A stretch of 57,043 nucleotides of DNA, taken from a virus. Positions 1 through 57,043 of this stretch are shown here, piece by piece; the stretch's first letter is position 1, and the number at the start of each line of letters is the position of its first letter. The notes beneath the pieces are model-generated. The model was not told the DNA's origin. It saw nothing but the letters and a program-made list of their open reading frames with translations, and did not search any database. The DNA is taken from the IMG/VR virus record IMGVR_UViG_3300024308_000009, positions 1 through 57,043 of that record; one strand, written 5' to 3'. Position numbers and translations under genes: made by a program.

Positions 1-127
1 CCGTACCTAATCTCTGCTGACTTTCTTGCGCAGCAAGCGTCAAAAAAGTTTTCGTACCTACCAAGGCTTATTCTTTTTTTATCTAAACTAATCCTAACTC
101 TCCATAATCCGCTTTTACTTTCAAAGC
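1..127. repeat. Terminal overlap copy 1, identical to 56917-57043
   Basis: The first 127 nt (ccgtacctaatctctgctg...ctttcaaagc) recur verbatim as the last 127 nt of the window. Confidence 0.97.
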
Positions 128-770
128 ATATATCAGGTACTCCGCTAGAGTTATTGTTTTGTAGCTTACAGTTCTTTGAGTTATTGATCTGATTGGATCT
201 ATTAAGATTTATCCAAGAATTATTAAGTCCATTTCCATCATCATGATCAACCTGTTCAGGCGGATCTTCTCCCATCCAGATAAATGCAAGTCTATGTGCC
301 TTTAATTGACAACCTCTAATTGTAATATTTAGGTAGCTTTTACCTGATTCGTTTTTTGCAACATGCCCAGCAATAGATCCTTTAACTCTTGATCCGCCTC
401 CTCGCTTCCATGTGAAATCTCCTGTTTCTTGATTGTAATCAAGCAACCGCCTAGCCTCTTGAGTGGTGATATCGTTAGCGGAAACCTTATTTATCTCGAC
501 AAAGTTACACAGTTTTAAATTTTTGTAATCACCATCTATTGGTTCTAGTTTGTTTGGGTACCGCCCGTAAACGTAAAGAAACGCTAATTTATGAGCCCAA
601 AAGCCTTTTCCAAGAATAGAGATGTAAAACCTTTCGCTTCTATTTTCCTGCCTGTGTAATCTGCAAGGGTTTTCGCCAGCTTTTCTAAGGTGACCGTCAT
701 TGATTAATAGAAAAATTCCAGTGTCTTTATCATAGGTGACAACAGATTTAAGCTCTGATTGGGTAATCAT
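1..770 (-). CDS. HNH (HNH_3-type) homing endonuclease with C-terminal AP2-like DNA-binding domain; 5' 256 codons, runs off the left edge
   Basis: Own translation from ATG at 770-768 with RBS GAGG (rc of 773-776). Motif AHRLAFIWMGEDPPEQVDHDDGNGLNNSWINL, then GVPDICFESKSGLWRVRISLDKKRISLGRYENFFDA. No stop before nt 1. Not in the ORF track. Confidence 0.8.
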   Translation of the reverse strand, partial: MITQSELKSVVTYDKDTGIFLLINDGHLRKAGENPCRLHRQENRSERFYISILGKGFWAHKLAFLYVYGRYPNKLEPIDGDYKNLKLCNFVEINKVSANDITTQEARRLLDYNQETGDFTWKRGGGSRVKGSIAGHVAKNESGKSYLNITIRGCQLKAHRLAFIWMGEDPPEQVDHDDGNGLNNSWINLNRSNQINNSKNCKLQNNNSSGVPDICFESKSGLWRVRISLDKKRISLGRYENFFDACCARKSAEIRY

Positions 771-901
771 ACACACCTCGAATGTGCTTCTCGTAAAGAA
801 TGGATGCGCCAGCTTGTTACGAGGCCAAGTTTTCGGGAGCTACCCTAGGCGCTCTAATAGTGTAAAATATAATCTTAACTTGTCAATTATAAGGTGGACT
901 C

Positions 902-2296
902 ATGGCTTCAGGTTTAGGTGGATTGGCCGAAGGGCTTATTGCAGGTTCTCAAATAGGGCTTGCATTACGCAAGCAAGAGCAGTCTGAGCAAGAGCAATCT
1001 GAGCTTTCTAAACTTAGAGAGCAGCAGGCAAAGATTCAAATGTCAGCAGAAGAGCGGGCGCAGGCTCAAGAAAAAAGGGCTCAAGAGTCACACGCAAAAG
1101 ATTTGAGCCTTACAGACTTAACAGCTAGCCTTGAAAAGTCTCGCGAGCAAAGAGCAATTAAGGGCGAAGAACGCGCAGCTAGAAGTGAAGATCGCCAGTT
1201 AAAACTTGCAGAAAAGCAGCTTGCCCAATTTGATTGGCAAGTAGCACAAGCCAAGCGTGCCGAGCGCGATCAAAATGTCGCGGCCATGGCACCGATAGAA
1301 TACCAACGGGTGGCAACTGGCGGTCAATTTTCTCCAGAGTTTATGGAGGCCGCAAAAGGAACACGATTTGATCCTGTGTTCATGGCTAAGCAGGAATACA
1401 AAGACTCTGCCAAAAAGGCATATGAGTACACCGATGAGCTGGTGAACAAAATGCAAAGCGGAGAAATAACGCTAAAAGACGTTAACGATCCTGAATATCT
1501 AACTGCGCTTGATACACTTATGAAGCCGGATATTGAGCAAGGTATAGGTGAGAAGGATCCTGTTACTGGTAAAACTGTTGCAGCAAAATCACTTAAATTC
1601 ATAATGCCATATGAAAACAAAGGTGTTGTATTCGAAGTTGAAACAACACTAAGCGATGGCACTAAGTACATTGCTCCAGTAACAGAAGGTCGAAGCATGG
1701 ACCCTAACGATCCTGTTAAAGTTGTCCCAATTGATAAGTTCATTAATCACATTGAAGGTTACACGCGAATGGCAAGCGCGTTTAATCAGCCAGATTTGAT
1801 GAATGCTGTTAATCAATACACTGGCCGACCTGGTTCTGAAATATCAAGCCAAGAAGTAACACGACGCCAATACCTGCGCGAAGTAGGAGACATTGACAAG
1901 TGGGAGCTTGAACAAACCAATAAGATTGATCCTGAAGGATTCATGGATCCTGAATCTAAACAGAAAAAAATTGATGATATCAAGTCTCAGGCCAACAAAC
2001 TTAGACAGAAAACAGATCAACGATACGGAATACAAGGACAGCAGAGCGTTGGCAAAGGAGACGCAGCCGTACCTGTGCCTGTTGGTAATGGTGAGTCTAG
2101 GATTGATGCGTCAGCTTGGGCCGCTCAAGATGCAAACAAGAAAGCATTTATTCAAGAGGGAATAGATTACGCTTCAGAGGCAGGGATAGAAAATCCGTTT
2201 AACGCCTACTCTCCTGACCAGTTAGAAAAGATGTATAAGGAATGGTCAAATCAGCGCGATGCCGAAAATGTAGCATCTTCCCTAAGGTCTAAATAA
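902..2296 (+). CDS. Hypothetical protein, putative internal virion/ejection protein
   Basis: 464-aa ORF with RBS AAGGTGG at 890-896. Gly-zipper N-terminus (GLGGLAEGLIAGSQIGLA) and E/Q/K-rich coiled coil. Lies in the virion operon just upstream of the giant protein. Confidence 0.55.
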   Translation: MASGLGGLAEGLIAGSQIGLALRKQEQSEQEQSELSKLREQQAKIQMSAEERAQAQEKRAQESHAKDLSLTDLTASLEKSREQRAIKGEERAARSEDRQLKLAEKQLAQFDWQVAQAKRAERDQNVAAMAPIEYQRVATGGQFSPEFMEAAKGTRFDPVFMAKQEYKDSAKKAYEYTDELVNKMQSGEITLKDVNDPEYLTALDTLMKPDIEQGIGEKDPVTGKTVAAKSLKFIMPYENKGVVFEVETTLSDGTKYIAPVTEGRSMDPNDPVKVVPIDKFINHIEGYTRMASAFNQPDLMNAVNQYTGRPGSEISSQEVTRRQYLREVGDIDKWELEQTNKIDPEGFMDPESKQKKIDDIKSQANKLRQKTDQRYGIQGQQSVGKGDAAVPVPVGNGESRIDASAWAAQDANKKAFIQEGIDYASEAGIENPFNAYSPDQLEKMYKEWSNQRDAENVASSLRSK

Positions 2297-2307
2297 CGTG
2301 ATAACAA

Positions 2308-2334
2308 AGCCTCTATTCAGGGGCTTTTTATTTA
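2308..2334 (+). terminator. Rho-independent terminator-like hairpin
   Basis: agcctc-tattca-ggggct (one G-T pair) followed by ttttattt. Confidence 0.55.
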
Positions 2335-2390
2335 GATATTTGTCTAGTCAATGTATCATTGATAAATCCACATAACAGAGGCGTTAACTC

Positions 2391-5300
2391 ATGGCCGGGA
2401 AAATTTTCTGGGAAAATCAATTCAATCAAATGCGTGAAGGCAAAGAGCCTGCTTTAACAATTGATCAAGAGCAAGAGCGAGAAAAACCACAAATACAACT
2501 AGAAGATGTTAACGCGCCTGTTAAACAAGATTTATCGCTACAAGCAGCAGATCAAGGAGTTGGCGTAACCGATGTTGCGAAGGCTGCCGCCTCTGGTGGC
2601 GTGGGCTGGGCAGAGTCAACTGCCGAGATACTAACAGAGCCTCAGTTTAGAAAAACAGTGTCAACAACTGTACCAGGCATGATCCTTTCTTTATCTGATT
2701 ACGTGCCACTTATCAAAGATAAAATTACAGAAGCTCGCAGAGGCGGGCAAGAAGCTTTAGGCCAAGCAAAAAAATCTATTCGCGAGTCAATGAGTGAGCC
2801 AGCTAAAAAAGCAATTGAAGCTGAGCTAATAAATGACAACCTAGAATTTACAGATGATGCAGCCAAGCTTTCTACATGGATTATGAAAGGCACCGAGACC
2901 ATATCCAGAATGGTTCCAGACTTGGTTGCCGGAGGGCTAGTAGGCAAAGGTCTATATAATGCTGCCTATGAAACAGCTTACAAGGCTGGCATAGCCAAGG
3001 GCCTAACAGAGCAGGGCGCGAAGGTCTCAGCTAACAAAATTGCAAGCGCTGCGGCTTCCGTTCCCACTGCATTTATGGCAACTACATCGGCAACTGGTGG
3101 CGCAGGTGTTCAAGCTCGAGAGGCTATTGAGTCTTTGCCATGGTCTGATCTTCAAAAGTCAGAGATATTCGTTAATAACTTCAAATCTATTGACGCAGAT
3201 CCAGCAAATGAATCCATGAGTGATCAGCAAAAACTAAGCTTAGCGAGAACGCTTACAGCAGAACACGCATCATCTAAGATTATGCAAGATCCTGCGTTGC
3301 TTACTGTTAATGCCCTGGCCTCATTTATTGGCGACGCTACTCTTGGGCGCATGATCGCCGGCAAGATTGGCGGCGGCATAGTTAATAAGGCTGTTAGAGG
3401 CTTTGCAGCAGAGGCACCAACAGAAGCGGCCCAAAGTGCGGCGGAGCAATACGCACAAAACTTAATTCTTATCGATGTAGCCGGACAAGATGTGGATCCG
3501 ATGAAAGGTGTTAAGCGGGCAGCAGCAGAAGGCGGATTGCTTGGTGGAGCCGTGGGCGGAACAGTAGGCGGCACAGTTGGCGCAGTTGACAAGGTAACAG
3601 GCAGGGAATCACAACCACTCGAGCCGCAATTAGAAGGGCCAGAAATTATACCAGAAGAAGTAGCTACAATAGCGGATGGTGATCTCAAACCGGGTGCGGC
3701 ACCTGAACCGCTTACAGTCGCTGAGCGCCGTGCAGCGCTTAATGAAAAACTTGCAGCACAGCAAGAGCAACTAAGGCGGGAAAGGGTTTTAGCAGGTACT
3801 GGCGAAGTTCAAGAGGCTTTATCAAAGGGACAGACGGCGCCAACACCAATTGAATTAATTGCACAGGCAAAGGAACAGGCCAAAGTCCAAAGAGATGAAT
3901 TCGCAGAAGGTCGGGCCGCCCCGACAGTCGCCGAGCGCCGCGCCAATCTTGAGCGCAGACTTGCACAGCAAAGCGCCGAATATGCAAAACAACAAACTGA
4001 AGCAGGAAAAGGCCCAGTTCAAGCCCGCCTATCTATGCCAACATCGCCAACGGTTGATGAGCTATTAATAAAAGCGTCTACCGAAACAGAACCGTCACCA
4101 TTTGAACTTGAGTACAGAAAGCAGGCCGAGCGGGAATACATTGAAAAAGTTAAGGATGCTGCAATCCCTGCCGGGCTAAAAGGTAAGCCGAATGCCGTTA
4201 AGCTTTTAAATAAAGGTTACCGCAATGCAATTAGCGATTTTGGCGGACTTTCAGAACAGCTATCAAAAACAACCTACCCAGATCCTAAAACAGACACCAT
4301 GGCTGAAGTAATTGGCAAAATGGGAGGAATAGGACGGGCAACTGCCGAATCTGAGGGTTTTGATCCTGCCATGTTCAAAGGCAGCAAAACATTCTCTGCT
4401 AATGGAAAAATGACATTTGACGATGCAGCAGAAAAACTAAACGAGCTTGGTTACCGAAATAGGCAAGGTGATACGTTAGATAGCAATGATGTTGTTGATA
4501 TGCTTTATGGCGAAATCAATAACACTGAAAATCACTATTCTACTCACGTTGATCCTAAGATGCTTACCTCAGATGCTCAGATAGTTAGAACTTGGGCAAA
4601 GGCATTGGGCGGAGCAGACAAGCTAAGCGCAACAATCAAGAAGTCTCTTGCAGGTGAACGCCTAGGAAAGAGACAAGCTGAAGTCATGGAAGATATGCTC
4701 GACTCTATCGCAGCAATGCGATCTGAAGGGGCAGAGCAGGCAAAGCAGACTCTTGACGCAAGACGATCAGAGCGCGAAGCAAAACGAATTGAATCATTTA
4801 ATTCTTTGATGGCAGAGGCCACTGGAAACAAATCTCATATAGCCGACATTGACAGCTATAACCGGATGCTTTCTGAAAAGCCAGAATATTACAGCGAAGA
4901 ACAAGTGATCCTTGATGAGCTTGTGGCTACTGCCGGCGACATAGATTTTAATGCTACCTCAGAAGCCATTGATCTTTACGAAAGCGGCAAAACATCACTA
5001 CCTAACCTATTAACCAAACTTTCAGACATTGCCCACAAAAGAGAGCGTACCTATGCAGAAGCAAAGCCAGCTATTCAAGCAGTTAGTAAGCCAACCACGC
5101 AGTCAATTGAAGGAGTCGTTACAGAGCGGGTTGCAGAGAGCGAAGGATCGCCAGCAGCAGGGCGGGCAGAAGTAACTAATATAGATCAGAGGAAGGATGG
5201 TTCAGCCACCACAGTAAGCGATGCAGGCCTTACGCTATTACATGGGTCACCAAAATCTGTAATAAATATTGATGATGTACAGATTGTTCGTACAGGACAA

Positions 5301-8300
5301 AAACAAGGAAAGAAAGGCCGTCTTTATGGTGGGTTTTATGCCACAAGCGAAGAAGATATAGAACAGGCAAAAGGCTATGCCGGTATGTCAGAAGGAACTC
5401 CTACAATTCATAATGTCAGAATTAAAGCTGGAACAAAGGTTCTTAACAAAATAGGTGATATTACTAGATTATCTGAAAATTATATCAATGAACTTACAAG
5501 CCAAGGATATGGGTTAGTTGTAGGTAAAGATCCTCGCGGACGCACTGAATATGTGGTCATCGATAAAAATGCTATCGATAGCATTTCTTCAATGGATAGC
5601 GTTAAAAATAAAACAGATTTAGCAAAACAACGAGATCGCAGGCACGCTGAACTAGAAGTTAAGCAGGCTGAAGGACTGGTTTTAGAAACTCAACAAAAAA
5701 TTGAGCAGCAAAAGGCCACTGGTGGAAGGACTGATATATTAAATTCCAATTTGCAGAGACAAATTTCAGGTGCTAACCGCATCCGTGCTAAATATGGATT
5801 GGAACCAATTGATGCTAAATCAATAAAACCATCTGAGTCGGCACTAGAACCAGAACAAATGCCTGCAACAAAGGCAGAGCCAAAGCCAGAGGGAAAAGCA
5901 GAGGCCCAAGAGGTTACACCAGTAGAGGCGGAGCCAGTTATTGTAACTGCAGAAGCAAAGCCTGAAGCAATTAAGGTGGAACCCGCAACAAAAGCAGAAC
6001 CAATTGAATTTAAAGACAAGCCATATTCAGATTGGGAATCAATAAGCAAAAAAGCCCTAGAAGGTGATTTGCCTCCTGAGGCTTATGCAGAAGGCGCAGA
6101 GCAATTACTTGCTGATAAAGAAAGGATTTTATCAGAAATATCAAAGGCATACACAAAGCCAAAGCTTTTAGAAAAATTAGGGCCCATGGCAGCGGCAAGA
6201 GCTAAGTCAGAAAATAAAAACGTTGCAGTTAGGTATTATTTTGAACAGCTTATCTCGCGCTTCAACATTGCTGATTCAATAACCTATGGCATTGAAAAAG
6301 ATTCTTACGAAAAAGCCATTATCAAATCTGCCAAAAAGATAACGCCTGAATCACTTGCGGCGTACAAAGAGGACTTGGCAAAAAGACGCAGTGAGTACAA
6401 AGCAAAGTTTGAAGGAATGGTTAAGGCTGTAAAGGATCCTCAAACACTAGAAGAGTTTCAGCAATTCGTAAGCCTGAAAGGTGAAGACAAGCTTACTACC
6501 GAGCAAAAAGTAAGGTATGAGGCGCTATTGACTGAGGCGGGACTAGCCAAGCGAGCAGAAGTCAAAATGTCTAAGGCCATTAAAAAAGGACTTTGGGCAG
6601 ACGTTGAGGTAACAGAGGTGTCACCTGGGACCCACGGAAAAACTGGCGAGCCTATTGTTAACGTCAAGCTTGGCAGGCTCGGAACCGACCAATTTAAATC
6701 GGCTGCTGCGCAAGCTAGAGGCATGGGCGGCGGTTATTGGCGCGGTAACTTTTACCTTCCTGATCAACAATCGGCCGATGAGTTTATATCTTGGATAAAA
6801 GGCGAGGATATTGACAGGACTGAACAGGTAACCAAGGAAGAAGCATTAAAGCAAAAGGTTAAAGTCGCTAAGCTTAAGTCTATGGCTGAAAAGCTGGAGC
6901 AAAAAGCGAATGAGGATCTTTCTGTTACTCTCCGAGAAAACACCGCTCGCCAAATGAGAATGGCTGACTCTTCAAGAGTAAAGGCTGAATCAGATGCAAC
7001 ATTTGCCAAAATGCTAAGAGCCATAGCAACAGGGATCGAGTCTGGCGACGTTAAATACCTTGCAGAGATAAACAGCAAGGCGCAGTTAGAAACGCTTGAT
7101 AAGAAAATGAGTGGATTAAAATACAATGTCCCACAATCTGAAGTAGACAATTTAATGGATCGAGATAGAGATTCAAGATTGTCATGGAAGCCTAGCGTTA
7201 GCATTGAGGACCGGGTTCAGTACGCAAAATTCCCTATGATTGATAGCCATTACTCAGCCGTCGAAAGATGGGCTAGCGAAATGGACCAAATGAGCGGATA
7301 TAAACAAGCTGCTGCAGCATTAAGAAAGACCATTGAAGGCATTGGACAAAGAGACTATGCCAAGTTAGATCCAACAAAGCCGTATTTTGGCAAGTTGCTG
7401 GACTTCCTTAAAGAGCAACCAAACTACTATAACGGCACAGAGTACGCCGCGGAATACTCGCGCCTAACAAGAATGGGCATAGATACACCGGCAGCGCTTA
7501 GAACAGCGTTAATTGAATTGCATAACGTTAAAGCCTCGATAGATGCGCCAACTCAACGAAGCACAGTTGAAACCATGGATAGGGATCTCAAGCGCAAAAT
7601 GCGACTTAACAGAAATGCTTTCAATGATTTCTTCCCAACACCAAAGACAATATCAAGCGATGTTGTTGTTCTAGCTGATATCAAAGAAGGCATGAAGGTT
7701 TTAGAACCGTCAGCTGGGAATGGGGAGCTTGCCGACGCCATGAGTGTTTATGGTGCATACATTGATGTTGTTGAAATGGCTGGAGACCTAAGGGCTATCC
7801 TTGAGGAAAAAGGTTACAACATAGTCGGCAACGACTTCACAGAATTTAAATCTGGACCTGTTTACGACAGGATAGTAATGAACCCGCCTTTTTCAAATGA
7901 CCAGGATATAGATCACGTATACCACGCTTACGATATGCTAAAGCCTGGCGGAAGACTTGTTGCCATTGTTAGCAGCATGGCCGGGGACCGCTCAAACAAT
8001 AAAAATAAAGCGTTTAAAGAGTGGGTTTCCTCACTTGATGGGCAAGAAGAGTTATTGCCTGAAAATGCATTCCTTGAATCACTAAACCCAACCGCGGTAA
8101 GAACCAAGACCATAGTTATTGATAAGCCTGAAGAAGTTAAATTTAGTCAAGCAAAGGACGCCAGACAGCTATCTAAAAATATAAAGGATAAGTTTGAAGG
8201 GTTAAAATTATCGATGAGTGAAAAAGGTGACGTGGTAACAGTAGACAACATCACAGTACCAGAGCAGCGCCGAGAGTTAGGCACTGGCAGCAAGATAATG

Positions 8301-11300
8301 AACATAATCACTAGCTGGGCGGATGCCGCTGGAAAAACTCTTGCACTAACCCCAACGTCAGATTTTGGCGGAAGCAAAAGCAGGCTTGTTGAATTTTACA
8401 AGCGATTTGGCTTTGTAGAAAACAAGGGTAAGAACAAGAATTTTGAAGTTAGCGAGTCAATGATCAGGGAGCCAAAAGAAAGCGTTAAATTTAGCAACGA
8501 TTCAATAGTTACCGGCACACCAAAAGGAATGCCAGCAAAGCAAGTTGATGTTATCGCAAAATCATTCATCAAAGAGTACAAAGGAGCCGCTGGCATTAAG
8601 TCTGTGGTGTTCAAAACGCAGAAAGATGCAATGGACTATGCAGGCATTCAAGATGATGAAAGTGTCTTAAGGAACGCCTTCTATAACCCTAGAACGAATG
8701 AAGTTGTTTTGATTGCAGATAATATAAACGGCGCCGCCGATGCTCGCAAAATATTGCGCCATGAAATACTTACTCACCATGGATTAATGCGTGTAGTTGG
8801 TCAAGAGGAATGGCAGAACATTGTTAACCTTGTATCAGCAAGCAGAGAAGCCAAAAGCCTAAAAGATATATGGGCTGACATTGATAGCCGGTATGAAGGC
8901 TTTGATGAAAATACCAAAGCTGAAGAGGTTATCGCGAAAATTTCAGAGATTGAGCCTAGCAAGCTTGGAGAGTGGGGCAATAGAATCATTGCCGCGATAA
9001 CTCGGGCATTAAGAAAGGCTGGCCTTATCGGAGACAAGATCACAGCCACTGAAATTAAGGATATGATCCGCATCATCGGCGAGCGCATTAGGACCGTTAG
9101 CGCTGGCCGGGCAGAAATAAAAAACGACATAAAATTTAGCCAAGGGCAACTTACTGCTAAAGATGGTTTTAGTATTCCTGACGAAACCAGAAAGGATGCA
9201 TTCCTAAGGTCTATACAGGATAAGTACCAGCGCCTTAAGGTCATTCAGAAAGCCGTTAAGGAGCAGGGCGGCATGATTGACGAAAGCAAAGACGTTTACC
9301 TTGCTGAAGAGTTATTCCATGGCAAGGTCGGCGAGGATTTGCGAGTAATGGAGGATCAATATATCAAGCCGCTTGTCGAGTACATGGGCAAGGAAAACGT
9401 TTCACGCGAAGAACTTGATCTGTACTTAATAGCCCGCCACGCGCCAGAGCGAAACGCTCAAATTGCCAAGATTAACCCTGATATTCAGGACGGTGGATCA
9501 GGAATGACTGACGCAGAGGCGGCAAAGGTTATGGATAACTTCACCAGAGAAGGGACTATTGCCAAGATGCAAGCTGCCGCGGCATTTGTTGACGGGATCA
9601 TTAACTCAACAAAACAAAGGCTGATTGATTCAGGCTTAGAGTCGCAAGATGTTGTTGATTCTTGGGATGCAACTTATAAGCATTATGTTCCGCTTAAAGG
9701 CTTTGCTGTAGACGAGTCTGACACTGATGGCAATAGGGTTAAGGCTACTGGCAAAGGCTTCAGCATTCACGGCAATGAAACGATGAGGGCTATGGGCAGA
9801 CGCACAGTATCAGAGTCGCCGCTTGCCTATGTCATTTCTGATGCAACTCAATCTGCTATCCGGGCGCGTAAAAATGAAGTTGCCCAGACAATGCTTAAAC
9901 TCGTTGACGCAAACCCAGATCCTGAGCTTTGGCAAGTATTCAGCAGCGAAAACCCTGACGTTACCCGCAAGATAACTAAGCGCAAGGATCCAGTTACCGG
10001 TAAGACTGTCGAAACAGTTGTTGAAACTGCGATGCCTATGCACGCGATGAAAGACAAATACTTAGGCGCTAAAATTAACGGCGAGCAGTATTACATTAAG
10101 TTGCACGATCCTAGGCTGATGGAGGCAATGGCAAACCTTGGCGTTGAACAGGCAAACATATTAACCAAGACTGTTGGCCGGGTAACTCGAGTTCTGTCGG
10201 CGCTAATCACCAGTTATAACCCTGAATTTGCTTTATCTAACTTTGCTCGCGACGTACAAACAGCAGTTTATAACGTGCTGGCTGAAGCAAAGATAGAAGG
10301 CGGCAAGGCTTTGGGCACTAAAGATCTTGCTAAAAAAATGGTCAAAGACTTGCCAAACTCAATGAAGGCGCTAAAGCGTGGATTTAGGGATAATGACTTT
10401 ACCGGGGAATGGGGTGTATTCCTAAAAGAGTATCTGGATTCTGGCGCTAAGACTGGATGGTTTGTGCAAAAAGATATCGATGATATTAAGAACGATATAA
10501 CCAGATCAATTAGCACCACTGGAGAAGGGGCGGTAAACAAACTTATCCGCAGCAAGGATAAGTTAATCAAGTTTATCGACGACTATAACGATGTAGTTGA
10601 AAACGCTTCACGCCTGTCTGTTTATGTTAATGCCAGACGACAAGGGCTAACTGAAAAGGCCGCGGCATCGCTTGCCAAAAACCTAACAGTAAACTTTAAC
10701 CGTCGCGGAGAAATGACTAACAGCATTAACGCGCTTTACATGTTCTTCAATGCCAGCGTTCAAGGCACTGCAAACATGCTGCGTGCGGTTATGACTCCTG
10801 CTGACAAAACCAAGAAGATTTGGGACCCTGAGTTCTATAACATGACTCAAAAATTAGCGATGGCATTGCCAATAGCTACAATTCTCATGGCGCAGGCAAA
10901 TAGGGAATGGGGCGGCGATGATGACGACGGAAAATCATTCTATGACAAAGTTCCTAACTACGTGAAGGAAACAAACTTTGTATTGATGATCCCAGGTAGT
11001 GAAGGCGACTTCATTAAAATCCCTATGCCTTATGGTTACAACTTCTTTGCGTCGATAGGCCATGCAATTGATCGAGGAATGAATACAGAATCAACAGCAG
11101 TCGAATCTGCCTTTGATGCGGTAGCGGCATTTGCTGGTGCGTTCTCGCCGCTTGGCGCCGTGGGCTCTGAAGAAATGACCTCGCAAGTAGTTAAGACGGC
11201 GGCGCCAGCAATATTAAAGCCGTTTGTCGAAATGGCACTTAACGAGAACTTCACCGGGGCACCAATTTACAAGGAGCAAAACCCGTTCGGTTTAAAAACT

Positions 11301-11873
11301 CCTGATGCCTATAACTCACAAAGAAAAACTTGGGAGTGGGCTAAGGGACTTAGTGAATATTTGAACGATGTAACCGGGGGTAACCAATTCAAATCTGGCG
11401 TCGTAGATATTGCGCCAGAGTCTTGGCAACACCTAATTAAGTTCGCCGGCGGCGGCCTTGGATCGCTGTTTGGCAGGGCGCAGGACTTAGCCGTTAAGAC
11501 TGCTAGGGGTGAAAGCGTTGAATCAAGAGAGATACCATTCTGGCGCAAATACATGGGCTCAATTTCTGAATCAGTCGATATATCTGAAATGTACAAGCGT
11601 TTCGACGAAATAAAGACAGTTGAGAAACAAGCAACCATGTTACCAGGGCAGGAGCGGATCAAGTTCATCGCAGAGAACAGGCCTAAGGTTAAGCTTATAG
11701 CGATGGCAAAAGGCATACAGACCGAGCTTACCAAGCTGAATAAGCAAAAGGCTGCTATCGATGCAAGCAAGCTGAGTGATGAGCAAAAACAATTGAGAAT
11801 TGAAGCAATTGAAAACAGAAAGCGCCTAATGGCTGCTAAGTTTAACAAGGCTTACAATGAATCTGTAAAATGA
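2391..11873 (+). CDS. Giant polyvalent virion protein (DarB-like class) with ART-like, N6-MTase, GNAT-like and HExxH peptidase modules plus a long C-terminal domain
   Basis: Uninterrupted 3,160-aa ORF with RBS AGAGG. The motifs are listed as separate features. All antisense ORFs inside it are low-complexity shadows. Confidence 0.8.
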   Translation: MAGKIFWENQFNQMREGKEPALTIDQEQEREKPQIQLEDVNAPVKQDLSLQAADQGVGVTDVAKAAASGGVGWAESTAEILTEPQFRKTVSTTVPGMILSLSDYVPLIKDKITEARRGGQEALGQAKKSIRESMSEPAKKAIEAELINDNLEFTDDAAKLSTWIMKGTETISRMVPDLVAGGLVGKGLYNAAYETAYKAGIAKGLTEQGAKVSANKIASAAASVPTAFMATTSATGGAGVQAREAIESLPWSDLQKSEIFVNNFKSIDADPANESMSDQQKLSLARTLTAEHASSKIMQDPALLTVNALASFIGDATLGRMIAGKIGGGIVNKAVRGFAAEAPTEAAQSAAEQYAQNLILIDVAGQDVDPMKGVKRAAAEGGLLGGAVGGTVGGTVGAVDKVTGRESQPLEPQLEGPEIIPEEVATIADGDLKPGAAPEPLTVAERRAALNEKLAAQQEQLRRERVLAGTGEVQEALSKGQTAPTPIELIAQAKEQAKVQRDEFAEGRAAPTVAERRANLERRLAQQSAEYAKQQTEAGKGPVQARLSMPTSPTVDELLIKASTETEPSPFELEYRKQAEREYIEKVKDAAIPAGLKGKPNAVKLLNKGYRNAISDFGGLSEQLSKTTYPDPKTDTMAEVIGKMGGIGRATAESEGFDPAMFKGSKTFSANGKMTFDDAAEKLNELGYRNRQGDTLDSNDVVDMLYGEINNTENHYSTHVDPKMLTSDAQIVRTWAKALGGADKLSATIKKSLAGERLGKRQAEVMEDMLDSIAAMRSEGAEQAKQTLDARRSEREAKRIESFNSLMAEATGNKSHIADIDSYNRMLSEKPEYYSEEQVILDELVATAGDIDFNATSEAIDLYESGKTSLPNLLTKLSDIAHKRERTYAEAKPAIQAVSKPTTQSIEGVVTERVAESEGSPAAGRAEVTNIDQRKDGSATTVSDAGLTLLHGSPKSVINIDDVQIVRTGQKQGKKGRLYGGFYATSEEDIEQAKGYAGMSEGTPTIHNVRIKAGTKVLNKIGDITRLSENYINELTSQGYGLVVGKDPRGRTEYVVIDKNAIDSISSMDSVKNKTDLAKQRDRRHAELEVKQAEGLVLETQQKIEQQKATGGRTDILNSNLQRQISGANRIRAKYGLEPIDAKSIKPSESALEPEQMPATKAEPKPEGKAEAQEVTPVEAEPVIVTAEAKPEAIKVEPATKAEPIEFKDKPYSDWESISKKALEGDLPPEAYAEGAEQLLADKERILSEISKAYTKPKLLEKLGPMAAARAKSENKNVAVRYYFEQLISRFNIADSITYGIEKDSYEKAIIKSAKKITPESLAAYKEDLAKRRSEYKAKFEGMVKAVKDPQTLEEFQQFVSLKGEDKLTTEQKVRYEALLTEAGLAKRAEVKMSKAIKKGLWADVEVTEVSPGTHGKTGEPIVNVKLGRLGTDQFKSAAAQARGMGGGYWRGNFYLPDQQSADEFISWIKGEDIDRTEQVTKEEALKQKVKVAKLKSMAEKLEQKANEDLSVTLRENTARQMRMADSSRVKAESDATFAKMLRAIATGIESGDVKYLAEINSKAQLETLDKKMSGLKYNVPQSEVDNLMDRDRDSRLSWKPSVSIEDRVQYAKFPMIDSHYSAVERWASEMDQMSGYKQAAAALRKTIEGIGQRDYAKLDPTKPYFGKLLDFLKEQPNYYNGTEYAAEYSRLTRMGIDTPAALRTALIELHNVKASIDAPTQRSTVETMDRDLKRKMRLNRNAFNDFFPTPKTISSDVVVLADIKEGMKVLEPSAGNGELADAMSVYGAYIDVVEMAGDLRAILEEKGYNIVGNDFTEFKSGPVYDRIVMNPPFSNDQDIDHVYHAYDMLKPGGRLVAIVSSMAGDRSNNKNKAFKEWVSSLDGQEELLPENAFLESLNPTAVRTKTIVIDKPEEVKFSQAKDARQLSKNIKDKFEGLKLSMSEKGDVVTVDNITVPEQRRELGTGSKIMNIITSWADAAGKTLALTPTSDFGGSKSRLVEFYKRFGFVENKGKNKNFEVSESMIREPKESVKFSNDSIVTGTPKGMPAKQVDVIAKSFIKEYKGAAGIKSVVFKTQKDAMDYAGIQDDESVLRNAFYNPRTNEVVLIADNINGAADARKILRHEILTHHGLMRVVGQEEWQNIVNLVSASREAKSLKDIWADIDSRYEGFDENTKAEEVIAKISEIEPSKLGEWGNRIIAAITRALRKAGLIGDKITATEIKDMIRIIGERIRTVSAGRAEIKNDIKFSQGQLTAKDGFSIPDETRKDAFLRSIQDKYQRLKVIQKAVKEQGGMIDESKDVYLAEELFHGKVGEDLRVMEDQYIKPLVEYMGKENVSREELDLYLIARHAPERNAQIAKINPDIQDGGSGMTDAEAAKVMDNFTREGTIAKMQAAAAFVDGIINSTKQRLIDSGLESQDVVDSWDATYKHYVPLKGFAVDESDTDGNRVKATGKGFSIHGNETMRAMGRRTVSESPLAYVISDATQSAIRARKNEVAQTMLKLVDANPDPELWQVFSSENPDVTRKITKRKDPVTGKTVETVVETAMPMHAMKDKYLGAKINGEQYYIKLHDPRLMEAMANLGVEQANILTKTVGRVTRVLSALITSYNPEFALSNFARDVQTAVYNVLAEAKIEGGKALGTKDLAKKMVKDLPNSMKALKRGFRDNDFTGEWGVFLKEYLDSGAKTGWFVQKDIDDIKNDITRSISTTGEGAVNKLIRSKDKLIKFIDDYNDVVENASRLSVYVNARRQGLTEKAAASLAKNLTVNFNRRGEMTNSINALYMFFNASVQGTANMLRAVMTPADKTKKIWDPEFYNMTQKLAMALPIATILMAQANREWGGDDDDGKSFYDKVPNYVKETNFVLMIPGSEGDFIKIPMPYGYNFFASIGHAIDRGMNTESTAVESAFDAVAAFAGAFSPLGAVGSEEMTSQVVKTAAPAILKPFVEMALNENFTGAPIYKEQNPFGLKTPDAYNSQRKTWEWAKGLSEYLNDVTGGNQFKSGVVDIAPESWQHLIKFAGGGLGSLFGRAQDLAVKTARGESVESREIPFWRKYMGSISESVDISEMYKRFDEIKTVEKQATMLPGQERIKFIAENRPKVKLIAMAKGIQTELTKLNKQKAAIDASKLSDEQKQLRIEAIENRKRLMAAKFNKAYNESVK
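5200..5590 (+). other. H-Y-E (PARP-like) ADP-ribosyltransferase-fold domain inside the giant protein
   Basis: LLHGSP (His951 codon at 5241-5243), GRLYGGFYATS 32 aa later, and RTEYVVID (Glu1053 codon at 5547-5549). Spacing and local context resemble HGS / G-x-YFA / NEYIVYD of PARP-type ARTs. Confidence 0.5.
7600..8130 (+). other. SAM-dependent N6-adenine DNA methyltransferase domain (motif I then motif IV) inside the giant protein
   Basis: VLEPSAGNG at 7698-7724 and NPPF at 7881-7892. Confidence 0.75.
8225..8425 (+). other. GNAT-like acetyltransferase module inside the giant protein
   Basis: RRELGTGSKIM (Q/RxxGxG/A-type acetyl-CoA loop) and LVEFYKRFGFV. Confidence 0.45.
8760..8777 (+). other. 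HExxH zinc-metallopeptidase signature (HEILTH) inside the giant protein
   Basis: Codons cat gaa ata ctt act cac, in frame, in the context ARKILRHEILTHHGL. Similar to ArdC/SprT-type peptidase modules of polyvalent proteins. Confidence 0.45.
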
Positions 11874-11882
11874 TGATGAATG

Positions 11883-11907
11883 AAAAAGGGCCAATCGGCC
11901 CTTTTTT
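11883..11907. terminator. Bidirectional rho-independent terminator
   Basis: aaaaa-gggcc-aatc-ggccc-tttttt, 10 nt after the giant ORF stop. A-run and T-run flank the stem. Confidence 0.8.
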
Positions 11908-12076
11908 ATATGATGCTATCTTTTTTTGTTTTGCTGTCCAAACCAAGCGCAGATGAGGCTATCGCTCCACACCAGAAAACGCCAGCGCCTAGAGCGAAAC
12001 CAAGCTCATTTTTTGTTATGAACCAACAAGCCAATCCAATAGCAATAGATAAAGATGCGAATATTTTAAATCTCAT
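11906..12076 (-). CDS. Small membrane protein (2 TM)
   Basis: MRFKIFASLSIAIGLACWFI...GAGVFWCGAIASSALGL. RBS AGGTGA lies 5 nt upstream of the ATG at 12076, 8 nt after the upstream stop. The gene ends at the bidirectional terminator. Confidence 0.5.
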   Translation of the reverse strand: MRFKIFASLSIAIGLACWFITKNELGFALGAGVFWCGAIASSALGLDSKTKKDSII

Positions 12077-12084
12077 AGGCTCAC

Positions 12085-12327
12085 CTATAAGTAAGGGTTT
12101 TGCATTTTCCAACAAACGCTAATTGCCATTAACAGTATAATGGTTGCACTTATAATATATCCTTTATTATCAACACCTTTGCTAGTGCTTCTCCATCCTG
12201 CCGCAGCACACATAACAGCAGACAAAACAGACAGCATAGGTATAATGCTCACGCTTATAACTGTCATCAACCCAAAACATAAAGCTAAAAATTTAGCACT
12301 ATTCATATCCATTTGCCTGTTTCTCAT
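12085..12327 (-). CDS. Small membrane protein (2-3 TM), start uncertain
   Basis: 80-aa hydrophobic ORF (FLALCFGLMTVISVSIIPMLSVLSAVMCAAAGW; IISATIILLMAISVCW). First gene of a 2-gene minus-strand cassette. Confidence 0.45.
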   Translation of the reverse strand: MRNRQMDMNSAKFLALCFGLMTVISVSIIPMLSVLSAVMCAAAGWRSTSKGVDNKGYIISATIILLMAISVCWKMQNPYL

Positions 12328-12338
12328 AGTGTTTTAAG

Positions 12339-12367
12339 TTCCATAACATTGATGTTACATGATGGAA
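12339..12367. promoter_or_regulatory. Imperfect palindrome, operator candidate in the divergent intergenic region
   Basis: ttccat-aacat-tg-atgtt-acatg-atggaa. The inner taacat/atgtta and outer ttccat/atggaa arms are complementary. Confidence 0.35.
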
Positions 12368-12542
12368 TTTGTTTTACTATGGCCTAAAAATTAAAATCTT
12401 TATGATTGCCCAATACTAACACTAAATTTGTTATTTTTTAAATATGCTCACTTAATCACCTTTTTTTATTGTAGGCTATTAATAATCGATTTGGTTAGGG
12501 TTAGTGTATTCAAGCCAACAAATAAAAACCTAAGGAAACACC

Positions 12543-12791
12543 ATGTCTGGCCGCCCACCATTAAAAGCTTCAATAGCAAGATCAGCTGATCACAAGATTT
12601 TTATTACAGAGGCTGAGAAAGCTATTACTAAAATAGTTCCAGAGGTTACAGGGAAAAGCGCCAGCGATTTTATTCGTGATGGCTTCATAGATAAGTTAAG
12701 GGCTTTTCTTAGGGATAACCCTGAACTAATGCCTGTTATCGAAGAGAGGCTTAATGAATGCGGTTATAAACTACCATCTTATTTGAAGTAA
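12543..12791 (+). CDS. Putative ribbon-helix-helix (CopG/MobC-like) DNA-binding protein
   Basis: 82 aa with RBS AAGGAA. N-terminal GRPPLKASIARSADHKIFITEAEKAITK resembles the RHH beta-strand/helix signature. Confidence 0.4.
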   Translation: MSGRPPLKASIARSADHKIFITEAEKAITKIVPEVTGKSASDFIRDGFIDKLRAFLRDNPELMPVIEERLNECGYKLPSYLK

Positions 12792-12794
12792 AAT

Positions 12795-12983
12795 ATGAAT
12801 AAACAAATGCTTATAATACTTGGCGCCATAGGAAGCAAAGTCGGACTTAACGCAGATCAAGTTAAGGATTTGACAGTAAGTGGTGAGCTAAATCACCGGT
12901 ATCAATTGTGCAAAGATTGCAGAATGGCGTGCGACAGATGTCAAATATCATATCGACAAGTAAAAAATAAGGCGCCTATGTAG
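12795..12983 (+). CDS. Hypothetical small protein with CxxC...CxxC motif
   Basis: 62 aa, 3 nt after the upstream stop. Contains CKDCRMACDRC. Confidence 0.45.
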   Translation: MNKQMLIILGAIGSKVGLNADQVKDLTVSGELNHRYQLCKDCRMACDRCQISYRQVKNKAPM

Positions 12984-12993
12984 CGCCTTATTT
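12969..12993. terminator. Bidirectional terminator
   Basis: aaggcgc-ctatgta-gcgcctt with an A-rich 5' flank and attt 3' flank. Serves the convergent cassettes. Confidence 0.65.
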
Positions 12994-13005
12994 GAGTTGA
13001 CATGG

Positions 13006-13158
13006 TTAGTCATCCATATCTTTGTGATCCGTCTCAATCTCGATCATCTTCATCCCATGAGTTTGAAACTCACTAACCCAATAGCGAAGGGCCATAGCCT
13101 CAGTATCACTTTCAGGGCTAATGACAATCGTGCCATCTTTTTTAAACCTGATTTCCAT
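13006..13158 (-). CDS. Hypothetical 50-aa acidic protein, below the ORF-track cutoff
   Basis: Own translation: MEIRFKKDGTIVISPESDTEAMALRYWVSEFQTHGMKMIEIETDHKDMDD*. The ATG is 2 nt after the TGA of the upstream gene. Confidence 0.35.
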   Translation of the reverse strand: MEIRFKKDGTIVISPESDTEAMALRYWVSEFQTHGMKMIEIETDHKDMDD

Positions 13159-13160
13159 GA

Positions 13161-13883
13161 TCATGCGCTCACGTTAGTAGGGTTTGCTGTTTGAGATCCA
13201 TTAACCCCGGTTGAACCTACGACAACACTAGAGTTTGTCGCTCTTGCCATTTGGCTAACTCCACCGCATATGGCGTTTAATTGCCACTGTAGAGCTTGCA
13301 TTTGTTGCTGTTGCTGTGACTGTTGCTGGTTCATGCCGAGCGTGATTGTGTTTGTATTCACTATCTCGCGATTGATCCCTCTCTGCTCAGACTCGCGCAG
13401 CTGTGCGACAGTCAATTGTTGCTCTAGATCATTGATACGATTAGACGTAATCAACTGTCTGGTCCGCTCTCCATCGGCATACACTGCTTGTTGAATTGCA
13501 GTGCTTTGTCGATCAACGTTGGTATCTACGTTACCAATCTCACGGCTTAATGCTGCAACGCCCTGTGTTGTTGCCAGTATTTGCGCTGTTTGACCTTGTG
13601 ATAAATATTGGGTATTTGACGTTCCTTGTTGAGTTAAGCTTGCCATTGCCTGTGCTAATGCAAGCTGAACCTGTGCCTCGTTGTAAGGAATAGCAGCCTT
13701 GATATCACCAAGGGTTTGCTGGTTGATAGTCTCATTAGTGACGCAACTATTATCGTTTTGGTTACCAAACAAGCCGCCTCTACCAAGAAGCAGGCCAAGC
13801 ACCAATCCCATACCAGTACCGCCAAAACCATTATCAGACTGTCCCATGCGTCCGAATACATCGCCTTCAGTAAATGTTGCCAT
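13161..13883 (-). CDS. Hypothetical Gly-zipper / Gln-rich coiled-coil protein
   Basis: Start moved to MATFTEG (ATG at 13883, RBS GAGG). GGTGMGLVLGLLLGRGGLFG is followed by a long Q/N/T-rich region including NQQQSQQQQQMQALQWQ. Confidence 0.6.
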   Translation of the reverse strand: MATFTEGDVFGRMGQSDNGFGGTGMGLVLGLLLGRGGLFGNQNDNSCVTNETINQQTLGDIKAAIPYNEAQVQLALAQAMASLTQQGTSNTQYLSQGQTAQILATTQGVAALSREIGNVDTNVDRQSTAIQQAVYADGERTRQLITSNRINDLEQQLTVAQLRESEQRGINREIVNTNTITLGMNQQQSQQQQQMQALQWQLNAICGGVSQMARATNSSVVVGSTGVNGSQTANPTNVSA

Positions 13884-14055
13884 GATAGATCCTCTCACTT
13901 TGTTAGAAACAATTTCCCATACCATATTGCTCCAACTTTTTGAGCTTTAAATGGACTTTAAATCCATTACTAATCTATTGATACCTTTACAACTGGTAGG
14001 CAAATCACTACTATCTTTATGTTACTAATGTTCCTTACTGTTGTTTGTGCTGTTT

Positions 14056-14086
14056 AGCCACCTATAAATGTAGGTGGCTTTTTTTA
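14056..14086 (+). terminator. Strong + strand rho-independent terminator with no annotated upstream + strand gene
   Basis: agccaccta-taaatg-taggtggct followed by ttttttt. Confidence 0.7.
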
Positions 14087-14122
14087 TGTTATTTTTAAGG
14101 GTATTATTAAGCGCATCAAATG

Positions 14123-14151
14123 TTGACAACCTCATCTCGGCAGGTTAACCA
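14123..14151 (+). promoter_or_regulatory. Sigma70-like promoter candidate for the lysis cassette
   Basis: Perfect -35 TTGACA (14123-28), 17-nt spacer, weak -10 TAACCA. Confidence 0.3.
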
Positions 14152-14163
14152 CTAGGCGCTAAC

Positions 14164-14460
14164 ATGGACTTAAAGCATGATGATTTACTGAAAACCCTAG
14201 CGGTTGTCTTTACATTCTCGCTTGCTGTAGTGGCAAGAAATCTACTAAACCAAGAAGAAATTAAGCTAAGGGCCTTCATCGGTGAAATGATCCTAGCTGT
14301 GATTTTTGGGCTTATGCTTGTGTTCCTTGGTGTTATTCGCGCTGCATCATTCCCCGAGACAATGATCTTGTCTTGTGCCTGCGGGCTCGGAATTAATAGG
14401 TCAGTCCAGTGGTTGGTTATGCCGTTTATACAGAAGTTCATACCAAGGGGGCCAAAGTGA
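14164..14460 (+). CDS. Holin candidate
   Basis: 98 aa with about 3 hydrophobic segments and a charged C-terminus (KFIPRGPK). Sits immediately upstream of the endolysin. Confidence 0.6.
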   Translation: MDLKHDDLLKTLAVVFTFSLAVVARNLLNQEEIKLRAFIGEMILAVIFGLMLVFLGVIRAASFPETMILSCACGLGINRSVQWLVMPFIQKFIPRGPK

Positions 14461-14462
14461 AT

Positions 14463-14903
14463 ATGAAATACAGTGAACTAAAAAAAATAGTGATTAAAAC
14501 CACTCTAGAAATGGAACGTCACAAGCCTGAAATGGTTGAACTTCTCTGCATGATTGCGGCCCATGAATCAGGTCTTGGCAAGTATCGCAGGCAAGTGAAT
14601 GGCCCAGCTTTAAGCCTATTTCAGATTGAGCCAATTACTCATAACTCAATCTGGGATCATTGCGACTCGATTGAAATGCTGGCTAAAAAGTTAGGCATAA
14701 AACGAAACGTAGAGTTACTGGCTACCGACGATAGATATGCTGTGTTCGTCGCTCGCTGTTACCTTCTTATGGATAAGAACCCATTACCTAAGACGGTTTG
14801 TGAAATGGGTGAGTATGCTAAAACCTATTGGAATAGTGAAGGCGGAAAAGCCTCGCCAGAGGCTTATATTGATGCGTACATAAAATGGCGCGAACTTGGT
14901 TAG
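14463..14903 (+). CDS. Endolysin, lytic transglycosylase (SLT-like)
   Basis: Start at MKYSEL, 2 nt after the holin stop. Contains AAHESGLG (catalytic E-S) and LSLFQIEP. Confidence 0.7.
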   Translation: MKYSELKKIVIKTTLEMERHKPEMVELLCMIAAHESGLGKYRRQVNGPALSLFQIEPITHNSIWDHCDSIEMLAKKLGIKRNVELLATDDRYAVFVARCYLLMDKNPLPKTVCEMGEYAKTYWNSEGGKASPEAYIDAYIKWRELG

Positions 14904-14916
14904 GTAAGGGGTATTT

Positions 14917-15126
14917 ATGGAACAGTTTTTAATTTACTTACAAGATGGGTTTATGTGGTTGGGTATTATTGTTACTGCTGCAACTTCAATTGTGGCCGCG
15001 CTTGAAAAAGTTGCTGAAGTCACGCCAACAACTAAAGACGATGAGTATGTTGGCAAGGCTAAAGCCGCTCTAGGCTATGTTGCCGCTGTACTAGATAAGG
15101 TTTCTGTCTGGACCAGTAAAAAATAA
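14917..15126 (+). CDS. Small membrane protein (holin/antiholin-like)
   Basis: 69 aa with RBS AAGGGG. One TM (WLGIIVTAATSIVAAL) followed by TPTTKDDEYVGK. Confidence 0.5.
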   Translation: MEQFLIYLQDGFMWLGIIVTAATSIVAALEKVAEVTPTTKDDEYVGKAKAALGYVAAVLDKVSVWTSKK

Positions 15127-15332
15127 TGGAAGTTTTAATTGCCATTATTTCAGTGATTGCGGCATTAATTGCCGCTGTCTTTTTTGGTCGGAAGTCTGGC
15201 GCCGACTCGGTTGAGCGTGAACATAAAACAGAGGTAATCGATGCTGTCAAACAAGCAAAGCAAGTGCAAGACTCTGTTGCTAGCCTTAATAGTGATGATC
15301 GCCGCGACAGGCTGCGCAAGCTCAGTAAGTGA
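15126..15332 (+). CDS. i-spanin
   Basis: N-terminal TM (VLIAIISVIAALIAAVFF) plus a charged periplasmic helix. TAATG start overlap. Embeds the start of the o-spanin. Confidence 0.65.
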   Translation: MEVLIAIISVIAALIAAVFFGRKSGADSVEREHKTEVIDAVKQAKQVQDSVASLNSDDRRDRLRKLSK

Positions 15333-15465
15333 TTATTGCCTTATTGCCAAGCAGATTACACCTACAAAGGCCGATGTAGAAGTGATCAGTGATGAGCTAG
15401 TAACGCAGATACTCGAGCACGATGAAACATACTTAAAATTATGCGGTAAAAAAGCCCTCGATTGA
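15241..15465 (+). CDS. o-spanin (lipoprotein)
   Basis: Signal plus lipobox LIVMIAATG-C. Overlaps the i-spanin 3' end in another frame. Confidence 0.65.
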   Translation: MLSNKQSKCKTLLLALIVMIAATGCASSVSDYCLIAKQITPTKADVEVISDELVTQILEHDETYLKLCGKKALD

Positions 15466-15476
15466 GGGCTTTTATT
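15447..15476. terminator. Bidirectional terminator between the lysis cassette and the minus-strand block
   Basis: aaaaaa-gccctc-gatt-gagggc-ttttatt. Confidence 0.75.
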
Positions 15477-16121
15477 CTATTTATGCGGCCTATCATCGTC
15501 GGTTTTTATTCCTAGCCTAGTTAATCTGGCATAGTAAGATCTGATTTCTTTAAGCTGTTGGCATGTGTACTTTTTATGTTCGTGAGGACCATCTAGCCAA
15601 TCAACAAATGCTTGCCCGTATCTGTTTACAAGCCCGACAACATAGCCATGCGTCCCCGCGGCACCGTGAATATTCCCACCAAGCTCACAGTTACATCGCT
15701 TATTACACTGGCGATGAATATTCCTTGTTTCTAGCGCAAGTTCTGGATTGGCGCCTACTGTTCGATAATGCCCACCAGCATATTGAATATCGTTTGTTGT
15801 GCTACAGCTTATGCATGGCTTTCCAGCGTCCCTAACTCCACCGGCCCAACGCTGAACAACTTCTTTTGTAAGTTTAAACTGGTACTGGTAATCGTTGTCT
15901 CGCCATTCCTTGGTCTTTTTAATCGACTCACGTTTTGCTGCTCGCTCTTTTTTCTTTATGTCGGCGGCGTCCTTTGCGGCCTTCTTTTCACGTTTAAATT
16001 TAGCAAGCTCAATAGCGCAAGTAATACAGCAAGTCTCTTGCATTTGGCGCTCTGGTTGGAATTTAATACCACAGCTAGGAGCCTTACACTTCTTTGGCCT
16101 AGGTTTTTTATTTACCTGCAT
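15477..16121 (-). CDS. ninG: NinG/Rap-family recombination endonuclease
   Basis: Start at MQVNKKPRPKKCKAPSCGIKF (RBS AAGGAG). Cys clusters CxxC...CxxC and HYRTVG...HRQCNKRCN are typical of lambda NinG. Confidence 0.65.
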   Translation of the reverse strand: MQVNKKPRPKKCKAPSCGIKFQPERQMQETCCITCAIELAKFKREKKAAKDAADIKKKERAAKRESIKKTKEWRDNDYQYQFKLTKEVVQRWAGGVRDAGKPCISCSTTNDIQYAGGHYRTVGANPELALETRNIHRQCNKRCNCELGGNIHGAAGTHGYVVGLVNRYGQAFVDWLDGPHEHKKYTCQQLKEIRSYYARLTRLGIKTDDDRPHK

Positions 16122-16848
16122 TGCCAAACTCCTTAAATGCAATCCAAAGGCCGGCAACCCACTGCACGCCCTTAGGTGTAAACCTAGACTGGTTGTAGGC
16201 GTGCTCGTTGGCTGTGCCTGTTTTAGTTTCAAATCGCCCTGCGTCAACGTGGTTTTCGTATGGGGTCCACTCGCCACTTAACTTATACATAATCTTCTGT
16301 TCAGTTAGAAAGGCGCGAAATTCGTTTTCATTGGCATTGAGCAACTTTGCCACCTGGCGAAAACCTTTACTACCCTTTGAATCTACGTAGCGATCCACAA
16401 ACTCAACCTTAGGCGCTGCGAGCTCAATGGCCTGTTGCTGTTCTTCGATTTGTTTAGCTTGATTGGCTGCGAGTTGCAAAGCCTCTGCAAATGACTGTGG
16501 TAGCTTTGGAGCTTGCTGTGATTCTAGTTCTTGCCAGCGCTTTAATATTGAATGCCTTAAAACTACGCTATACCCACTTACTAAAAGCATGGTCATTTCA
16601 TAATCAAGGAAATATTCTGAGTATGTATTGCCAAAGTGATCGTACAGACCAACAGTGATATTGTGACCCTTCAATTCTGAGTGGTTAAAATCAGGACAAT
16701 CTTTTAGCTTTTTATCAGGGTAGTTTAATTGCAAAACCATAGATGCTATGTCGCGCTTAACATTCGAATGATCTTTTTTTGTTACCTCAGCTATATCCCT
16801 GCTGCTCATGCTTAATACTGAATTTACCGCTTTGATAAGTTGGTTCAT
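16108..16848 (-). CDS. Rha-family regulator fused to a KilAC/antirepressor domain
   Basis: N-terminal SSRDIAEVTKKDHSNVKRDI (pRha signature). C-terminal FVDRYVDSKGSKGFRQVAKLL...EFRAFL (KilAC-like). RBS AAGGTGA. Confidence 0.65.
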   Translation of the reverse strand: MNQLIKAVNSVLSMSSRDIAEVTKKDHSNVKRDIASMVLQLNYPDKKLKDCPDFNHSELKGHNITVGLYDHFGNTYSEYFLDYEMTMLLVSGYSVVLRHSILKRWQELESQQAPKLPQSFAEALQLAANQAKQIEEQQQAIELAAPKVEFVDRYVDSKGSKGFRQVAKLLNANENEFRAFLTEQKIMYKLSGEWTPYENHVDAGRFETKTGTANEHAYNQSRFTPKGVQWVAGLWIAFKEFGNAGK

Positions 16849-16864
16849 AAAATCACCTTAAATG

Positions 16865-16917
16865 AATAAACCCCGATCAGTTGGAACGGCTGCGAGGACA
16901 GCACCTGATCAGGGTTT
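16865..16917 (-). terminator. Long hairpin (terminator/attenuator candidate) upstream of the rha-like gene
   Basis: aaaccc(c)gatcag / ctgatcagggttt gives 12 bp with one mismatch and a 24-nt loop. On the - strand it is followed by tttattcattt. Confidence 0.35.
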
Positions 16918-17035
16918 AAAATCTTCCTCGTTCTGTTTCATGCTTTTTGCATATATCCTCTTTGGTTCCACGCATCGAGACATAAAAAGCTTAATTCACT
17001 TTGGTTAGCAATGCAAATAAATTATTTAGTGTAGT

Positions 17036-17770
17036 TCAACTCAAGCCCATGGTTAGCCCAAAAATTCTATTTGTTGCTATTTCGAAGTATTTTTCATCAA
17101 GCTCAAAACCTATGAAGTTTCTGCCGGTATTGACGCAAGCAACACCAGTTGTCCCGCTTCCCATTGTAAAATCTAAAACGGTATCACCTTCGTTTGTGTA
17201 TGTTTTTATTAGGTATTCCATTAGGGCTACTGGTTTTTGTGTTGGGTGGTAATTAGCTTTTCTTTTATCACTTTTAAATTGTTGAATGCTTCTAGGGTAC
17301 CGCTCGCAGCTATCGTATGATGGCAATGAAATGTCTTTGCCGTAGCACTCTGATGAGACAACTTTTTTCTTTGCTATTTTCCTTTTGTGTCCAGTTGTTT
17401 TTTGTGGGTTGTAAGTTGGAAGAGATTTATAAAATACCAAAATGCTTTCATGGCTTCGTAAAGGCATAAGTTTGGCGTTAAAAAATCCGGTACCTGCAGG
17501 CTTGTCATAAACCCAGTCATATCTAAACATTTCCAGATTGCTGCAAACTAGAATGCTTGTAAATGGCTGACTCGCTGTTAACACAATAGCGCCATTTGGT
17601 TTAATAATCCTCTTTAACTGCTCCCACATCGGCTCGAGTGGAATTATTGAGTCCCACTTGCAAGCGGTAGTACCGTAAGGTGGGTCTGTTAATATTAAAT
17701 CAACGCTACCGCTTGGTATCGCCTTCATTAGCTCCAAGCAATCCCCTTGAGTTAAATTTATATCTAACAT
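17036..17770 (-). CDS. DNA methyltransferase (N6A/N4C, beta class)
   Basis: DPPY at 17675-17686 near the N-terminus. FTMGSGTTGVAC (motif I) near the C-terminus. Confidence 0.85.
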   Translation of the reverse strand: MLDINLTQGDCLELMKAIPSGSVDLILTDPPYGTTACKWDSIIPLEPMWEQLKRIIKPNGAIVLTASQPFTSILVCSNLEMFRYDWVYDKPAGTGFFNAKLMPLRSHESILVFYKSLPTYNPQKTTGHKRKIAKKKVVSSECYGKDISLPSYDSCERYPRSIQQFKSDKRKANYHPTQKPVALMEYLIKTYTNEGDTVLDFTMGSGTTGVACVNTGRNFIGFELDEKYFEIATNRIFGLTMGLS

Positions 17771-17771
17771 T

Positions 17772-18203
17772 TCATTTCCTATAATCTAAGTTTAATCCGT
17801 GGTTAGCCCAAAACGCCTGTATGCTGTCCCTGTAAGCTGTATGCTCTTTGGTTGTAAACGTCCTTGTAACTTCCATCGCTGAAATAACTTTTAGCTGCTG
17901 ATGATCGCTGAGCGTTTCAAAACGGCATTTTTCCAATAACCAAGAAGTGACAACGCCATGGCTACCAGATAACAGGATAGGAAGGCCGTGGTCCCGCTTG
18001 CATCTTGCTTCAACGCTTTTAAGATCTTCCCCGGTGTAGTCACTAATCTGCTTTATCCAAGTGTGATAAGCGGCATTTGCAGTTAGGGACCGCTTGTCCC
18101 ACTCCTGCAATGTGATCAAATACCGCTTACCTGGCCTAACAAACTGCTTTAGCTTTGAGAACAGTTCAGGCAGTGTTGTTATGTTTACTTCAAACTGATT
18201 CAT
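17772..18203 (-). CDS. ninB: NinB/Orf-family recombination mediator
   Basis: 143 aa. RYLITLQEWDKRSLTANAAYHTWIKQIS parallels lambda NinB IVVTIQERNRSLDQNRKLWACLGDVS. Confidence 0.55.
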   Translation of the reverse strand: MNQFEVNITTLPELFSKLKQFVRPGKRYLITLQEWDKRSLTANAAYHTWIKQISDYTGEDLKSVEARCKRDHGLPILLSGSHGVVTSWLLEKCRFETLSDHQQLKVISAMEVTRTFTTKEHTAYRDSIQAFWANHGLNLDYRK

Positions 18204-18489
18204 TTGCCCTCGCTTCTTTGCGCTTCAGGTAATCTGCCCTAGCCTTAGTATTGCAATAATCCTTGTTTTTTTCATACCACAAGGAAAAGTCTTTTTTTGC
18301 TTTGGCCTTGTTTCTCAAGTACCACTCTTTATTTTTTTTGCTGCAGCACTCAAGACACGGATAGTTTCCTGTGGTCCTGCGTACAAAGCACCCGCATCCA
18401 TCTTTTTCGCATCGTTTTGTACTGATAAATGTTTTGGCAAATGGATCGCGCTTTAGTGCCTCAATCGCCTGCTCTTTGATTGTTGTCAT
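18190..18489 (-). CDS. Hypothetical Cys-rich basic protein
   Basis: Start at MTTIKEQ (RBS AGAGG). Contains CEKDGCGCF...PCLECC. Confidence 0.5.
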   Translation of the reverse strand: MTTIKEQAIEALKRDPFAKTFISTKRCEKDGCGCFVRRTTGNYPCLECCSKKNKEWYLRNKAKAKKDFSLWYEKNKDYCNTKARADYLKRKEARANESV

Positions 18490-18727
18490 TGCTGCCTCTG
18501 ATTCGATATTTGATCGTGTACTCCCTGCGCTGCATATTTCCAGTACCAACTGTTTTATCTTTAATGCTGCGCTCGATGTTGTTGTAAGATTTACTTTTCA
18601 TCATCGCGTTTACGGTAGTGGTTATTATCGTCCGATTAAGCTTTAGCTGTGCCGTGATCTCATCGACGTTAACCCACTCGCCAGATTTATTACTGATGAT
18701 TTCTAATATTTTATTTTTGATATTCAT
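18461..18727 (-). CDS. Hypothetical protein, possible winged-helix
   Basis: 88 aa, ILEIISNKSGEWVNVDEITAQLKLNRTIITTTVNAMMKS. Confidence 0.45.
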   Translation of the reverse strand: MNIKNKILEIISNKSGEWVNVDEITAQLKLNRTIITTTVNAMMKSKSYNNIERSIKDKTVGTGNMQRREYTIKYRIRGSNDNNQRAGD

Positions 18728-18729
18728 AG

Positions 18730-19272
18730 CTACAAATAACCATATAGTTCTTTTTTAGTGATATACGTTGTTATCCTGGCTGCAATTTTAAATGGGTTAA
18801 AAATCAGGATAAATTGAGGCTTATTATTCGTTGTTCCTGGTTGCCCATTTTCATCTAAAAAATGGATTCTCCCAGTCGTGTACTCACGATGCCGCTTATC
18901 TTCCTCTGGCATTTCGTCGGCAATAATACAGCGAATTTCACTGACTGTTTTATAGGCCTCTGCAAACCAACCAACGCTAGTGTCATTGTTAAGCAGCATA
19001 ACAACGCCCAGTCCTCCTATCTGCGCCCGCTTAGCCTGTTTAACCCATGGCATTGGATTGGAATAAGGGCAGTTTAGCCACACATACTCAAGTCGATTAG
19101 ACTGCAGCGCAGGGTGTTGGGACCAGTTAAATGACAAGCTGTCATCTTCTTCTGTGAAATGCAGTGCGCAAAGTGCATTTTGATGCGAACATGCCATATC
19201 AGCGATGAAATGAAATTCAGCATTTAACGTATTAAATACCTCCGGCGGCGTGCGCCATAAATCATTAGACAT
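18730..19272 (-). CDS. Phage Dam-family N6-adenine DNA methyltransferase with NCPY catalytic variant
   Basis: WRTPPEVF N-terminus, FIADMAC, and VWLNCPYSNPMPWV (NCPY at 19063-19074). Confidence 0.7.
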   Translation of the reverse strand: MSNDLWRTPPEVFNTLNAEFHFIADMACSHQNALCALHFTEEDDSLSFNWSQHPALQSNRLEYVWLNCPYSNPMPWVKQAKRAQIGGLGVVMLLNNDTSVGWFAEAYKTVSEIRCIIADEMPEEDKRHREYTTGRIHFLDENGQPGTTNNKPQFILIFNPFKIAARITTYITKKELYGYL

Positions 19273-19279
19273 ATTTTAA

Positions 19280-19516
19280 TTAGCTCCTAAATTGTAGTGC
19301 TACAGCGTTTAACCATACCTTGGCCAGCTTTCTAGCGTGCAAGTCACCCGATAGCATTATCCCATCGTAAACATTGCTAACATCGTGTTTTAGTGGCTCT
19401 GGTATGTATTTCATTCGCTGCAAAACAAAAACTAAATCACTGCGGGTTTTATCTCTAGGGTCACAGCCGCGTGAGTAATAAAACAATGGGTAAGATTTTT
19501 TACCTAAGGCCATCAA
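19280..19516 (-). CDS. Hypothetical protein
   Basis: 78-aa ORF packed in the minus-strand operon. Confidence 0.5.
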   Translation of the reverse strand: MMALGKKSYPLFYYSRGCDPRDKTRSDLVFVLQRMKYIPEPLKHDVSNVYDGIMLSGDLHARKLAKVWLNAVALQFRS

Positions 19517-19527
19517 TTAACCTTCTA

Positions 19528-19860
19528 CTACCAAGCAAAGCTTGGTCGCTCTGTTAAAACGAACAGATGGCGCATGTTTGCTACGTTAACGATGCGCGAA
19601 TCCTCCGGGTAAACCTCAACAGCTAAGCGATCACCAAAACCAATATTGCGCTTGATTTCTTGCAACTGATCCCACGTTATACCGTCAACCCACTTAGAGC
19701 CGCTGCGCTTTGTGCTGCATATGCTTAGGCGAATAACGCCATCATTTTCTTGATATTGCTGAACAAGAAAGTCTGCACTTAGAAAAACATTGGTTAAGTT
19801 GTCAGCGTGCTTTACTGGCCACTCTGATTTGCTAACCGGTTTAAATTTTTTTAGCTGCAT
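19528..19860 (-). CDS. Hypothetical protein
   Basis: 110-aa ORF in the minus-strand operon. Confidence 0.55.
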   Translation of the reverse strand: MQLKKFKPVSKSEWPVKHADNLTNVFLSADFLVQQYQENDGVIRLSICSTKRSGSKWVDGITWDQLQEIKRNIGFGDRLAVEVYPEDSRIVNVANMRHLFVLTERPSFAW

Positions 19861-20041
19861 TGCGCTTCTTCTCCATATCCTTGTCTACTTGATCTAGTAA
19901 CCGCATTAGGTAACCCTTCTTGCGTTCTCCAAACTGCTCAGTATCGGCCTTTAACTGCTTTGGCAATACCTCTGGTGCTGGTTTAGGCTTTTTTGGCATA
20001 GAGGCAAATCTAGCGGCCTTTTGCTCGAGTGTTTCTTTCAT
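19841..20041 (-). CDS. Hypothetical basic protein
   Basis: 66-aa ORF with small overlaps to both neighbours. Confidence 0.45.
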   Translation of the reverse strand: MKETLEQKAARFASMPKKPKPAPEVLPKQLKADTEQFGERKKGYLMRLLDQVDKDMEKKRNAAKKI

Positions 20042-20748
20042 TTGCGGTAGCTATCCCAGTTAAACGGGATCCACTGCCCTCCGTTCATTTTCATTCGGTC
20101 CATTACCCGCGCACCAACAGCGGCTTCTAGATCTTCAGCGCTTAGGTTTGTGAGCATCCCGGTAGGTTTTATTTGGCAAACACGCTGGTCAACGATTTGA
20201 TTTATTGCCAGCCTTTCTGCGTCTGTACCGCGCTGCAATCCAATTTCATCCAGCACAAGCAAATCGTACTTGATCATGCTTTGAATAAATTGGTCCTCTG
20301 TAGTCAGGCTGTCCTTCTGGTACGTATTGCGAAGCTTTTGCATGAGTTCGTTAACTGTAATGATCATGCATGACTTGCCTGATTTTATTAGGGCGTTACA
20401 AATTGCCGCGGCCAGGTGATTTTTCCCTGTGCCTGGCGTGCCAGAAAATATAAAACCCTTACCGTTGTTTTCCGCAAAGTTGGTTATGTAATCAAATGCG
20501 AAACGCTTAGCATCAACCTTTGCCTGAGAGTCAGTTTCAAAATTACTGACTGTGCAACTCTGGTGAAGTGGCTGTATGCCAGATCTTCCGATAGTTTTTT
20601 CCAATAGCGCCTTACGTCGCTTTTCGGCAATCTCGGCGCTAAACTCCTTGCTTTCCTGATCACGTATCGCGGCCAGTTCTTCGTAGGTATATTTGCGACT
20701 ACCTTTTGAAGATTTAGCAATCGCTTCGATCCTGTCTTTTAGGCTCAT
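20038..20748 (-). CDS. DnaC/IstB-like AAA+ helicase loader
   Basis: Walker A GTPGTGKNHL and Walker B LLVLDEIG. Start at MSLKD gives an ATGA overlap with the upstream stop. Confidence 0.8.
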   Translation of the reverse strand: MSLKDRIEAIAKSSKGSRKYTYEELAAIRDQESKEFSAEIAEKRRKALLEKTIGRSGIQPLHQSCTVSNFETDSQAKVDAKRFAFDYITNFAENNGKGFIFSGTPGTGKNHLAAAICNALIKSGKSCMIITVNELMQKLRNTYQKDSLTTEDQFIQSMIKYDLLVLDEIGLQRGTDAERLAINQIVDQRVCQIKPTGMLTNLSAEDLEAAVGARVMDRMKMNGGQWIPFNWDSYRK

Positions 20749-21626
20749 GTGTTCCATCCTTTCGGTGGACTGAAGTCCGTCCCAATTGAATTAACATTTC
20801 TCGCCGCCGCTTTTTGCTGAACAGCGTCAAGATAGCTTTCTAACTTTTCCCCGCTTCGACAAATAAGCTCAATGTCGTTAAACGGTTTTTGCCTATCGTT
20901 GTTGCCCATTGACCACGGATCTTGAGAGCAGTTGTAAATTGCCAGCTTGATATCGTCCATCGTGTAACCTTGCTTCAGCCTGTCTCTGATCGCCTTAGTT
21001 CGCTTAGGTGTCATCTTTGCTGTAAGTCTGTTCTTACGCATCGAGTCGCACCAGTAATGGAAAATCTCAATAACCCTCTTGTCAGTAGTTAATGGTCTTT
21101 CCTCTTTGTCGTGATCAGTTTGATTGATCTCGCTGATCACTTGATCATTGTCTGCGTTAGCTGACAAGTCTTTTATATCTTTATCTATTGGTTCTTGGTT
21201 TATGGTTAGTGGTTCTTGGTTAGGTGGCGGTTCGTGATGCTCTGGTGTAGATTCGTTCACGCTTTCACACGATTCGTTTACGAGTTGTGCACGCTTCGTG
21301 CTCCTAAGTCTTCGTTTTTCTTCGCGCTCAATAGCGATTCTTTGATTTATCTTTGCTTTCTCAGCATATGAAGCTAAATCATCTTTAATATGATTTTGAA
21401 TAAAAACACCATCAACTTCAGTGAAAAATTTACCTAGAACAAACTTGATCGAGGCAATTTCCTCATCACTAGATGCCCATGCCCACTCTATAGCCTCGCT
21501 TAACGTTGGAAATCGTTCACGGTCATAGCACGCATCAATCAAAAGCGTGTACGCTCCGTGCTGCATCATCGTTAATCTACCGGCCTTTTTATAGTAATCG
21601 CCGATATTCCGCTTGTAGTAATGCAT
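20745..21626 (-). CDS. Replication initiator-like protein (DUF1376/YdaU N-domain plus C-terminal phage replication domain)
   Basis: MHYYKRNIGDYYKKAGRLTMMQHGAYTLLIDACY. Acidic/Pro linker with NQEP repeats. C-terminal KAIRDRLKQGYTMDDIKLAI. Confidence 0.6.
   Translation of the reverse strand: MHYYKRNIGDYYKKAGRLTMMQHGAYTLLIDACYDRERFPTLSEAIEWAWASSDEEIASIKFVLGKFFTEVDGVFIQNHIKDDLASYAEKAKINQRIAIEREEKRRLRSTKRAQLVNESCESVNESTPEHHEPPPNQEPLTINQEPIDKDIKDLSANADNDQVISEINQTDHDKEERPLTTDKRVIEIFHYWCDSMRKNRLTAKMTPKRTKAIRDRLKQGYTMDDIKLAIYNCSQDPWSMGNNDRQKPFNDIELICRSGEKLESYLDAVQQKAAARNVNSIGTDFSPPKGWNT
21113..21221. promoter_or_regulatory. Candidate replication origin inside the initiator gene
   Basis: Four GATC sites at 21113, 21126, 21135 and 21143. 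AT-rich cttttatatctttatctatt. Two ggttcttggtt repeats 21 bp apart (21190-21200 and 21211-21221). Confidence 0.35.
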
Positions 21627-21637
21627 AATACTAAGCC

Positions 21638-21877
21638 TTAGCGCGTTGCTTGCGCTTCATCCAAGCGTAAAAACTTAACTTCAACTTCCTTAGAGAACCC
21701 TATTTGTTTTAGCATTTGATCTGAAGGAGGTTTTTTACCGTTCATAACTGAAGAAACAAAAGCAGAAGAAACCCCCATGCTCTTTGCGAAAGCCTTTTGT
21801 TTGCCATTAAAATTTCTAGCTATATAGACCCTAAGTTCAGTTATGATTTCGTCTGAACGCAGCTCGCGTTTACCCAT
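21638..21877 (-). CDS. Cro/XRE-like HTH regulator
   Basis: 79 aa. KQKAFAKSMGVSSAFVSSVMNGKK is an HTH signature. Second gene of the leftward operon, after 21940-22194. Confidence 0.6.
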   Translation of the reverse strand: MGKRELRSDEIITELRVYIARNFNGKQKAFAKSMGVSSAFVSSVMNGKKPPSDQMLKQIGFSKEVEVKFLRLDEAQATR

Positions 21878-21939
21878 ATAAAATACTCCGTGTGATAATT
21901 TTTATTAACTATACGCGATTAACTTTGTTCACTCAATAC

Positions 21940-22194
21940 CTAATCACACTGATCTATTCTGCTTATAGCTTCGTCAGCGGTTGCCATTGCCGAATTTGGA
22001 TGGCCCCAAGATATTTCTTTTAACGCTCTCATTGCGATGGAGTGCTGACGCTCCAACAGTTCAACTTGAGTTTTTGAGGCGTAAGCCAGTGGAGCTATCT
22101 CACTGTGATAAACAGCCTCTTTCTCGGTGGTTGGCTTAGTGCGTGAAATGATTTTGCAAAGCTCATTTAGTACGTTCATTTTGTTTTCCTGCAT
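21940..22194 (-). CDS. Hypothetical protein
   Basis: 84-aa ORF next to the divergent control region. Confidence 0.5.
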   Translation of the reverse strand: MQENKMNVLNELCKIISRTKPTTEKEAVYHSEIAPLAYASKTQVELLERQHSIAMRALKEISWGHPNSAMATADEAISRIDQCD

Positions 22195-22240
22195 TGTTTA
22201 AGTTTGCGCAGTATACATTAAATTAAATCAAAAAAAGTGA

Positions 22241-22270
22241 TTGACTTAAATTATTTCATTAGTCTAAACT
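22241..22270 (+). promoter_or_regulatory. Sigma70-like rightward promoter
   Basis: TTGACT (22241-46), 18-nt spacer, TAAACT (22265-70), in the divergent intergenic region. Confidence 0.4.
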
Positions 22271-22304
22271 TATCACATCGAAAACGAGATTAGAGGGTTT
22301 GTTG

Positions 22305-22490
22305 ATGCGTAACAAAAAGGATTTTTTGGTAAATGCTTTGTGGGTTTTACTTGCTGCTTTGTCTTTTGCTGTTGTATCAACTATGGACGCCCAAGATCGT
22401 GAGTTGACGGAAAGCAATCGGCAGGAGCTTTGTGGCTGGAAGCTGGTTGAAGGTGGAGCAATTAGAGATTGTGGTGATAGCAATGACTGA
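22305..22490 (+). CDS. Small protein with N-terminal TM/signal segment
   Basis: ATG after RBS AGAGGG. FLVNALWVLLAALSFAVVS. Confidence 0.4.
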   Translation: MRNKKDFLVNALWVLLAALSFAVVSTMDAQDRELTESNRQELCGWKLVEGGAIRDCGDSND

Positions 22491-23490
22491 AGAAGTTTCA
22501 ATCGAGGCCAGATTGCAAGAGCCGTTTGAGCCCAACGACATTAAGTGGCGTGTTCAACAATCTGGCGTTAAAAATGGCCGGGTGTGGATGATTGTTTTGC
22601 CATACATCACAGGACGGGCAATTCAAAAGCGCCTTGATGACGTGTTTGGCGTGTTCGGATGGGAAGTTAAACAGGAGCCGATATTCGGGCCTCGCCCAAA
22701 TATCAGTATCAACGCCGATGTTATTGGTCCCAAAAAACTCGAAGAGTTGTTGAGCGAGTCAAGGAAGCCGTCTGAACAAGATGGGTTCTTGTGTACTGTA
22801 CGGGTATTTGATAAATCCAAAAACGTATGGGTAACACGGCAAGACGTTGCGCCGATGACTGATATTGAGCCACTTAAAGGTGGTTCTTCTGGCGCGTTAA
22901 AGCGTGCTGGGGCAATGCTAGGTATAGGTCGCTATCTTTATCAGCTAAAGTCAGGTTTTGCTAACTGTGTTCCGTGTGATAGCCAGCGAGAAGCAGTTAA
23001 CAATTATGCATACGTGAGAGACAAGGCTAACCCAGGCTCTGGTTACGGTGTTGACTGGACTCCTCCTGCATTACCAGATTGGGCATTGCCTGGGCTTGAT
23101 ACAGATAAATTTATATCAGATATCCGCAAAGCTGCTAGCCATCTAGAACTAACTACAGCATTCGATGATGCTTACAGATGGGCATCATCATTTAGCAAGC
23201 TAGATCTCATGCAGCAATTCAAGCTTGAGCGAGATAGCAGGCTTAACGAGCTTAAGCAGGAGGCGGCTGATAACGTACAAAAAAACGAAAAAGACGTTTC
23301 AGACTGGCTAGATCAAAAAATTAAAAACATTGAGGCTGTTGGGTACGTTGGAGCTGTTACCAACGTATCAAATCAAATTCTCAATGAGTTAATGAGCAAG
23401 TGCGAAGGACAGCTTTTTGATAAAAAGCAGTTCCAGCAGCGCTTAAAAACAGCGGTAGATAGCCGCATTAAAACACTAGAAGGTAAGTAA
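22483..23490 (+). CDS. Rad52-like single-strand annealing protein
   Basis: Start at MTEEVS. DIKWRVQQSG, then GGSSGALKRAGAMLGIGRYLY, which is characteristic of Rad52/Sak-type phage annealases. Confidence 0.6.
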   Translation: MTEEVSIEARLQEPFEPNDIKWRVQQSGVKNGRVWMIVLPYITGRAIQKRLDDVFGVFGWEVKQEPIFGPRPNISINADVIGPKKLEELLSESRKPSEQDGFLCTVRVFDKSKNVWVTRQDVAPMTDIEPLKGGSSGALKRAGAMLGIGRYLYQLKSGFANCVPCDSQREAVNNYAYVRDKANPGSGYGVDWTPPALPDWALPGLDTDKFISDIRKAASHLELTTAFDDAYRWASSFSKLDLMQQFKLERDSRLNELKQEAADNVQKNEKDVSDWLDQKIKNIEAVGYVGAVTNVSNQILNELMSKCEGQLFDKKQFQQRLKTAVDSRIKTLEGK

Positions 23491-23491
23491 C

Positions 23492-24703
23492 ATGACAGAG
23501 CAAACACAAAGCAACAGTTTTGAAGTAACCGAACTGGTATTTAAAAGCGAGCTAACCGCGCAAGGTTTGGCAGAGCTACGCGCTAAATACCCGGCTGATC
23601 TGGTCGTTGATATGACCGATGATGAGCAGTTCAAGGCCGCTCGTAAAACCCGTACTGAGTGCAACAAGCTGGTTGCTGCGATTGATGATCGCCGCAAAGA
23701 AGTTAACTCTATGCTGAAAGAGCACGGCGACAACTTGATTGCTCAAGTGCGTGGAGTTTACAGCGTTATCGTTGACCCATTTGAAAAAGAAGATGAGCGC
23801 CGCAAAAAAATTGCGGCAGAAGAGAAGGCCCGCCATGAAAAAATGCTTACTGAACAGCGAGAATTGATTAAAGGTTTTCGCTCATACATTGCCGACGCAA
23901 ACAAATCAGAGGTAACTTCTGAAGATGTTTCTGGCATGGTTGACGCACTGAGCAATGTAGATTTTGAATGTTTCCACCAAGAAGTTGTTCACGAAGCTAT
24001 GGCGGCAGTCAAAGAAGTTAGCGAGCAGTTAGGCGCTATACTGGTCCAAAAGATCGAATCTGAGCGCATTAAGAAGCAAATGGAAGAGGCTCGGCAATTG
24101 CGGGCTGAAGAAGAAGCTAAGCGTGAAGAAGAGAAGCGACTTGCTGACCTTGCTATTGCAGAGGAAAAGGCAAAGGCAGTGGTAGCAAAGCGCATTAGTA
24201 ATTTGCGCATGATCCCTGTGGACTACATGAGTGAAAACTCACTTGAAATTGGCAAGAAAATAGCATCACTAGAAAAATATGTCGTGCCAGAATCTGAATT
24301 CGGCGATCGTCATGCTGAAGCGTGCGAAGCTAAATCTCAAGTAGTCGAGCAGCTTAAAAAAATGTTCCTCAGTGCCCAGCGCCTTGAAGCGTTAGAGCAG
24401 CAAGACGCAGAGCGTTTAGCGGCAACTCAGCAGCAAAACTTAGCTGTTGAGGCAAGTCAGGAGCCTGCATATCAAGAGCAGGTATATGAAGAGGTTCAGC
24501 ATTATGAGCAACAGAGAGAAACAAAAACTCCTGAAGAGGTGTTGGCAAGCATGGGCCGTGCTTCCGACTTGCTGCAACAGCCAGCGCCAGCCAGCACGCT
24601 AAAATCATGCATCGATGCGTGGTACTTTAACCACGGCATCACACAGGATGCATACTCAGAACTAATGCAAATTCTGAATGAATTTGGTGTTAGTGTTAAC
24701 TGA
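23492..24703 (+). CDS. Hypothetical coiled-coil protein (DUF1351-like, recombination-module associated)
   Basis: 403 aa, 1 nt after the annealase stop. E/K/A-rich central coiled coil. Confidence 0.4.
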   Translation: MTEQTQSNSFEVTELVFKSELTAQGLAELRAKYPADLVVDMTDDEQFKAARKTRTECNKLVAAIDDRRKEVNSMLKEHGDNLIAQVRGVYSVIVDPFEKEDERRKKIAAEEKARHEKMLTEQRELIKGFRSYIADANKSEVTSEDVSGMVDALSNVDFECFHQEVVHEAMAAVKEVSEQLGAILVQKIESERIKKQMEEARQLRAEEEAKREEEKRLADLAIAEEKAKAVVAKRISNLRMIPVDYMSENSLEIGKKIASLEKYVVPESEFGDRHAEACEAKSQVVEQLKKMFLSAQRLEALEQQDAERLAATQQQNLAVEASQEPAYQEQVYEEVQHYEQQRETKTPEEVLASMGRASDLLQQPAPASTLKSCIDAWYFNHGITQDAYSELMQILNEFGVSVN

Positions 24704-24754
24704 TAAACAACGTGGCCGGGTAGCCGGCCTTAACTAAAGCAAGTGGAGATCAAC

Positions 24755-25105
24755 ATGTCAGATACAAGCACAAACGTACATGAGTTTGTCGGCGCCCTAG
24801 GCGCTGGCATTTTAGAGAAAAAATTGGCAATCCTGCTTAGCCAGGTTGCCGAAGGCACTGTGCTTCATGGTCGCGGCGCCAAAAAAGGCAAGTTAACTCT
24901 AGAGCTAACTTTGCAACAGGTCGGCGAAAACTCTCAAGTGATCGTCAGTCATAAACTAAGCCATTCAACGCCTACAGCCCGCGGTAAAAAGACCGAGGAA
25001 GATATTTCTGAAACTCCGATGTATGTTGGTAAGGGCGGAAAGATGACAGAAACCGCACCGCGTGAAGAGTTTAACGGCCAGTTTGCGTTAGTAAAAACAA
25101 ACTAA
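24755..25105 (+). CDS. Hypothetical protein
   Basis: ATG with GGAG 8 nt upstream. 116 aa. Confidence 0.55.
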   Translation: MSDTSTNVHEFVGALGAGILEKKLAILLSQVAEGTVLHGRGAKKGKLTLELTLQQVGENSQVIVSHKLSHSTPTARGKKTEEDISETPMYVGKGGKMTETAPREEFNGQFALVKTN

Positions 25106-25165
25106 AAACCAATCTATTTGCCAGCAGTATCGCTGGCAATAACAAAGCGAAAATAGGAAAACATA

Positions 25166-25990
25166 ATGGAAAAATCAGCGTTAGAACTACTGCAACAAAC
25201 AGCAAACATCCCATTCGTATTGGGTGAAGTGGCAAAAGCAACTTCAAAAGCGCCCATCGTCGTGGTCCCCCATGGTTATGGGACATTGGATTTAGAGGAC
25301 GGCATGGAGTGCCGCATGAATTACCGCGGTGTATTCAGCACAGAAAGCGTAGTTGACTACGTTGCCTACATTAAAATTTTTGATGCTGAAGGCTCAAAGT
25401 GCTTTATTAATGCCGCAGGAATGAGCGCAAAAACTGTATTTGATCTTGGCGACGTAGAACGTCCAGGGCATCAAAAACACGCCGCTAAATTAAGCCTGGT
25501 TCGTACCGTTGCGTATGATGAAGTGCTTAATATTAATGGCAAGAAGCTAGATCAAAAAACGCTGTCAGATTGGCTAGAAGACTGGAAGGACTGTATTAAC
25601 GTTGTTGGCAATACTGGTGAGCCGCTGACAGCGATGGCGGCTGCATCTGCTGTTAGAAAAATCACTATCGAAGCCAGTCGCAAGATGGACAGCGAAGTTG
25701 GAGATTTCTCGGCTAACATGACAGCTCTAGAGCGCATCGAGGCAACAAGTTCAATGGTGATGCCGTCCATGGTGTACTTTACCTGTCGTCCTTATCGAGA
25801 CTTAACAGAGCGCAATTTCTGCTTGCGAGTTAGCATTCTGACTAGCGGTGAAAAGCCTGTGCTTGTTATGCGAGTGGTGCAGTTAGAAGCCATGCAAGAA
25901 GCGATGACTGAAGAATTTAAGGACAAATTAGTCACAATGCTTCTTGAAGAAGAGTGCAATACAACTACGTTAATCGGTAGTTTTAACTAA
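25166..25990 (+). CDS. Hypothetical protein (possibly YfdQ/DUF2303-like)
   Basis: 274-aa ORF. The family guess comes from size, context and memory only. Confidence 0.35.
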   Translation: MEKSALELLQQTANIPFVLGEVAKATSKAPIVVVPHGYGTLDLEDGMECRMNYRGVFSTESVVDYVAYIKIFDAEGSKCFINAAGMSAKTVFDLGDVERPGHQKHAAKLSLVRTVAYDEVLNINGKKLDQKTLSDWLEDWKDCINVVGNTGEPLTAMAAASAVRKITIEASRKMDSEVGDFSANMTALERIEATSSMVMPSMVYFTCRPYRDLTERNFCLRVSILTSGEKPVLVMRVVQLEAMQEAMTEEFKDKLVTMLLEEECNTTTLIGSFN

Positions 25991-25997
25991 AAGCAAA

Positions 25998-26028
25998 AAC
26001 GCCAGTTTAATTACTGGCGTTTAATGTT
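25998..26028 (+). terminator. Terminator-like hairpin
   Basis: aacgccagt-ttaatt-actggcgtt followed by taatgtt. Confidence 0.5.
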
Positions 26029-26064
26029 AAAATAAATCAATTAACATGGTTTATTGAGGTCTGT

Positions 26065-26358
26065 ATGAGTAATAGCGAACAATTCAAAAAAGATAAAAAA
26101 TCTAGCATTAACAAAATCAAGGCTGACTTAGATCGCAGTTTTGACGAGCTAAAGAGTGTTATTAGTGCCGTCGAAGTGTCTAGTGATAATCTTGATAATG
26201 CTCAGACTCTGAAAAACTTCATGAAAGAAAACAAGCATGAAGATGCAGGTTTGAAGTTAGGCCAAAGCCCAAACACGCTAAGAACGCGCATGAAGTCTAA
26301 AGCAGACTGGCGGGTTGCGCACACTGGCGGTAAACTGCGCTGCATACTGATTGACTAA
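26065..26358 (+). CDS. Hypothetical protein
   Basis: 97-aa ORF between two terminators (single-gene unit). Confidence 0.55.
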   Translation: MSNSEQFKKDKKSSINKIKADLDRSFDELKSVISAVEVSSDNLDNAQTLKNFMKENKHEDAGLKLGQSPNTLRTRMKSKADWRVAHTGGKLRCILID

Positions 26359-26374
26359 CAATTACAGACTAAAT

Positions 26375-26401
26375 AAAAAACACCTTAAATGGTGTTTTTT
26401 T
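26375..26401 (+). terminator. Rho-independent terminator
   Basis: aaaaaacacc-ttaaat-ggtgttttttt. Confidence 0.7.
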
Positions 26402-26480
26402 ATGGGAAAAAATATCTTAATTACGTTTGTAATTATGGTCTATTTAGATTAAGCTGTATTCAGTTAATTGGAGTATACCT

Positions 26481-26795
26481 ATGCAAACATTCAAACAAAT
26501 TTGCGCATCATGGCACAAAGCCGGCGCATCAATCATCGGCATAACAGATCTCGAATCTGTTTATGGTCTGCGTGTCGAATCAGATCCAGCTACTGGCAGA
26601 GTGTTGGGCGCAACGCTTGATAACGAGCCAATAACGCTTACTCAGGCGCTTACGCTACGATACACGCTATCTAACGCAAGGCTTTGGATTAATACTGAAA
26701 GCGGTGTATTTGGTTACGAAAACCTTGATCCTGTGATGGCTAATTGCCTTATAGACTCAGTAAAAAATAACGTGTTAGGTGTTAATCATGGCTAA
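26481..26795 (+). CDS. Hypothetical protein
   Basis: 104-aa ORF with RBS GGAG. Confidence 0.55.
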   Translation: MQTFKQICASWHKAGASIIGITDLESVYGLRVESDPATGRVLGATLDNEPITLTQALTLRYTLSNARLWINTESGVFGYENLDPVMANCLIDSVKNNVLGVNHG

Positions 26796-27390
26796 GAACG
26801 GATCTCCAGCTAAGCGCAATAAGAAAAGCTGCAAGATGAAGCGGGCCACTCAAATGGCACTTTACGGCACTAGCGACCTGCTATTTGTTTATTGTGGCGG
26901 TAAGCGCGAAACAGAGGCCGTGGACAAGAGAACGGGATCACCGGTTGCCATCGGTCCAACAATTGCCACATCGTTGAGTACGTGCCCGTTTAAGTGGCAT
27001 GTTTACCTGGCTGTTCTGTGTCGCCGACAAGACGGCCAGCAGTACATTAGGAGCGAAGAGGTTAGCGTAAAGCATCCATACTTCAGGAATGCTATAGAAG
27101 AGCTTCTTAATGTGCAGCATCAAGAGCTAGTTGCTAAATGCAATCCGCTTCATATCGTCAATATTGCGTGGATAGCATCGACAACGCCTTACGAATTTGA
27201 TGATGAGTATTGCGATAAGCTCTTCACGTACAAAAACGCCTGGGAGTTTATGACTCCACATCAAGAAGAAAAGCTTAAACGTGAAATGGCAATAATCCCG
27301 CGTTGCGTTAAGTGCAAGAAGTTCGTTAAGCGCAGCGTATACCAGTCAAATAACTGTCACTGTAACAAGTGCAAAGAAGGTGAAGTATGA
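26788..27390 (+). CDS. Hypothetical protein with C-terminal zinc ribbon
   Basis: ATG after AGGTG. C-terminal CVKCKKF...CHCNKCK. Confidence 0.55.
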   Translation: MAKNGSPAKRNKKSCKMKRATQMALYGTSDLLFVYCGGKRETEAVDKRTGSPVAIGPTIATSLSTCPFKWHVYLAVLCRRQDGQQYIRSEEVSVKHPYFRNAIEELLNVQHQELVAKCNPLHIVNIAWIASTTPYEFDDEYCDKLFTYKNAWEFMTPHQEEKLKREMAIIPRCVKCKKFVKRSVYQSNNCHCNKCKEGEV

Positions 27391-27923
27391 GCATGAATGA
27401 TTTATTAATCGAAGCACAAAACCAAGTAACGGCACTGACAGCGGAGCGCGACCAGTTGGCGGCTCATGTAGCGCTTTTTAATAAAATAATGCAAGAAATT
27501 TCTATTGAGCTAGATGACTCTAATGATGATCCAATACCAGATTTATTATGGGAATTGTTTGCTTTTTCTCCAAAACAAAGCCTTTCAGATATCCGCGCCA
27601 AAGCTGTAATGAACTTTGCAGAGGTTAACCGTGGCGCTTATCTAAGTGGTTTTGTAACTGCTGATCTGACAGTTTATGACGTTTATCAGTCAGCACGTAA
27701 CCACGTTAAAGATAACTATGGATATGACACAAAGCCATGGGATGACGATGACGCAACGACAGCGCGTAACGCATTAAACGAGTTAAGTGCATGTGCTGGA
27801 AAGGCTGGCTTTATAGCTGGAGTTCTGCTGGTAAACCCAACAGCAAAAGACAGAGAAAGTCTTAATGATGAAGCAAATAAATACGCTGATAGCATTCGCC
27901 AAGCGGCTAAGGATGGTGAGTGA
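27387..27923 (+). CDS. Hypothetical protein
   Basis: 178 aa with ATGA overlap to the upstream gene. Confidence 0.6.
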   Translation: MSMNDLLIEAQNQVTALTAERDQLAAHVALFNKIMQEISIELDDSNDDPIPDLLWELFAFSPKQSLSDIRAKAVMNFAEVNRGAYLSGFVTADLTVYDVYQSARNHVKDNYGYDTKPWDDDDATTARNALNELSACAGKAGFIAGVLLVNPTAKDRESLNDEANKYADSIRQAAKDGE

Positions 27924-28180
27924 TGGCCCTATCTTATAAGCAGTTTAAGTTTTTGGAACTGGCATCGAAAGGCCACAAGTTTCAAGTTGGATCAAATAAA
28001 AAAGGGTTCACTGTAGATTCAATCACAAATTACAACCCTACCCTTTATGCCACTATAACGATGAGGAGTTTACTAAAAAGAGAGCTTATAGCAGTAAATT
28101 ACAATGGAATTTCACTTACTGAAAAAGGTGAAACCGAGTATGCAATTGAGAGATCTAGGCGGAAGGTGAGTAATGAGTGA
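27920..28180 (+). CDS. Hypothetical protein
   Basis: 86 aa, overlapping start/stop. Confidence 0.55.
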   Translation: MMALSYKQFKFLELASKGHKFQVGSNKKGFTVDSITNYNPTLYATITMRSLLKRELIAVNYNGISLTEKGETEYAIERSRRKVSNE

Positions 28181-28358
28181 CGCAGAAAAGTTTAAGGAAC
28201 GTGTCCATCATCAACTGAACACATTTGAAATAAAAGATGCCAAGGAAGTTAGAGTTAGTTCGGCATCGGTAAAGCGGGCAATGGTGCGACGCAGCATTGA
28301 AGAGATCCAAAAAAAATTACAGCTACAACGTGAATTGGAGGGTTATAACCTTGAGTGA
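28173..28358 (+). CDS. Hypothetical protein
   Basis: 61 aa, overlapping start. Confidence 0.45.
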   Translation: MSDAEKFKERVHHQLNTFEIKDAKEVRVSSASVKRAMVRRSIEEIQKKLQLQRELEGYNLE

Positions 28359-28539
28359 AGAAATCACATTAGAACCTACGCTGGTGGCCTTGGCAGTAGA
28401 AAGAGCGTTAGAAGAAATGGCCCATGCGCAATGGTACAGAGAGGAATCTAAAAAGTGGACGCCAAAGGCAGAGATTAAGCGCCATAGAAGCTTTCTAGCA
28501 AAGGCAGGAGATCTACTGTCGAGGATTATCGGAAACTGA
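28297..28539 (+). CDS. Hypothetical protein, start uncertain
   Basis: The 80-aa ORF overlaps the upstream ORF by 62 nt, so the true start may be internal. Confidence 0.35.
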   Translation: MKRSKKNYSYNVNWRVITLSEEITLEPTLVALAVERALEEMAHAQWYREESKKWTPKAEIKRHRSFLAKAGDLLSRIIGN

Positions 28540-28540
28540 A

Positions 28541-28568
28541 AACACGGGCCTGGAGCCCGTTTTTTTAT
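28541..28568 (+). terminator. Rho-independent terminator
   Basis: acgggc-ctgga-gcccgt followed by ttttttt. Confidence 0.75.
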
Positions 28569-28578
28569 TATCAATTTA

Positions 28579-28607
28579 TTGCTCAAGTGGTTTAATTAAG
28601 CTACAAT
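28579..28607 (+). promoter_or_regulatory. Sigma70-like promoter
   Basis: TTGCTC (28579-84), 17-nt spacer, TACAAT (28602-07). The AAGGAG RBS of the next gene lies downstream. Confidence 0.5.
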
Positions 28608-28638
28608 CAAAAATGAAAATAAACAATAAGGAGCTGTT

Positions 28639-29001
28639 ATGGTAAAAAAATACATGCTCAAGTGGCAACAGCACGCCGGGGAAGGTAATTACATTTTCGG
28701 CGAAGAGTGCTTCACGCTTGAAGAGATAATCAACGGCAAGCATCGTGATATCCCTTTTAAGGAATATATCCCTGGCGCAGTGCGTGAGTATACCGGGGTA
28801 ACTGATAAGTTTGGCTTAGAAATCTATGAGGCCGACAAAATCAGATTTACACCTATCGGTGAAAAACAGGTGCTTGAGCTTAATGTTAAGTGGGCTGACG
28901 CTGGAACATGGCTGTTAGTCGGCAATGCAGGTTACTCGACTTGGCGATTTTCACCAGAAGCTGACGGTCGTGATTGTCGCTGCGAAGTTATCAAGGGGTA
29001 G
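28639..29001 (+). CDS. YopX-family protein
   Basis: REYTGVTDKFGLEIYEADKIRF matches the characteristic YopX core. Confidence 0.6.
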   Translation: MVKKYMLKWQQHAGEGNYIFGEECFTLEEIINGKHRDIPFKEYIPGAVREYTGVTDKFGLEIYEADKIRFTPIGEKQVLELNVKWADAGTWLLVGNAGYSTWRFSPEADGRDCRCEVIKG

Positions 29002-29004
29002 AAC

Positions 29005-30471
29005 ATGGGTAAAAGGAAAATAGATGAAGTTCATTTTCAAATAGAAGGTGAATTTATCACAGAACATATGCGGTCATTAGTGCGTGAGGGAAATTGGCGC
29101 AAAGCACTGGATGATTTAAAGCACTCTTTAATCGGTATAAATAGCGATCAATGCTTTGATATTTTATCTGGTAAGTATCAACTTAAAGGAATAAATACAG
29201 TAGATTTTGTACCAGATGACAAACACTTAGATAAAGAATGGTGCAAGAAACAGTATTACACTTATTTTAGAAATTTTTTTTACCATGATGGGAAATTTTA
29301 TAATCCTTACGGCTGCGTAAGGTACTTAAACAAACATGACTTAGAATTAGCCATGTTAAAGCTAGAAATTAAAGAGCTACCTATTTCAAGTGGGTTTAGT
29401 GGCGCAACTGAATCAGTCACAGATTTAAACTATGCCAGGGCAGAAACCTATAGAAAATCATCTAATGACTTTGTTTTTTACTCAAATACTTATCACAACT
29501 TTGTTATATCAAGAAAAATAGACAATCCAGATTATCCTATTTGGCTAACTAAAGAACAGGCCGCTGAGTTATCCATGCAACAGTTATCATCTAATCATTC
29601 GTTAGATGATGGCGAGTTAGATGATGTTGACGTACTGCGGGAACTGGCAGCCAATAAGCGCATAAATGACAAACTTGAGTCGGCTGGTATTGCAGCACCA
29701 GGCGCATTAGATGAATACATAGTAAACCTAAAAAAATCCAAAGATTTTAGCGAAAACATCGACACTATAAAGCAAGAGATAAGCAACCAAGCAGATAAGA
29801 TCGGCGGCTGGTTAACGCTTGAAAATAGTCAATCAGGGGCTAAATATACCATCCCTAAAAATGCGTTTTATCGCTGGTGCCTATCAACCAATTCAGGTTA
29901 TCGCGCAATTGAATGGCATCCTGTTTCACCTCGTGGGGTAAAAATGGGCGGGGATGATCCTAACCACACTGATTGGTGGCTTTTTACCGGGTTAAATATG
30001 GATGACGCACACAATACAGATAATTTAGAGGTTAAATTTTTCTTTGATATGCGCCACAAATACACGAATTTATTGACTGGGGCAGATCTTGCACTTTTGA
30101 CAAATAAAAAAGGGCATAAAGGCTTTGAAAGCGCATTTGTTCGCCATGTGAACACACCATTAGAAATTGATCTAATCAATGACAATGATGTAGTGATCAT
30201 CCCTCAAGCATCGCCAGAATTTGAGGCCGTGGCCCACCGATGTGCTAAAAAAAATTGTGTTCTGATAACCCAAACAGGCGGCAAACTTTGCCATTTAGCA
30301 ACAATAGGCCGTGAATTTGGATTAGCACTTTATTTGCTTCCAGATGCAGCAAGCAAGTACCCAATGGGCAGTAATGTTTGCATAGACCTAGTTAATGGCA
30401 CCATTAAAACTTTAGATTTACCAATAAAAGATTTAATGCGGTTGAAACTAACAGGCTTGTTTTATAAATAA
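29005..30471 (+). CDS. Protein with C-terminal PEP-utilizer mobile (swivelling phosphohistidine) domain and an unknown ~390-aa N-terminal region
   Basis: VVIIPQASPEFEAVAHRCAKKNCVLITQTGGKLCHLATIGREFGLALYLL. His430 codon is at 30292-30294. Confidence 0.65.
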   Translation: MGKRKIDEVHFQIEGEFITEHMRSLVREGNWRKALDDLKHSLIGINSDQCFDILSGKYQLKGINTVDFVPDDKHLDKEWCKKQYYTYFRNFFYHDGKFYNPYGCVRYLNKHDLELAMLKLEIKELPISSGFSGATESVTDLNYARAETYRKSSNDFVFYSNTYHNFVISRKIDNPDYPIWLTKEQAAELSMQQLSSNHSLDDGELDDVDVLRELAANKRINDKLESAGIAAPGALDEYIVNLKKSKDFSENIDTIKQEISNQADKIGGWLTLENSQSGAKYTIPKNAFYRWCLSTNSGYRAIEWHPVSPRGVKMGGDDPNHTDWWLFTGLNMDDAHNTDNLEVKFFFDMRHKYTNLLTGADLALLTNKKGHKGFESAFVRHVNTPLEIDLINDNDVVIIPQASPEFEAVAHRCAKKNCVLITQTGGKLCHLATIGREFGLALYLLPDAASKYPMGSNVCIDLVNGTIKTLDLPIKDLMRLKLTGLFYK

Positions 30472-30486
30472 ATCAAGGGGTAGAAC

Positions 30487-30915
30487 ATGGCTAGTAAATT
30501 AGAAATGCTTGCTATACGTCACGCTGAGATATCAGCAGAGATTAAAACCAACAAAGACCAAATAGCTGTTGAGCTCGGCTATTGCAATGGAGGTTTGTTT
30601 GTAAAGCCTATCTCTGAATCAGGTGAAGATTTTAGTTTTTTGGAAAAATCTAAAAGCATTGCGAGTATAGGAGACGCAACGTGCCTCCATTATGCGTATG
30701 AAACATGCTTAGAGTTCAACAAATACAGCGAGGTATATGACGATTGCTATTCTTATGATGAGGTTTTATCGACTTACGGGTGCCGCCACTGTAACAGCGC
30801 TAGGAGACTGAAAAAGCACATCGGCGAACTAGGCCGTGAGAAAGGCCGCATTCACTCCGCTATCACTAACATAGGCAAGAGCATTGCCTACTTAAAGGAT
30901 CTTGGAAATGACTGA
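30487..30915 (+). CDS. Hypothetical protein
   Basis: 142-aa ORF with RBS AAGGGG. Confidence 0.55.
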   Translation: MASKLEMLAIRHAEISAEIKTNKDQIAVELGYCNGGLFVKPISESGEDFSFLEKSKSIASIGDATCLHYAYETCLEFNKYSEVYDDCYSYDEVLSTYGCRHCNSARRLKKHIGELGREKGRIHSAITNIGKSIAYLKDLGND

Positions 30916-31090
30916 ACTTGAGAAGATTAGGGAAAGGCTGCGAATCCTTATAACTGGAACTTGCAACACAATTGGCTGCAATGCATGTCCAAACAAATGG
31001 CCTAAAGATAGTGATGGCAATTCATGTCAGAGCGATTACTTGATGATGGAAGAGTCAATGGCAGAGCAAGGAGAACAACTCCATGACTAA
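30902..31090 (+). CDS. Hypothetical small Cys-rich protein
   Basis: 62 aa, TCNTIGCNACPNKW...NSCQ. Confidence 0.45.
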   Translation: MEMTELEKIRERLRILITGTCNTIGCNACPNKWPKDSDGNSCQSDYLMMEESMAEQGEQLHD

Positions 31091-31754
31091 TGAAGAAAGC
31101 TTAATCAGCACAGCATGGAATGCGCTCAAAGGAAATTTGAAGAATACCAAGTTTTTCATAGAAGAAACTGACCTTAATCCCCGTAAAGTTTTATACCTTT
31201 GCAGGACTGGAGATTATGTGGTTCATTCAAATGCGCCGCTATCATTGCTAAGCCTGAATGAATCTGGAGCAACACAGATATGCACCGTTCAGGAGTTCAT
31301 TGCATATGATGAGCTGATGCGGAAGAAAAACAGAGCAGTACCAGCAGGCGCAAAAGCTGGATGCCTAGGTGAGTTTACTGTAACAGTTAGCCATGTTTGC
31401 CCTGAGTGCTGGCATAACGGATGGAAGCAGGATTGCGAGATTTGCGGCGGTAAATCCGACGAGGAAACTAACTGCTATGACGTAGAGCACGACATACCGT
31501 GGACCACTCAAAAAGACATTTGGAAGGCCATCAACGCCTACGACAAGTACGTCGAGCTAATTGCCAAGCAGCAAGAGCAAATCAAGATGCTGCGTGAAGC
31601 TATTGATAACGCTTTACGTATAAAAGATTTGTGGCAATTTGCCAATGTAGGTGAAAACTATTACGAAGAACAAGATTTGCTAAACGGAATGAAATCTTCT
31701 CTAGAGCAAGCACTATCAGCCACGGAGAGGAATGATGATCAAGGTAACAGTTAA
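31083..31754 (+). CDS. Hypothetical protein with internal zinc ribbon
   Basis: 223 aa, CPECWHNGWKQDCEICGG. Confidence 0.55.
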   Translation: MTNEESLISTAWNALKGNLKNTKFFIEETDLNPRKVLYLCRTGDYVVHSNAPLSLLSLNESGATQICTVQEFIAYDELMRKKNRAVPAGAKAGCLGEFTVTVSHVCPECWHNGWKQDCEICGGKSDEETNCYDVEHDIPWTTQKDIWKAINAYDKYVELIAKQQEQIKMLREAIDNALRIKDLWQFANVGENYYEEQDLLNGMKSSLEQALSATERNDDQGNS

Positions 31755-32064
31755 GCCAATGGTTATCACCAAGGTAACCACAACAAACTATCAGGCTATT
31801 TGGTTTAAGCGTGACTTCTCAACAATGTCAGAAGGATGGGTAAGAGGAAGATCACGCAGCAAAAACAAAATGAATCGATGTTTTGGGTGTAATTGGCCAT
31901 TTCAAATGGGAGCAACTGAGCAGGATGGAGAACCGATCCATGTAGTTCACTTTACTGGCGGCATAGGTAATGAAGTAGTTTGTGGTGACTGCCTTAAAAA
32001 GCTTTTTGGGGATAAGGCAGATCTTGAGTATTGGAATGTTCAGGAAGAGGATAGCAAGTCGTGA
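31732..32064 (+). CDS. Hypothetical Cys4 protein
   Basis: 110 aa, CFGCNW...VCGDCLKKL. Confidence 0.5.
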   Translation: MMIKVTVKPMVITKVTTTNYQAIWFKRDFSTMSEGWVRGRSRSKNKMNRCFGCNWPFQMGATEQDGEPIHVVHFTGGIGNEVVCGDCLKKLFGDKADLEYWNVQEEDSKS

Positions 32065-32122
32065 CTGAGAAAGAGCAAGAAGCATTTGATTTAATTTTTG
32101 GAAAAAATAAGGATGGTGAAAA

Positions 32123-32362
32123 ATGACCGGAATAGTTGAGCTATTAACCTGCGTTGGTAATGAAAACATCGAGTTTCAAAAGCTAAATAGTTGCATTACC
32201 AGCGTTAAAGAAAAGAAGAGAGACAAATGCACTGAACTGTCATTTCTTACCCAGGCCATAACGCCTACCGACATTGTGATGGGAACTGCAAAAGTCGGGC
32301 TAGTTATATGGGTAGATCAGTCTGTAATCGAAAAAGCATACGAAGAGGCATCTAAAAAATGA
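32123..32362 (+). CDS. Hypothetical protein
   Basis: 79-aa ORF. Confidence 0.45.
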   Translation: MTGIVELLTCVGNENIEFQKLNSCITSVKEKKRDKCTELSFLTQAITPTDIVMGTAKVGLVIWVDQSVIEKAYEEASKK

Positions 32363-32901
32363 AACCACTTATTGAGCTACAAACAAGAATTTACAATCAG
32401 AACAAGGAGGCCGGCTGGCATGACAAGCCTCGCTCCTTCAATACCTTTGTTTGCCTATTTCACTCTGAGCTATCAGAAGGCATGGAAGGGGTTAGAAAGG
32501 ACCAGTTAGACAATCACCTTCCGGCATACCCGATGATTGCAGTTGAGTTGGCAGACTTTGTTATTCGCATACTGGATTGGTTTGGACTTCAGCAAGACGA
32601 ATCTATCTGCGCTGAACTGCGAGAAATAACAAAAGTTTCCTGGCGTAAAAACTGGGATGAAATGGACTGGCTAGCCGAGATCCACGGAGACGTATCGGCG
32701 GCAAAGTATTTTTACGATGTAAGCGGTGAATACGAGATGCCAGTAAACCATCTAAGCAAGGCAATATCAGAAGCCTTTGCCATGGCAAATTTCTATGGAT
32801 GGGACCTAATGCAAATCATCGAGGAAAAGCTCGAGTACAACAAACACCGCGCAGATCACAAGCGCGAGAACAGAAGCAAGCCAGATGGCAAGAAGTTTTA
32901 G
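32359..32901 (+). CDS. MazG-like all-alpha NTP pyrophosphohydrolase
   Basis: NKEAGWHD...FHSELSEGMEGVRK...AVELADFVIRILD. The EExxE-type acidic helices are typical of phage MazG. Confidence 0.55.
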   Translation: MKPLIELQTRIYNQNKEAGWHDKPRSFNTFVCLFHSELSEGMEGVRKDQLDNHLPAYPMIAVELADFVIRILDWFGLQQDESICAELREITKVSWRKNWDEMDWLAEIHGDVSAAKYFYDVSGEYEMPVNHLSKAISEAFAMANFYGWDLMQIIEEKLEYNKHRADHKRENRSKPDGKKF

Positions 32902-32909
32902 GAGGATTC

Positions 32910-33305
32910 ATGAAAGCCAGAAATCAAAGCTCATCGCCAGTAAGCAGCACTATGATGTGCTGCCCGGTAAGCGGACCGGTTAAAATGCTTGAGTATGATA
33001 GATCTAGGGTTATCGCTCCAAATAACTCTATTTTTAAGCATGGTGCGAAAGGTGAGTTTGAGGCACTCGTTAATGAAATTGGTGGCATGGAGTACGGGCA
33101 GAAAAAAACAGTATCTATGGAATATCTATCATCGTTTGCATCGAGTTATTTTCATAAAGGTAAATGGCATAACCCTGCAGATATATTGCTGAGCAATATT
33201 ATGGGATCTTCATTTGAATACGTTTATGATGTTAATAGCATGCATGCTGAGGTTACATTTATCAGGCTGGCAAACGGGAAAAATAAAGTTGTAAAAGTGG
33301 TTTAG
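32910..33305 (+). CDS. Hypothetical protein
   Basis: Start at MKARNQ after RBS AGGAGGA. 131 aa. Confidence 0.55.
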   Translation: MKARNQSSSPVSSTMMCCPVSGPVKMLEYDRSRVIAPNNSIFKHGAKGEFEALVNEIGGMEYGQKKTVSMEYLSSFASSYFHKGKWHNPADILLSNIMGSSFEYVYDVNSMHAEVTFIRLANGKNKVVKVV

Positions 33306-33317
33306 ATAGACTATATT
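33289..33317 (+). promoter_or_regulatory. Sigma70-like promoter candidate upstream of the structured repeat region and tRNAs
   Basis: TTGTAA (33289-94), 17-nt spacer, TATATT (33312-17). Confidence 0.4.
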
Positions 33318-33412
33318 TAACCCGCTTCAAAACGCTCCAAAGAAACAAATCAGGTGCAATTCCTCCACAGCTTTGCATACCAAGTGACCGCAGCCGCGGT
33401 GATTGCATTGGC

Positions 33413-33490
33413 AAGGTGACTCTAAATTCATGGGCTAGCTATAAATTGTCCAGCATACCTGTTTGTATTAGAAGGTATATGAGTCATCTT
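33413..33490 (+). ncRNA. Structured unit A (short, 78 nt)
   Basis: P1 aaggtgactc (33413-22) pairs with gagtcatctt (33481-90), 10 bp with one G-T. Inner hairpin atacc...ggtat. Confidence 0.4.
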
Positions 33491-33621
33491 GACCAATGTG
33501 ATTAACAAAACAAGACTGCAAAATGAGTGATGGCGACACTCATAAATAAAACGTAACGGTGTTACTTGCCACCAGCGAAATCACATTAACAAGTGACCGC
33601 ACATGCGGTGATTATATTGGC

Positions 33622-33747
33622 AAGATGATTGAGATTTGTGTGTAACTGAGTATTTGCTGTTAATCAGAGATGCGGCAAGTATTGAAACCATTAGCATGGC
33701 GCATCTTGATCAAATGCGTATCGCTCTTAAATGTTACCAGTCATCTT
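33622..33747 (+). ncRNA. Structured unit B (126 nt)
   Basis: P1 33622-31/33738-47. P1b gtaac/gttac. P2 33651-57/33675-81. P3 ccat-tagc-atgg (33688-99). Confidence 0.45.
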
Positions 33748-33884
33748 GACCAATGTGATTAATGGGTTGTGAGTACATGGCCGGAAATCACATTCGCCTA
33801 AATCCAGTACACGGTTATCAACAAGAGTTACACGCCACTCTGGGCGCCGCGGGGCGAATAAATCGCGGCGCAAACTTATTCGCA

Positions 33885-34008
33885 TGGTGATTGAAATTTG
33901 GTTGCAACTGAATTACTACTCGACAGCATAGACGGGGTAGTAATTGAAACCCTCCGCAGGGGGCATCTTGATCAAATGGCTATCGCTCGGGAATGTTGCC
34001 AATCACCA
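33885..34008 (+). ncRNA. Structured unit C (124 nt)
   Basis: P1 tggtgattg/caatcacca (33885-93/34000-08). P1b gcaac/gttgc. P2 33914-21/33935-42. P3 ccct-ccgc-aggg (33950-61). Confidence 0.45.
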
Positions 34009-34023
34009 GCCGAATAAGTTTAA

Positions 34024-34100
34024 GGCCCATTAGCTCAGTTGGTTAGAGCAAACGACTCATAATCGTTAGGTCATCGGTTCAAGTCCGATATGGGCCACCA
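34024..34100 (+). tRNA. tRNA with CAU anticodon, most likely tRNA-Ile2 (lysidine-dependent, reads AUA); elongator tRNA-Met is the alternative
   Basis: Hand-folded cloverleaf: GGCCCAT/ATGGGCC acceptor, GCTC/GAGC D stem, AACGA-CTCATAA-TCGTT, ATCGG-TTCAAGT-CCGAT, encoded CCA. Close to E. coli ileX as I recall it (C4-G69, C5-G68). Confidence 0.9.
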
Positions 34101-34104
34101 TTTA

Positions 34105-34181
34105 GCGCCTATAGCTCAGTAGGATAGAGCATCCACCTTCTAAGCGGATGGTCGCAGGTTCGAGCCCTGCTAGGCGCACCA
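34105..34181 (+). tRNA. tRNA-Arg (UCU, reads AGA)
   Basis: GCGCCTA/TAGGCGC acceptor, anticodon loop CTTCTAA, GCAGG-TTCGAGC-CCTGC, encoded CCA. One A-C mismatch in the anticodon stem. Resembles argU. Confidence 0.9.
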
Positions 34182-34210
34182 ATTCAACAAAGCAACAGTA
34201 AGGGAAAGCA

Positions 34211-34417
34211 ATGAGAATTTCGCAACAAGCAAGCAGAGCAGTTTTAGCAGCATGTGTCGCAGCAATGGCCGCTGGCGGTCGAGTATCATATGACATTCAG
34301 GGTCAGGCCCGCTTTGTTCTGGCTGATCGCTCAACCACTCGCAAGTGCAAAGGTGCTAACGCTGTAAAGGGTAAGCGTCATGCTTCGCTAAAAGCCCGCG
34401 CCAACAAGCGCAAATAG
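34211..34417 (+). CDS. Hypothetical basic protein
   Basis: 68-aa ORF with RBS AAGGGA and a Lys/Arg-rich C-terminus. Confidence 0.4.
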   Translation: MRISQQASRAVLAACVAAMAAGGRVSYDIQGQARFVLADRSTTRKCKGANAVKGKRHASLKARANKRK

Positions 34418-34432
34418 CAAGGAGCAACTACA

Positions 34433-34630
34433 GTGAATCAAATGCAAATATTAGCAACGCAACGCACTATGGCAAGAGAGGCCCTTGCAAAGCTTATTAG
34501 CGTTGGTGAGTTTTTTGGTTGTGAAGATAACGACGCTGACCCACAGGGTTCTCAGGAAGAATACGAACAGTGGAGCGCAAAAATAGAAGAGTTTAAAAAG
34601 TGGGTTGATGAAGAGAGCCCAATAGCCTAA
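34433..34630 (+). CDS. Hypothetical acidic protein (GTG start)
   Basis: AAGGAG lies 8 nt upstream of the GTG. 65 aa. Confidence 0.45.
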   Translation: MNQMQILATQRTMAREALAKLISVGEFFGCEDNDADPQGSQEEYEQWSAKIEEFKKWVDEESPIA

Positions 34631-34649
34631 GCAAAACACCAAAGCTGCC

Positions 34650-34675
34650 AAAGCCCTCGCCTGAGGGCTTTTTGC
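34650..34675 (+). terminator. Rho-independent terminator
   Basis: aagccctc-gcct-gagggctt followed by tttg. Confidence 0.7.
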
Positions 34676-34763
34676 TATTCAGCCATACCTTATTAATCCC
34701 CTACAAACTAGATACAAAACAATCCTTTCTATATACTGATCACACTGATATACAGAGGTGATC

Positions 34764-35570
34764 ATGACAGATAAAAAATCCCCAAAATCAACCAATAAAT
34801 CGACCATAGATTGGGAGGTGATTTGCGAGGAATATCTAGCCCTCAAAGAGTCAAAGAAAGACTTAACAATCAAAGGCTTTTGCGCAATGAGAGAGGACCT
34901 TGCGTATAACACTGCAAGGGTGAAAATGCCTAAGCTATTGCCCGTGATCATCGAGAGATCACGCGAAGATCAAAGAAGGATCATGCCAGACGGCACCAAG
35001 GCGCGAAGAAACAATAATCGAAGTCACAAAGAGTATTTGCCGCGAGAAACTGACGAAACAACAGGGCACGGCATCTACAGCAAATACTTTGACCCTGATT
35101 TATTAGACGTGGCCGCTCAAGGAACATTGCACGATGACTTAACACTGTATCGGGCAAAGGCATTGCAGGCACTGAACTACATAACGGGCCTGCACGATAA
35201 GATGCAAGAAGCCATGGAAAACGGTGATTTAGAAACAGCCGGGCAATTAGAAGAGCGAGTTAAAACCAGTGACAAGGCTTTATCGTGGTGTTTGGCCCGC
35301 ATTGAATCGATTGCTATGACGATAAAACGCATAGAGCTTACATCGGTATTGATAGTTAAAGAGCGCGCAAACATCGTTAAGACCAAGGCGCAGATTAAAG
35401 CTGTCGTGGCACAAACTAAAAAATTCAGCGCCGAAGGCACGTTGGCCAGGGCTAGAGTTAACGACTTAGGCAAGACTGGCGGCGCGGGAACTGCCGCAGA
35501 TATCATTAAGGAAATTCAAACCATGCGGGATAAACTCCCGTCGTTCGTAAAACACAGACAAGAGGATTGA
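34764..35570 (+). CDS. Terminase small subunit candidate
   Basis: ATG after AGAGGTG. N-terminal HTH-like IDWEVICEEYLALKESKKDLTIKGFCAMREDLAYNTARVKM plus a C-terminal coiled coil. First gene of the packaging operon. Confidence 0.4.
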   Translation: MTDKKSPKSTNKSTIDWEVICEEYLALKESKKDLTIKGFCAMREDLAYNTARVKMPKLLPVIIERSREDQRRIMPDGTKARRNNNRSHKEYLPRETDETTGHGIYSKYFDPDLLDVAAQGTLHDDLTLYRAKALQALNYITGLHDKMQEAMENGDLETAGQLEERVKTSDKALSWCLARIESIAMTIKRIELTSVLIVKERANIVKTKAQIKAVVAQTKKFSAEGTLARARVNDLGKTGGAGTAADIIKEIQTMRDKLPSFVKHRQED

Positions 35571-35572
35571 TT

Positions 35573-35713
35573 ATGGACATTCACATGATTGGGATGTTTG
35601 CTGGTGGCGTTGCGGTGGGCGCTTCTGTTGTGGCTATTGTTTTCGTGAGAAAGACAGCCAAGCTACAGCGCAAGATTAACGAATTATTAGCTGAACTGGA
35701 ATTAACAAAATGA
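35573..35713 (+). CDS. 46-aa single-TM protein, below the ORF-track cutoff
   Basis: Own translation: MDIHMIGMFAGGVAVGASVVAIVFVRKTAKLQRKINELLAELELTK*. ATGA overlap with the next gene. Confidence 0.4.
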   Translation: MDIHMIGMFAGGVAVGASVVAIVFVRKTAKLQRKINELLAELELTK

Positions 35714-36087
35714 AGGCATACATAGTTTATTACACGGCAACAAGAAGCGGCTCAACCAAGACTAACTCAGCCTTTTATCGAATTGATGGCGAGATAGACA
35801 GCGCCGACAAATACGCTCACATGGTTGCCGATATTCAGCGTCATGCGGTAAGCAGTGGACACGCCAACAATGTCGACGATGTTGTGATCACTTCCTGCTC
35901 TCTGCTTAACCCAACTGCCGCAGCGGAAACTGAAGCAGAAGCACAGCAACGCGATACGGCAGATATTGAAGGCAAATTAAGCGAGTTACGCAGTGCAATC
36001 CTGACTGTTAAGAATACGATTGCCGACCCGAAGATGAAGCAGGCTGACAAGATTAAATACATCGGCGAGTTATTGCAGCCTTACTAA
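35710..36087 (+). CDS. Hypothetical protein
   Basis: 125-aa ORF. Confidence 0.55.
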   Translation: MKAYIVYYTATRSGSTKTNSAFYRIDGEIDSADKYAHMVADIQRHAVSSGHANNVDDVVITSCSLLNPTAAAETEAEAQQRDTADIEGKLSELRSAILTVKNTIADPKMKQADKIKYIGELLQPY

Positions 36088-36104
36088 TCGGCATAGATGA
36101 ATGA

Positions 36105-36722
36105 GTGAGTAGTGTTATGGATAAGAAATTATTTATACAAAACACAGGTGTTGAGATTAAAAAGATAACAAACATTGAAGATCTTATTTTAATGGTTGGT
36201 GTTATAGAAAGGATAAAAAAAGGATTTCTATGCTACAGGACAGCGCATGAAGATTGCGACGAAGTACGCGGCAAAGCATGCGATGAAATATGCGAAGAAC
36301 CTTTGATAATCCAAGATTGCTCTTTAGTCGAAATACCTTTGATCGAATGCATCAATGCTCAAGATCATTCTTCAGAAGATAGCCAAACAGAGTATGTTGC
36401 AGAAAAAATAGTTGTTAAAAAGGTTAGCTTAAAGTCTTTTGTTAGAAAAATGAAATCTAGAAAGAGCAGGGCATTTATCAAAAGTGATAAGTGGAAAATA
36501 ATTAGAAGCATAACAATCGGAATATACGGAAGCTCTTGCATGTGTTGTGGAAAGTCTTTCGAAGATAAGCTTATGAATGTTGACCACATAAAGCCAAGAT
36601 CTAAATACCCGCGCTTAATGGATGATTTTTATAACCTCCAAGTGCTTTGCGTTTTCTGCAACTTCAAAAAAGGCATTAAAGAAACAGATTACCGACCATT
36701 GTCTGTAATTGGAATTAACTGA
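36105..36722 (+). CDS. HNH endonuclease (terminase-associated position)
   Basis: CMCCGKSFEDKLMNVDHIKPRSKYPRLMDDFYNLQVLCVFCNFKKG. Very AT-rich. The start may be the ATG at 36117. Confidence 0.8.
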   Translation: MSSVMDKKLFIQNTGVEIKKITNIEDLILMVGVIERIKKGFLCYRTAHEDCDEVRGKACDEICEEPLIIQDCSLVEIPLIECINAQDHSSEDSQTEYVAEKIVVKKVSLKSFVRKMKSRKSRAFIKSDKWKIIRSITIGIYGSSCMCCGKSFEDKLMNVDHIKPRSKYPRLMDDFYNLQVLCVFCNFKKGIKETDYRPLSVIGIN

Positions 36723-36739
36723 CTAGGACACACACAGAA

Positions 36740-37072
36740 ATGACACATAACAACGCAGCAACACAGCTTTTAAATCAGCTTGGCATTCAAGGCGAAGAAC
36801 AGCCGCTAAGACAGATGCCTTGTGGCTACAAGGAACCAATCAGCGACGGCAAGACGCTAACTTGTGGCAGCATATACCGCGGTAAGGTTTTCCATTGCCG
36901 AGACTGTATGCAGGCCATGTTAGAGAATGCCAGCGACATTGCCCAGGCATGTGTCGAGCTAATGGTTGATGCTGTTAATGAGCATGAGCACGCCGGCGGC
37001 GTTAGTGATGGCACTATTGTAGAAATGCAAAACCTGATTGAAGCGATGACAACTGAAGTCGTGGAGAGTTAA
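36740..37072 (+). CDS. Hypothetical protein
   Basis: 110-aa ORF directly upstream of terL. Confidence 0.5.
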   Translation: MTHNNAATQLLNQLGIQGEEQPLRQMPCGYKEPISDGKTLTCGSIYRGKVFHCRDCMQAMLENASDIAQACVELMVDAVNEHEHAGGVSDGTIVEMQNLIEAMTTEVVES

Positions 37073-37077
37073 CAGCC

Positions 37078-38790
37078 ATGCCGCTTGATTATCTGGATGA
37101 TGAACAAATACTTGCTATGAGCGCCGATGAGCAAGCCGATTACATCAAGCGGGCATTATCAGATCAGTGGTGGCGGCTAAATAACCTTTACTGGATCACC
37201 GACAAGAACGGCCAGCGCGTTAAGTTCAGGCTTAACGCCGCCCAAAGACTGCTGTTTGAGAATATGTGGTTCTTCAACATTATCCTAAAGGCCCGTCAGC
37301 TTGGCTTTAGTACTGTCGTTCAAATCTTCATTCTCGATTCAGCGCTTTTCAATGAAAACTTAAACTGCGGTATCGTGGCGCAGGACCTTCCGAAAGCGCG
37401 GGAGATCTTCCGTACAAAGATTATGTACCCCTATGATAACCTGCCTAATTGGGTGATTGAGGCAGTACCAACAGTGATGAAGAACACCACAGAGATCTTA
37501 TTCTGCAATGGTTCGAAGATCACTGTTTCAACTGGCTTCCGCTCTGGCACAGTCAACATTCTCCACGTTTCAGAGTTCGCCAAGATATGCGCGACTCGCA
37601 AGGATAAGGCCCAAGAGGTGATCGACGGTACGCTAAACGCTGTTCACCCAGGTAACATTGCATTCATCGAGTCAACTGCAGAGGGCGCCGCTGGCCATTA
37701 TTATGATATGTGCCTCGAGGCCCAGGAACTGCAAAGCGCCGGGCTACCTCTCACCGAGATTGATTTTAAGTTCTTCTTCTTCCCATGGTGGGATGAGCCA
37801 AGTTATGTGATGGCAGTGCCAGAAGGCGGGCTAAAGCTAAACCCTACACAGGATAAATACTTCAAGAGCCTTGAGATCTACTTGGGCAAGGCCATACCCG
37901 AAGAGAGAAAAGCCTGGTACGTCGCTAAAGAGCGCCAGCAAAAAGGGCAAATGAAACAGGAATTCCCCAGCACTCCAGAAGAAGCTTTCCTTACTTCAGG
38001 CCGAAAGGTTTTCGATAACGACGATTTGAACGCGGCTAAAGGCAAGGTGATAGCCCCGATCCTCATCTACGACATAAACACTAAGACGGGCATTCGGAAG
38101 GTGGCTAATCGCAGTGTCGACACTTCACTGCTTCAGCGCACGTACACAGAAAAGACGAGCAAGGCTGTTATGAATTACTTGCTTGTGTGGGAAATGCCTG
38201 AGCCAGATCTAGAGTATGTGATCGGTGGTGACGTATCGGAAGGGCTCGAGAAGGGGGACAGGTCGTCACTTGATATCCTCGAGAAGCATACCGGCAGGCA
38301 GGTTGCCCACTGGTATGGCAAGGTTAGCCCGAGTGAGTTTGGCGAGCTAATCGCTTATCTTGGTCGCTGGTATAACATGGCATTCGTCGGCGTAGAGCGA
38401 AACAACCACGGCCATGCAACACTGGCAAAGCTAAGGGAGATTTACCCGCTTGGGTTAATCTACCGTGAAGAGTATATGGATAGGGAGATCGCCGACGACG
38501 AAACGCAGCGCATTGGCTGGCATACTAGCGCAGTGAGCAAGGAGATATTGATCAGTGACATGGATGATTCGTTTAAGGCCAACAAATCAGGTATTCGATG
38601 GACTGGCACACTGAACGAGTTTTATACTTTCGTGAGGGATGAGCGCGGAAGGCCTAACGCTATGAACGGCGCATTTGACGATCAGGTAATGAGTTACATG
38701 ATTGCCCAAGTAATGAGAGCCAAAGCGCCTGCTAAACAAAAACCTGTTAAAATCGAAAACAATTCTACTAAACATTGGATGGCAACTTAA
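37078..38790 (+). CDS. terL: Terminase large subunit
   Basis: 570 aa. Walker-A-like ILKARQLGFSTV, ILHVSEFA, IESTAEG. Lies immediately upstream of the portal. Confidence 0.8.
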   Translation: MPLDYLDDEQILAMSADEQADYIKRALSDQWWRLNNLYWITDKNGQRVKFRLNAAQRLLFENMWFFNIILKARQLGFSTVVQIFILDSALFNENLNCGIVAQDLPKAREIFRTKIMYPYDNLPNWVIEAVPTVMKNTTEILFCNGSKITVSTGFRSGTVNILHVSEFAKICATRKDKAQEVIDGTLNAVHPGNIAFIESTAEGAAGHYYDMCLEAQELQSAGLPLTEIDFKFFFFPWWDEPSYVMAVPEGGLKLNPTQDKYFKSLEIYLGKAIPEERKAWYVAKERQQKGQMKQEFPSTPEEAFLTSGRKVFDNDDLNAAKGKVIAPILIYDINTKTGIRKVANRSVDTSLLQRTYTEKTSKAVMNYLLVWEMPEPDLEYVIGGDVSEGLEKGDRSSLDILEKHTGRQVAHWYGKVSPSEFGELIAYLGRWYNMAFVGVERNNHGHATLAKLREIYPLGLIYREEYMDREIADDETQRIGWHTSAVSKEILISDMDDSFKANKSGIRWTGTLNEFYTFVRDERGRPNAMNGAFDDQVMSYMIAQVMRAKAPAKQKPVKIENNSTKHWMAT

Positions 38791-40874
38791 TGATCCTTAC
38801 TACTAAACAGCTCGGGCAATTGATGGGCGACATTCAAGCCCAACCAGATTGGCGAACCCCGGCAAACAAAGCATGTGCGTATTACGACGGTGAACAGTTA
38901 GCGCCAGAGGTGAAGCAGGCATTAAAAGCAGCAAACCAACCTGAGCTTGTTTATAACCTGATCAAGCCGACCATTAACGGCGTTCTAGGTCTTGAGGCCA
39001 GGACTAGAACAGACATGATGATCACCGCCGACAGTCAGGATGATGAGCTAGAAGAATTGCTCGAGGGTGTTAACGAAACATTCAAGGACACTCGCCGCCT
39101 GTGTGATGCCGACATTGCCGAGTCAGATGCCTATGCAGCACTTATTAAAGCTGGCCTTGGATGGGTTGAGATCTACAGAAACCCGTACCCAATGCAAAAC
39201 CCATACAAGATCCAGTATGTTCACCGGGACGAGGTTTTCTATGACTTCAACTCGAAACAGCGAGACCTAAGCGATTGCCGTTGGATATTGCGCCGCAAGT
39301 GGTTAGATGTTGACGAAGCAAAAGCACTGGTCCCAGATAAGAAAGATTTAATCGATCGCAGCATATACAACGATTGGGCCGCCCACATTGGCGACGCCAA
39401 CGTAGAAACGATTGAGGGAATCGACTCAGAGTATAAAGCAGCATGGGCCGACTATGAGAACTTTGGCAGAAAGCAAAGCGAGTGGCTACAGACAGACCGC
39501 AAGCGGATATTGATGCAGACTGTTTACTATGCCGTTATTGAAATGAAAGACTTGATGATCTTCGAAACAGGAAGGATCGAAGAGTACGACCATAACAATA
39601 AAATGCATAACATGCTGGTGGCCGCTAATCGCGTCGAGCTAACTCGGGCGCCAGTGCGTTACATTCGTGAAGCGTGGTTCATTGGTAGCGTTAAGTGCCG
39701 CGATAAACTTTGTGATGCGCCTCAAGGCCAGTTCCCGCTTGTGCCGTTTTGGGGATACCGCAAAGATTCGAATAACATGCCCTATGGCATGATCTCCGAC
39801 ATGATAACGCCGCAGGATGCGGTTAACTTCCGTTACATCAAGCTTACAGCTCAGCTCAACTACAAAAGCATCGTAATGGATTCAGACGCTACCAACATGA
39901 CGCGCGAACAAGTGCAGCAGGAGGTCCACAAGTCAAACGGTATCGTTGAGCTAAACCCTGATCGCCGAAATAAGAACACCATCGCGGAAGTTTTCCAGGT
40001 CAACACCGATACGGGTATCGCCGGGCAGCAATTCCAGCTAGCTAAAGACTCGCAGGAAATGATCCAGCAGTGCGGCGGAGTCTATAACGCAATGCTGGGG
40101 CAGGGCCAAGCTGGTCAGTCTGGCGTGGCTATTAACAACCTGATTGAGCAGGGCAGCACAACGCTATCTGAGATCAACGACAATTACCGATTTGGGCGCC
40201 TACAGTTAAACCGCTTGTTAATGCTGTATATGTTCGAGGACCTGAAGAAGCGTAAAAACGTAAAGGTCACTATTAAGAAGGACGACCCAACTAAGCGTAA
40301 ATTGATCGTGCTGAATGAAACTAATGCCGCCGGTAAGCTGAACAACGACGTTACCAAGATTCGGGCCCAAGTAGCACTGGCACCAATCCAGCAAACTCCA
40401 ACGTATAAAGCGCAAATGGCACAACAGTTAACGCTAATTGCTGGAAGCTTGCCGCCTGAAGTGCAGATGGCGACCATCGATATGGTTCTGCAGTTGATGG
40501 ATATCCCGAATAAGCATGAGTTCTTAGGCCGCGTCCGCTCTGCTATGGGCATCAAGAAAGACTTTGACAAGATGACACCGGAAGAACAACAGCAAACGCA
40601 GCAAGAGGCACAGGCACAAGCTGAACAGCAACAGTTAATGATGCGTAAGCTGGTAGCCGAGGTTATGAAAGAAGAGGCAGACGCCCAAGCCAAGCAAGCC
40701 GGAGCACAGGCTAAGGCCCGTGAAATTCAATCTGCCGATGCCAAGGACGCTAAGCTACAAGCAGAAACCGCCAAGATTGTCACAGAGGTGCAAAACATGG
40801 ATGAGCAAGTGCTCTTGCGCAACGTCAGCACTATTGAGCGCATGAGTCAGGCGTTTGATCAGATAGCTATTTAG
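38790..40874 (+). CDS. Portal protein
   Basis: About 695 aa with a TAATG overlap with terL (alternative start 38775). Q/A/E-rich C-terminal coiled coil. Confidence 0.75.
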   Translation: MILTTKQLGQLMGDIQAQPDWRTPANKACAYYDGEQLAPEVKQALKAANQPELVYNLIKPTINGVLGLEARTRTDMMITADSQDDELEELLEGVNETFKDTRRLCDADIAESDAYAALIKAGLGWVEIYRNPYPMQNPYKIQYVHRDEVFYDFNSKQRDLSDCRWILRRKWLDVDEAKALVPDKKDLIDRSIYNDWAAHIGDANVETIEGIDSEYKAAWADYENFGRKQSEWLQTDRKRILMQTVYYAVIEMKDLMIFETGRIEEYDHNNKMHNMLVAANRVELTRAPVRYIREAWFIGSVKCRDKLCDAPQGQFPLVPFWGYRKDSNNMPYGMISDMITPQDAVNFRYIKLTAQLNYKSIVMDSDATNMTREQVQQEVHKSNGIVELNPDRRNKNTIAEVFQVNTDTGIAGQQFQLAKDSQEMIQQCGGVYNAMLGQGQAGQSGVAINNLIEQGSTTLSEINDNYRFGRLQLNRLLMLYMFEDLKKRKNVKVTIKKDDPTKRKLIVLNETNAAGKLNNDVTKIRAQVALAPIQQTPTYKAQMAQQLTLIAGSLPPEVQMATIDMVLQLMDIPNKHEFLGRVRSAMGIKKDFDKMTPEEQQQTQQEAQAQAEQQQLMMRKLVAEVMKEEADAQAKQAGAQAKAREIQSADAKDAKLQAETAKIVTEVQNMDEQVLLRNVSTIERMSQAFDQIAI

Positions 40875-40941
40875 TGTGTAATGCTATTAGGCTATTATTG
40901 TTAAGCCGTATAAACAACATTAAACAACAGAGAGACATAAA

Positions 40942-41505
40942 ATGACTAGCGATCAAGAAATGCAAAAAGACTTTGAGGCCAGCGGCTCAATCTATCCTAA
41001 GGTTGAGGCGTCCGATATTGAAGCGATGATGCAGCGGGTTAACTATGACGTTCACATTGTACCAGGTACAACGACAACCGTTATCACTGGCTATATTCCA
41101 ATTGGCGCAACCAACTTTACGTTATGCACTGAGATTATGGCATGTGTTGATCCTCGCAACTTTAACGCCGAGAAGGGCGCTAAGTATGGCATCGAGAAAG
41201 CAGCTGGAGCAGCAAAAAACAAACTTTGGGAATTAGAAGGCTACCGCTTGGCTTGTGAGATTGCCAAGGCCAACGCCATTACTACGCCATTAGAGAGAGT
41301 GATTGCTGAAGCCAATGCTCTAGACTGTAATATCAGTAAGCTTGATGATTTTATTCATAAGAGCCCAATTTATAGCGGGCTAGATAATGAGCAAAAAGAG
41401 CTAATGAAACAACAGCTTGCTTTAATGATTCAGTTTTATGGCGTGTTAGTAAGACGTGCCGAGTTAATGCAGGAATTAGTTAAAGGTGCTGAGATATGCC
41501 GCTAA
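40942..41505 (+). CDS. Gp49/Gp66-like protein (N4 gp49 / Sf6 gp66 family)
   Basis: TTTVITGYIPIGATNFTLCTEIMACVDPRNFNAEKGAKYGIEKAAGAAKNKLWELEGYRL. Confidence 0.55.
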   Translation: MTSDQEMQKDFEASGSIYPKVEASDIEAMMQRVNYDVHIVPGTTTTVITGYIPIGATNFTLCTEIMACVDPRNFNAEKGAKYGIEKAAGAAKNKLWELEGYRLACEIAKANAITTPLERVIAEANALDCNISKLDDFIHKSPIYSGLDNEQKELMKQQLALMIQFYGVLVRRAELMQELVKGAEICR

Positions 41506-41672
41506 TAGCTAAGTTCGTCGGTGGAAAGGCCAGAGTGGTAGAAAAGAACAGCGGTGAAATAGCCAGGCACAAAGACGGATCTCCCGTTGACGGTGGCGGG
41601 TTTGATTCACTGAACAAGGCAAAAAAGCAGGCTACTGCTATCAACCTATCAAGCATTAAGAGTGGTAAATAA
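41496..41672 (+). CDS. Hypothetical 58-aa protein, below the ORF-track cutoff
   Basis: Own translation: MPLIAKFVGGKARVVEKNSGEIARHKDGSPVDGGGFDSLNKAKKQATAINLSSIKSGK*. TAATG junction with the next gene. Confidence 0.4.
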   Translation: MPLIAKFVGGKARVVEKNSGEIARHKDGSPVDGGGFDSLNKAKKQATAINLSSIKSGK

Positions 41673-41881
41673 TGGAAAGAACACCAGTAAAATCTAGCAA
41701 TATCAAATCAATTGGTCACGATCCTGAAACTAATAAGTTGCACGTTGAATTTAACAGCGGCAAAGTATTCGAGTATGATGGAGTTACTGCCGAAGATCAC
41801 AGCTCGCTTATGGCGTGTGAATCGATTGGTAAAGGGTTCCAAAATATTAAAGGCCGTTGCGCCTGCAAGTGCATAAACTAG
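41672..41881 (+). CDS. KTSC-domain protein
   Basis: VKSSNIKSIGHDPETNKLHVEFNSGKVFEYDGVTAEDHSSLMACESIGKGF. Confidence 0.6.
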   Translation: MERTPVKSSNIKSIGHDPETNKLHVEFNSGKVFEYDGVTAEDHSSLMACESIGKGFQNIKGRCACKCIN

Positions 41882-41894
41882 CAGTATCAACAGC

Positions 41895-41916
41895 AAAGAG
41901 GCCTAGGCTTCTTTTC
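41895..41916 (+). terminator. Weak terminator-like hairpin
   Basis: aagagg-cctagg-cttctt followed by ttct. Confidence 0.3.
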
Positions 41917-41974
41917 TGTGTGTATTGCACAATTCGCAGCCATAGCGATAAATGGTACTAGGAGAAAACTTTAA

Positions 41975-43066
41975 ATGGCTAAAACTGACCAAGAGTTACA
42001 GCAAGCGATCCTAAACGGTGACATGGTATCTATCGAATCATTCATTGATGAGTTCGAGGATGAGGACGACGATTTAGGTGATGGTGAAGAAGACGTATCA
42101 GACTTAGATAGCGATGATGAAATCGATGGTGAAGTCAGTGACGACTTAGAAAGCGGCAAAAAAGCCGAAACCAGCGATGAAGACAAAGCCGATAAAGGTA
42201 CTGAACAGGCCCCGTCAGCCTACCAACTAGCTGAAACTGAAGCTGATGGCGTTAAGCCTAAGCTTTTGTCAAAGGATGGTAAGCATGAGATCCCTTATGA
42301 GGTCCTTGAAACCACTCGTAAACGTACCGTTGAACTACAAGAGCAACTAGCAGAAGAGCGAAGACTCCGACAGGAAGCCCAAGCCAAGCTAGATAAGAAC
42401 ACTCGACAAGCTGAGTTGTTATCAAAACAGCTTCAAGAGGCCGGCATTGATCCTAGTCAATTGCCGGAAGATATGCAGTTAACGCCTGAAATGCTGGAGT
42501 CTATCGCTAACGACTACGGCGATCTTGGCAAAGCGATTGCCTATCTTGCATCTAAACAAAACGCTATTAACACGCCGGCAAAGGATAAGCCAGCAAGCGA
42601 GCCAGTAGCTCAACAGCCTAACCAAGAGTTCAAAGCGTATTACGACAGTAATCCAAAGCTTCAAGAAATCATGGCTAAGGAAGGTTCAGACGAGTTTGAC
42701 ACGCTTGATATGTTTTACAACAAAGTTAAAGTCTCTCCTGAGTTTAAGGATAAACCACTAGCAGCCCAGCTTGACGAAGCGATGGCCCGCACGATGCGGG
42801 TATTTGGTAAGGAGACCACAACAGCCAGTGACGCTAACGCTAATGCAGAAGCCGAAGCAAAGGCAAAGTTGATCGCTGAGGAAAAGCTCAACGCTGTTAG
42901 ATTAAGTTCCACGCCAGCTAGCCCGAGCGAAGTTGGCATTGCAGAAACAAGCAAGCCCAAAGCTATTGACCGGGCAAGATCTGCAAGCGGGCAAGACCTA
43001 CTTAATATTATGGCCGAGCTATCTCCTCAGGAGTTAGAGGCCCTTCTTGACGAATCAATGGATTAA
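41975..43066 (+). CDS. Scaffolding protein
   Basis: 363 aa with an acidic N-terminus (DEFEDEDDDLGDGEEDVSDLDSDDE) and coiled coils. Lies immediately upstream of the capsid gene. RBS AGGAG. Confidence 0.65.
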   Translation: MAKTDQELQQAILNGDMVSIESFIDEFEDEDDDLGDGEEDVSDLDSDDEIDGEVSDDLESGKKAETSDEDKADKGTEQAPSAYQLAETEADGVKPKLLSKDGKHEIPYEVLETTRKRTVELQEQLAEERRLRQEAQAKLDKNTRQAELLSKQLQEAGIDPSQLPEDMQLTPEMLESIANDYGDLGKAIAYLASKQNAINTPAKDKPASEPVAQQPNQEFKAYYDSNPKLQEIMAKEGSDEFDTLDMFYNKVKVSPEFKDKPLAAQLDEAMARTMRVFGKETTTASDANANAEAEAKAKLIAEEKLNAVRLSSTPASPSEVGIAETSKPKAIDRARSASGQDLLNIMAELSPQELEALLDESMD

Positions 43067-43071
43067 AAACT

Positions 43072-44268
43072 ATGGCTATGAAACCAGGTAATGAAAAGGT
43101 ATTTAGCGCCGCTCTCTTTATGGAGACGTGCCGTAAACACTCCTTTAAAAACATGCTGACTGGTGCCGCTCCTACCGCGGCAAAGTCTAACTCAAACCAA
43201 ACAGAACGCGGCGCGCCTGTTGTTCGTGTTACCGATTTAAACAGTAAGGCCGGCGATACAGTATCAATGGACGTGTTCCATGAGCTGAGCGAAGGTGTTT
43301 TCATCGGTGATGAAAAAATCGAAGGCCGCGGCGAAGATCTCAACAAGACAGAGTTCGAAGCTGTCATTAACCAAGTGCGCAAGCCGGTTAACATTGGCGG
43401 CCGCATGTCGCAAAAGCGTACCAGCAAAAACCTAGCGGCAGTTGCTAAGGTACTTCTTGGTAACTACTACCGCGATCTGATGGACGAAAAGATGATTTAC
43501 CATCTGGCAGGCGACCGCGGCTACCTGGTAGATGCAAAAACCAAGATCCCGCTAGCTAGCAACTCTCGCTTTGCTGAGATCATGATTAACCCGGTAACGG
43601 CTCCAACCTATGATCGTCACTTCTACGCTGGCGATGCCACTAGCTTTGAAAACTTGGACTCTGCCGACTTAATGACTATCGAAGCCATTAAGAACATTCG
43701 CCTGTATTTGGATGAGTCTAGCAACCCATTACAACCAGTAATGTACGGTGCAGATGAAATGGCAGGTGAAAGCCCATTCCATGTAATGTATATCACTCCT
43801 CGCCAGTGGAAAGATATGCAGGACAGCGCGACTACAAAGGACTACAACCAAATGGTTGCGCAGGCCGTAGCGCGTAGCAATGGCTTTAATCACCCGCTGT
43901 TCAAAGGCGACGTGATCATGGTAGACAACATTCTTGTTCGTAAGTACAACCGCCCAGTTAGATTCATGACTGGCAACACAGCGAACATTTCTACCAACTC
44001 AAAAAATGCTGCTACCGCCGTCAAAGTCGCTGGCACAAACATTGAGCGTGCTATTGTACTAGGTGCGCAGGCTCTGGCTGACTGCTATGGCACATCCGGC
44101 AACACCACTCCGTTTAAATACTGGGAAGGTGAAGTTGACCATGGTAATGGCAAAGAAGCCTCGATCTCTTGGTACGAAGGTATGAAGAAGATCCGCTTTG
44201 CTTGCTCAGATGGTTATGTCCGTGACAACGGCGTTATCGTTGTGGACTCTGCGGTTAAGGGTCTGTAA
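43072..44268 (+). CDS. Major capsid protein
   Basis: 398 aa. Position after the scaffold, followed by a hairpin. Size is typical of HK97-fold podophage capsid proteins. Confidence 0.7.
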   Translation: MAMKPGNEKVFSAALFMETCRKHSFKNMLTGAAPTAAKSNSNQTERGAPVVRVTDLNSKAGDTVSMDVFHELSEGVFIGDEKIEGRGEDLNKTEFEAVINQVRKPVNIGGRMSQKRTSKNLAAVAKVLLGNYYRDLMDEKMIYHLAGDRGYLVDAKTKIPLASNSRFAEIMINPVTAPTYDRHFYAGDATSFENLDSADLMTIEAIKNIRLYLDESSNPLQPVMYGADEMAGESPFHVMYITPRQWKDMQDSATTKDYNQMVAQAVARSNGFNHPLFKGDVIMVDNILVRKYNRPVRFMTGNTANISTNSKNAATAVKVAGTNIERAIVLGAQALADCYGTSGNTTPFKYWEGEVDHGNGKEASISWYEGMKKIRFACSDGYVRDNGVIVVDSAVKGL

Positions 44269-44282
44269 TCATTAACTAGGCT

Positions 44283-44302
44283 AAGGGGTCTTTGGGCCCC
44301 TT
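44283..44302 (+). terminator. Hairpin after the capsid gene (no T-run)
   Basis: aagggg-tctttggg-cccctt. Confidence 0.35.
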
Positions 44303-44329
44303 AATACTAAAATTTTACGGGATTTAAAT

Positions 44330-44731
44330 ATGGCTACTATTCAAGGCCAATCGGCCAACCAAGGTTTTTACGGCGGTACTCATGGCAACATGTCTACTGC
44401 AATTGGCAAGTTCACTGGCACAGCAGCAATCAACGACGTGATCGTCCTAGGTAATCTGCCTCAGGGTTTGATTATTAAGCGTGTATCTGCCGGTACAGCT
44501 GTTGCCAACGCATCAACAACTATCGATATCAACGCAGTCAAAGAAGATGGCTCATCAGTCGTTCTTGCTACCGCTCTCGATGTTAACAACAAAGTCAGCT
44601 CTAAAGACCTCATGCCAGTTGAAACCGGCTTTAGCTCGGTTGAGATTCAGGCTGTTGTCAAAGGCGGCACCATTGCGGCAGGTTCAAACCTGACGATTTA
44701 CGTTGAATACTTGGCAGTTGGCACTAAGTAA
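44330..44731 (+). CDS. Putative head decoration/auxiliary capsid protein
   Basis: 133 aa, beta-rich, directly after the capsid gene. Confidence 0.4.
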   Translation: MATIQGQSANQGFYGGTHGNMSTAIGKFTGTAAINDVIVLGNLPQGLIIKRVSAGTAVANASTTIDINAVKEDGSSVVLATALDVNNKVSSKDLMPVETGFSSVEIQAVVKGGTIAAGSNLTIYVEYLAVGTK

Positions 44732-44756
44732 CAAGCCATCTAAGTAACCACCACAC

Positions 44757-44784
44757 AATGCCCGGCTATTGTCGGGCATTTCAT
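44757..44784 (+). terminator. Terminator-like hairpin
   Basis: aatgcccg-gctattgt-cgggcatt followed by tcat. Confidence 0.45.
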
Positions 44785-44789
44785 AGAGA

Positions 44790-45272
44790 ATGATCGCCAT
44801 GGAAAAGAATCTACTAGCTAACTCAACAGCAACAACTCAAATCATGTATATCGGACCTAAGGCTATCAAAGAAGATACCGTCTCAGGCTATTACCCTAAA
44901 ATCAAATTCAAGCGCAATCAACCCACAGAAGTGCCATTGATCGTTGCATCTTCTCTGCTATCGTTTGACTGCTTTGTGCAGGTCGATGAAGACTCTATTG
45001 AACAGGTCAAGCGATCTCAAGAAGCAGAAGCAGAAGCGCTCAAAAAAGAGCAGGAGCAAGCTGAACTTCTTAAACAGCAAGAGCTTGATGCCGCCGACAC
45101 TGTTGTCGTTGTAGATGACGCTGATATCGATCTTGGCAAGCTAACCTTTGGTGCGCTTGATGCGTTTATCGAAGCTAACGAGCTCAATATTCGCCGTGAA
45201 GATGGCGAGCCAAAAGAGTTATTTTGCTTGCGCGTGCGTGATGCTTACCGCGCAAAATCAACAAAAGAATAA
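44790..45272 (+). CDS. Hypothetical virion-module protein
   Basis: 160-aa ORF (alternative start 44799). Confidence 0.5.
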   Translation: MIAMEKNLLANSTATTQIMYIGPKAIKEDTVSGYYPKIKFKRNQPTEVPLIVASSLLSFDCFVQVDEDSIEQVKRSQEAEAEALKKEQEQAELLKQQELDAADTVVVVDDADIDLGKLTFGALDAFIEANELNIRREDGEPKELFCLRVRDAYRAKSTKE

Positions 45273-45286
45273 CCAGGACAGAATAG

Positions 45287-45847
45287 ATGGACATTAAAGA
45301 CTTTTTGCCAGAGCTTAGAAAGATGATTCAAGGCCCATTGCAAACGGCGATGGTAGATGAGCTGCTAACATCGGCAATCAACTTCTGTAAAGAGGCCAAG
45401 ATCATTAGGCAAACGGCAAACGTTCAAAGCAAGGAAGCAGGCGAAGAGATGGCGATTGTTAGCGCAGATCCGGCCCTTGTACCTTGGGGGGTGGTGTCCG
45501 TCTATTCTGATGGCAACAAGCTTAACCGAGGTACTGACTACCTGCAGGACAGCAGAGCCAAGATCACATTTATCAAGAAATTTGATAATTTAACCGTGAA
45601 TTTCTGGTGTTATCCTACTGACAAGGCGCAGTTACCAGACGAGCTATCTGGCTATGCAACATCAATATGCTCAGGCGCGGCCAGTAAGTTGTTTTTGCAG
45701 CCTAGGCGCCAATGGTTTAGCGCAGAGCTTTCAAATTTTCATAAGCGTGAGTTCGTTGAAGGGTATCGAAAAGCTTGGCGAGAGGTCGAGTCTGATGAGT
45801 TCGGCGAATTTCAAAACCCAAATGTAACCGTATCATTCTGGATATAA
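45287..45847 (+). CDS. Putative head-tail adaptor/connector
   Basis: 186 aa. The call is from position only. Confidence 0.35.
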   Translation: MDIKDFLPELRKMIQGPLQTAMVDELLTSAINFCKEAKIIRQTANVQSKEAGEEMAIVSADPALVPWGVVSVYSDGNKLNRGTDYLQDSRAKITFIKKFDNLTVNFWCYPTDKAQLPDELSGYATSICSGAASKLFLQPRRQWFSAELSNFHKREFVEGYRKAWREVESDEFGEFQNPNVTVSFWI

Positions 45848-45851
45848 AATC

Positions 45852-46490
45852 ATGGCTAAAGATACCATTAAAGTAATTGTTGATAAGGTAAACGATCAGT
45901 TGGTTGATGATGGATTTGTCCGATGGCCTAAAGAAAAGCTGATCGCACTATTCAACGATGCTCAGCGAGCGGTGATAATTATCAGGCCTGATGCCAATGT
46001 TATAGAGCACGACTTTATTTGCGTTCAAGGCACAAAGCAATCTCTTCCTGATGACGGAATTAGGCTTGTTGATGTAAGAAACAATGCTGCCGGCTACGCC
46101 ATTAAATACCGTGATAGAGCTGAAATAACTGAACTTTACCCGGAATGGTACGGGACCAAAGATGAAGCAAATCCAGAAGCATTTATTTATGACGAACGCC
46201 AGCCTAAACGCTTTTTTATTTTCCCAGGTGCGCCTGCTGGACTGGTTATAGAAATAGCCTATTCTGCAACCCCTCCACAGCGATTAGCTAGTGAGTACGA
46301 TGCTGGAGTGGCAGATCTCGATAACGTTTACTCTAACGCGATCATCGAGTACATGCTTTACATGGCCCACTCTAAAGACTTCGAGTATAGCGAGCAAGCC
46401 AAGGCTCAAACGCACTTCCAAATGTTTAACGCGATCCTTGGCATGAAGTCAGAAGCTGATATCGGCATGACACCAACTAACAAAAATTAA
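45852..46490 (+). CDS. Hypothetical virion structural protein
   Basis: 212 aa. The call is from position only. Confidence 0.4.
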   Translation: MAKDTIKVIVDKVNDQLVDDGFVRWPKEKLIALFNDAQRAVIIIRPDANVIEHDFICVQGTKQSLPDDGIRLVDVRNNAAGYAIKYRDRAEITELYPEWYGTKDEANPEAFIYDERQPKRFFIFPGAPAGLVIEIAYSATPPQRLASEYDAGVADLDNVYSNAIIEYMLYMAHSKDFEYSEQAKAQTHFQMFNAILGMKSEADIGMTPTNKN

Positions 46491-46499
46491 GGATAGAAA

Positions 46500-49400
46500 A
46501 TGTCTTATAGCTGGTTTAGAAGCGGGACCTGTACAGTCGCTAACGGCTCTGATGTAGTACGGTTTCAAAACGCGCAACTTACAACGTCACCGACTAAACC
46601 AGTTGAGGGCGACGCCTTCACTATTGACGGGACCAAGTTCTATGAAACGATTTTCATAGGATCTGACTCTGCTGGCGAATATATCAAGCTGCAACAGCCA
46701 TACAGCGGCGCCTCAGCTTCAAATGCTAAATATGCTATAGCCCGCTTTGCTTCAGGAACTCAAAACGCAAAGCTTGTTGCTATGGCCACAGCAGCTATTA
46801 ATCAAAAGCAAATAAGCCTGGATGATATGGAAGAGTGGTTCACGTCAACGAGTGACACTGTTGATTTTTCCAATCCAGATGGGTCCATATCTACAATAAC
46901 CACCTATCACAAGCTAACAAAGGAAATATCAGCTGTTGGAGGTAACTCGGCTGAAATATCAACAGTAGCAGCAAACATAGCCAGCATTACAAATGTTAGC
47001 GGCAATATGACTGCGGTTATTGACGCAAAACCTCAAGCAGATAGATCAAAGTTAGAAGCGGATAGAGCAGAAGAAGCAGCGGATAGAGCGGAAGCTGCAG
47101 AAAACACAGTTATTGCACAAGGTAACACTCAAGTTTCTAGGGTTTTATCAGAAGGCAATACTCAAGTAGGTTTGGTTGTTAGCTCTGGTGATCAACAAGT
47201 ATCAAGAGTTATTTCTGAAGGTGGATCCCAAGTAGCACTAGCAACGGCTCAGGCCGACAGGGCCAAAGATGAGGCAGACAAGGCGAGTATATCTGCATCA
47301 TCTATTTATGGTATGTCACAGGCACAATTTGAAGCTATCAGAGAGCAGAATAAAGAGAAGTATGCTGCAAGTGGTTTTGTTCACTTTGGTAAGCATGCAA
47401 AAGCACCACCAACTGCTACACCTATTAATGAGGGTTTGTGGAGTTATATAGATGTTAGCACTACTAACAAACTCTTTATTGGACGAGTATCAACAAGCGT
47501 TAAGGATGGTAAGTCAAAAAATGATTCGGCATCAATTAATATCGCAGGAGTAATTTTTGACTTGTCAGCAACTCCTAATGGAGAATGGGACATTAAATTC
47601 CCTCAAGCACCGGACGGGAAAACTACATACAACAAATCAACTGGCGTTATCACTACTCACACCACTGTTACCGCAGCCTTTAATGCACAAGCGGCTGACC
47701 CAACCAATGTAGAAGTAGTAACTGACCGTGTTGATATGTGGGGATTTGAGGCTTGGTTAGAAGAAGTAAATACAACCAATCCTTACGTCTACCCTAATGG
47801 TTTGATTCAATCTCAAGCTACAACTATGGATGGTATTGCCACTTCATCAAGTGCTAGACCAGTTACTTATTATGCTGCTTTTCTAGGGGATACTGGTTCA
47901 AAAGGTAAAGGGGTAAACTTCTTTACACTGACAGATGCACAAAAGAAAAAGGTATTAGGTAAGGCTAAGAACAATCTTTACTACTTAGATGATGGTCGGT
48001 TAGTTCAGTGGAGGCTGAGACAGAGGACTATTGCTGGAGCTGGTAATAGGGATTGGGAAGTGTTGCAGACGGCTATACCAAATGCGATTCTTTATAGTGG
48101 CGCTAACGGATATTTGCGATTGCAAGGCAAATTGGATTCTATCGCAGCACAGTTTGGTAATGATGATGGTACTATTGCCTACTCGCAAGGGTCTTCAAAC
48201 AATCCAGATTATGCTAGAGGCGGTTTGGGGTTAAATGGGGCTAGAAGCCCACTTTTGTCTGACGGGGCAGAGTGCTACTTCCTAGTCTGTGGCACGGTTA
48301 ACCGATTAAACCAAGGGGCTTATCATCCTAGTTTTAACCCTAGGGGTGCAAGTCAATTCACCGACTATAGTGGTATGAATGCTGTTTTATGGCACGCTGG
48401 CAACCAACCCTTAGTTAGTCAGATTTTGCAATGTTTTAACTACGGCTACGGTTATCCTGTGTCTGGTGGAAACGTAACAACCCCAACAATTTTTGTGGCC
48501 ACTGGTAACATTGGGGGTTACCCGGGTAGGCCAGACAACCGTTGCTACGATGCCATCTATGCGGATGGTCAAGGTGGAGTTTGTCGTGATATGCGTTATT
48601 CTGCTAATGGGGTTGATTCAGTAGACTTTGCAGAAGCAGACCAAAGAGTTAAGAACGGTACGTATAGAGGGTTTGAGAAGTTGGTTTTTACTCGCGCATA
48701 CCCACCAAGAACAATACAAACCATACCAAATGCTGACGTTGCAGTTACAGGAAATAGGCTAAGAACTGGGCTTTCTCATTCATGCTCGGTTGGTGACTTT
48801 ATTTATATACATGGCAAAAAGTATGTTGTGCAAAATGCTGTAGACCAGCAAGATTTGCGTCTTGATAGGGATATAGAGCTTGATGGTATGACAGTGGTTG
48901 GAGAGGCGAATGGCTGGTATGGGTTTTCATGCCCCATAAAGCTTGTGATATCAGAATCCATAACATCCTCAGTGGGCGGTTCATTCCTGCAAACAGATGT
49001 TATTGGTAATCCTGCTAATATCCTAGCTACTCCAGCATTAGCCAATGGTTGGCAAGGCAGTTGGGGAGGATTGCCTTATGGTGGTGGTGTACCCAAGGTT
49101 GGTACTAGGAAGATGATTGCTAGCGGGGAACTTACTTATAGTATTAATAATGGCGCCACATGGGGTACAGGACAGTTACCTCAACCCAATGCAGGGAATG
49201 AGGTTACATCAACATACAGCGATTATGATATACGTATCTGCCAATACCAAGCCTTCTCTAAGCAGACTGAGAATGCAGTGAATGCACCTGTTTATGGTGG
49301 TGATGTAGGTACTGGCAAGCTTTCTGCCACATCTTGGAATGCTGTTGGTAATGGAATGGTTCTACTTGCTGAGTCATGCGCTGGTGTCATTCTTAAAAGC

Positions 49401-49760
49401 AATAACGGCTATCCCGATATTGATATGGGGATAGCCGTCACCAAAAGCCATATAATCGTTGGCTGTACCCTTGGGCATGACCCAAACCAAAGACCCGAAC
49501 ATCACCCAATTTACATGCAAGCTCCTTTAAACAATTCGCCAGCATTTAAAGCTCTTAACTACAACGTAAATCTAAATCAGCAAGCATTTATCCAGTATGC
49601 CTACACCGAGCTTAAACACAACGGTACAAACTGGGGAGATGATGGCAAGGTGACTATTGTTGATAACCAATCAACTAAGACAGACTTAAATGGCAATACC
49701 GTTTTAGTGGGTACGGCCAAACTCAAAGAGCCAATCGGTTGGATTAAGAACAAGGTGTAA
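46500..49760 (+). CDS. Tail fibre/spike protein
   Basis: 1,086 aa. Short repeats EGNTQVSRVLSEGNTQVGLVVSSGDQQVSRVISEGGSQVA and an ADRAEEAADRAEAAE coiled region. Large beta-rich C-terminus. Confidence 0.55.
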   Translation: MSYSWFRSGTCTVANGSDVVRFQNAQLTTSPTKPVEGDAFTIDGTKFYETIFIGSDSAGEYIKLQQPYSGASASNAKYAIARFASGTQNAKLVAMATAAINQKQISLDDMEEWFTSTSDTVDFSNPDGSISTITTYHKLTKEISAVGGNSAEISTVAANIASITNVSGNMTAVIDAKPQADRSKLEADRAEEAADRAEAAENTVIAQGNTQVSRVLSEGNTQVGLVVSSGDQQVSRVISEGGSQVALATAQADRAKDEADKASISASSIYGMSQAQFEAIREQNKEKYAASGFVHFGKHAKAPPTATPINEGLWSYIDVSTTNKLFIGRVSTSVKDGKSKNDSASINIAGVIFDLSATPNGEWDIKFPQAPDGKTTYNKSTGVITTHTTVTAAFNAQAADPTNVEVVTDRVDMWGFEAWLEEVNTTNPYVYPNGLIQSQATTMDGIATSSSARPVTYYAAFLGDTGSKGKGVNFFTLTDAQKKKVLGKAKNNLYYLDDGRLVQWRLRQRTIAGAGNRDWEVLQTAIPNAILYSGANGYLRLQGKLDSIAAQFGNDDGTIAYSQGSSNNPDYARGGLGLNGARSPLLSDGAECYFLVCGTVNRLNQGAYHPSFNPRGASQFTDYSGMNAVLWHAGNQPLVSQILQCFNYGYGYPVSGGNVTTPTIFVATGNIGGYPGRPDNRCYDAIYADGQGGVCRDMRYSANGVDSVDFAEADQRVKNGTYRGFEKLVFTRAYPPRTIQTIPNADVAVTGNRLRTGLSHSCSVGDFIYIHGKKYVVQNAVDQQDLRLDRDIELDGMTVVGEANGWYGFSCPIKLVISESITSSVGGSFLQTDVIGNPANILATPALANGWQGSWGGLPYGGGVPKVGTRKMIASGELTYSINNGATWGTGQLPQPNAGNEVTSTYSDYDIRICQYQAFSKQTENAVNAPVYGGDVGTGKLSATSWNAVGNGMVLLAESCAGVILKSNNGYPDIDMGIAVTKSHIIVGCTLGHDPNQRPEHHPIYMQAPLNNSPAFKALNYNVNLNQQAFIQYAYTELKHNGTNWGDDGKVTIVDNQSTKTDLNGNTVLVGTAKLKEPIGWIKNKV

Positions 49761-49771
49761 AGGGGTTCGCT

Positions 49772-50422
49772 ATGCCAGATTTAACGATGTTTTACGAACT
49801 CGATAAGTCGGGTTCGCCGGTGCTCGATGAGCACAAACAGCCAGTAATTCTCCATCGGCCAGAGTCAAAATCTCTGGACGATGTGCTTTTGGTCACTCGC
49901 TTACATGCCTATAATCCAGCAATGCACCATGTAATCGATAAGTTTATCGGGCTGTACGCTGTCACGCTGCAATGGGATTGGTTAGAGCAGTATCAATACT
50001 GGCTAGAGCGTAAAGCTCAAGCCGAGGTGTTGCCAGAGATTGATCTCGATAGCGAGATTGAGCCGCGACTGTTTGAGCCGTTCGCCGAGCCTGCGCCACT
50101 GCGCCCCGAGTTGTTGCCGGTGGCGCAGTATCGCGAAGTGTTGCTAATCGATGGCGTGAGTATCGATGAGTATCTATTCCGTGTGGTGCGGGCCAATGCT
50201 GTTAACTCGATAACGGTTGAGGTTGACGACTTAGTGTTTGATGGCGATGAAGATAGCCAGCGGAGAATGCTGGCGGCAATCCATGCGTCAGAGGATGCCG
50301 GAATTACTTCCACAATTTGGCGGTTAGCGGACAATACAGAGCACGTTGTTACGTTAGAACAGTTAAAGTCGGCACACGCAAAGGCTATAATTGCCCAAGG
50401 CAAACTATGGACTAAGGGCTAA
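49772..50422 (+). CDS. DUF4376-like fibre-associated protein
   Basis: C-terminal VFDGDEDSQRRMLAAIHASEDAGITSTIWRLADNTEHVVTLEQLKSAH. Confidence 0.4.
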   Translation: MPDLTMFYELDKSGSPVLDEHKQPVILHRPESKSLDDVLLVTRLHAYNPAMHHVIDKFIGLYAVTLQWDWLEQYQYWLERKAQAEVLPEIDLDSEIEPRLFEPFAEPAPLRPELLPVAQYREVLLIDGVSIDEYLFRVVRANAVNSITVEVDDLVFDGDEDSQRRMLAAIHASEDAGITSTIWRLADNTEHVVTLEQLKSAHAKAIIAQGKLWTKG

Positions 50423-50424
50423 AT

Positions 50425-52461
50425 ATGCCAGTTATCAGGCTAGACACATTCAAAGGCGAGATCCCAAGCTATTCAGCAAACCTACTTCCCAATGATGCAT
50501 CGGCCTACGCGCTAGATTGCCATTTCGATGACGGCACGCTAAACCCTATCATGGTTAACCTAGACACTGGCGAAAGTGTTAACTCAGGCACCAAATCAAT
50601 GTACCGTTATGAGGATCAATACTGGTTTTCGTGGACAGTAGACGTTGACGCAATAAAAAGCCCAGTGGCAAGGGATCCATGGCGCAGGGTGTATTGGACT
50701 GATGGGGTGTATCCAAAAGTCACATACAACACTATCTTTAATGGTGCAGGAACTTTGCCATCTAATAGCTATCAGTTAGGAGTACCTGCCCCAACAACAT
50801 CACCGACAATCACCTCGTTCACTAAGCCAGTTGATATTGAAAGCGCTGTAACTGTTTTCTATGTGACAACGTATGTCACTGAAGCAGGAGAAGAGGGGGC
50901 GCCAAGCCCTGTATCTGCTAGGGTGGAGTGCGCCCCTATCGGTGTCGAGGTTGACTCGAGTTCAGTTAGAAACTTAACACTAAGCTTTGAGAATGGGGCC
51001 TTAAAAATAGTCGATGCTGAAGGAACGGCCGTAACTGATTTTACCTATTCAAATGGAACAATATCTTGGAGCGAAAAGGCGCCAGCAAGTGGAAAGGATA
51101 TGTCCGTAACCGCTTCTCAGGTTGATGTGTTTGGCGCTATGACGCCAACTGTGAAGTACACAGCGAAGGTTGTTGCCACAGCAGGCACGCCAATACCAAA
51201 CAACCCAGTAGCAGGCGCGCCAACGGTTAACATAATTAGCGACGCAAATAACGACGGCTACTTAGTGCCATCAGAGATCCAAAATGGCACAGTTCAAATT
51301 TCTATCTTATTCAACGATGCAAACCTTAATGCTGGTGGCTATGCATCAATAAAGATAGTCAACGGCGGAGGTTCTGACGTAGCAAGCGAGGAAACCGGAC
51401 AGGTAACCTTGTCTATACAGACTCCAGGCGTTAACAGAAGCAATATTCAAAGGATCCACCTGTACCGCACAACTGCATCGGGTGACTTTTTATTAGTGGC
51501 AAACCTTCCAATTAGCCAGTCTACGTATGTCGATAAGTTGTCAGACGGCAAGTTAGGCGGGATATTATCCACTGAAACTTATGCCATGCCGCCAGAAGGG
51601 ATGAAAGGTCTTTGCTCAATGCCCAACGGCATCTGTGCTGGCTTTGTTCAGAACGAGGTTTTATTTTCAGAGGTTTATTTGCCTTACGCCTGGCCTGAAG
51701 AATATCGCTTCTCTATCGATTACGACATAGTCGCAATTGAGCCAATAGGATCTAGCTTGGTTGTTGGCACTACTGGCGATCCTTATCTCTATACCGGTAT
51801 TAGCCCAGGCAACATTGCGGGCCAGAAACTTGAGATTGCTCAGGCGTGTGTATCAAAAGCGTCGATGCTAAATATTGGTTACGCGGTCATATACGCTTGC
51901 CCTGATGGATTGGTTGCCGTGGCGCCAGACGGAATTAGGCTGGCAACTGAAGAGATTATCAAGCCAATGCAATGGCGCAACATGTTAGATCCTTCAACTA
52001 TCAAAGCGTACAGGCACGAGGCTAAATATATTGGCGTTCATAGCACTGGCGCGTTTGTGTTCGATATCGTTAACGGTGATTTTAGGCATCTTAACGACAG
52101 TTGGAATGCCGGGTTTACAGATCCAAAGGATGACACGCTATACATCGTCGACAAAACAAATGGAAGTGTTAAGAGATTCAGGGGCGGAAATACACCAAAG
52201 ACGCTCACTTGGAAGTCAAAAGAGTTCGACGCTATAGCTAAGTCGTTTTCATGCTGCCGCATTGTTAGCGATGACATTACCAAGGTTGAGTTTAATTTGT
52301 TTGTTGATGGCGTGCTGGCTTTTACAAAACCTAAGGGACAAGTTAAGCAAACATTCACACTGCCGTTTGTTATGGGTGACAAGTGGCAGTTTGAATTGAA
52401 ATCAGATTCACGAATAGAGAGCGTTAAGATTGCAACTTCAAAGCAGGAGCTTAAACCTTAA
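50425..52461 (+). CDS. Tail hub/tubular protein candidate
   Basis: 678 aa in the tail module. No tape-measure gene is present. Confidence 0.4.
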   Translation: MPVIRLDTFKGEIPSYSANLLPNDASAYALDCHFDDGTLNPIMVNLDTGESVNSGTKSMYRYEDQYWFSWTVDVDAIKSPVARDPWRRVYWTDGVYPKVTYNTIFNGAGTLPSNSYQLGVPAPTTSPTITSFTKPVDIESAVTVFYVTTYVTEAGEEGAPSPVSARVECAPIGVEVDSSSVRNLTLSFENGALKIVDAEGTAVTDFTYSNGTISWSEKAPASGKDMSVTASQVDVFGAMTPTVKYTAKVVATAGTPIPNNPVAGAPTVNIISDANNDGYLVPSEIQNGTVQISILFNDANLNAGGYASIKIVNGGGSDVASEETGQVTLSIQTPGVNRSNIQRIHLYRTTASGDFLLVANLPISQSTYVDKLSDGKLGGILSTETYAMPPEGMKGLCSMPNGICAGFVQNEVLFSEVYLPYAWPEEYRFSIDYDIVAIEPIGSSLVVGTTGDPYLYTGISPGNIAGQKLEIAQACVSKASMLNIGYAVIYACPDGLVAVAPDGIRLATEEIIKPMQWRNMLDPSTIKAYRHEAKYIGVHSTGAFVFDIVNGDFRHLNDSWNAGFTDPKDDTLYIVDKTNGSVKRFRGGNTPKTLTWKSKEFDAIAKSFSCCRIVSDDITKVEFNLFVDGVLAFTKPKGQVKQTFTLPFVMGDKWQFELKSDSRIESVKIATSKQELKP

Positions 52462-55319
52462 TGGCCCTACCATCTAAACGTTTAACCCGCTCGCCAAGCG
52501 GGGCAATGGATCCGCAAACGCAGGCATTGATTGAAAACTTGGAAATCCTTAACGGCGCTCGCGGAAAAGGAATGGATCGCGCCGTTCTTGTTCGTGACCT
52601 AGTTGATCTCGATTTGGCAAATATCAGAGTTGGCGCAGGCGGTGTAATCATCCCAACAAAGCCAGGCACAGGCGGCGGGCTTGGTGATGGAGATATTCAG
52701 GTTGATCCGCCTGAGGTGCCAAAAGGCGTAAAGGCTAGCGGCGGCTTCTCAACTATTCTTGTTGAGTGGGACAAACCAACATACTCTGGCCACGCATACA
52801 CTGAGATATTGAGGTCATCCACTGACGACTTCAGCACGGCGGTTAGGTTGTCGACGACAGCGGCTAACCTTATTAGCGATCAAGTTGGTTACGGAAAGAC
52901 TTTCTTTTATTGGGTTCGATTTGTAAACCTTCTCGATGTTAAGGGTCCTGTTCAATCAACTAACGGCGTTAGAGGGCAGACTCAAGAGGACATAGGCGAC
53001 ATTCTTGACAAGCTCAAAGGCCAGATAGATGAATCGTTTCTCACTCCAGAGTTTAATAGCAAGCTTACCGCCATAGGGGACCTAACCAAGCTAAATGAAC
53101 AGGGCCTTGCAGAGCTTGAAGGTAAGGTTATCGACTCAAACGAAAGGGTTGACATACTCAGCGCAGAAGCAGAGATCTTGGCTGAGGCTGCACTTGAGGC
53201 TGCGACTGGTGTCGATAACGAAGGGATCAAGCGACGCAAGGTTACGGCAGAGATAAAGCTAACCCAAAAGACCATTGTTTCAGACCTTGGCGCTCAAGCA
53301 ACTCAAATTTTAGAGATAACTGCGAGAGTAGATAATAACTTTGCCGCAATAAACGAAACCAAAAACGCAGTTATTAAACTTGATAGCGATACCAAACAGG
53401 CTGTTGAGTCAATAACGCAAAGGCTTGATTCTCAAAAATCAGAGATCGACCAGAACAAGTCTAGCATTACAAGCCAGTCTGAAACCCTCGTCCTCATCAA
53501 TAACAAAGTAGAGCAAAATTCTGGGTCTATAGGTGGGTTGAGCACTTCAATAACCTCAATAACAAACAGGTTAGATTCTCAGGAGTCTCAAATTGGCGCT
53601 AACACGGCAAATATAACCAGCCAAGGACAAACAATTGTTACCGTCAGCGGCGTTGCCAACTCTGCAAACGCAACCGCAAACCAAGCAAAGGATGATGCTG
53701 CAGTAGCAGCCTCAAAAGCTGCTGAGGCTGCAGGCATAGCCAACGGAAAAGGTAAAGTCATCATCCAATCATCGGAGCCAGCAACGGCTGATAGATTGGA
53801 ACAAAACTTATGGATCGACACTACAGGAAATCAAAATACTCCAAAAAGATGGAATGGCAGTAGTTGGGTTGTAGTTACAGATAAGGTGGCAACTGACGCG
53901 GCAGCGGCAGCGGTAGCGGCAAAGAATGCGGCTGATGCTGCAGCGGCTGCAGCATTGGCAAACGCTCAAAAAATAGAAGTGGTCTCTGAAACACTTTCAC
54001 AGCTTCAGTCAAAGGTTGGTGAAAACACCGCCAACATTACAACTAACAGCCAAACTATTGTTACAGTTGATGGAAAGGCCAATTCCGCGCAATCATCGGC
54101 TGACGCTGCTAACGCGGCAGCGTCGGCCGCACAATCAACGGCAAATTCTAACGGCCAATCGATAACAGTTCTGTCTCAGCAAATGACCACGCTGACAAGT
54201 GAGCTTAACGGTACTAAGTCACAGGTCACGCAGAACAGCCAGACGATAGCGACAATCGACGCAAACGGCGGTACAGCATATCAAGCACAATGGGGTGTTA
54301 AAGCTAGCATTGGCGATATAGTTGCAGGCATTGGCTTAACGGTTAAGAAGGAAACAGGCAAGCCTGATATTACTCAGTGTACAGTTATTGCTGGCCAGTT
54401 CTCTGTCGGCGTAGCGTCTACAGCTGGGGCCGCTACAGTTTATCCGTTTATTGTTGCCAATCATCCTACAACCGGTCAGCCCGGAGTATTCATCGATACT
54501 GCTTACATTAAGGCAGCAAAGATACAAGATCTAGTTGCTGGAGAGGTTATAGCTGACAACATCAAAGCGGCTGCAACGCTGACAGCTCCGTACATTAAAG
54601 GCGGGCGCATTGAGATAGGAAGTAGATTTGCTGTAGATGAAAACGGCAATTTAACGGCAACAAATGGCAATTACTCTGGAGTGGTTAATGCAACAGGAGG
54701 AACATTTAATAACGTTACAATTAATGAAAACTGCGATGTTAAAGGAACTTTGTATGCAAAAAACATCATAGGAAACATTACCAGCATAAACAGAGTAAAC
54801 GCCCCGGAAGGGGGAAGATTTTATTTTGAAAAAATAACATCTTCAAACCCAAGATTCCCTTATAAAAAGCTGGTAACACTTAACATAGACCCTTCAAAAA
54901 TGGATAGGTTTATAGACATAACAAACTTTGAAATAGGGATGGGAAACACCTTAATCGGAAATGGAAGAGTTTTCGGCGGTGCAGTTCAAGCGAGATCAGC
55001 AAATGGAACAGTGCTTAAGAATTGGCCGATATCAGTTAACTTTGCTGGCGGAGCATCTGTAAAGTTAGTAGGAAGAGATTTCCCGCTGACAGGAGACAGA
55101 TCAACAAAGGTTGTAAATTCTATACCTCTTCCAGCTGGAGAAACTGTTATTGAATTTTGGATGAGTATTTTTTCAGGTGACACAATAGGAAATACTCTTA
55201 TAGAGGTAATTGCGGCTGTTGGATATGCCGGTGCAGACGCTTCATATTGGCACTATGGTAATTTTGTTGATGTTACATCAATGCTGCAAAGTGGAACTAC
55301 AGGGGCGTGGATAACTTGA
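52461..55319 (+). CDS. Tail fibre / host-specificity protein with FN3-like domain and repeated coiled segments
   Basis: GGFSTILVEWDKPTYSGHAYTEILRS...FFYWVRFVN (lambda J-like FN3). Repeats NTANIT-x-QTIVTV-x-G-x-ANSA. AT-rich C-terminal about 220 codons. Confidence 0.65.
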   Translation: MALPSKRLTRSPSGAMDPQTQALIENLEILNGARGKGMDRAVLVRDLVDLDLANIRVGAGGVIIPTKPGTGGGLGDGDIQVDPPEVPKGVKASGGFSTILVEWDKPTYSGHAYTEILRSSTDDFSTAVRLSTTAANLISDQVGYGKTFFYWVRFVNLLDVKGPVQSTNGVRGQTQEDIGDILDKLKGQIDESFLTPEFNSKLTAIGDLTKLNEQGLAELEGKVIDSNERVDILSAEAEILAEAALEAATGVDNEGIKRRKVTAEIKLTQKTIVSDLGAQATQILEITARVDNNFAAINETKNAVIKLDSDTKQAVESITQRLDSQKSEIDQNKSSITSQSETLVLINNKVEQNSGSIGGLSTSITSITNRLDSQESQIGANTANITSQGQTIVTVSGVANSANATANQAKDDAAVAASKAAEAAGIANGKGKVIIQSSEPATADRLEQNLWIDTTGNQNTPKRWNGSSWVVVTDKVATDAAAAAVAAKNAADAAAAAALANAQKIEVVSETLSQLQSKVGENTANITTNSQTIVTVDGKANSAQSSADAANAAASAAQSTANSNGQSITVLSQQMTTLTSELNGTKSQVTQNSQTIATIDANGGTAYQAQWGVKASIGDIVAGIGLTVKKETGKPDITQCTVIAGQFSVGVASTAGAATVYPFIVANHPTTGQPGVFIDTAYIKAAKIQDLVAGEVIADNIKAAATLTAPYIKGGRIEIGSRFAVDENGNLTATNGNYSGVVNATGGTFNNVTINENCDVKGTLYAKNIIGNITSINRVNAPEGGRFYFEKITSSNPRFPYKKLVTLNIDPSKMDRFIDITNFEIGMGNTLIGNGRVFGGAVQARSANGTVLKNWPISVNFAGGASVKLVGRDFPLTGDRSTKVVNSIPLPAGETVIEFWMSIFSGDTIGNTLIEVIAAVGYAGADASYWHYGNFVDVTSMLQSGTTGAWIT

Positions 55320-55684
55320 TAGCAAAAGTAATTGATATTATTGAAGAAATATCAGAATGCAATCATTATGCTAAAAGAGTTGTTGATCTTATTTGTTCTG
55401 GTGAAGCGCATTTTTTTATGGTAGGAGGAGGGTTCATTATACTTAGGCCAATAATCAATAACGATATCGCAACTGTTCATGTGGAGTTCGCCTACTCTGT
55501 AGATGGAATGTCATTCAGGAACGGTTTTGATTTTGTTTGTTGTCGGGCAAAAGAAATTGGCGCCAATAAAATAACCTTTCAGACCAAAAATGGTAAGCTT
55601 GCTAGGTTAGCCAAAAAGCTTGGATGGACGAAAACCGATGAGCATGATTGCTTATCTAATTGGGAATTTACAATAAGGGGTTAA
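55307..55684 (+). CDS. Hypothetical protein, weak GNAT-like C-terminus; start uncertain (GTG 55307 or TTG 55316)
   Basis: 125 aa. ITFQTKNGKLARLAKKLGW. About 25 % GC by hand count at 55321-55380. Confidence 0.4.
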   Translation: MDNLIAKVIDIIEEISECNHYAKRVVDLICSGEAHFFMVGGGFIILRPIINNDIATVHVEFAYSVDGMSFRNGFDFVCCRAKEIGANKITFQTKNGKLARLAKKLGWTKTDEHDCLSNWEFTIRG

Positions 55685-55689
55685 TCATC

Positions 55690-56262
55690 ATGGGTGGTGG
55701 ACCGGATGAAGTAAAAGAAACAGAATATCAAAAAGAGCTAGCTAACATTGCCAAAGAAAAGTGGGAACTATCTAAGCAAAACTTGCAGCCTCTTGAAGAT
55801 ATGATGATCGCCAAGGTAAGCAAAGGCGTAACGCCAGAGCAAAGAGCTAAGGTGAGCGGTGCTGTAGGTACGGCGCACCAAAAGCAATTCGGCGAAGCCA
55901 CTAAGCAAGCCACTAGCCAGTTGTCAGCTACAGGCGTAGATCCAACGTCGGGCAAGTTCAAGGAGTCACTTAGCGACATTTCTAGGTCTGGCGGAGCGTC
56001 TAGGGCTGCCGGAGAGGTAGAGGGTGAGGCTGGGCTTCAGTCAAACCAAACTCTTGCAGAAATGAACATGCTACGCGTCGGTGCTGGTAAGGCTACTCAA
56101 GCCCAAGCTGGGCTAAGTGATGTTACTCGGCGGGCTGCACAGAAAGCGGAGCAGCAAGCGGCTATAGAGTACCAAGAAAACCAAGGTTTAAGGCAGTTGG
56201 CCGGGACAATTGCTGGTGCTGCTGGTACGTATTACGCACCTAAAACAAAAGCAAAAGGATAA
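55690..56262 (+). CDS. Putative internal virion protein
   Basis: Start at MGGGPDE after AAGGGG. 190 aa, A/Q/G-rich. Confidence 0.5.
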   Translation: MGGGPDEVKETEYQKELANIAKEKWELSKQNLQPLEDMMIAKVSKGVTPEQRAKVSGAVGTAHQKQFGEATKQATSQLSATGVDPTSGKFKESLSDISRSGGASRAAGEVEGEAGLQSNQTLAEMNMLRVGAGKATQAQAGLSDVTRRAAQKAEQQAAIEYQENQGLRQLAGTIAGAAGTYYAPKTKAKG

Positions 56263-56267
56263 TCAAA

Positions 56268-56642
56268 ATGGGCATAGCAGACTTAACACAAGCTAAACTT
56301 GCAAGGGAGCAGTGGGAAAGATACCGCCAATCCTACGCACCAATGCTAGAGGCAATGTCGCAGGATCTGCTTAGCGGTGAAAGCCTTAAGCAATCGTTAT
56401 CTTTAGTCCCTGAACAAACAAGCCAAGCATTTGATTTGCAAAAAGCAAACCAGCAAATGAGCATGCAGCGAATGGGGTTGTCTGGCGAAAGCGCATCTGC
56501 ACAAAGACAAACTGATATAGCTAAAGCATCATCACAGGCAGGCGCAGAAAATGAACTAAGGAATTTCTACACAGATCTGAAGTCTCAGGCGATATTAGGA
56601 TCAAGTAGCTCTATGAATAAACAGCTTGCGGGGAATAACTAA
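56268..56642 (+). CDS. Putative internal virion protein
   Basis: 124 aa with RBS AAGGA. Confidence 0.5.
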   Translation: MGIADLTQAKLAREQWERYRQSYAPMLEAMSQDLLSGESLKQSLSLVPEQTSQAFDLQKANQQMSMQRMGLSGESASAQRQTDIAKASSQAGAENELRNFYTDLKSQAILGSSSSMNKQLAGNN

Positions 56643-56876
56643 ATGAGTCTTTTAGATTTAAAAAGCTCTATGCAAGGAGAGGCTATACAAGGTATAGGCC
56701 AATCTGAACAAATGGAGCAAGAAAGAAAAATGCTCAACGAACAAAACAAAGCGCAAGCCAAAACGCAGACTATGTCTGCGGTTGGGACTGGAGCGGCAAT
56801 TGGAACAACCATATTGCCTGGCTGGGGAACTGCCATTGGTGCTGGCGTTGGCTTTCTAGCAGATGCGCTACTGTAG
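56643..56876 (+). CDS. Small Gly-zipper membrane protein
   Basis: 77 aa. GTGAAIGTTILPGWGTAIGAGVGF. Its stop abuts the HNH stop on the other strand. Confidence 0.5.
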   Translation: MSLLDLKSSMQGEAIQGIGQSEQMEQERKMLNEQNKAQAKTQTMSAVGTGAAIGTTILPGWGTAIGAGVGFLADALL

Positions 56877-57043
56877 CTAGTAAAGCGGACGGATACTTCC
56901 ATGATTGCGGTGGTATCCGTACCTAATCTCTGCTGACTTTCTTGCGCAGCAAGCGTCAAAAAAGTTTTCGTACCTACCAAGGCTTATTCTTTTTTTATCT
57001 AAACTAATCCTAACTCTCCATAATCCGCTTTTACTTTCAAAGC
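56877..57043 (-). CDS. 3' end of the same HNH endonuclease gene read across the circle junction (stop TAG at 56877-56879)
   Basis: Joining at the overlap continues the frame: ...ARKSAEIRYGYHRNHGSIRPLY*. The total is 269 aa. Confidence 0.75.
   Translation of the reverse strand, partial: FESKSGLWRVRISLDKKRISLGRYENFFDACCARKSAEIRYGYHRNHGSIRPLY
56917..57043. repeat. Terminal overlap copy 2, identical to 1-127
   Basis: Same 127-nt string. A 127-nt overlap is typical of a de Bruijn assembler closing a circle. Confidence 0.97.

What the first reader, a model, noticed from the sequence alone, without database searches (positions are those of the whole stretch)
33380..34010. Three tandem structured RNA-like units with compensatory base changes, co-oriented with and 15 nt upstream of the tRNA pair
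About 715 bp lie between the stop at 33305 and tRNA-Ile2 at 34024. The region has no ORF of 60 aa or more, and no short ORF is conserved between the repeats. Three units are each closed by a long-range helix P1. Unit A is aaggtgactc 33413-22 / gagtcatctt 33481-90. Unit B is aagatgattg 33622-31 / cagtcatctt 33738-47. Unit C is tggtgattg 33885-93 / caatcacca 34000-08. Units B (126 nt) and C (124 nt) align end to end and share three further helices. P1b is gtaac 33642-46 / gttac 33733-37 in B, and gcaac 33904-08 / gttgc 33995-99 in C. P2 is tatttgc 33651-57 / gcaagta 33675-81 in B, and tactactc 33914-21 / gggtagta 33935-42 in C. P3 is ccat-tagc-atgg 33688-99 in B, and ccct-ccgc-aggg 33950-61 in C. 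Where the copies differ inside helices, the changes are compensatory. In P1: A-T to G-C, T-A to C-G, and G-C to C-G. In P1b: T-A to C-G. In P2: T-A to A-T and G-C to C-G. In P3: A-T to C-G. The joining segments are invariant: ATTGAAAC, GCATCTTGATCAAATG, TATCGCTC, AATGTT. Every non-Watson-Crick pair is G-T on the + strand, which would be C-A on the - strand. That points to a + sense RNA, the same sense as the tRNAs. A TTGTAA-17-TATATT promoter-like site lies at 33289-33317. Units A and B are each preceded by a conserved leader hairpin: accgc-NNNN-gcggt at 33387-33400 and 33596-33609, with different loops. Precedents for stable RNAs of unknown role next to phage tRNA genes include T4 species 1/2 RNAs and the large GOLLD and ROOL RNAs. 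P1 c4 RNA is a further, RNase P-processed phage precedent. I do not recognise this fold as any of them.
Basis: seen in the sequence. Interest (0 to 1): 0.8.

Follow-up and report, generated by a model that had tools for sequence, protein, structure and literature searches.

The report
New structured RNAs before phage tRNAs
A Shewanella-type phage carries, just upstream of its two tRNA genes, a row of stem-closed structured RNA modules, two of them copies of a previously undescribed ~125-nt four-helix RNA. Related phages keep the same closing stems but swap the RNA inside them like cassettes.

Summary
Units B (33615-33750) and C (33877-34012) align without gaps at 72% identity. Over 30 base pairs in P1, P1b, P2 and P3, 97.8% of cells pair. 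Nine pairs changed on both sides. No shuffle reaches these values, and slid controls give 0-1. P2 is 11 bp with five compensatory pairs. A fifth hairpin, P4, presents the invariant palindromic loop CUUGAUCAA. All wobbles are G.U on the + strand. B and C share an open frame, but its substitutions are not those of a coding sequence. Rfam 15 matches only the two tRNAs.

The closing stems are 20-23 bp long. C's stem ends 2 nt before the tRNA. Unit A shares B's stem, leader hairpin and tail, but not its core.

In relatives, probably Shewanella phages, the same "frames" enclose at least eight other cargos. These sit in promoter-to-terminator "RNA islands", usually with tRNAs. One cargo swap is clean.

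Best reading: these are modular stable ncRNAs, co-transcribed with tRNAs and released by processing. Their function is unknown. Expression is inferred, not shown. The B/C core was found in only four copies.

The parts
33289..33317 (+). Promoter-like site TTGTAA-17-TATATT. It is weak, and read-through from the upstream + strand operon is equally possible.
   Evidence: 9 of 12 matches. The number of such sites in the region is not above shuffles.
33353..33378 (+). Conserved upstream segment GTGCAATTCCTCCACAGCTTTGCATA (inverted repeat GTGCAA..TTGCAT), shared with relative L140.
   Evidence: L140 3461-3552 matches window 33337-33419 at 72%; sequences read.
33387..33400 (+). Leader hairpin of unit A (ACCGC-AGCC-GCGGT).
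   Evidence: The stem is kept in 8 units with loops AGCC, ACAT, ACAC or CGTAA.
33401..33503 (+). Unit A. A 22-bp closing helix (33401-22/33481-503, bulged A33492) encloses a 58-nt cargo with two hairpins. The cargo is unrelated to B/C.
   Evidence: model R1 matches only through the stem, 18 bits.
33493..33505 (+). Tail of unit A, CCAATGTGATTAA. It can pair with the 5' frame or with the anti-tail.
33579..33587 (+). Anti-tail of unit A, AATCACATT.
   Evidence: (repeat D6).
33596..33609 (+). Leader hairpin of unit B (ACCGC-ACAT-GCGGT).
33609..33761 (+). Unit B. A 23-bp closing helix (33609-31/33738-61, bulged A33749) encloses the B/C-type core. Core helices: P1b 33642-46/33733-37; P2 33649-59/33673-83; P3 33688-91/33696-99; P4 33700-04/33714-18 with loop CTTGATCAA at 33705-13.
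   Evidence: The unit is 98% identical to L025 8928-9103 and 97% to L152 3655-3844.
33750..33762 (+). Tail of unit B, CCAATGTGATTAA.
   Evidence: Invariant in 9 units.
33786..33794 (+). Anti-tail of unit B, AATCACATT. It is a nearly isoenergetic alternative partner for the tail.
   Evidence: -67.6 versus -67.0 kcal/mol.
33844..33871 (+). G+C-rich hairpin GCGCCGCG-N12-CGCGGCGC, abutting unit C. Its loop GCGAATAAAT can pair with the 5' arm of C's stem.
33872..34021 (+). Unit C. The closing helix is 33872-93/34000-21 (22 positions, 2 mismatches). Core helices: P1b 33904-08/33995-99; P2 33911-21/33935-45; P3 33950-53/33958-61; P4 33962-66/33976-80 with loop 33967-75. The unit ends 2 nt before the tRNA.
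   Evidence: (I1). The same C-type frame occurs with other cargos in Shewanella phage ZP9 and in L179.
34024..34100 (+). tRNA with anticodon CAT (Met by ARAGORN; Ile2 is possible).
   Evidence: 74.7 bits.
34105..34181 (+). tRNA-Arg (TCT).
   Evidence: 67.1 bits.
34650..34671 (+). First good terminator-like hairpin downstream of the array.
   Evidence: The homologous terminator follows the tRNA directly in L140.

Best explanation
The 33380-34023 region is the 5' part of a phage tRNA transcription unit. It encodes a row of independently folding noncoding RNA modules, read from the + strand.

Each module is a cargo RNA closed by a 20-23-bp helix formed from its own flanks. Units B and C are two diverged copies of one new RNA. 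It is about 125 nt long and forms a junction of P1b, P2, P3 and P4. Its joining strands are invariant, and its P4 loop is the invariant self-complementary sequence CUUGAUCAA. Unit A is a different cargo in the same frame as B.

Proposed mechanism:
- The array is co-transcribed with the tRNAs.
- RNase P cutting at tRNA position +1 makes the 3' end of unit C, 2 nt after its stem.
- The long stems either serve as RNase III-type processing stalks, as around rRNAs, or simply protect both ends.
- The cargos then accumulate as stable RNAs that act in trans.
- For B/C the most likely action is binding a protein or another copy of itself through the invariant single strands and the palindromic loop. 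This would serve phage takeover or counter-defence in the tRNA sphere.

What is shown: the fold, its conservation, its strand, the modular frames and the cassette swaps. What is inferred: transcription, processing, stability and the trans function.
For: Fold. Over 30 pairs, 97.8% of cells pair and 9 pairs changed on both sides. Shuffles reach this 0/500 times and slid controls give 0-1. RNAalifold independently recovers P1, P1b and P2, and adds P4 with one more compensatory pair. The whole region folds with z = -5.5.

Strand. B has 4 G.U pairs in the core helices and 3 more in the outer stem, with no A.C. Energies are better on the + strand. The array is co-oriented with the tRNAs and with upstream genes.

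Not coding. Differences by codon position are 9/14/11. Five codon changes are synonymous and 18 are not.

Transcription-unit context. In L025, L151, L152, L153 and L155 a strong promoter sits just upstream. It is TTGACA-16-TATACT and scores 11 of 12 in L025; in L155 the first hexamer reads TTGACG. In L025, L151, L153 and L155 tRNAs follow and then a terminator.

Geometry. C's stem ends 2 nt before the tRNA. The C-type frame of cultured Shewanella phage ZP9 ends the same 2 nt (AA) before its tRNA-Gly.

Autonomy of modules. B occurs at 97-98% identity in otherwise unrelated contexts, including one without tRNAs. L025 and L155 differ only by the cargo between the stem arms.

Not essential DNA. 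Relative L139 lacks both the units and the tRNAs.

Precedent. ROOL and GOLLD lie near phage tRNA islands and self-assemble through kissing loops (PMC12286853). An int-alpA sRNA lies in the same island in L152 and ZP9.
Against: - There are no expression data of any kind. The window's own promoter-like site is weak.
- The covariation for the B/C core rests on one real comparison, B-type versus C. Only four copies exist, and three of them are nearly identical.
- Pattern scans of IMG/VR, JGI metagenomes and GTDB genomes found no further cores.
- RNase III cleavage is a guess from helix length alone.
- A helix 2 nt from the acceptor stem might hinder RNase P rather than help it.
- No binding partner or antisense target was found. 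Complementarity to the phage genome is at chance level.
- The 100% conserved tail and the cassette swaps would also fit a DNA-level recombination role.
Confidence: 0.5

Rival explanations
1. The array is a cis-acting leader or conformational switch. It acts only on its own transcript. The tail of each unit pairs either with the 5' frame or with the downstream anti-tail. This choice would gate processing (RNase P, E or III) or transcription of the downstream tRNAs and genes.
For: For unit B the two pairings are nearly isoenergetic, -67.6 versus -67.0 kcal/mol. Both are kept in 9 units, at 100% and 96% of cells paired. The tail is invariant, as expected under a double constraint. C's 5' arm also has an alternative partner in the loop of the preceding hairpin. 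The leader hairpin followed by GAUUAUAUU scores as terminator-like. The stem lies 2 nt from the tRNA in both the window and ZP9.
Against: Units occur without any tRNA downstream, in L152, L142 and L179. No convincing terminator or ribosome-binding site is controlled by the alternative pairing. A switch does not explain why the cargos are elaborate, why they differ, and why the B/C joining strands are invariant. No double-sided covariation supports either alternative helix, because the tail never varies.
Confidence: 0.2
2. The units are DNA-level modules. The conserved inverted-repeat frames would be recombination handles or ends of a small non-autonomous mobile element (MITE- or attC-like). 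These handles would shuffle cassettes between phages. On this view the RNA folds are by-products or relics, some of them decayed tRNA genes.
For: Frames are 97-100% identical between phages whose flanks are unrelated. L025 and L155 show a clean cargo replacement. In L142 an ORF is inserted between the leader hairpin and the stem, with ATTATAT on both sides. In L154, cargo E has recombined with tRNA-Ser at GGTATTGC. Cargo E resembles tRNA-Ser. Homing-endonuclease-like genes lie next to some islands.
Against: Internal helices of B/C covary strongly. A recombination site or transposon end does not need that. All stem mismatches are G.U on one strand, and one-sided changes in the frames are always wobble-compatible. 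No target-site duplication, transposase or integron integrase was found. The R'/R'' core consensus is not met (read). The frames occur only inside the island in this genome. The islands are bounded by a promoter and a terminator.
Confidence: 0.15
3. B and C encode a small protein of 37-39 aa. The frames are 33636-33749 and 33898-34017, with TTG starts, and GGTGAT lies 7 nt upstream in C.
For: The frame is open in the same register in both copies, and 19 of 37 residues are identical.
Against: There is no third-position bias (9/14/11). Five codon changes are synonymous and 18 are not. The conserved stretches are invariant at all three codon positions. Variable stretches change in a base-pair-preserving way rather than a codon-preserving way. 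The start is TTG directly after an in-frame TGA. No gene is called over the unit in homologous contigs. The other cargos share no frame.
Confidence: 0.03
4. The repeats are a DNA site for packaging (cos or pac), replication or repressor binding, lying upstream of the terminase genes.
For: The region lies about 0.7 kb upstream of TerS, HNH and TerL. It contains inverted repeats and the palindrome TTGATCAA with a GATC. The phage encodes a Dam methylase.
Against: Relative L139 has the same terminase module but no units. In other phages the units sit after the lysis genes, far from any terminase. Complementarity is conserved rather than sequence. The repeat arms are 50-130 bp apart, which does not suit dimeric binding proteins.
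Confidence: 0.02

Closest known systems
ROOL and GOLLD RNAs (large ornate RNAs of phages and prophages)
   Same: Structured noncoding RNAs of unknown function, encoded by phages and prophages, often next to tRNA islands. Their conserved loops mediate RNA-RNA contacts (kissing loops) (PMC12286853).
   Different: ROOL and GOLLD are 500-800+ nt single RNAs, whereas each core here is about 125 nt. Neither Rfam model matches, even at E<10. Self-association of B/C through UUGAUCAA is only an idea. The frame-plus-cargo modularity has no counterpart in them.
T4 species 1 and species 2 stable RNAs (rnaC, rnaD) in the T4 tRNA cluster (from my own knowledge; not tested here)
   Same: Stable RNAs of about 120-140 nt and unknown function, encoded among phage tRNA genes, co-transcribed with them and released by tRNA-type processing.
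   Different: No sequence or structure comparison was possible with the tools. They come from a different phage type. They are not tandem paralogues and are not known to sit in exchangeable stems.
RtT RNA from the repeats of the E. coli tyrT operon (family RF00391, from my knowledge)
   Same: Tandem repeated units inside a tRNA operon that are released as small RNAs during processing.
   Different: The RtT repeats lie downstream of the tRNA. There is no Rfam match here. The fold is different.
RNase III processing stalks around 16S/23S rRNA and in T7/lambda transcripts (established knowledge)
   Same: Sequences flanking a functional RNA pair over about two helical turns and enclose it. tRNAs lie in the same transcript.
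   Different: Cleavage here is not shown. The stems have a single bulged A and conserved sequence. The enclosed RNAs are small and varied.
Y RNAs / bacterial YrlA
   Same: A conserved bulged stem formed by the 5' and 3' ends carries a variable module that is sometimes tRNA-like. Some cargos here look tRNA-derived.
   Different: The YrlA model hits only the genuine tRNAs, at 21 bits. No TROVE/Rsr hit was found among the 20 window ORFs scanned against Pfam. The bulge is on the opposite strand.
Riboswitch aptamers, for example tandem glycine aptamers
   Same: A P1-closed multi-helix junction with covarying stems and invariant joining strands, in tandem copies. The 3' strand of the closing stem has an alternative partner.
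   Different: There is no regulated terminator or ribosome-binding site. The closing stem is conserved in sequence while the interior is exchangeable, the reverse of an aptamer family. No Rfam riboswitch matches.
Integron attC sites / MITEs
   Same: Imperfect inverted repeats with an extrahelical base flank a variable centre of about 50-130 nt. The elements behave as swappable cassettes.
   Different: There is no integrase or transposase and no cassette ORFs. The RYYYAAC/GTTRRRY cores are absent, as are target duplications. The internal helices covary and the wobbles are strand-specific.

Membership tests
Any Rfam 15 family (including GOLLD, ROOL, C4, RtT, YrlA, ribozymes, riboswitches) | Covariance-model score at or above the family's gathering threshold. 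| tested here: not met
   Only the two tRNAs pass. At E<10 over 33200-34250, nothing lies on the units except a 13-bit chance hit (sR18).
tRNA / tRNA-like | Cloverleaf with D and T loop signatures (RF00005 or ARAGORN). | tested here: not met
   There is no hit on A, B or C. Some other cargos (E in L151) only resemble tRNA-Ser fragments.
Structured ncRNA (generic criterion) | Helices maintained by compensatory substitutions beyond controls. | tested here: met
   9 of 30 pairs changed on both sides, 97.8% of cells paired, 0/500 shuffles, slid controls 0-1. Caveat: effectively two independent sequences.
Structured ncRNA (generic criterion) | Transcribed from the proposed strand as a discrete RNA. 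| not testable with these tools
   Only indirect support exists: promoter/terminator layout in relatives, G.U asymmetry.
Protein-coding small ORF | Substitutions biased to synonymous or third positions. | tested here: not met
   9/14/11 differences by codon position; 5 synonymous versus 18 nonsynonymous codon changes.
Riboswitch | A conserved aptamer coupled to an expression platform (terminator or RBS sequestration) for a downstream gene. | tested here: not met
   No terminator or RBS is linked to the alternative pairing. tRNAs or nothing lie downstream. The interior is exchangeable under a conserved stem.
RNase III processing stalk | About 20 bp or more of double helix formed by the flanks of the released RNA. 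| tested here: met
   22 bp (A), 23 bp (B), and 20 pairs over 22 positions (C).
RNase III processing stalk | Staggered cleavage in the stem, dependent on rnc. | not testable with these tools
   Needs end mapping in wild-type and rnc hosts.
MITE / transposon ends | Terminal inverted repeats with target-site duplication, multiple dispersed copies and a cognate transposase. | tested here: not met
   Frames occur only in the island. No duplication was seen at unit borders. Mismatches are all wobble-type on one strand. One 7-bp repeat flanks an ORF insertion in L142, which is inconclusive.
Integron attC | R''/R' core sites RYYYAAC...GTTRRRY, cassette ORFs, IntI. | tested here: not met
   Read. The cores do not fit at the outer ends, there are no cassette ORFs, and no integrase was seen among the annotated ORFs.
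CRISPR mini-array / RNA anti-CRISPR (solitary repeat) | Direct repeats of 28-37 nt with spacers, or a near-identical copy of a host repeat. | tested here: inconclusive
   There is no CRISPR-like periodicity. Resemblance of the leader hairpin or ATTGAAAC to known repeats is from memory only.
Lambda-type nut site / rrn boxA antitermination | boxA (CGCTCTTA / GCTCTTTA) followed by a boxB hairpin, conserved. | tested here: not met
   B has CGCTCTTA at 33722-29 but C has CGCTCGGG. The hairpin precedes rather than follows it. Terminators end the islands.
Y RNA / YrlA | Rsr/Ro (TROVE) partner and a match to the YrlA model. | tested here: not met
   the YrlA hit lies on the tRNAs only. No TROVE hit among the 20 window ORFs scanned against Pfam. 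A host Rsr could not be examined.

The most novel reading that the evidence does not exclude
Shewanella phages may possess an "RNA cassette" system. Two standard closing frames would serve as common processing and stabilising scaffolds. The B-type frame has a leader hairpin, then GGTGATTAYATTGG-CAAGATGA ... TCATCTTG-A-CCAATGTGATTAA, then an anti-tail. The C-type frame is ...TTCGCATGGTGATTG ... AATCACCA.CCGAA... and abuts a tRNA.

Unrelated structured RNAs would be exchanged into these frames by recombination and expressed from tRNA operons. At least nine cargo types were seen, including tRNA-derived ones.

Within this system the B/C RNA would be a new four-helix RNA class. Its invariant palindromic loop (CUUGAUCAA) would make it dimerise, B with C in cis or copy with copy in trans. 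That would make it a small counterpart of the self-assembling ROOL and GOLLD RNAs of tRNA islands, possibly acting against tRNA-directed host defences.
Probability: 0.25. Interest if true: 0.8.

Novelty: new variant of a known kind. Interest (0 to 1): 0.62.

Why it matters
Phage tRNA islands are known to harbour enigmatic structured RNAs such as ROOL, GOLLD and the T4 stable RNAs. None has an established function.

This locus adds a small, tractable example. Its secondary structure is already well supported. It has an obvious testable feature, the invariant self-complementary loop. It also has an unusual genetic architecture: identical closing stems that carry interchangeable cargos in different phages.

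A C-type frame sits in a cultured phage-host pair, Shewanella phage ZP9 on S. xiamenensis. Processing, stability and function can therefore be tested directly.

If the frames prove to be a general scaffold for expressing RNAs from tRNA operons, that would be a new principle of phage genome modularity at the RNA level. It would also be a potentially useful expression scaffold.

Tried and rejected
Searches for more B/C cores, all negative:
- The exact 16-mer, two flanking patterns and the 5' motif in IMG/VR found only L025.
- The GTDB genome scan gave chance hits only.
- The JGI metagenome scan gave only chance or protein-repeat hits.
- blastn against INPHARED phages, PLSDB plasmids and E. coli genomes found nothing for the units.
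- Model R1 found no further core in the 19 loci searched with it.

More distant TerS relatives (L143-L147) have no units.

Ideas rejected:
- Coding.
- An antisense target in the phage genome: complementary 9- to 11-mers are at chance level.
- nut/boxA: not conserved in C.
- A sigma-54 promoter in TTGGCAAGATGATTGA: it lacks the GC at -12 and is absent in C.
- CRP-like half-sites AATGTGAT/ATCACATT: the spacing of 22-105 nt is wrong.
- attC and MITE: see the membership test.
- A pseudoknot between the P2 loop and GCATCT: present in B only.
- Rsr/Y RNA: no TROVE hit among the window ORFs scanned against Pfam.
- Hammerhead-like CUGA...GAAA: the core positions do not fit, and Rfam is negative.
- The resemblance to mir-31 is a chance match to the stem.
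Full report
CONTEXT

The window is a 57-kb phage genome with 44% G+C and a lambdoid-style mosaic layout. Its features include:
- O/P-like replication genes, NinG and methylases on the - strand.
- An Erf-type recombination operon on the + strand, running up to 33305.
- TerS (34758-35570), HNH (36105-36722), TerL (37078-38790) and a P22-type portal.

TerL is 64% identical to that of marine Vibrio phages. Relatives found later point to Shewanella as the host genus. One homologue of the Rz protein of L025 is annotated as Shewanella sp.. Part of a related island matches cultured Shewanella phages ZP9, 1/4 and 1/40.

The finding lies in the 718-nt noncoding gap 33306-34023. Directly downstream are tRNA(CAT) at 34024-34100 and tRNA-Arg(TCT) at 34105-34181.

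THE OBSERVATION

B and C form a 129-nt direct repeat at 72% identity without gaps. On the alignment of window B, window C and the two B-type copies from other phages, the four proposed helices contain 30 pairs. Of these cells, 97.8% form standard pairs, and nine pairs changed on both sides. No shuffle out of 500 reaches these values. Sliding the 3' partners by 1-3 columns drops pairing to 24-54% and compensatory pairs to 0-1.

It is 11 bp, with five double changes, one single change and no disruption.

The single B-type substitution inside a helix is informative. In L025 and L152, P3 carries an A.G where B has A-U and C has C-G. This is the intermediate between the two paired states.

RNAalifold recovers P1, P1b and P2 on its own. 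It also proposes a further hairpin, P4 (33700-04/33714-18 in B). P4 has one more compensatory pair (C-G to G-C) and one G.G mismatch in C. Its 9-nt loop is the invariant CUUGAUCAA, which contains the 8-nt palindrome UUGAUCAA.

STRAND

B has four G.U pairs in its core helices and three in its outer stem. C has one. There is no A.C. The + strand folds better than the - strand (-38.2 versus -30.6 kcal/mol for B, -51.1 versus -49.4 for C). The whole 33318-34023 stretch folds at -223 kcal/mol with z = -5.5.

The closing helices are much longer than stated:
- A: 22 bp.
- B: 23 bp with one bulged A.
- C: 22 positions with two mismatches (33872-93/34000-21).

C therefore ends 2 nt before the tRNA, not 15 nt.

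It is not coding. Differences fall 9/14/11 on codon positions 1/2/3. Five changed codons are synonymous and 18 are not. The conserved blocks are invariant at all three positions.

The promoter-like site is real but unremarkable.

Unit A shares with B the leader hairpin, the closing stem and the 24-nt tail. Its interior is unrelated.

KNOWN FAMILIES

Rfam 15 gives only the two tRNAs at gathering thresholds. Nothing meaningful appears on the units even at E<10.

HOMOLOGUES AND THE WIDER PATTERN

The B/C core is rare. Pattern scans of IMG/VR, JGI metagenomes and GTDB genomes found a single further copy, L025. A synteny walk through Rz homologues of L025 gave one more, L152. Both are 97-98% identical to window unit B over 176-190 nt, while their flanks are unrelated to the window.

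What is widespread in this phage group is the frame. The B-type frame has these parts:
- A leader hairpin (ACCGC-N4/5-GCGGT).
- A 5' arm, GTGATTAYATTGG-CAAGATGA.
- A 3' arm, TCATCTTG-A-CCAATGTGATTAA. The tail is invariant in nine units.
- A downstream anti-tail, AATCACATT.

This frame encloses different interiors in window A, window B, L140 (a 59.6-kb relative of the window phage, found in three samples), L151, L153, L155, L142 and L157.

L025 and L155 are 94-96% identical on both sides. They differ only by the cargo between the stem arms, 108 nt versus 47 nt. This is a clean cassette replacement.

Unit C uses a second frame, ...TTCGCATGGTGATTG / CAATCACCAGCCGAA.... That frame recurs in two places:
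- With a 49-nt unrelated cargo directly upstream of tRNA-Gly in cultured Shewanella phage ZP9. There too the stem ends 2 nt (AA) before the tRNA.
- With another cargo in L179.

The outer part of this stem covaries: AAACTTA/TAAGTTT, AAATATTA/TAATATTT and GGCATA/TGTGCC.

Across the nine B-type frames the outer stem is paired in 100% of cells. Three positions vary on one side only, always in a wobble-compatible way on the + strand. The tail can alternatively pair with the anti-tail, at 96% of cells. For unit B the two conformations differ by only 0.6 kcal/mol.

TRANSCRIPTION CONTEXT

In L025, L151, L152, L153 and L155 the modules follow a strong sigma-70-type promoter placed right after the Rz/Rz1 lysis genes. 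It reads TTGACA-16-TATACT and scores 11 of 12 in L025; in L155 the first hexamer reads TTGACG. In L025, L151, L153 and L155 tRNAs (Gly/Ser/Arg, Met/Ser/Arg, or Gly alone) come next, and then a terminator.

L152 has B without tRNAs, but with an int-alpA sRNA (47.9 bits) and an HNH gene. ZP9 likewise has int-alpA, a further conserved noncoding module and tRNA-Gly after its lysis genes.

These loci are therefore RNA islands, self-contained units that express noncoding RNAs and tRNAs. A close relative of the window phage, L139, has the same terminase module but neither units nor tRNAs. The array is thus accessory. It cannot be cos, pac or an origin.

MECHANISM: SHOWN AND INFERRED

Shown:
- A conserved four- to five-helix fold for B/C.
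- Its strand.
- Its non-coding nature.
- Long closing stems.
- Conserved frames with interchangeable cargos.
- Fixed 2-nt spacing of the C-type stem to a tRNA.

Inferred from established tRNA biology: the array is co-transcribed with the tRNAs, and RNase P cleavage at +1 creates the 3' end of the last module.

Inferred from helix length, by analogy with rRNA processing stalks and T7/lambda RNase III sites: the stems are processing and/or protective elements, so the cargos accumulate as discrete RNAs.

Speculative: B/C acts in trans through its invariant single strands, and its palindromic loop mediates B-C or intermolecular pairing. The only basis is analogy with the kissing-loop assemblies of ROOL and GOLLD, which also sit near phage tRNA islands (PMC12286853). 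A link to tRNA-directed defence, for which phage tRNAs themselves are a proposed counter-measure (PMC10264068), is a lead only.

RIVALS

A purely cis-acting switch is supported by the isoenergetic alternatives. It is weakened by units that have no tRNA downstream, and by the elaborate, diverse cargos.

A DNA-level cassette or mobile-element role is supported by the swaps, the ORF insertion in L142 and the recombination of cargo E with tRNA-Ser in L154. It does not explain the internal covariation or the strand-specific wobbles. It may well coexist with an RNA function, with the frames serving as the homology at which cassettes recombine.

Small-protein and packaging/replication-site readings are effectively excluded.

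LIMITS

There are no expression data. The core covariation rests on essentially one paralogue comparison.

VERDICT

This is a real and well-supported new structured RNA, set in an unusual modular arrangement. It belongs to the known kind "structured RNAs of phage tRNA islands" but to none of its described families. Its function is unknown.

Noticed in passing
L153 3575-3680 and L151 about 3845-3950: A tRNA-like element of about 106 nt that ARAGORN misses. The Rfam tRNA model gives 32 bits for the L153 copy. It has a type-II-like D arm (ACCGAGTCAGGTTTAAGGT), a T arm ACAGG-TTCGAAT-CCTGT and an acceptor stem GCTAGTA/TACTAGC in L153. The L151 copy is 84% identical, and its acceptor stem differs on both sides (GCAGCG/CGCTGC). 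It may be a tRNA with an insertion, or a pseudo-tRNA.
   Followed up: partly
L152 3969-4038; Shewanella phage ZP9 (L158 868-937): An int-alpA RNA (RF02996, 47.9 bits, above its threshold) lies in the same RNA island as the B-type unit. ZP9's depositors annotate the same sRNA after its lysis genes.
   Followed up: partly
L154 1340-1500 compared with L151 3676-4343: The 5' half of cargo E is fused to tRNA-Ser at the shared octamer GGTATTGC, deleting about 700 nt. Cargo E itself resembles parts of tRNA-Ser: an anticodon-arm-like hairpin with a GCUAA loop, the D-arm-like GGTATTGC, and the T-arm-like GGTTTAAGTCC. Some cargos therefore appear to be tRNA-derived.
   Followed up: partly
L142 (- strand) 1205-865: A small A+T-rich ORF of about 85 aa is inserted between the leader hairpin and the stem of a unit, with ATTATAT on both sides of the insert. 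The displaced leader matches the 5' part of the L157-type unit.
   Followed up: no
L151 3977-4046, L153 3885-3935, L142 (- strand) about 700-655, ZP9 (L158 1501-1557), phage 1/4 (L159 1501-1556): Another conserved noncoding module, ...GCAAGCAAAGTCAACGCTGTGAAGTGTGGATGATGCAAAT.... It recurs upstream of tRNA-Gly or pseudo-tRNA genes in uncultured and cultured Shewanella phages. No Rfam family matches it.
   Followed up: partly
L025 8835-8925, L152 3560-3650, L155 3560-3650: "Module X": a noncoding stretch of about 90 nt between the strong promoter and the unit. It is closed by an 11-bp helix (ATTGTGTTGTG.../...CACAACACAAT). It may be another stem-closed RNA module.
   Followed up: no
window 33353-33378; L140 3478-3503: A conserved segment upstream of the first unit in both relatives. 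It has the inverted repeat GTGCAA-N13-TTGCA(T/C) and a DnaA-box-like T(A/C)(A/C)TCCACA. It could be an operator or part of a promoter.
   Followed up: no
window 33722-33729: Unit B carries an exact lambda-type boxA, CGCTCTTA, in its single-stranded 3' joining region. Unit C has CGCTCGGG at the same place, so an antitermination role was not pursued.
   Followed up: yes
window 18730-19272 (- strand) and 17036-17770 (- strand): The phage encodes a Dam-family N6-adenine methylase (PF05869) and a second DNA methyltransferase. The invariant B/C loop contains GATC.
   Followed up: no
window 2391-11873 (+ strand): A single 3160-aa ORF. It is very large for a 57-kb phage and was not analysed.
   Followed up: no
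window 32359-32901 and 32799-33305 (+ strand): The pyrophosphatase-like ORF and the following 168-aa ORF (no family hits) overlap by about 100 nt in different frames. The second gene's true start is probably further downstream.
   Followed up: no
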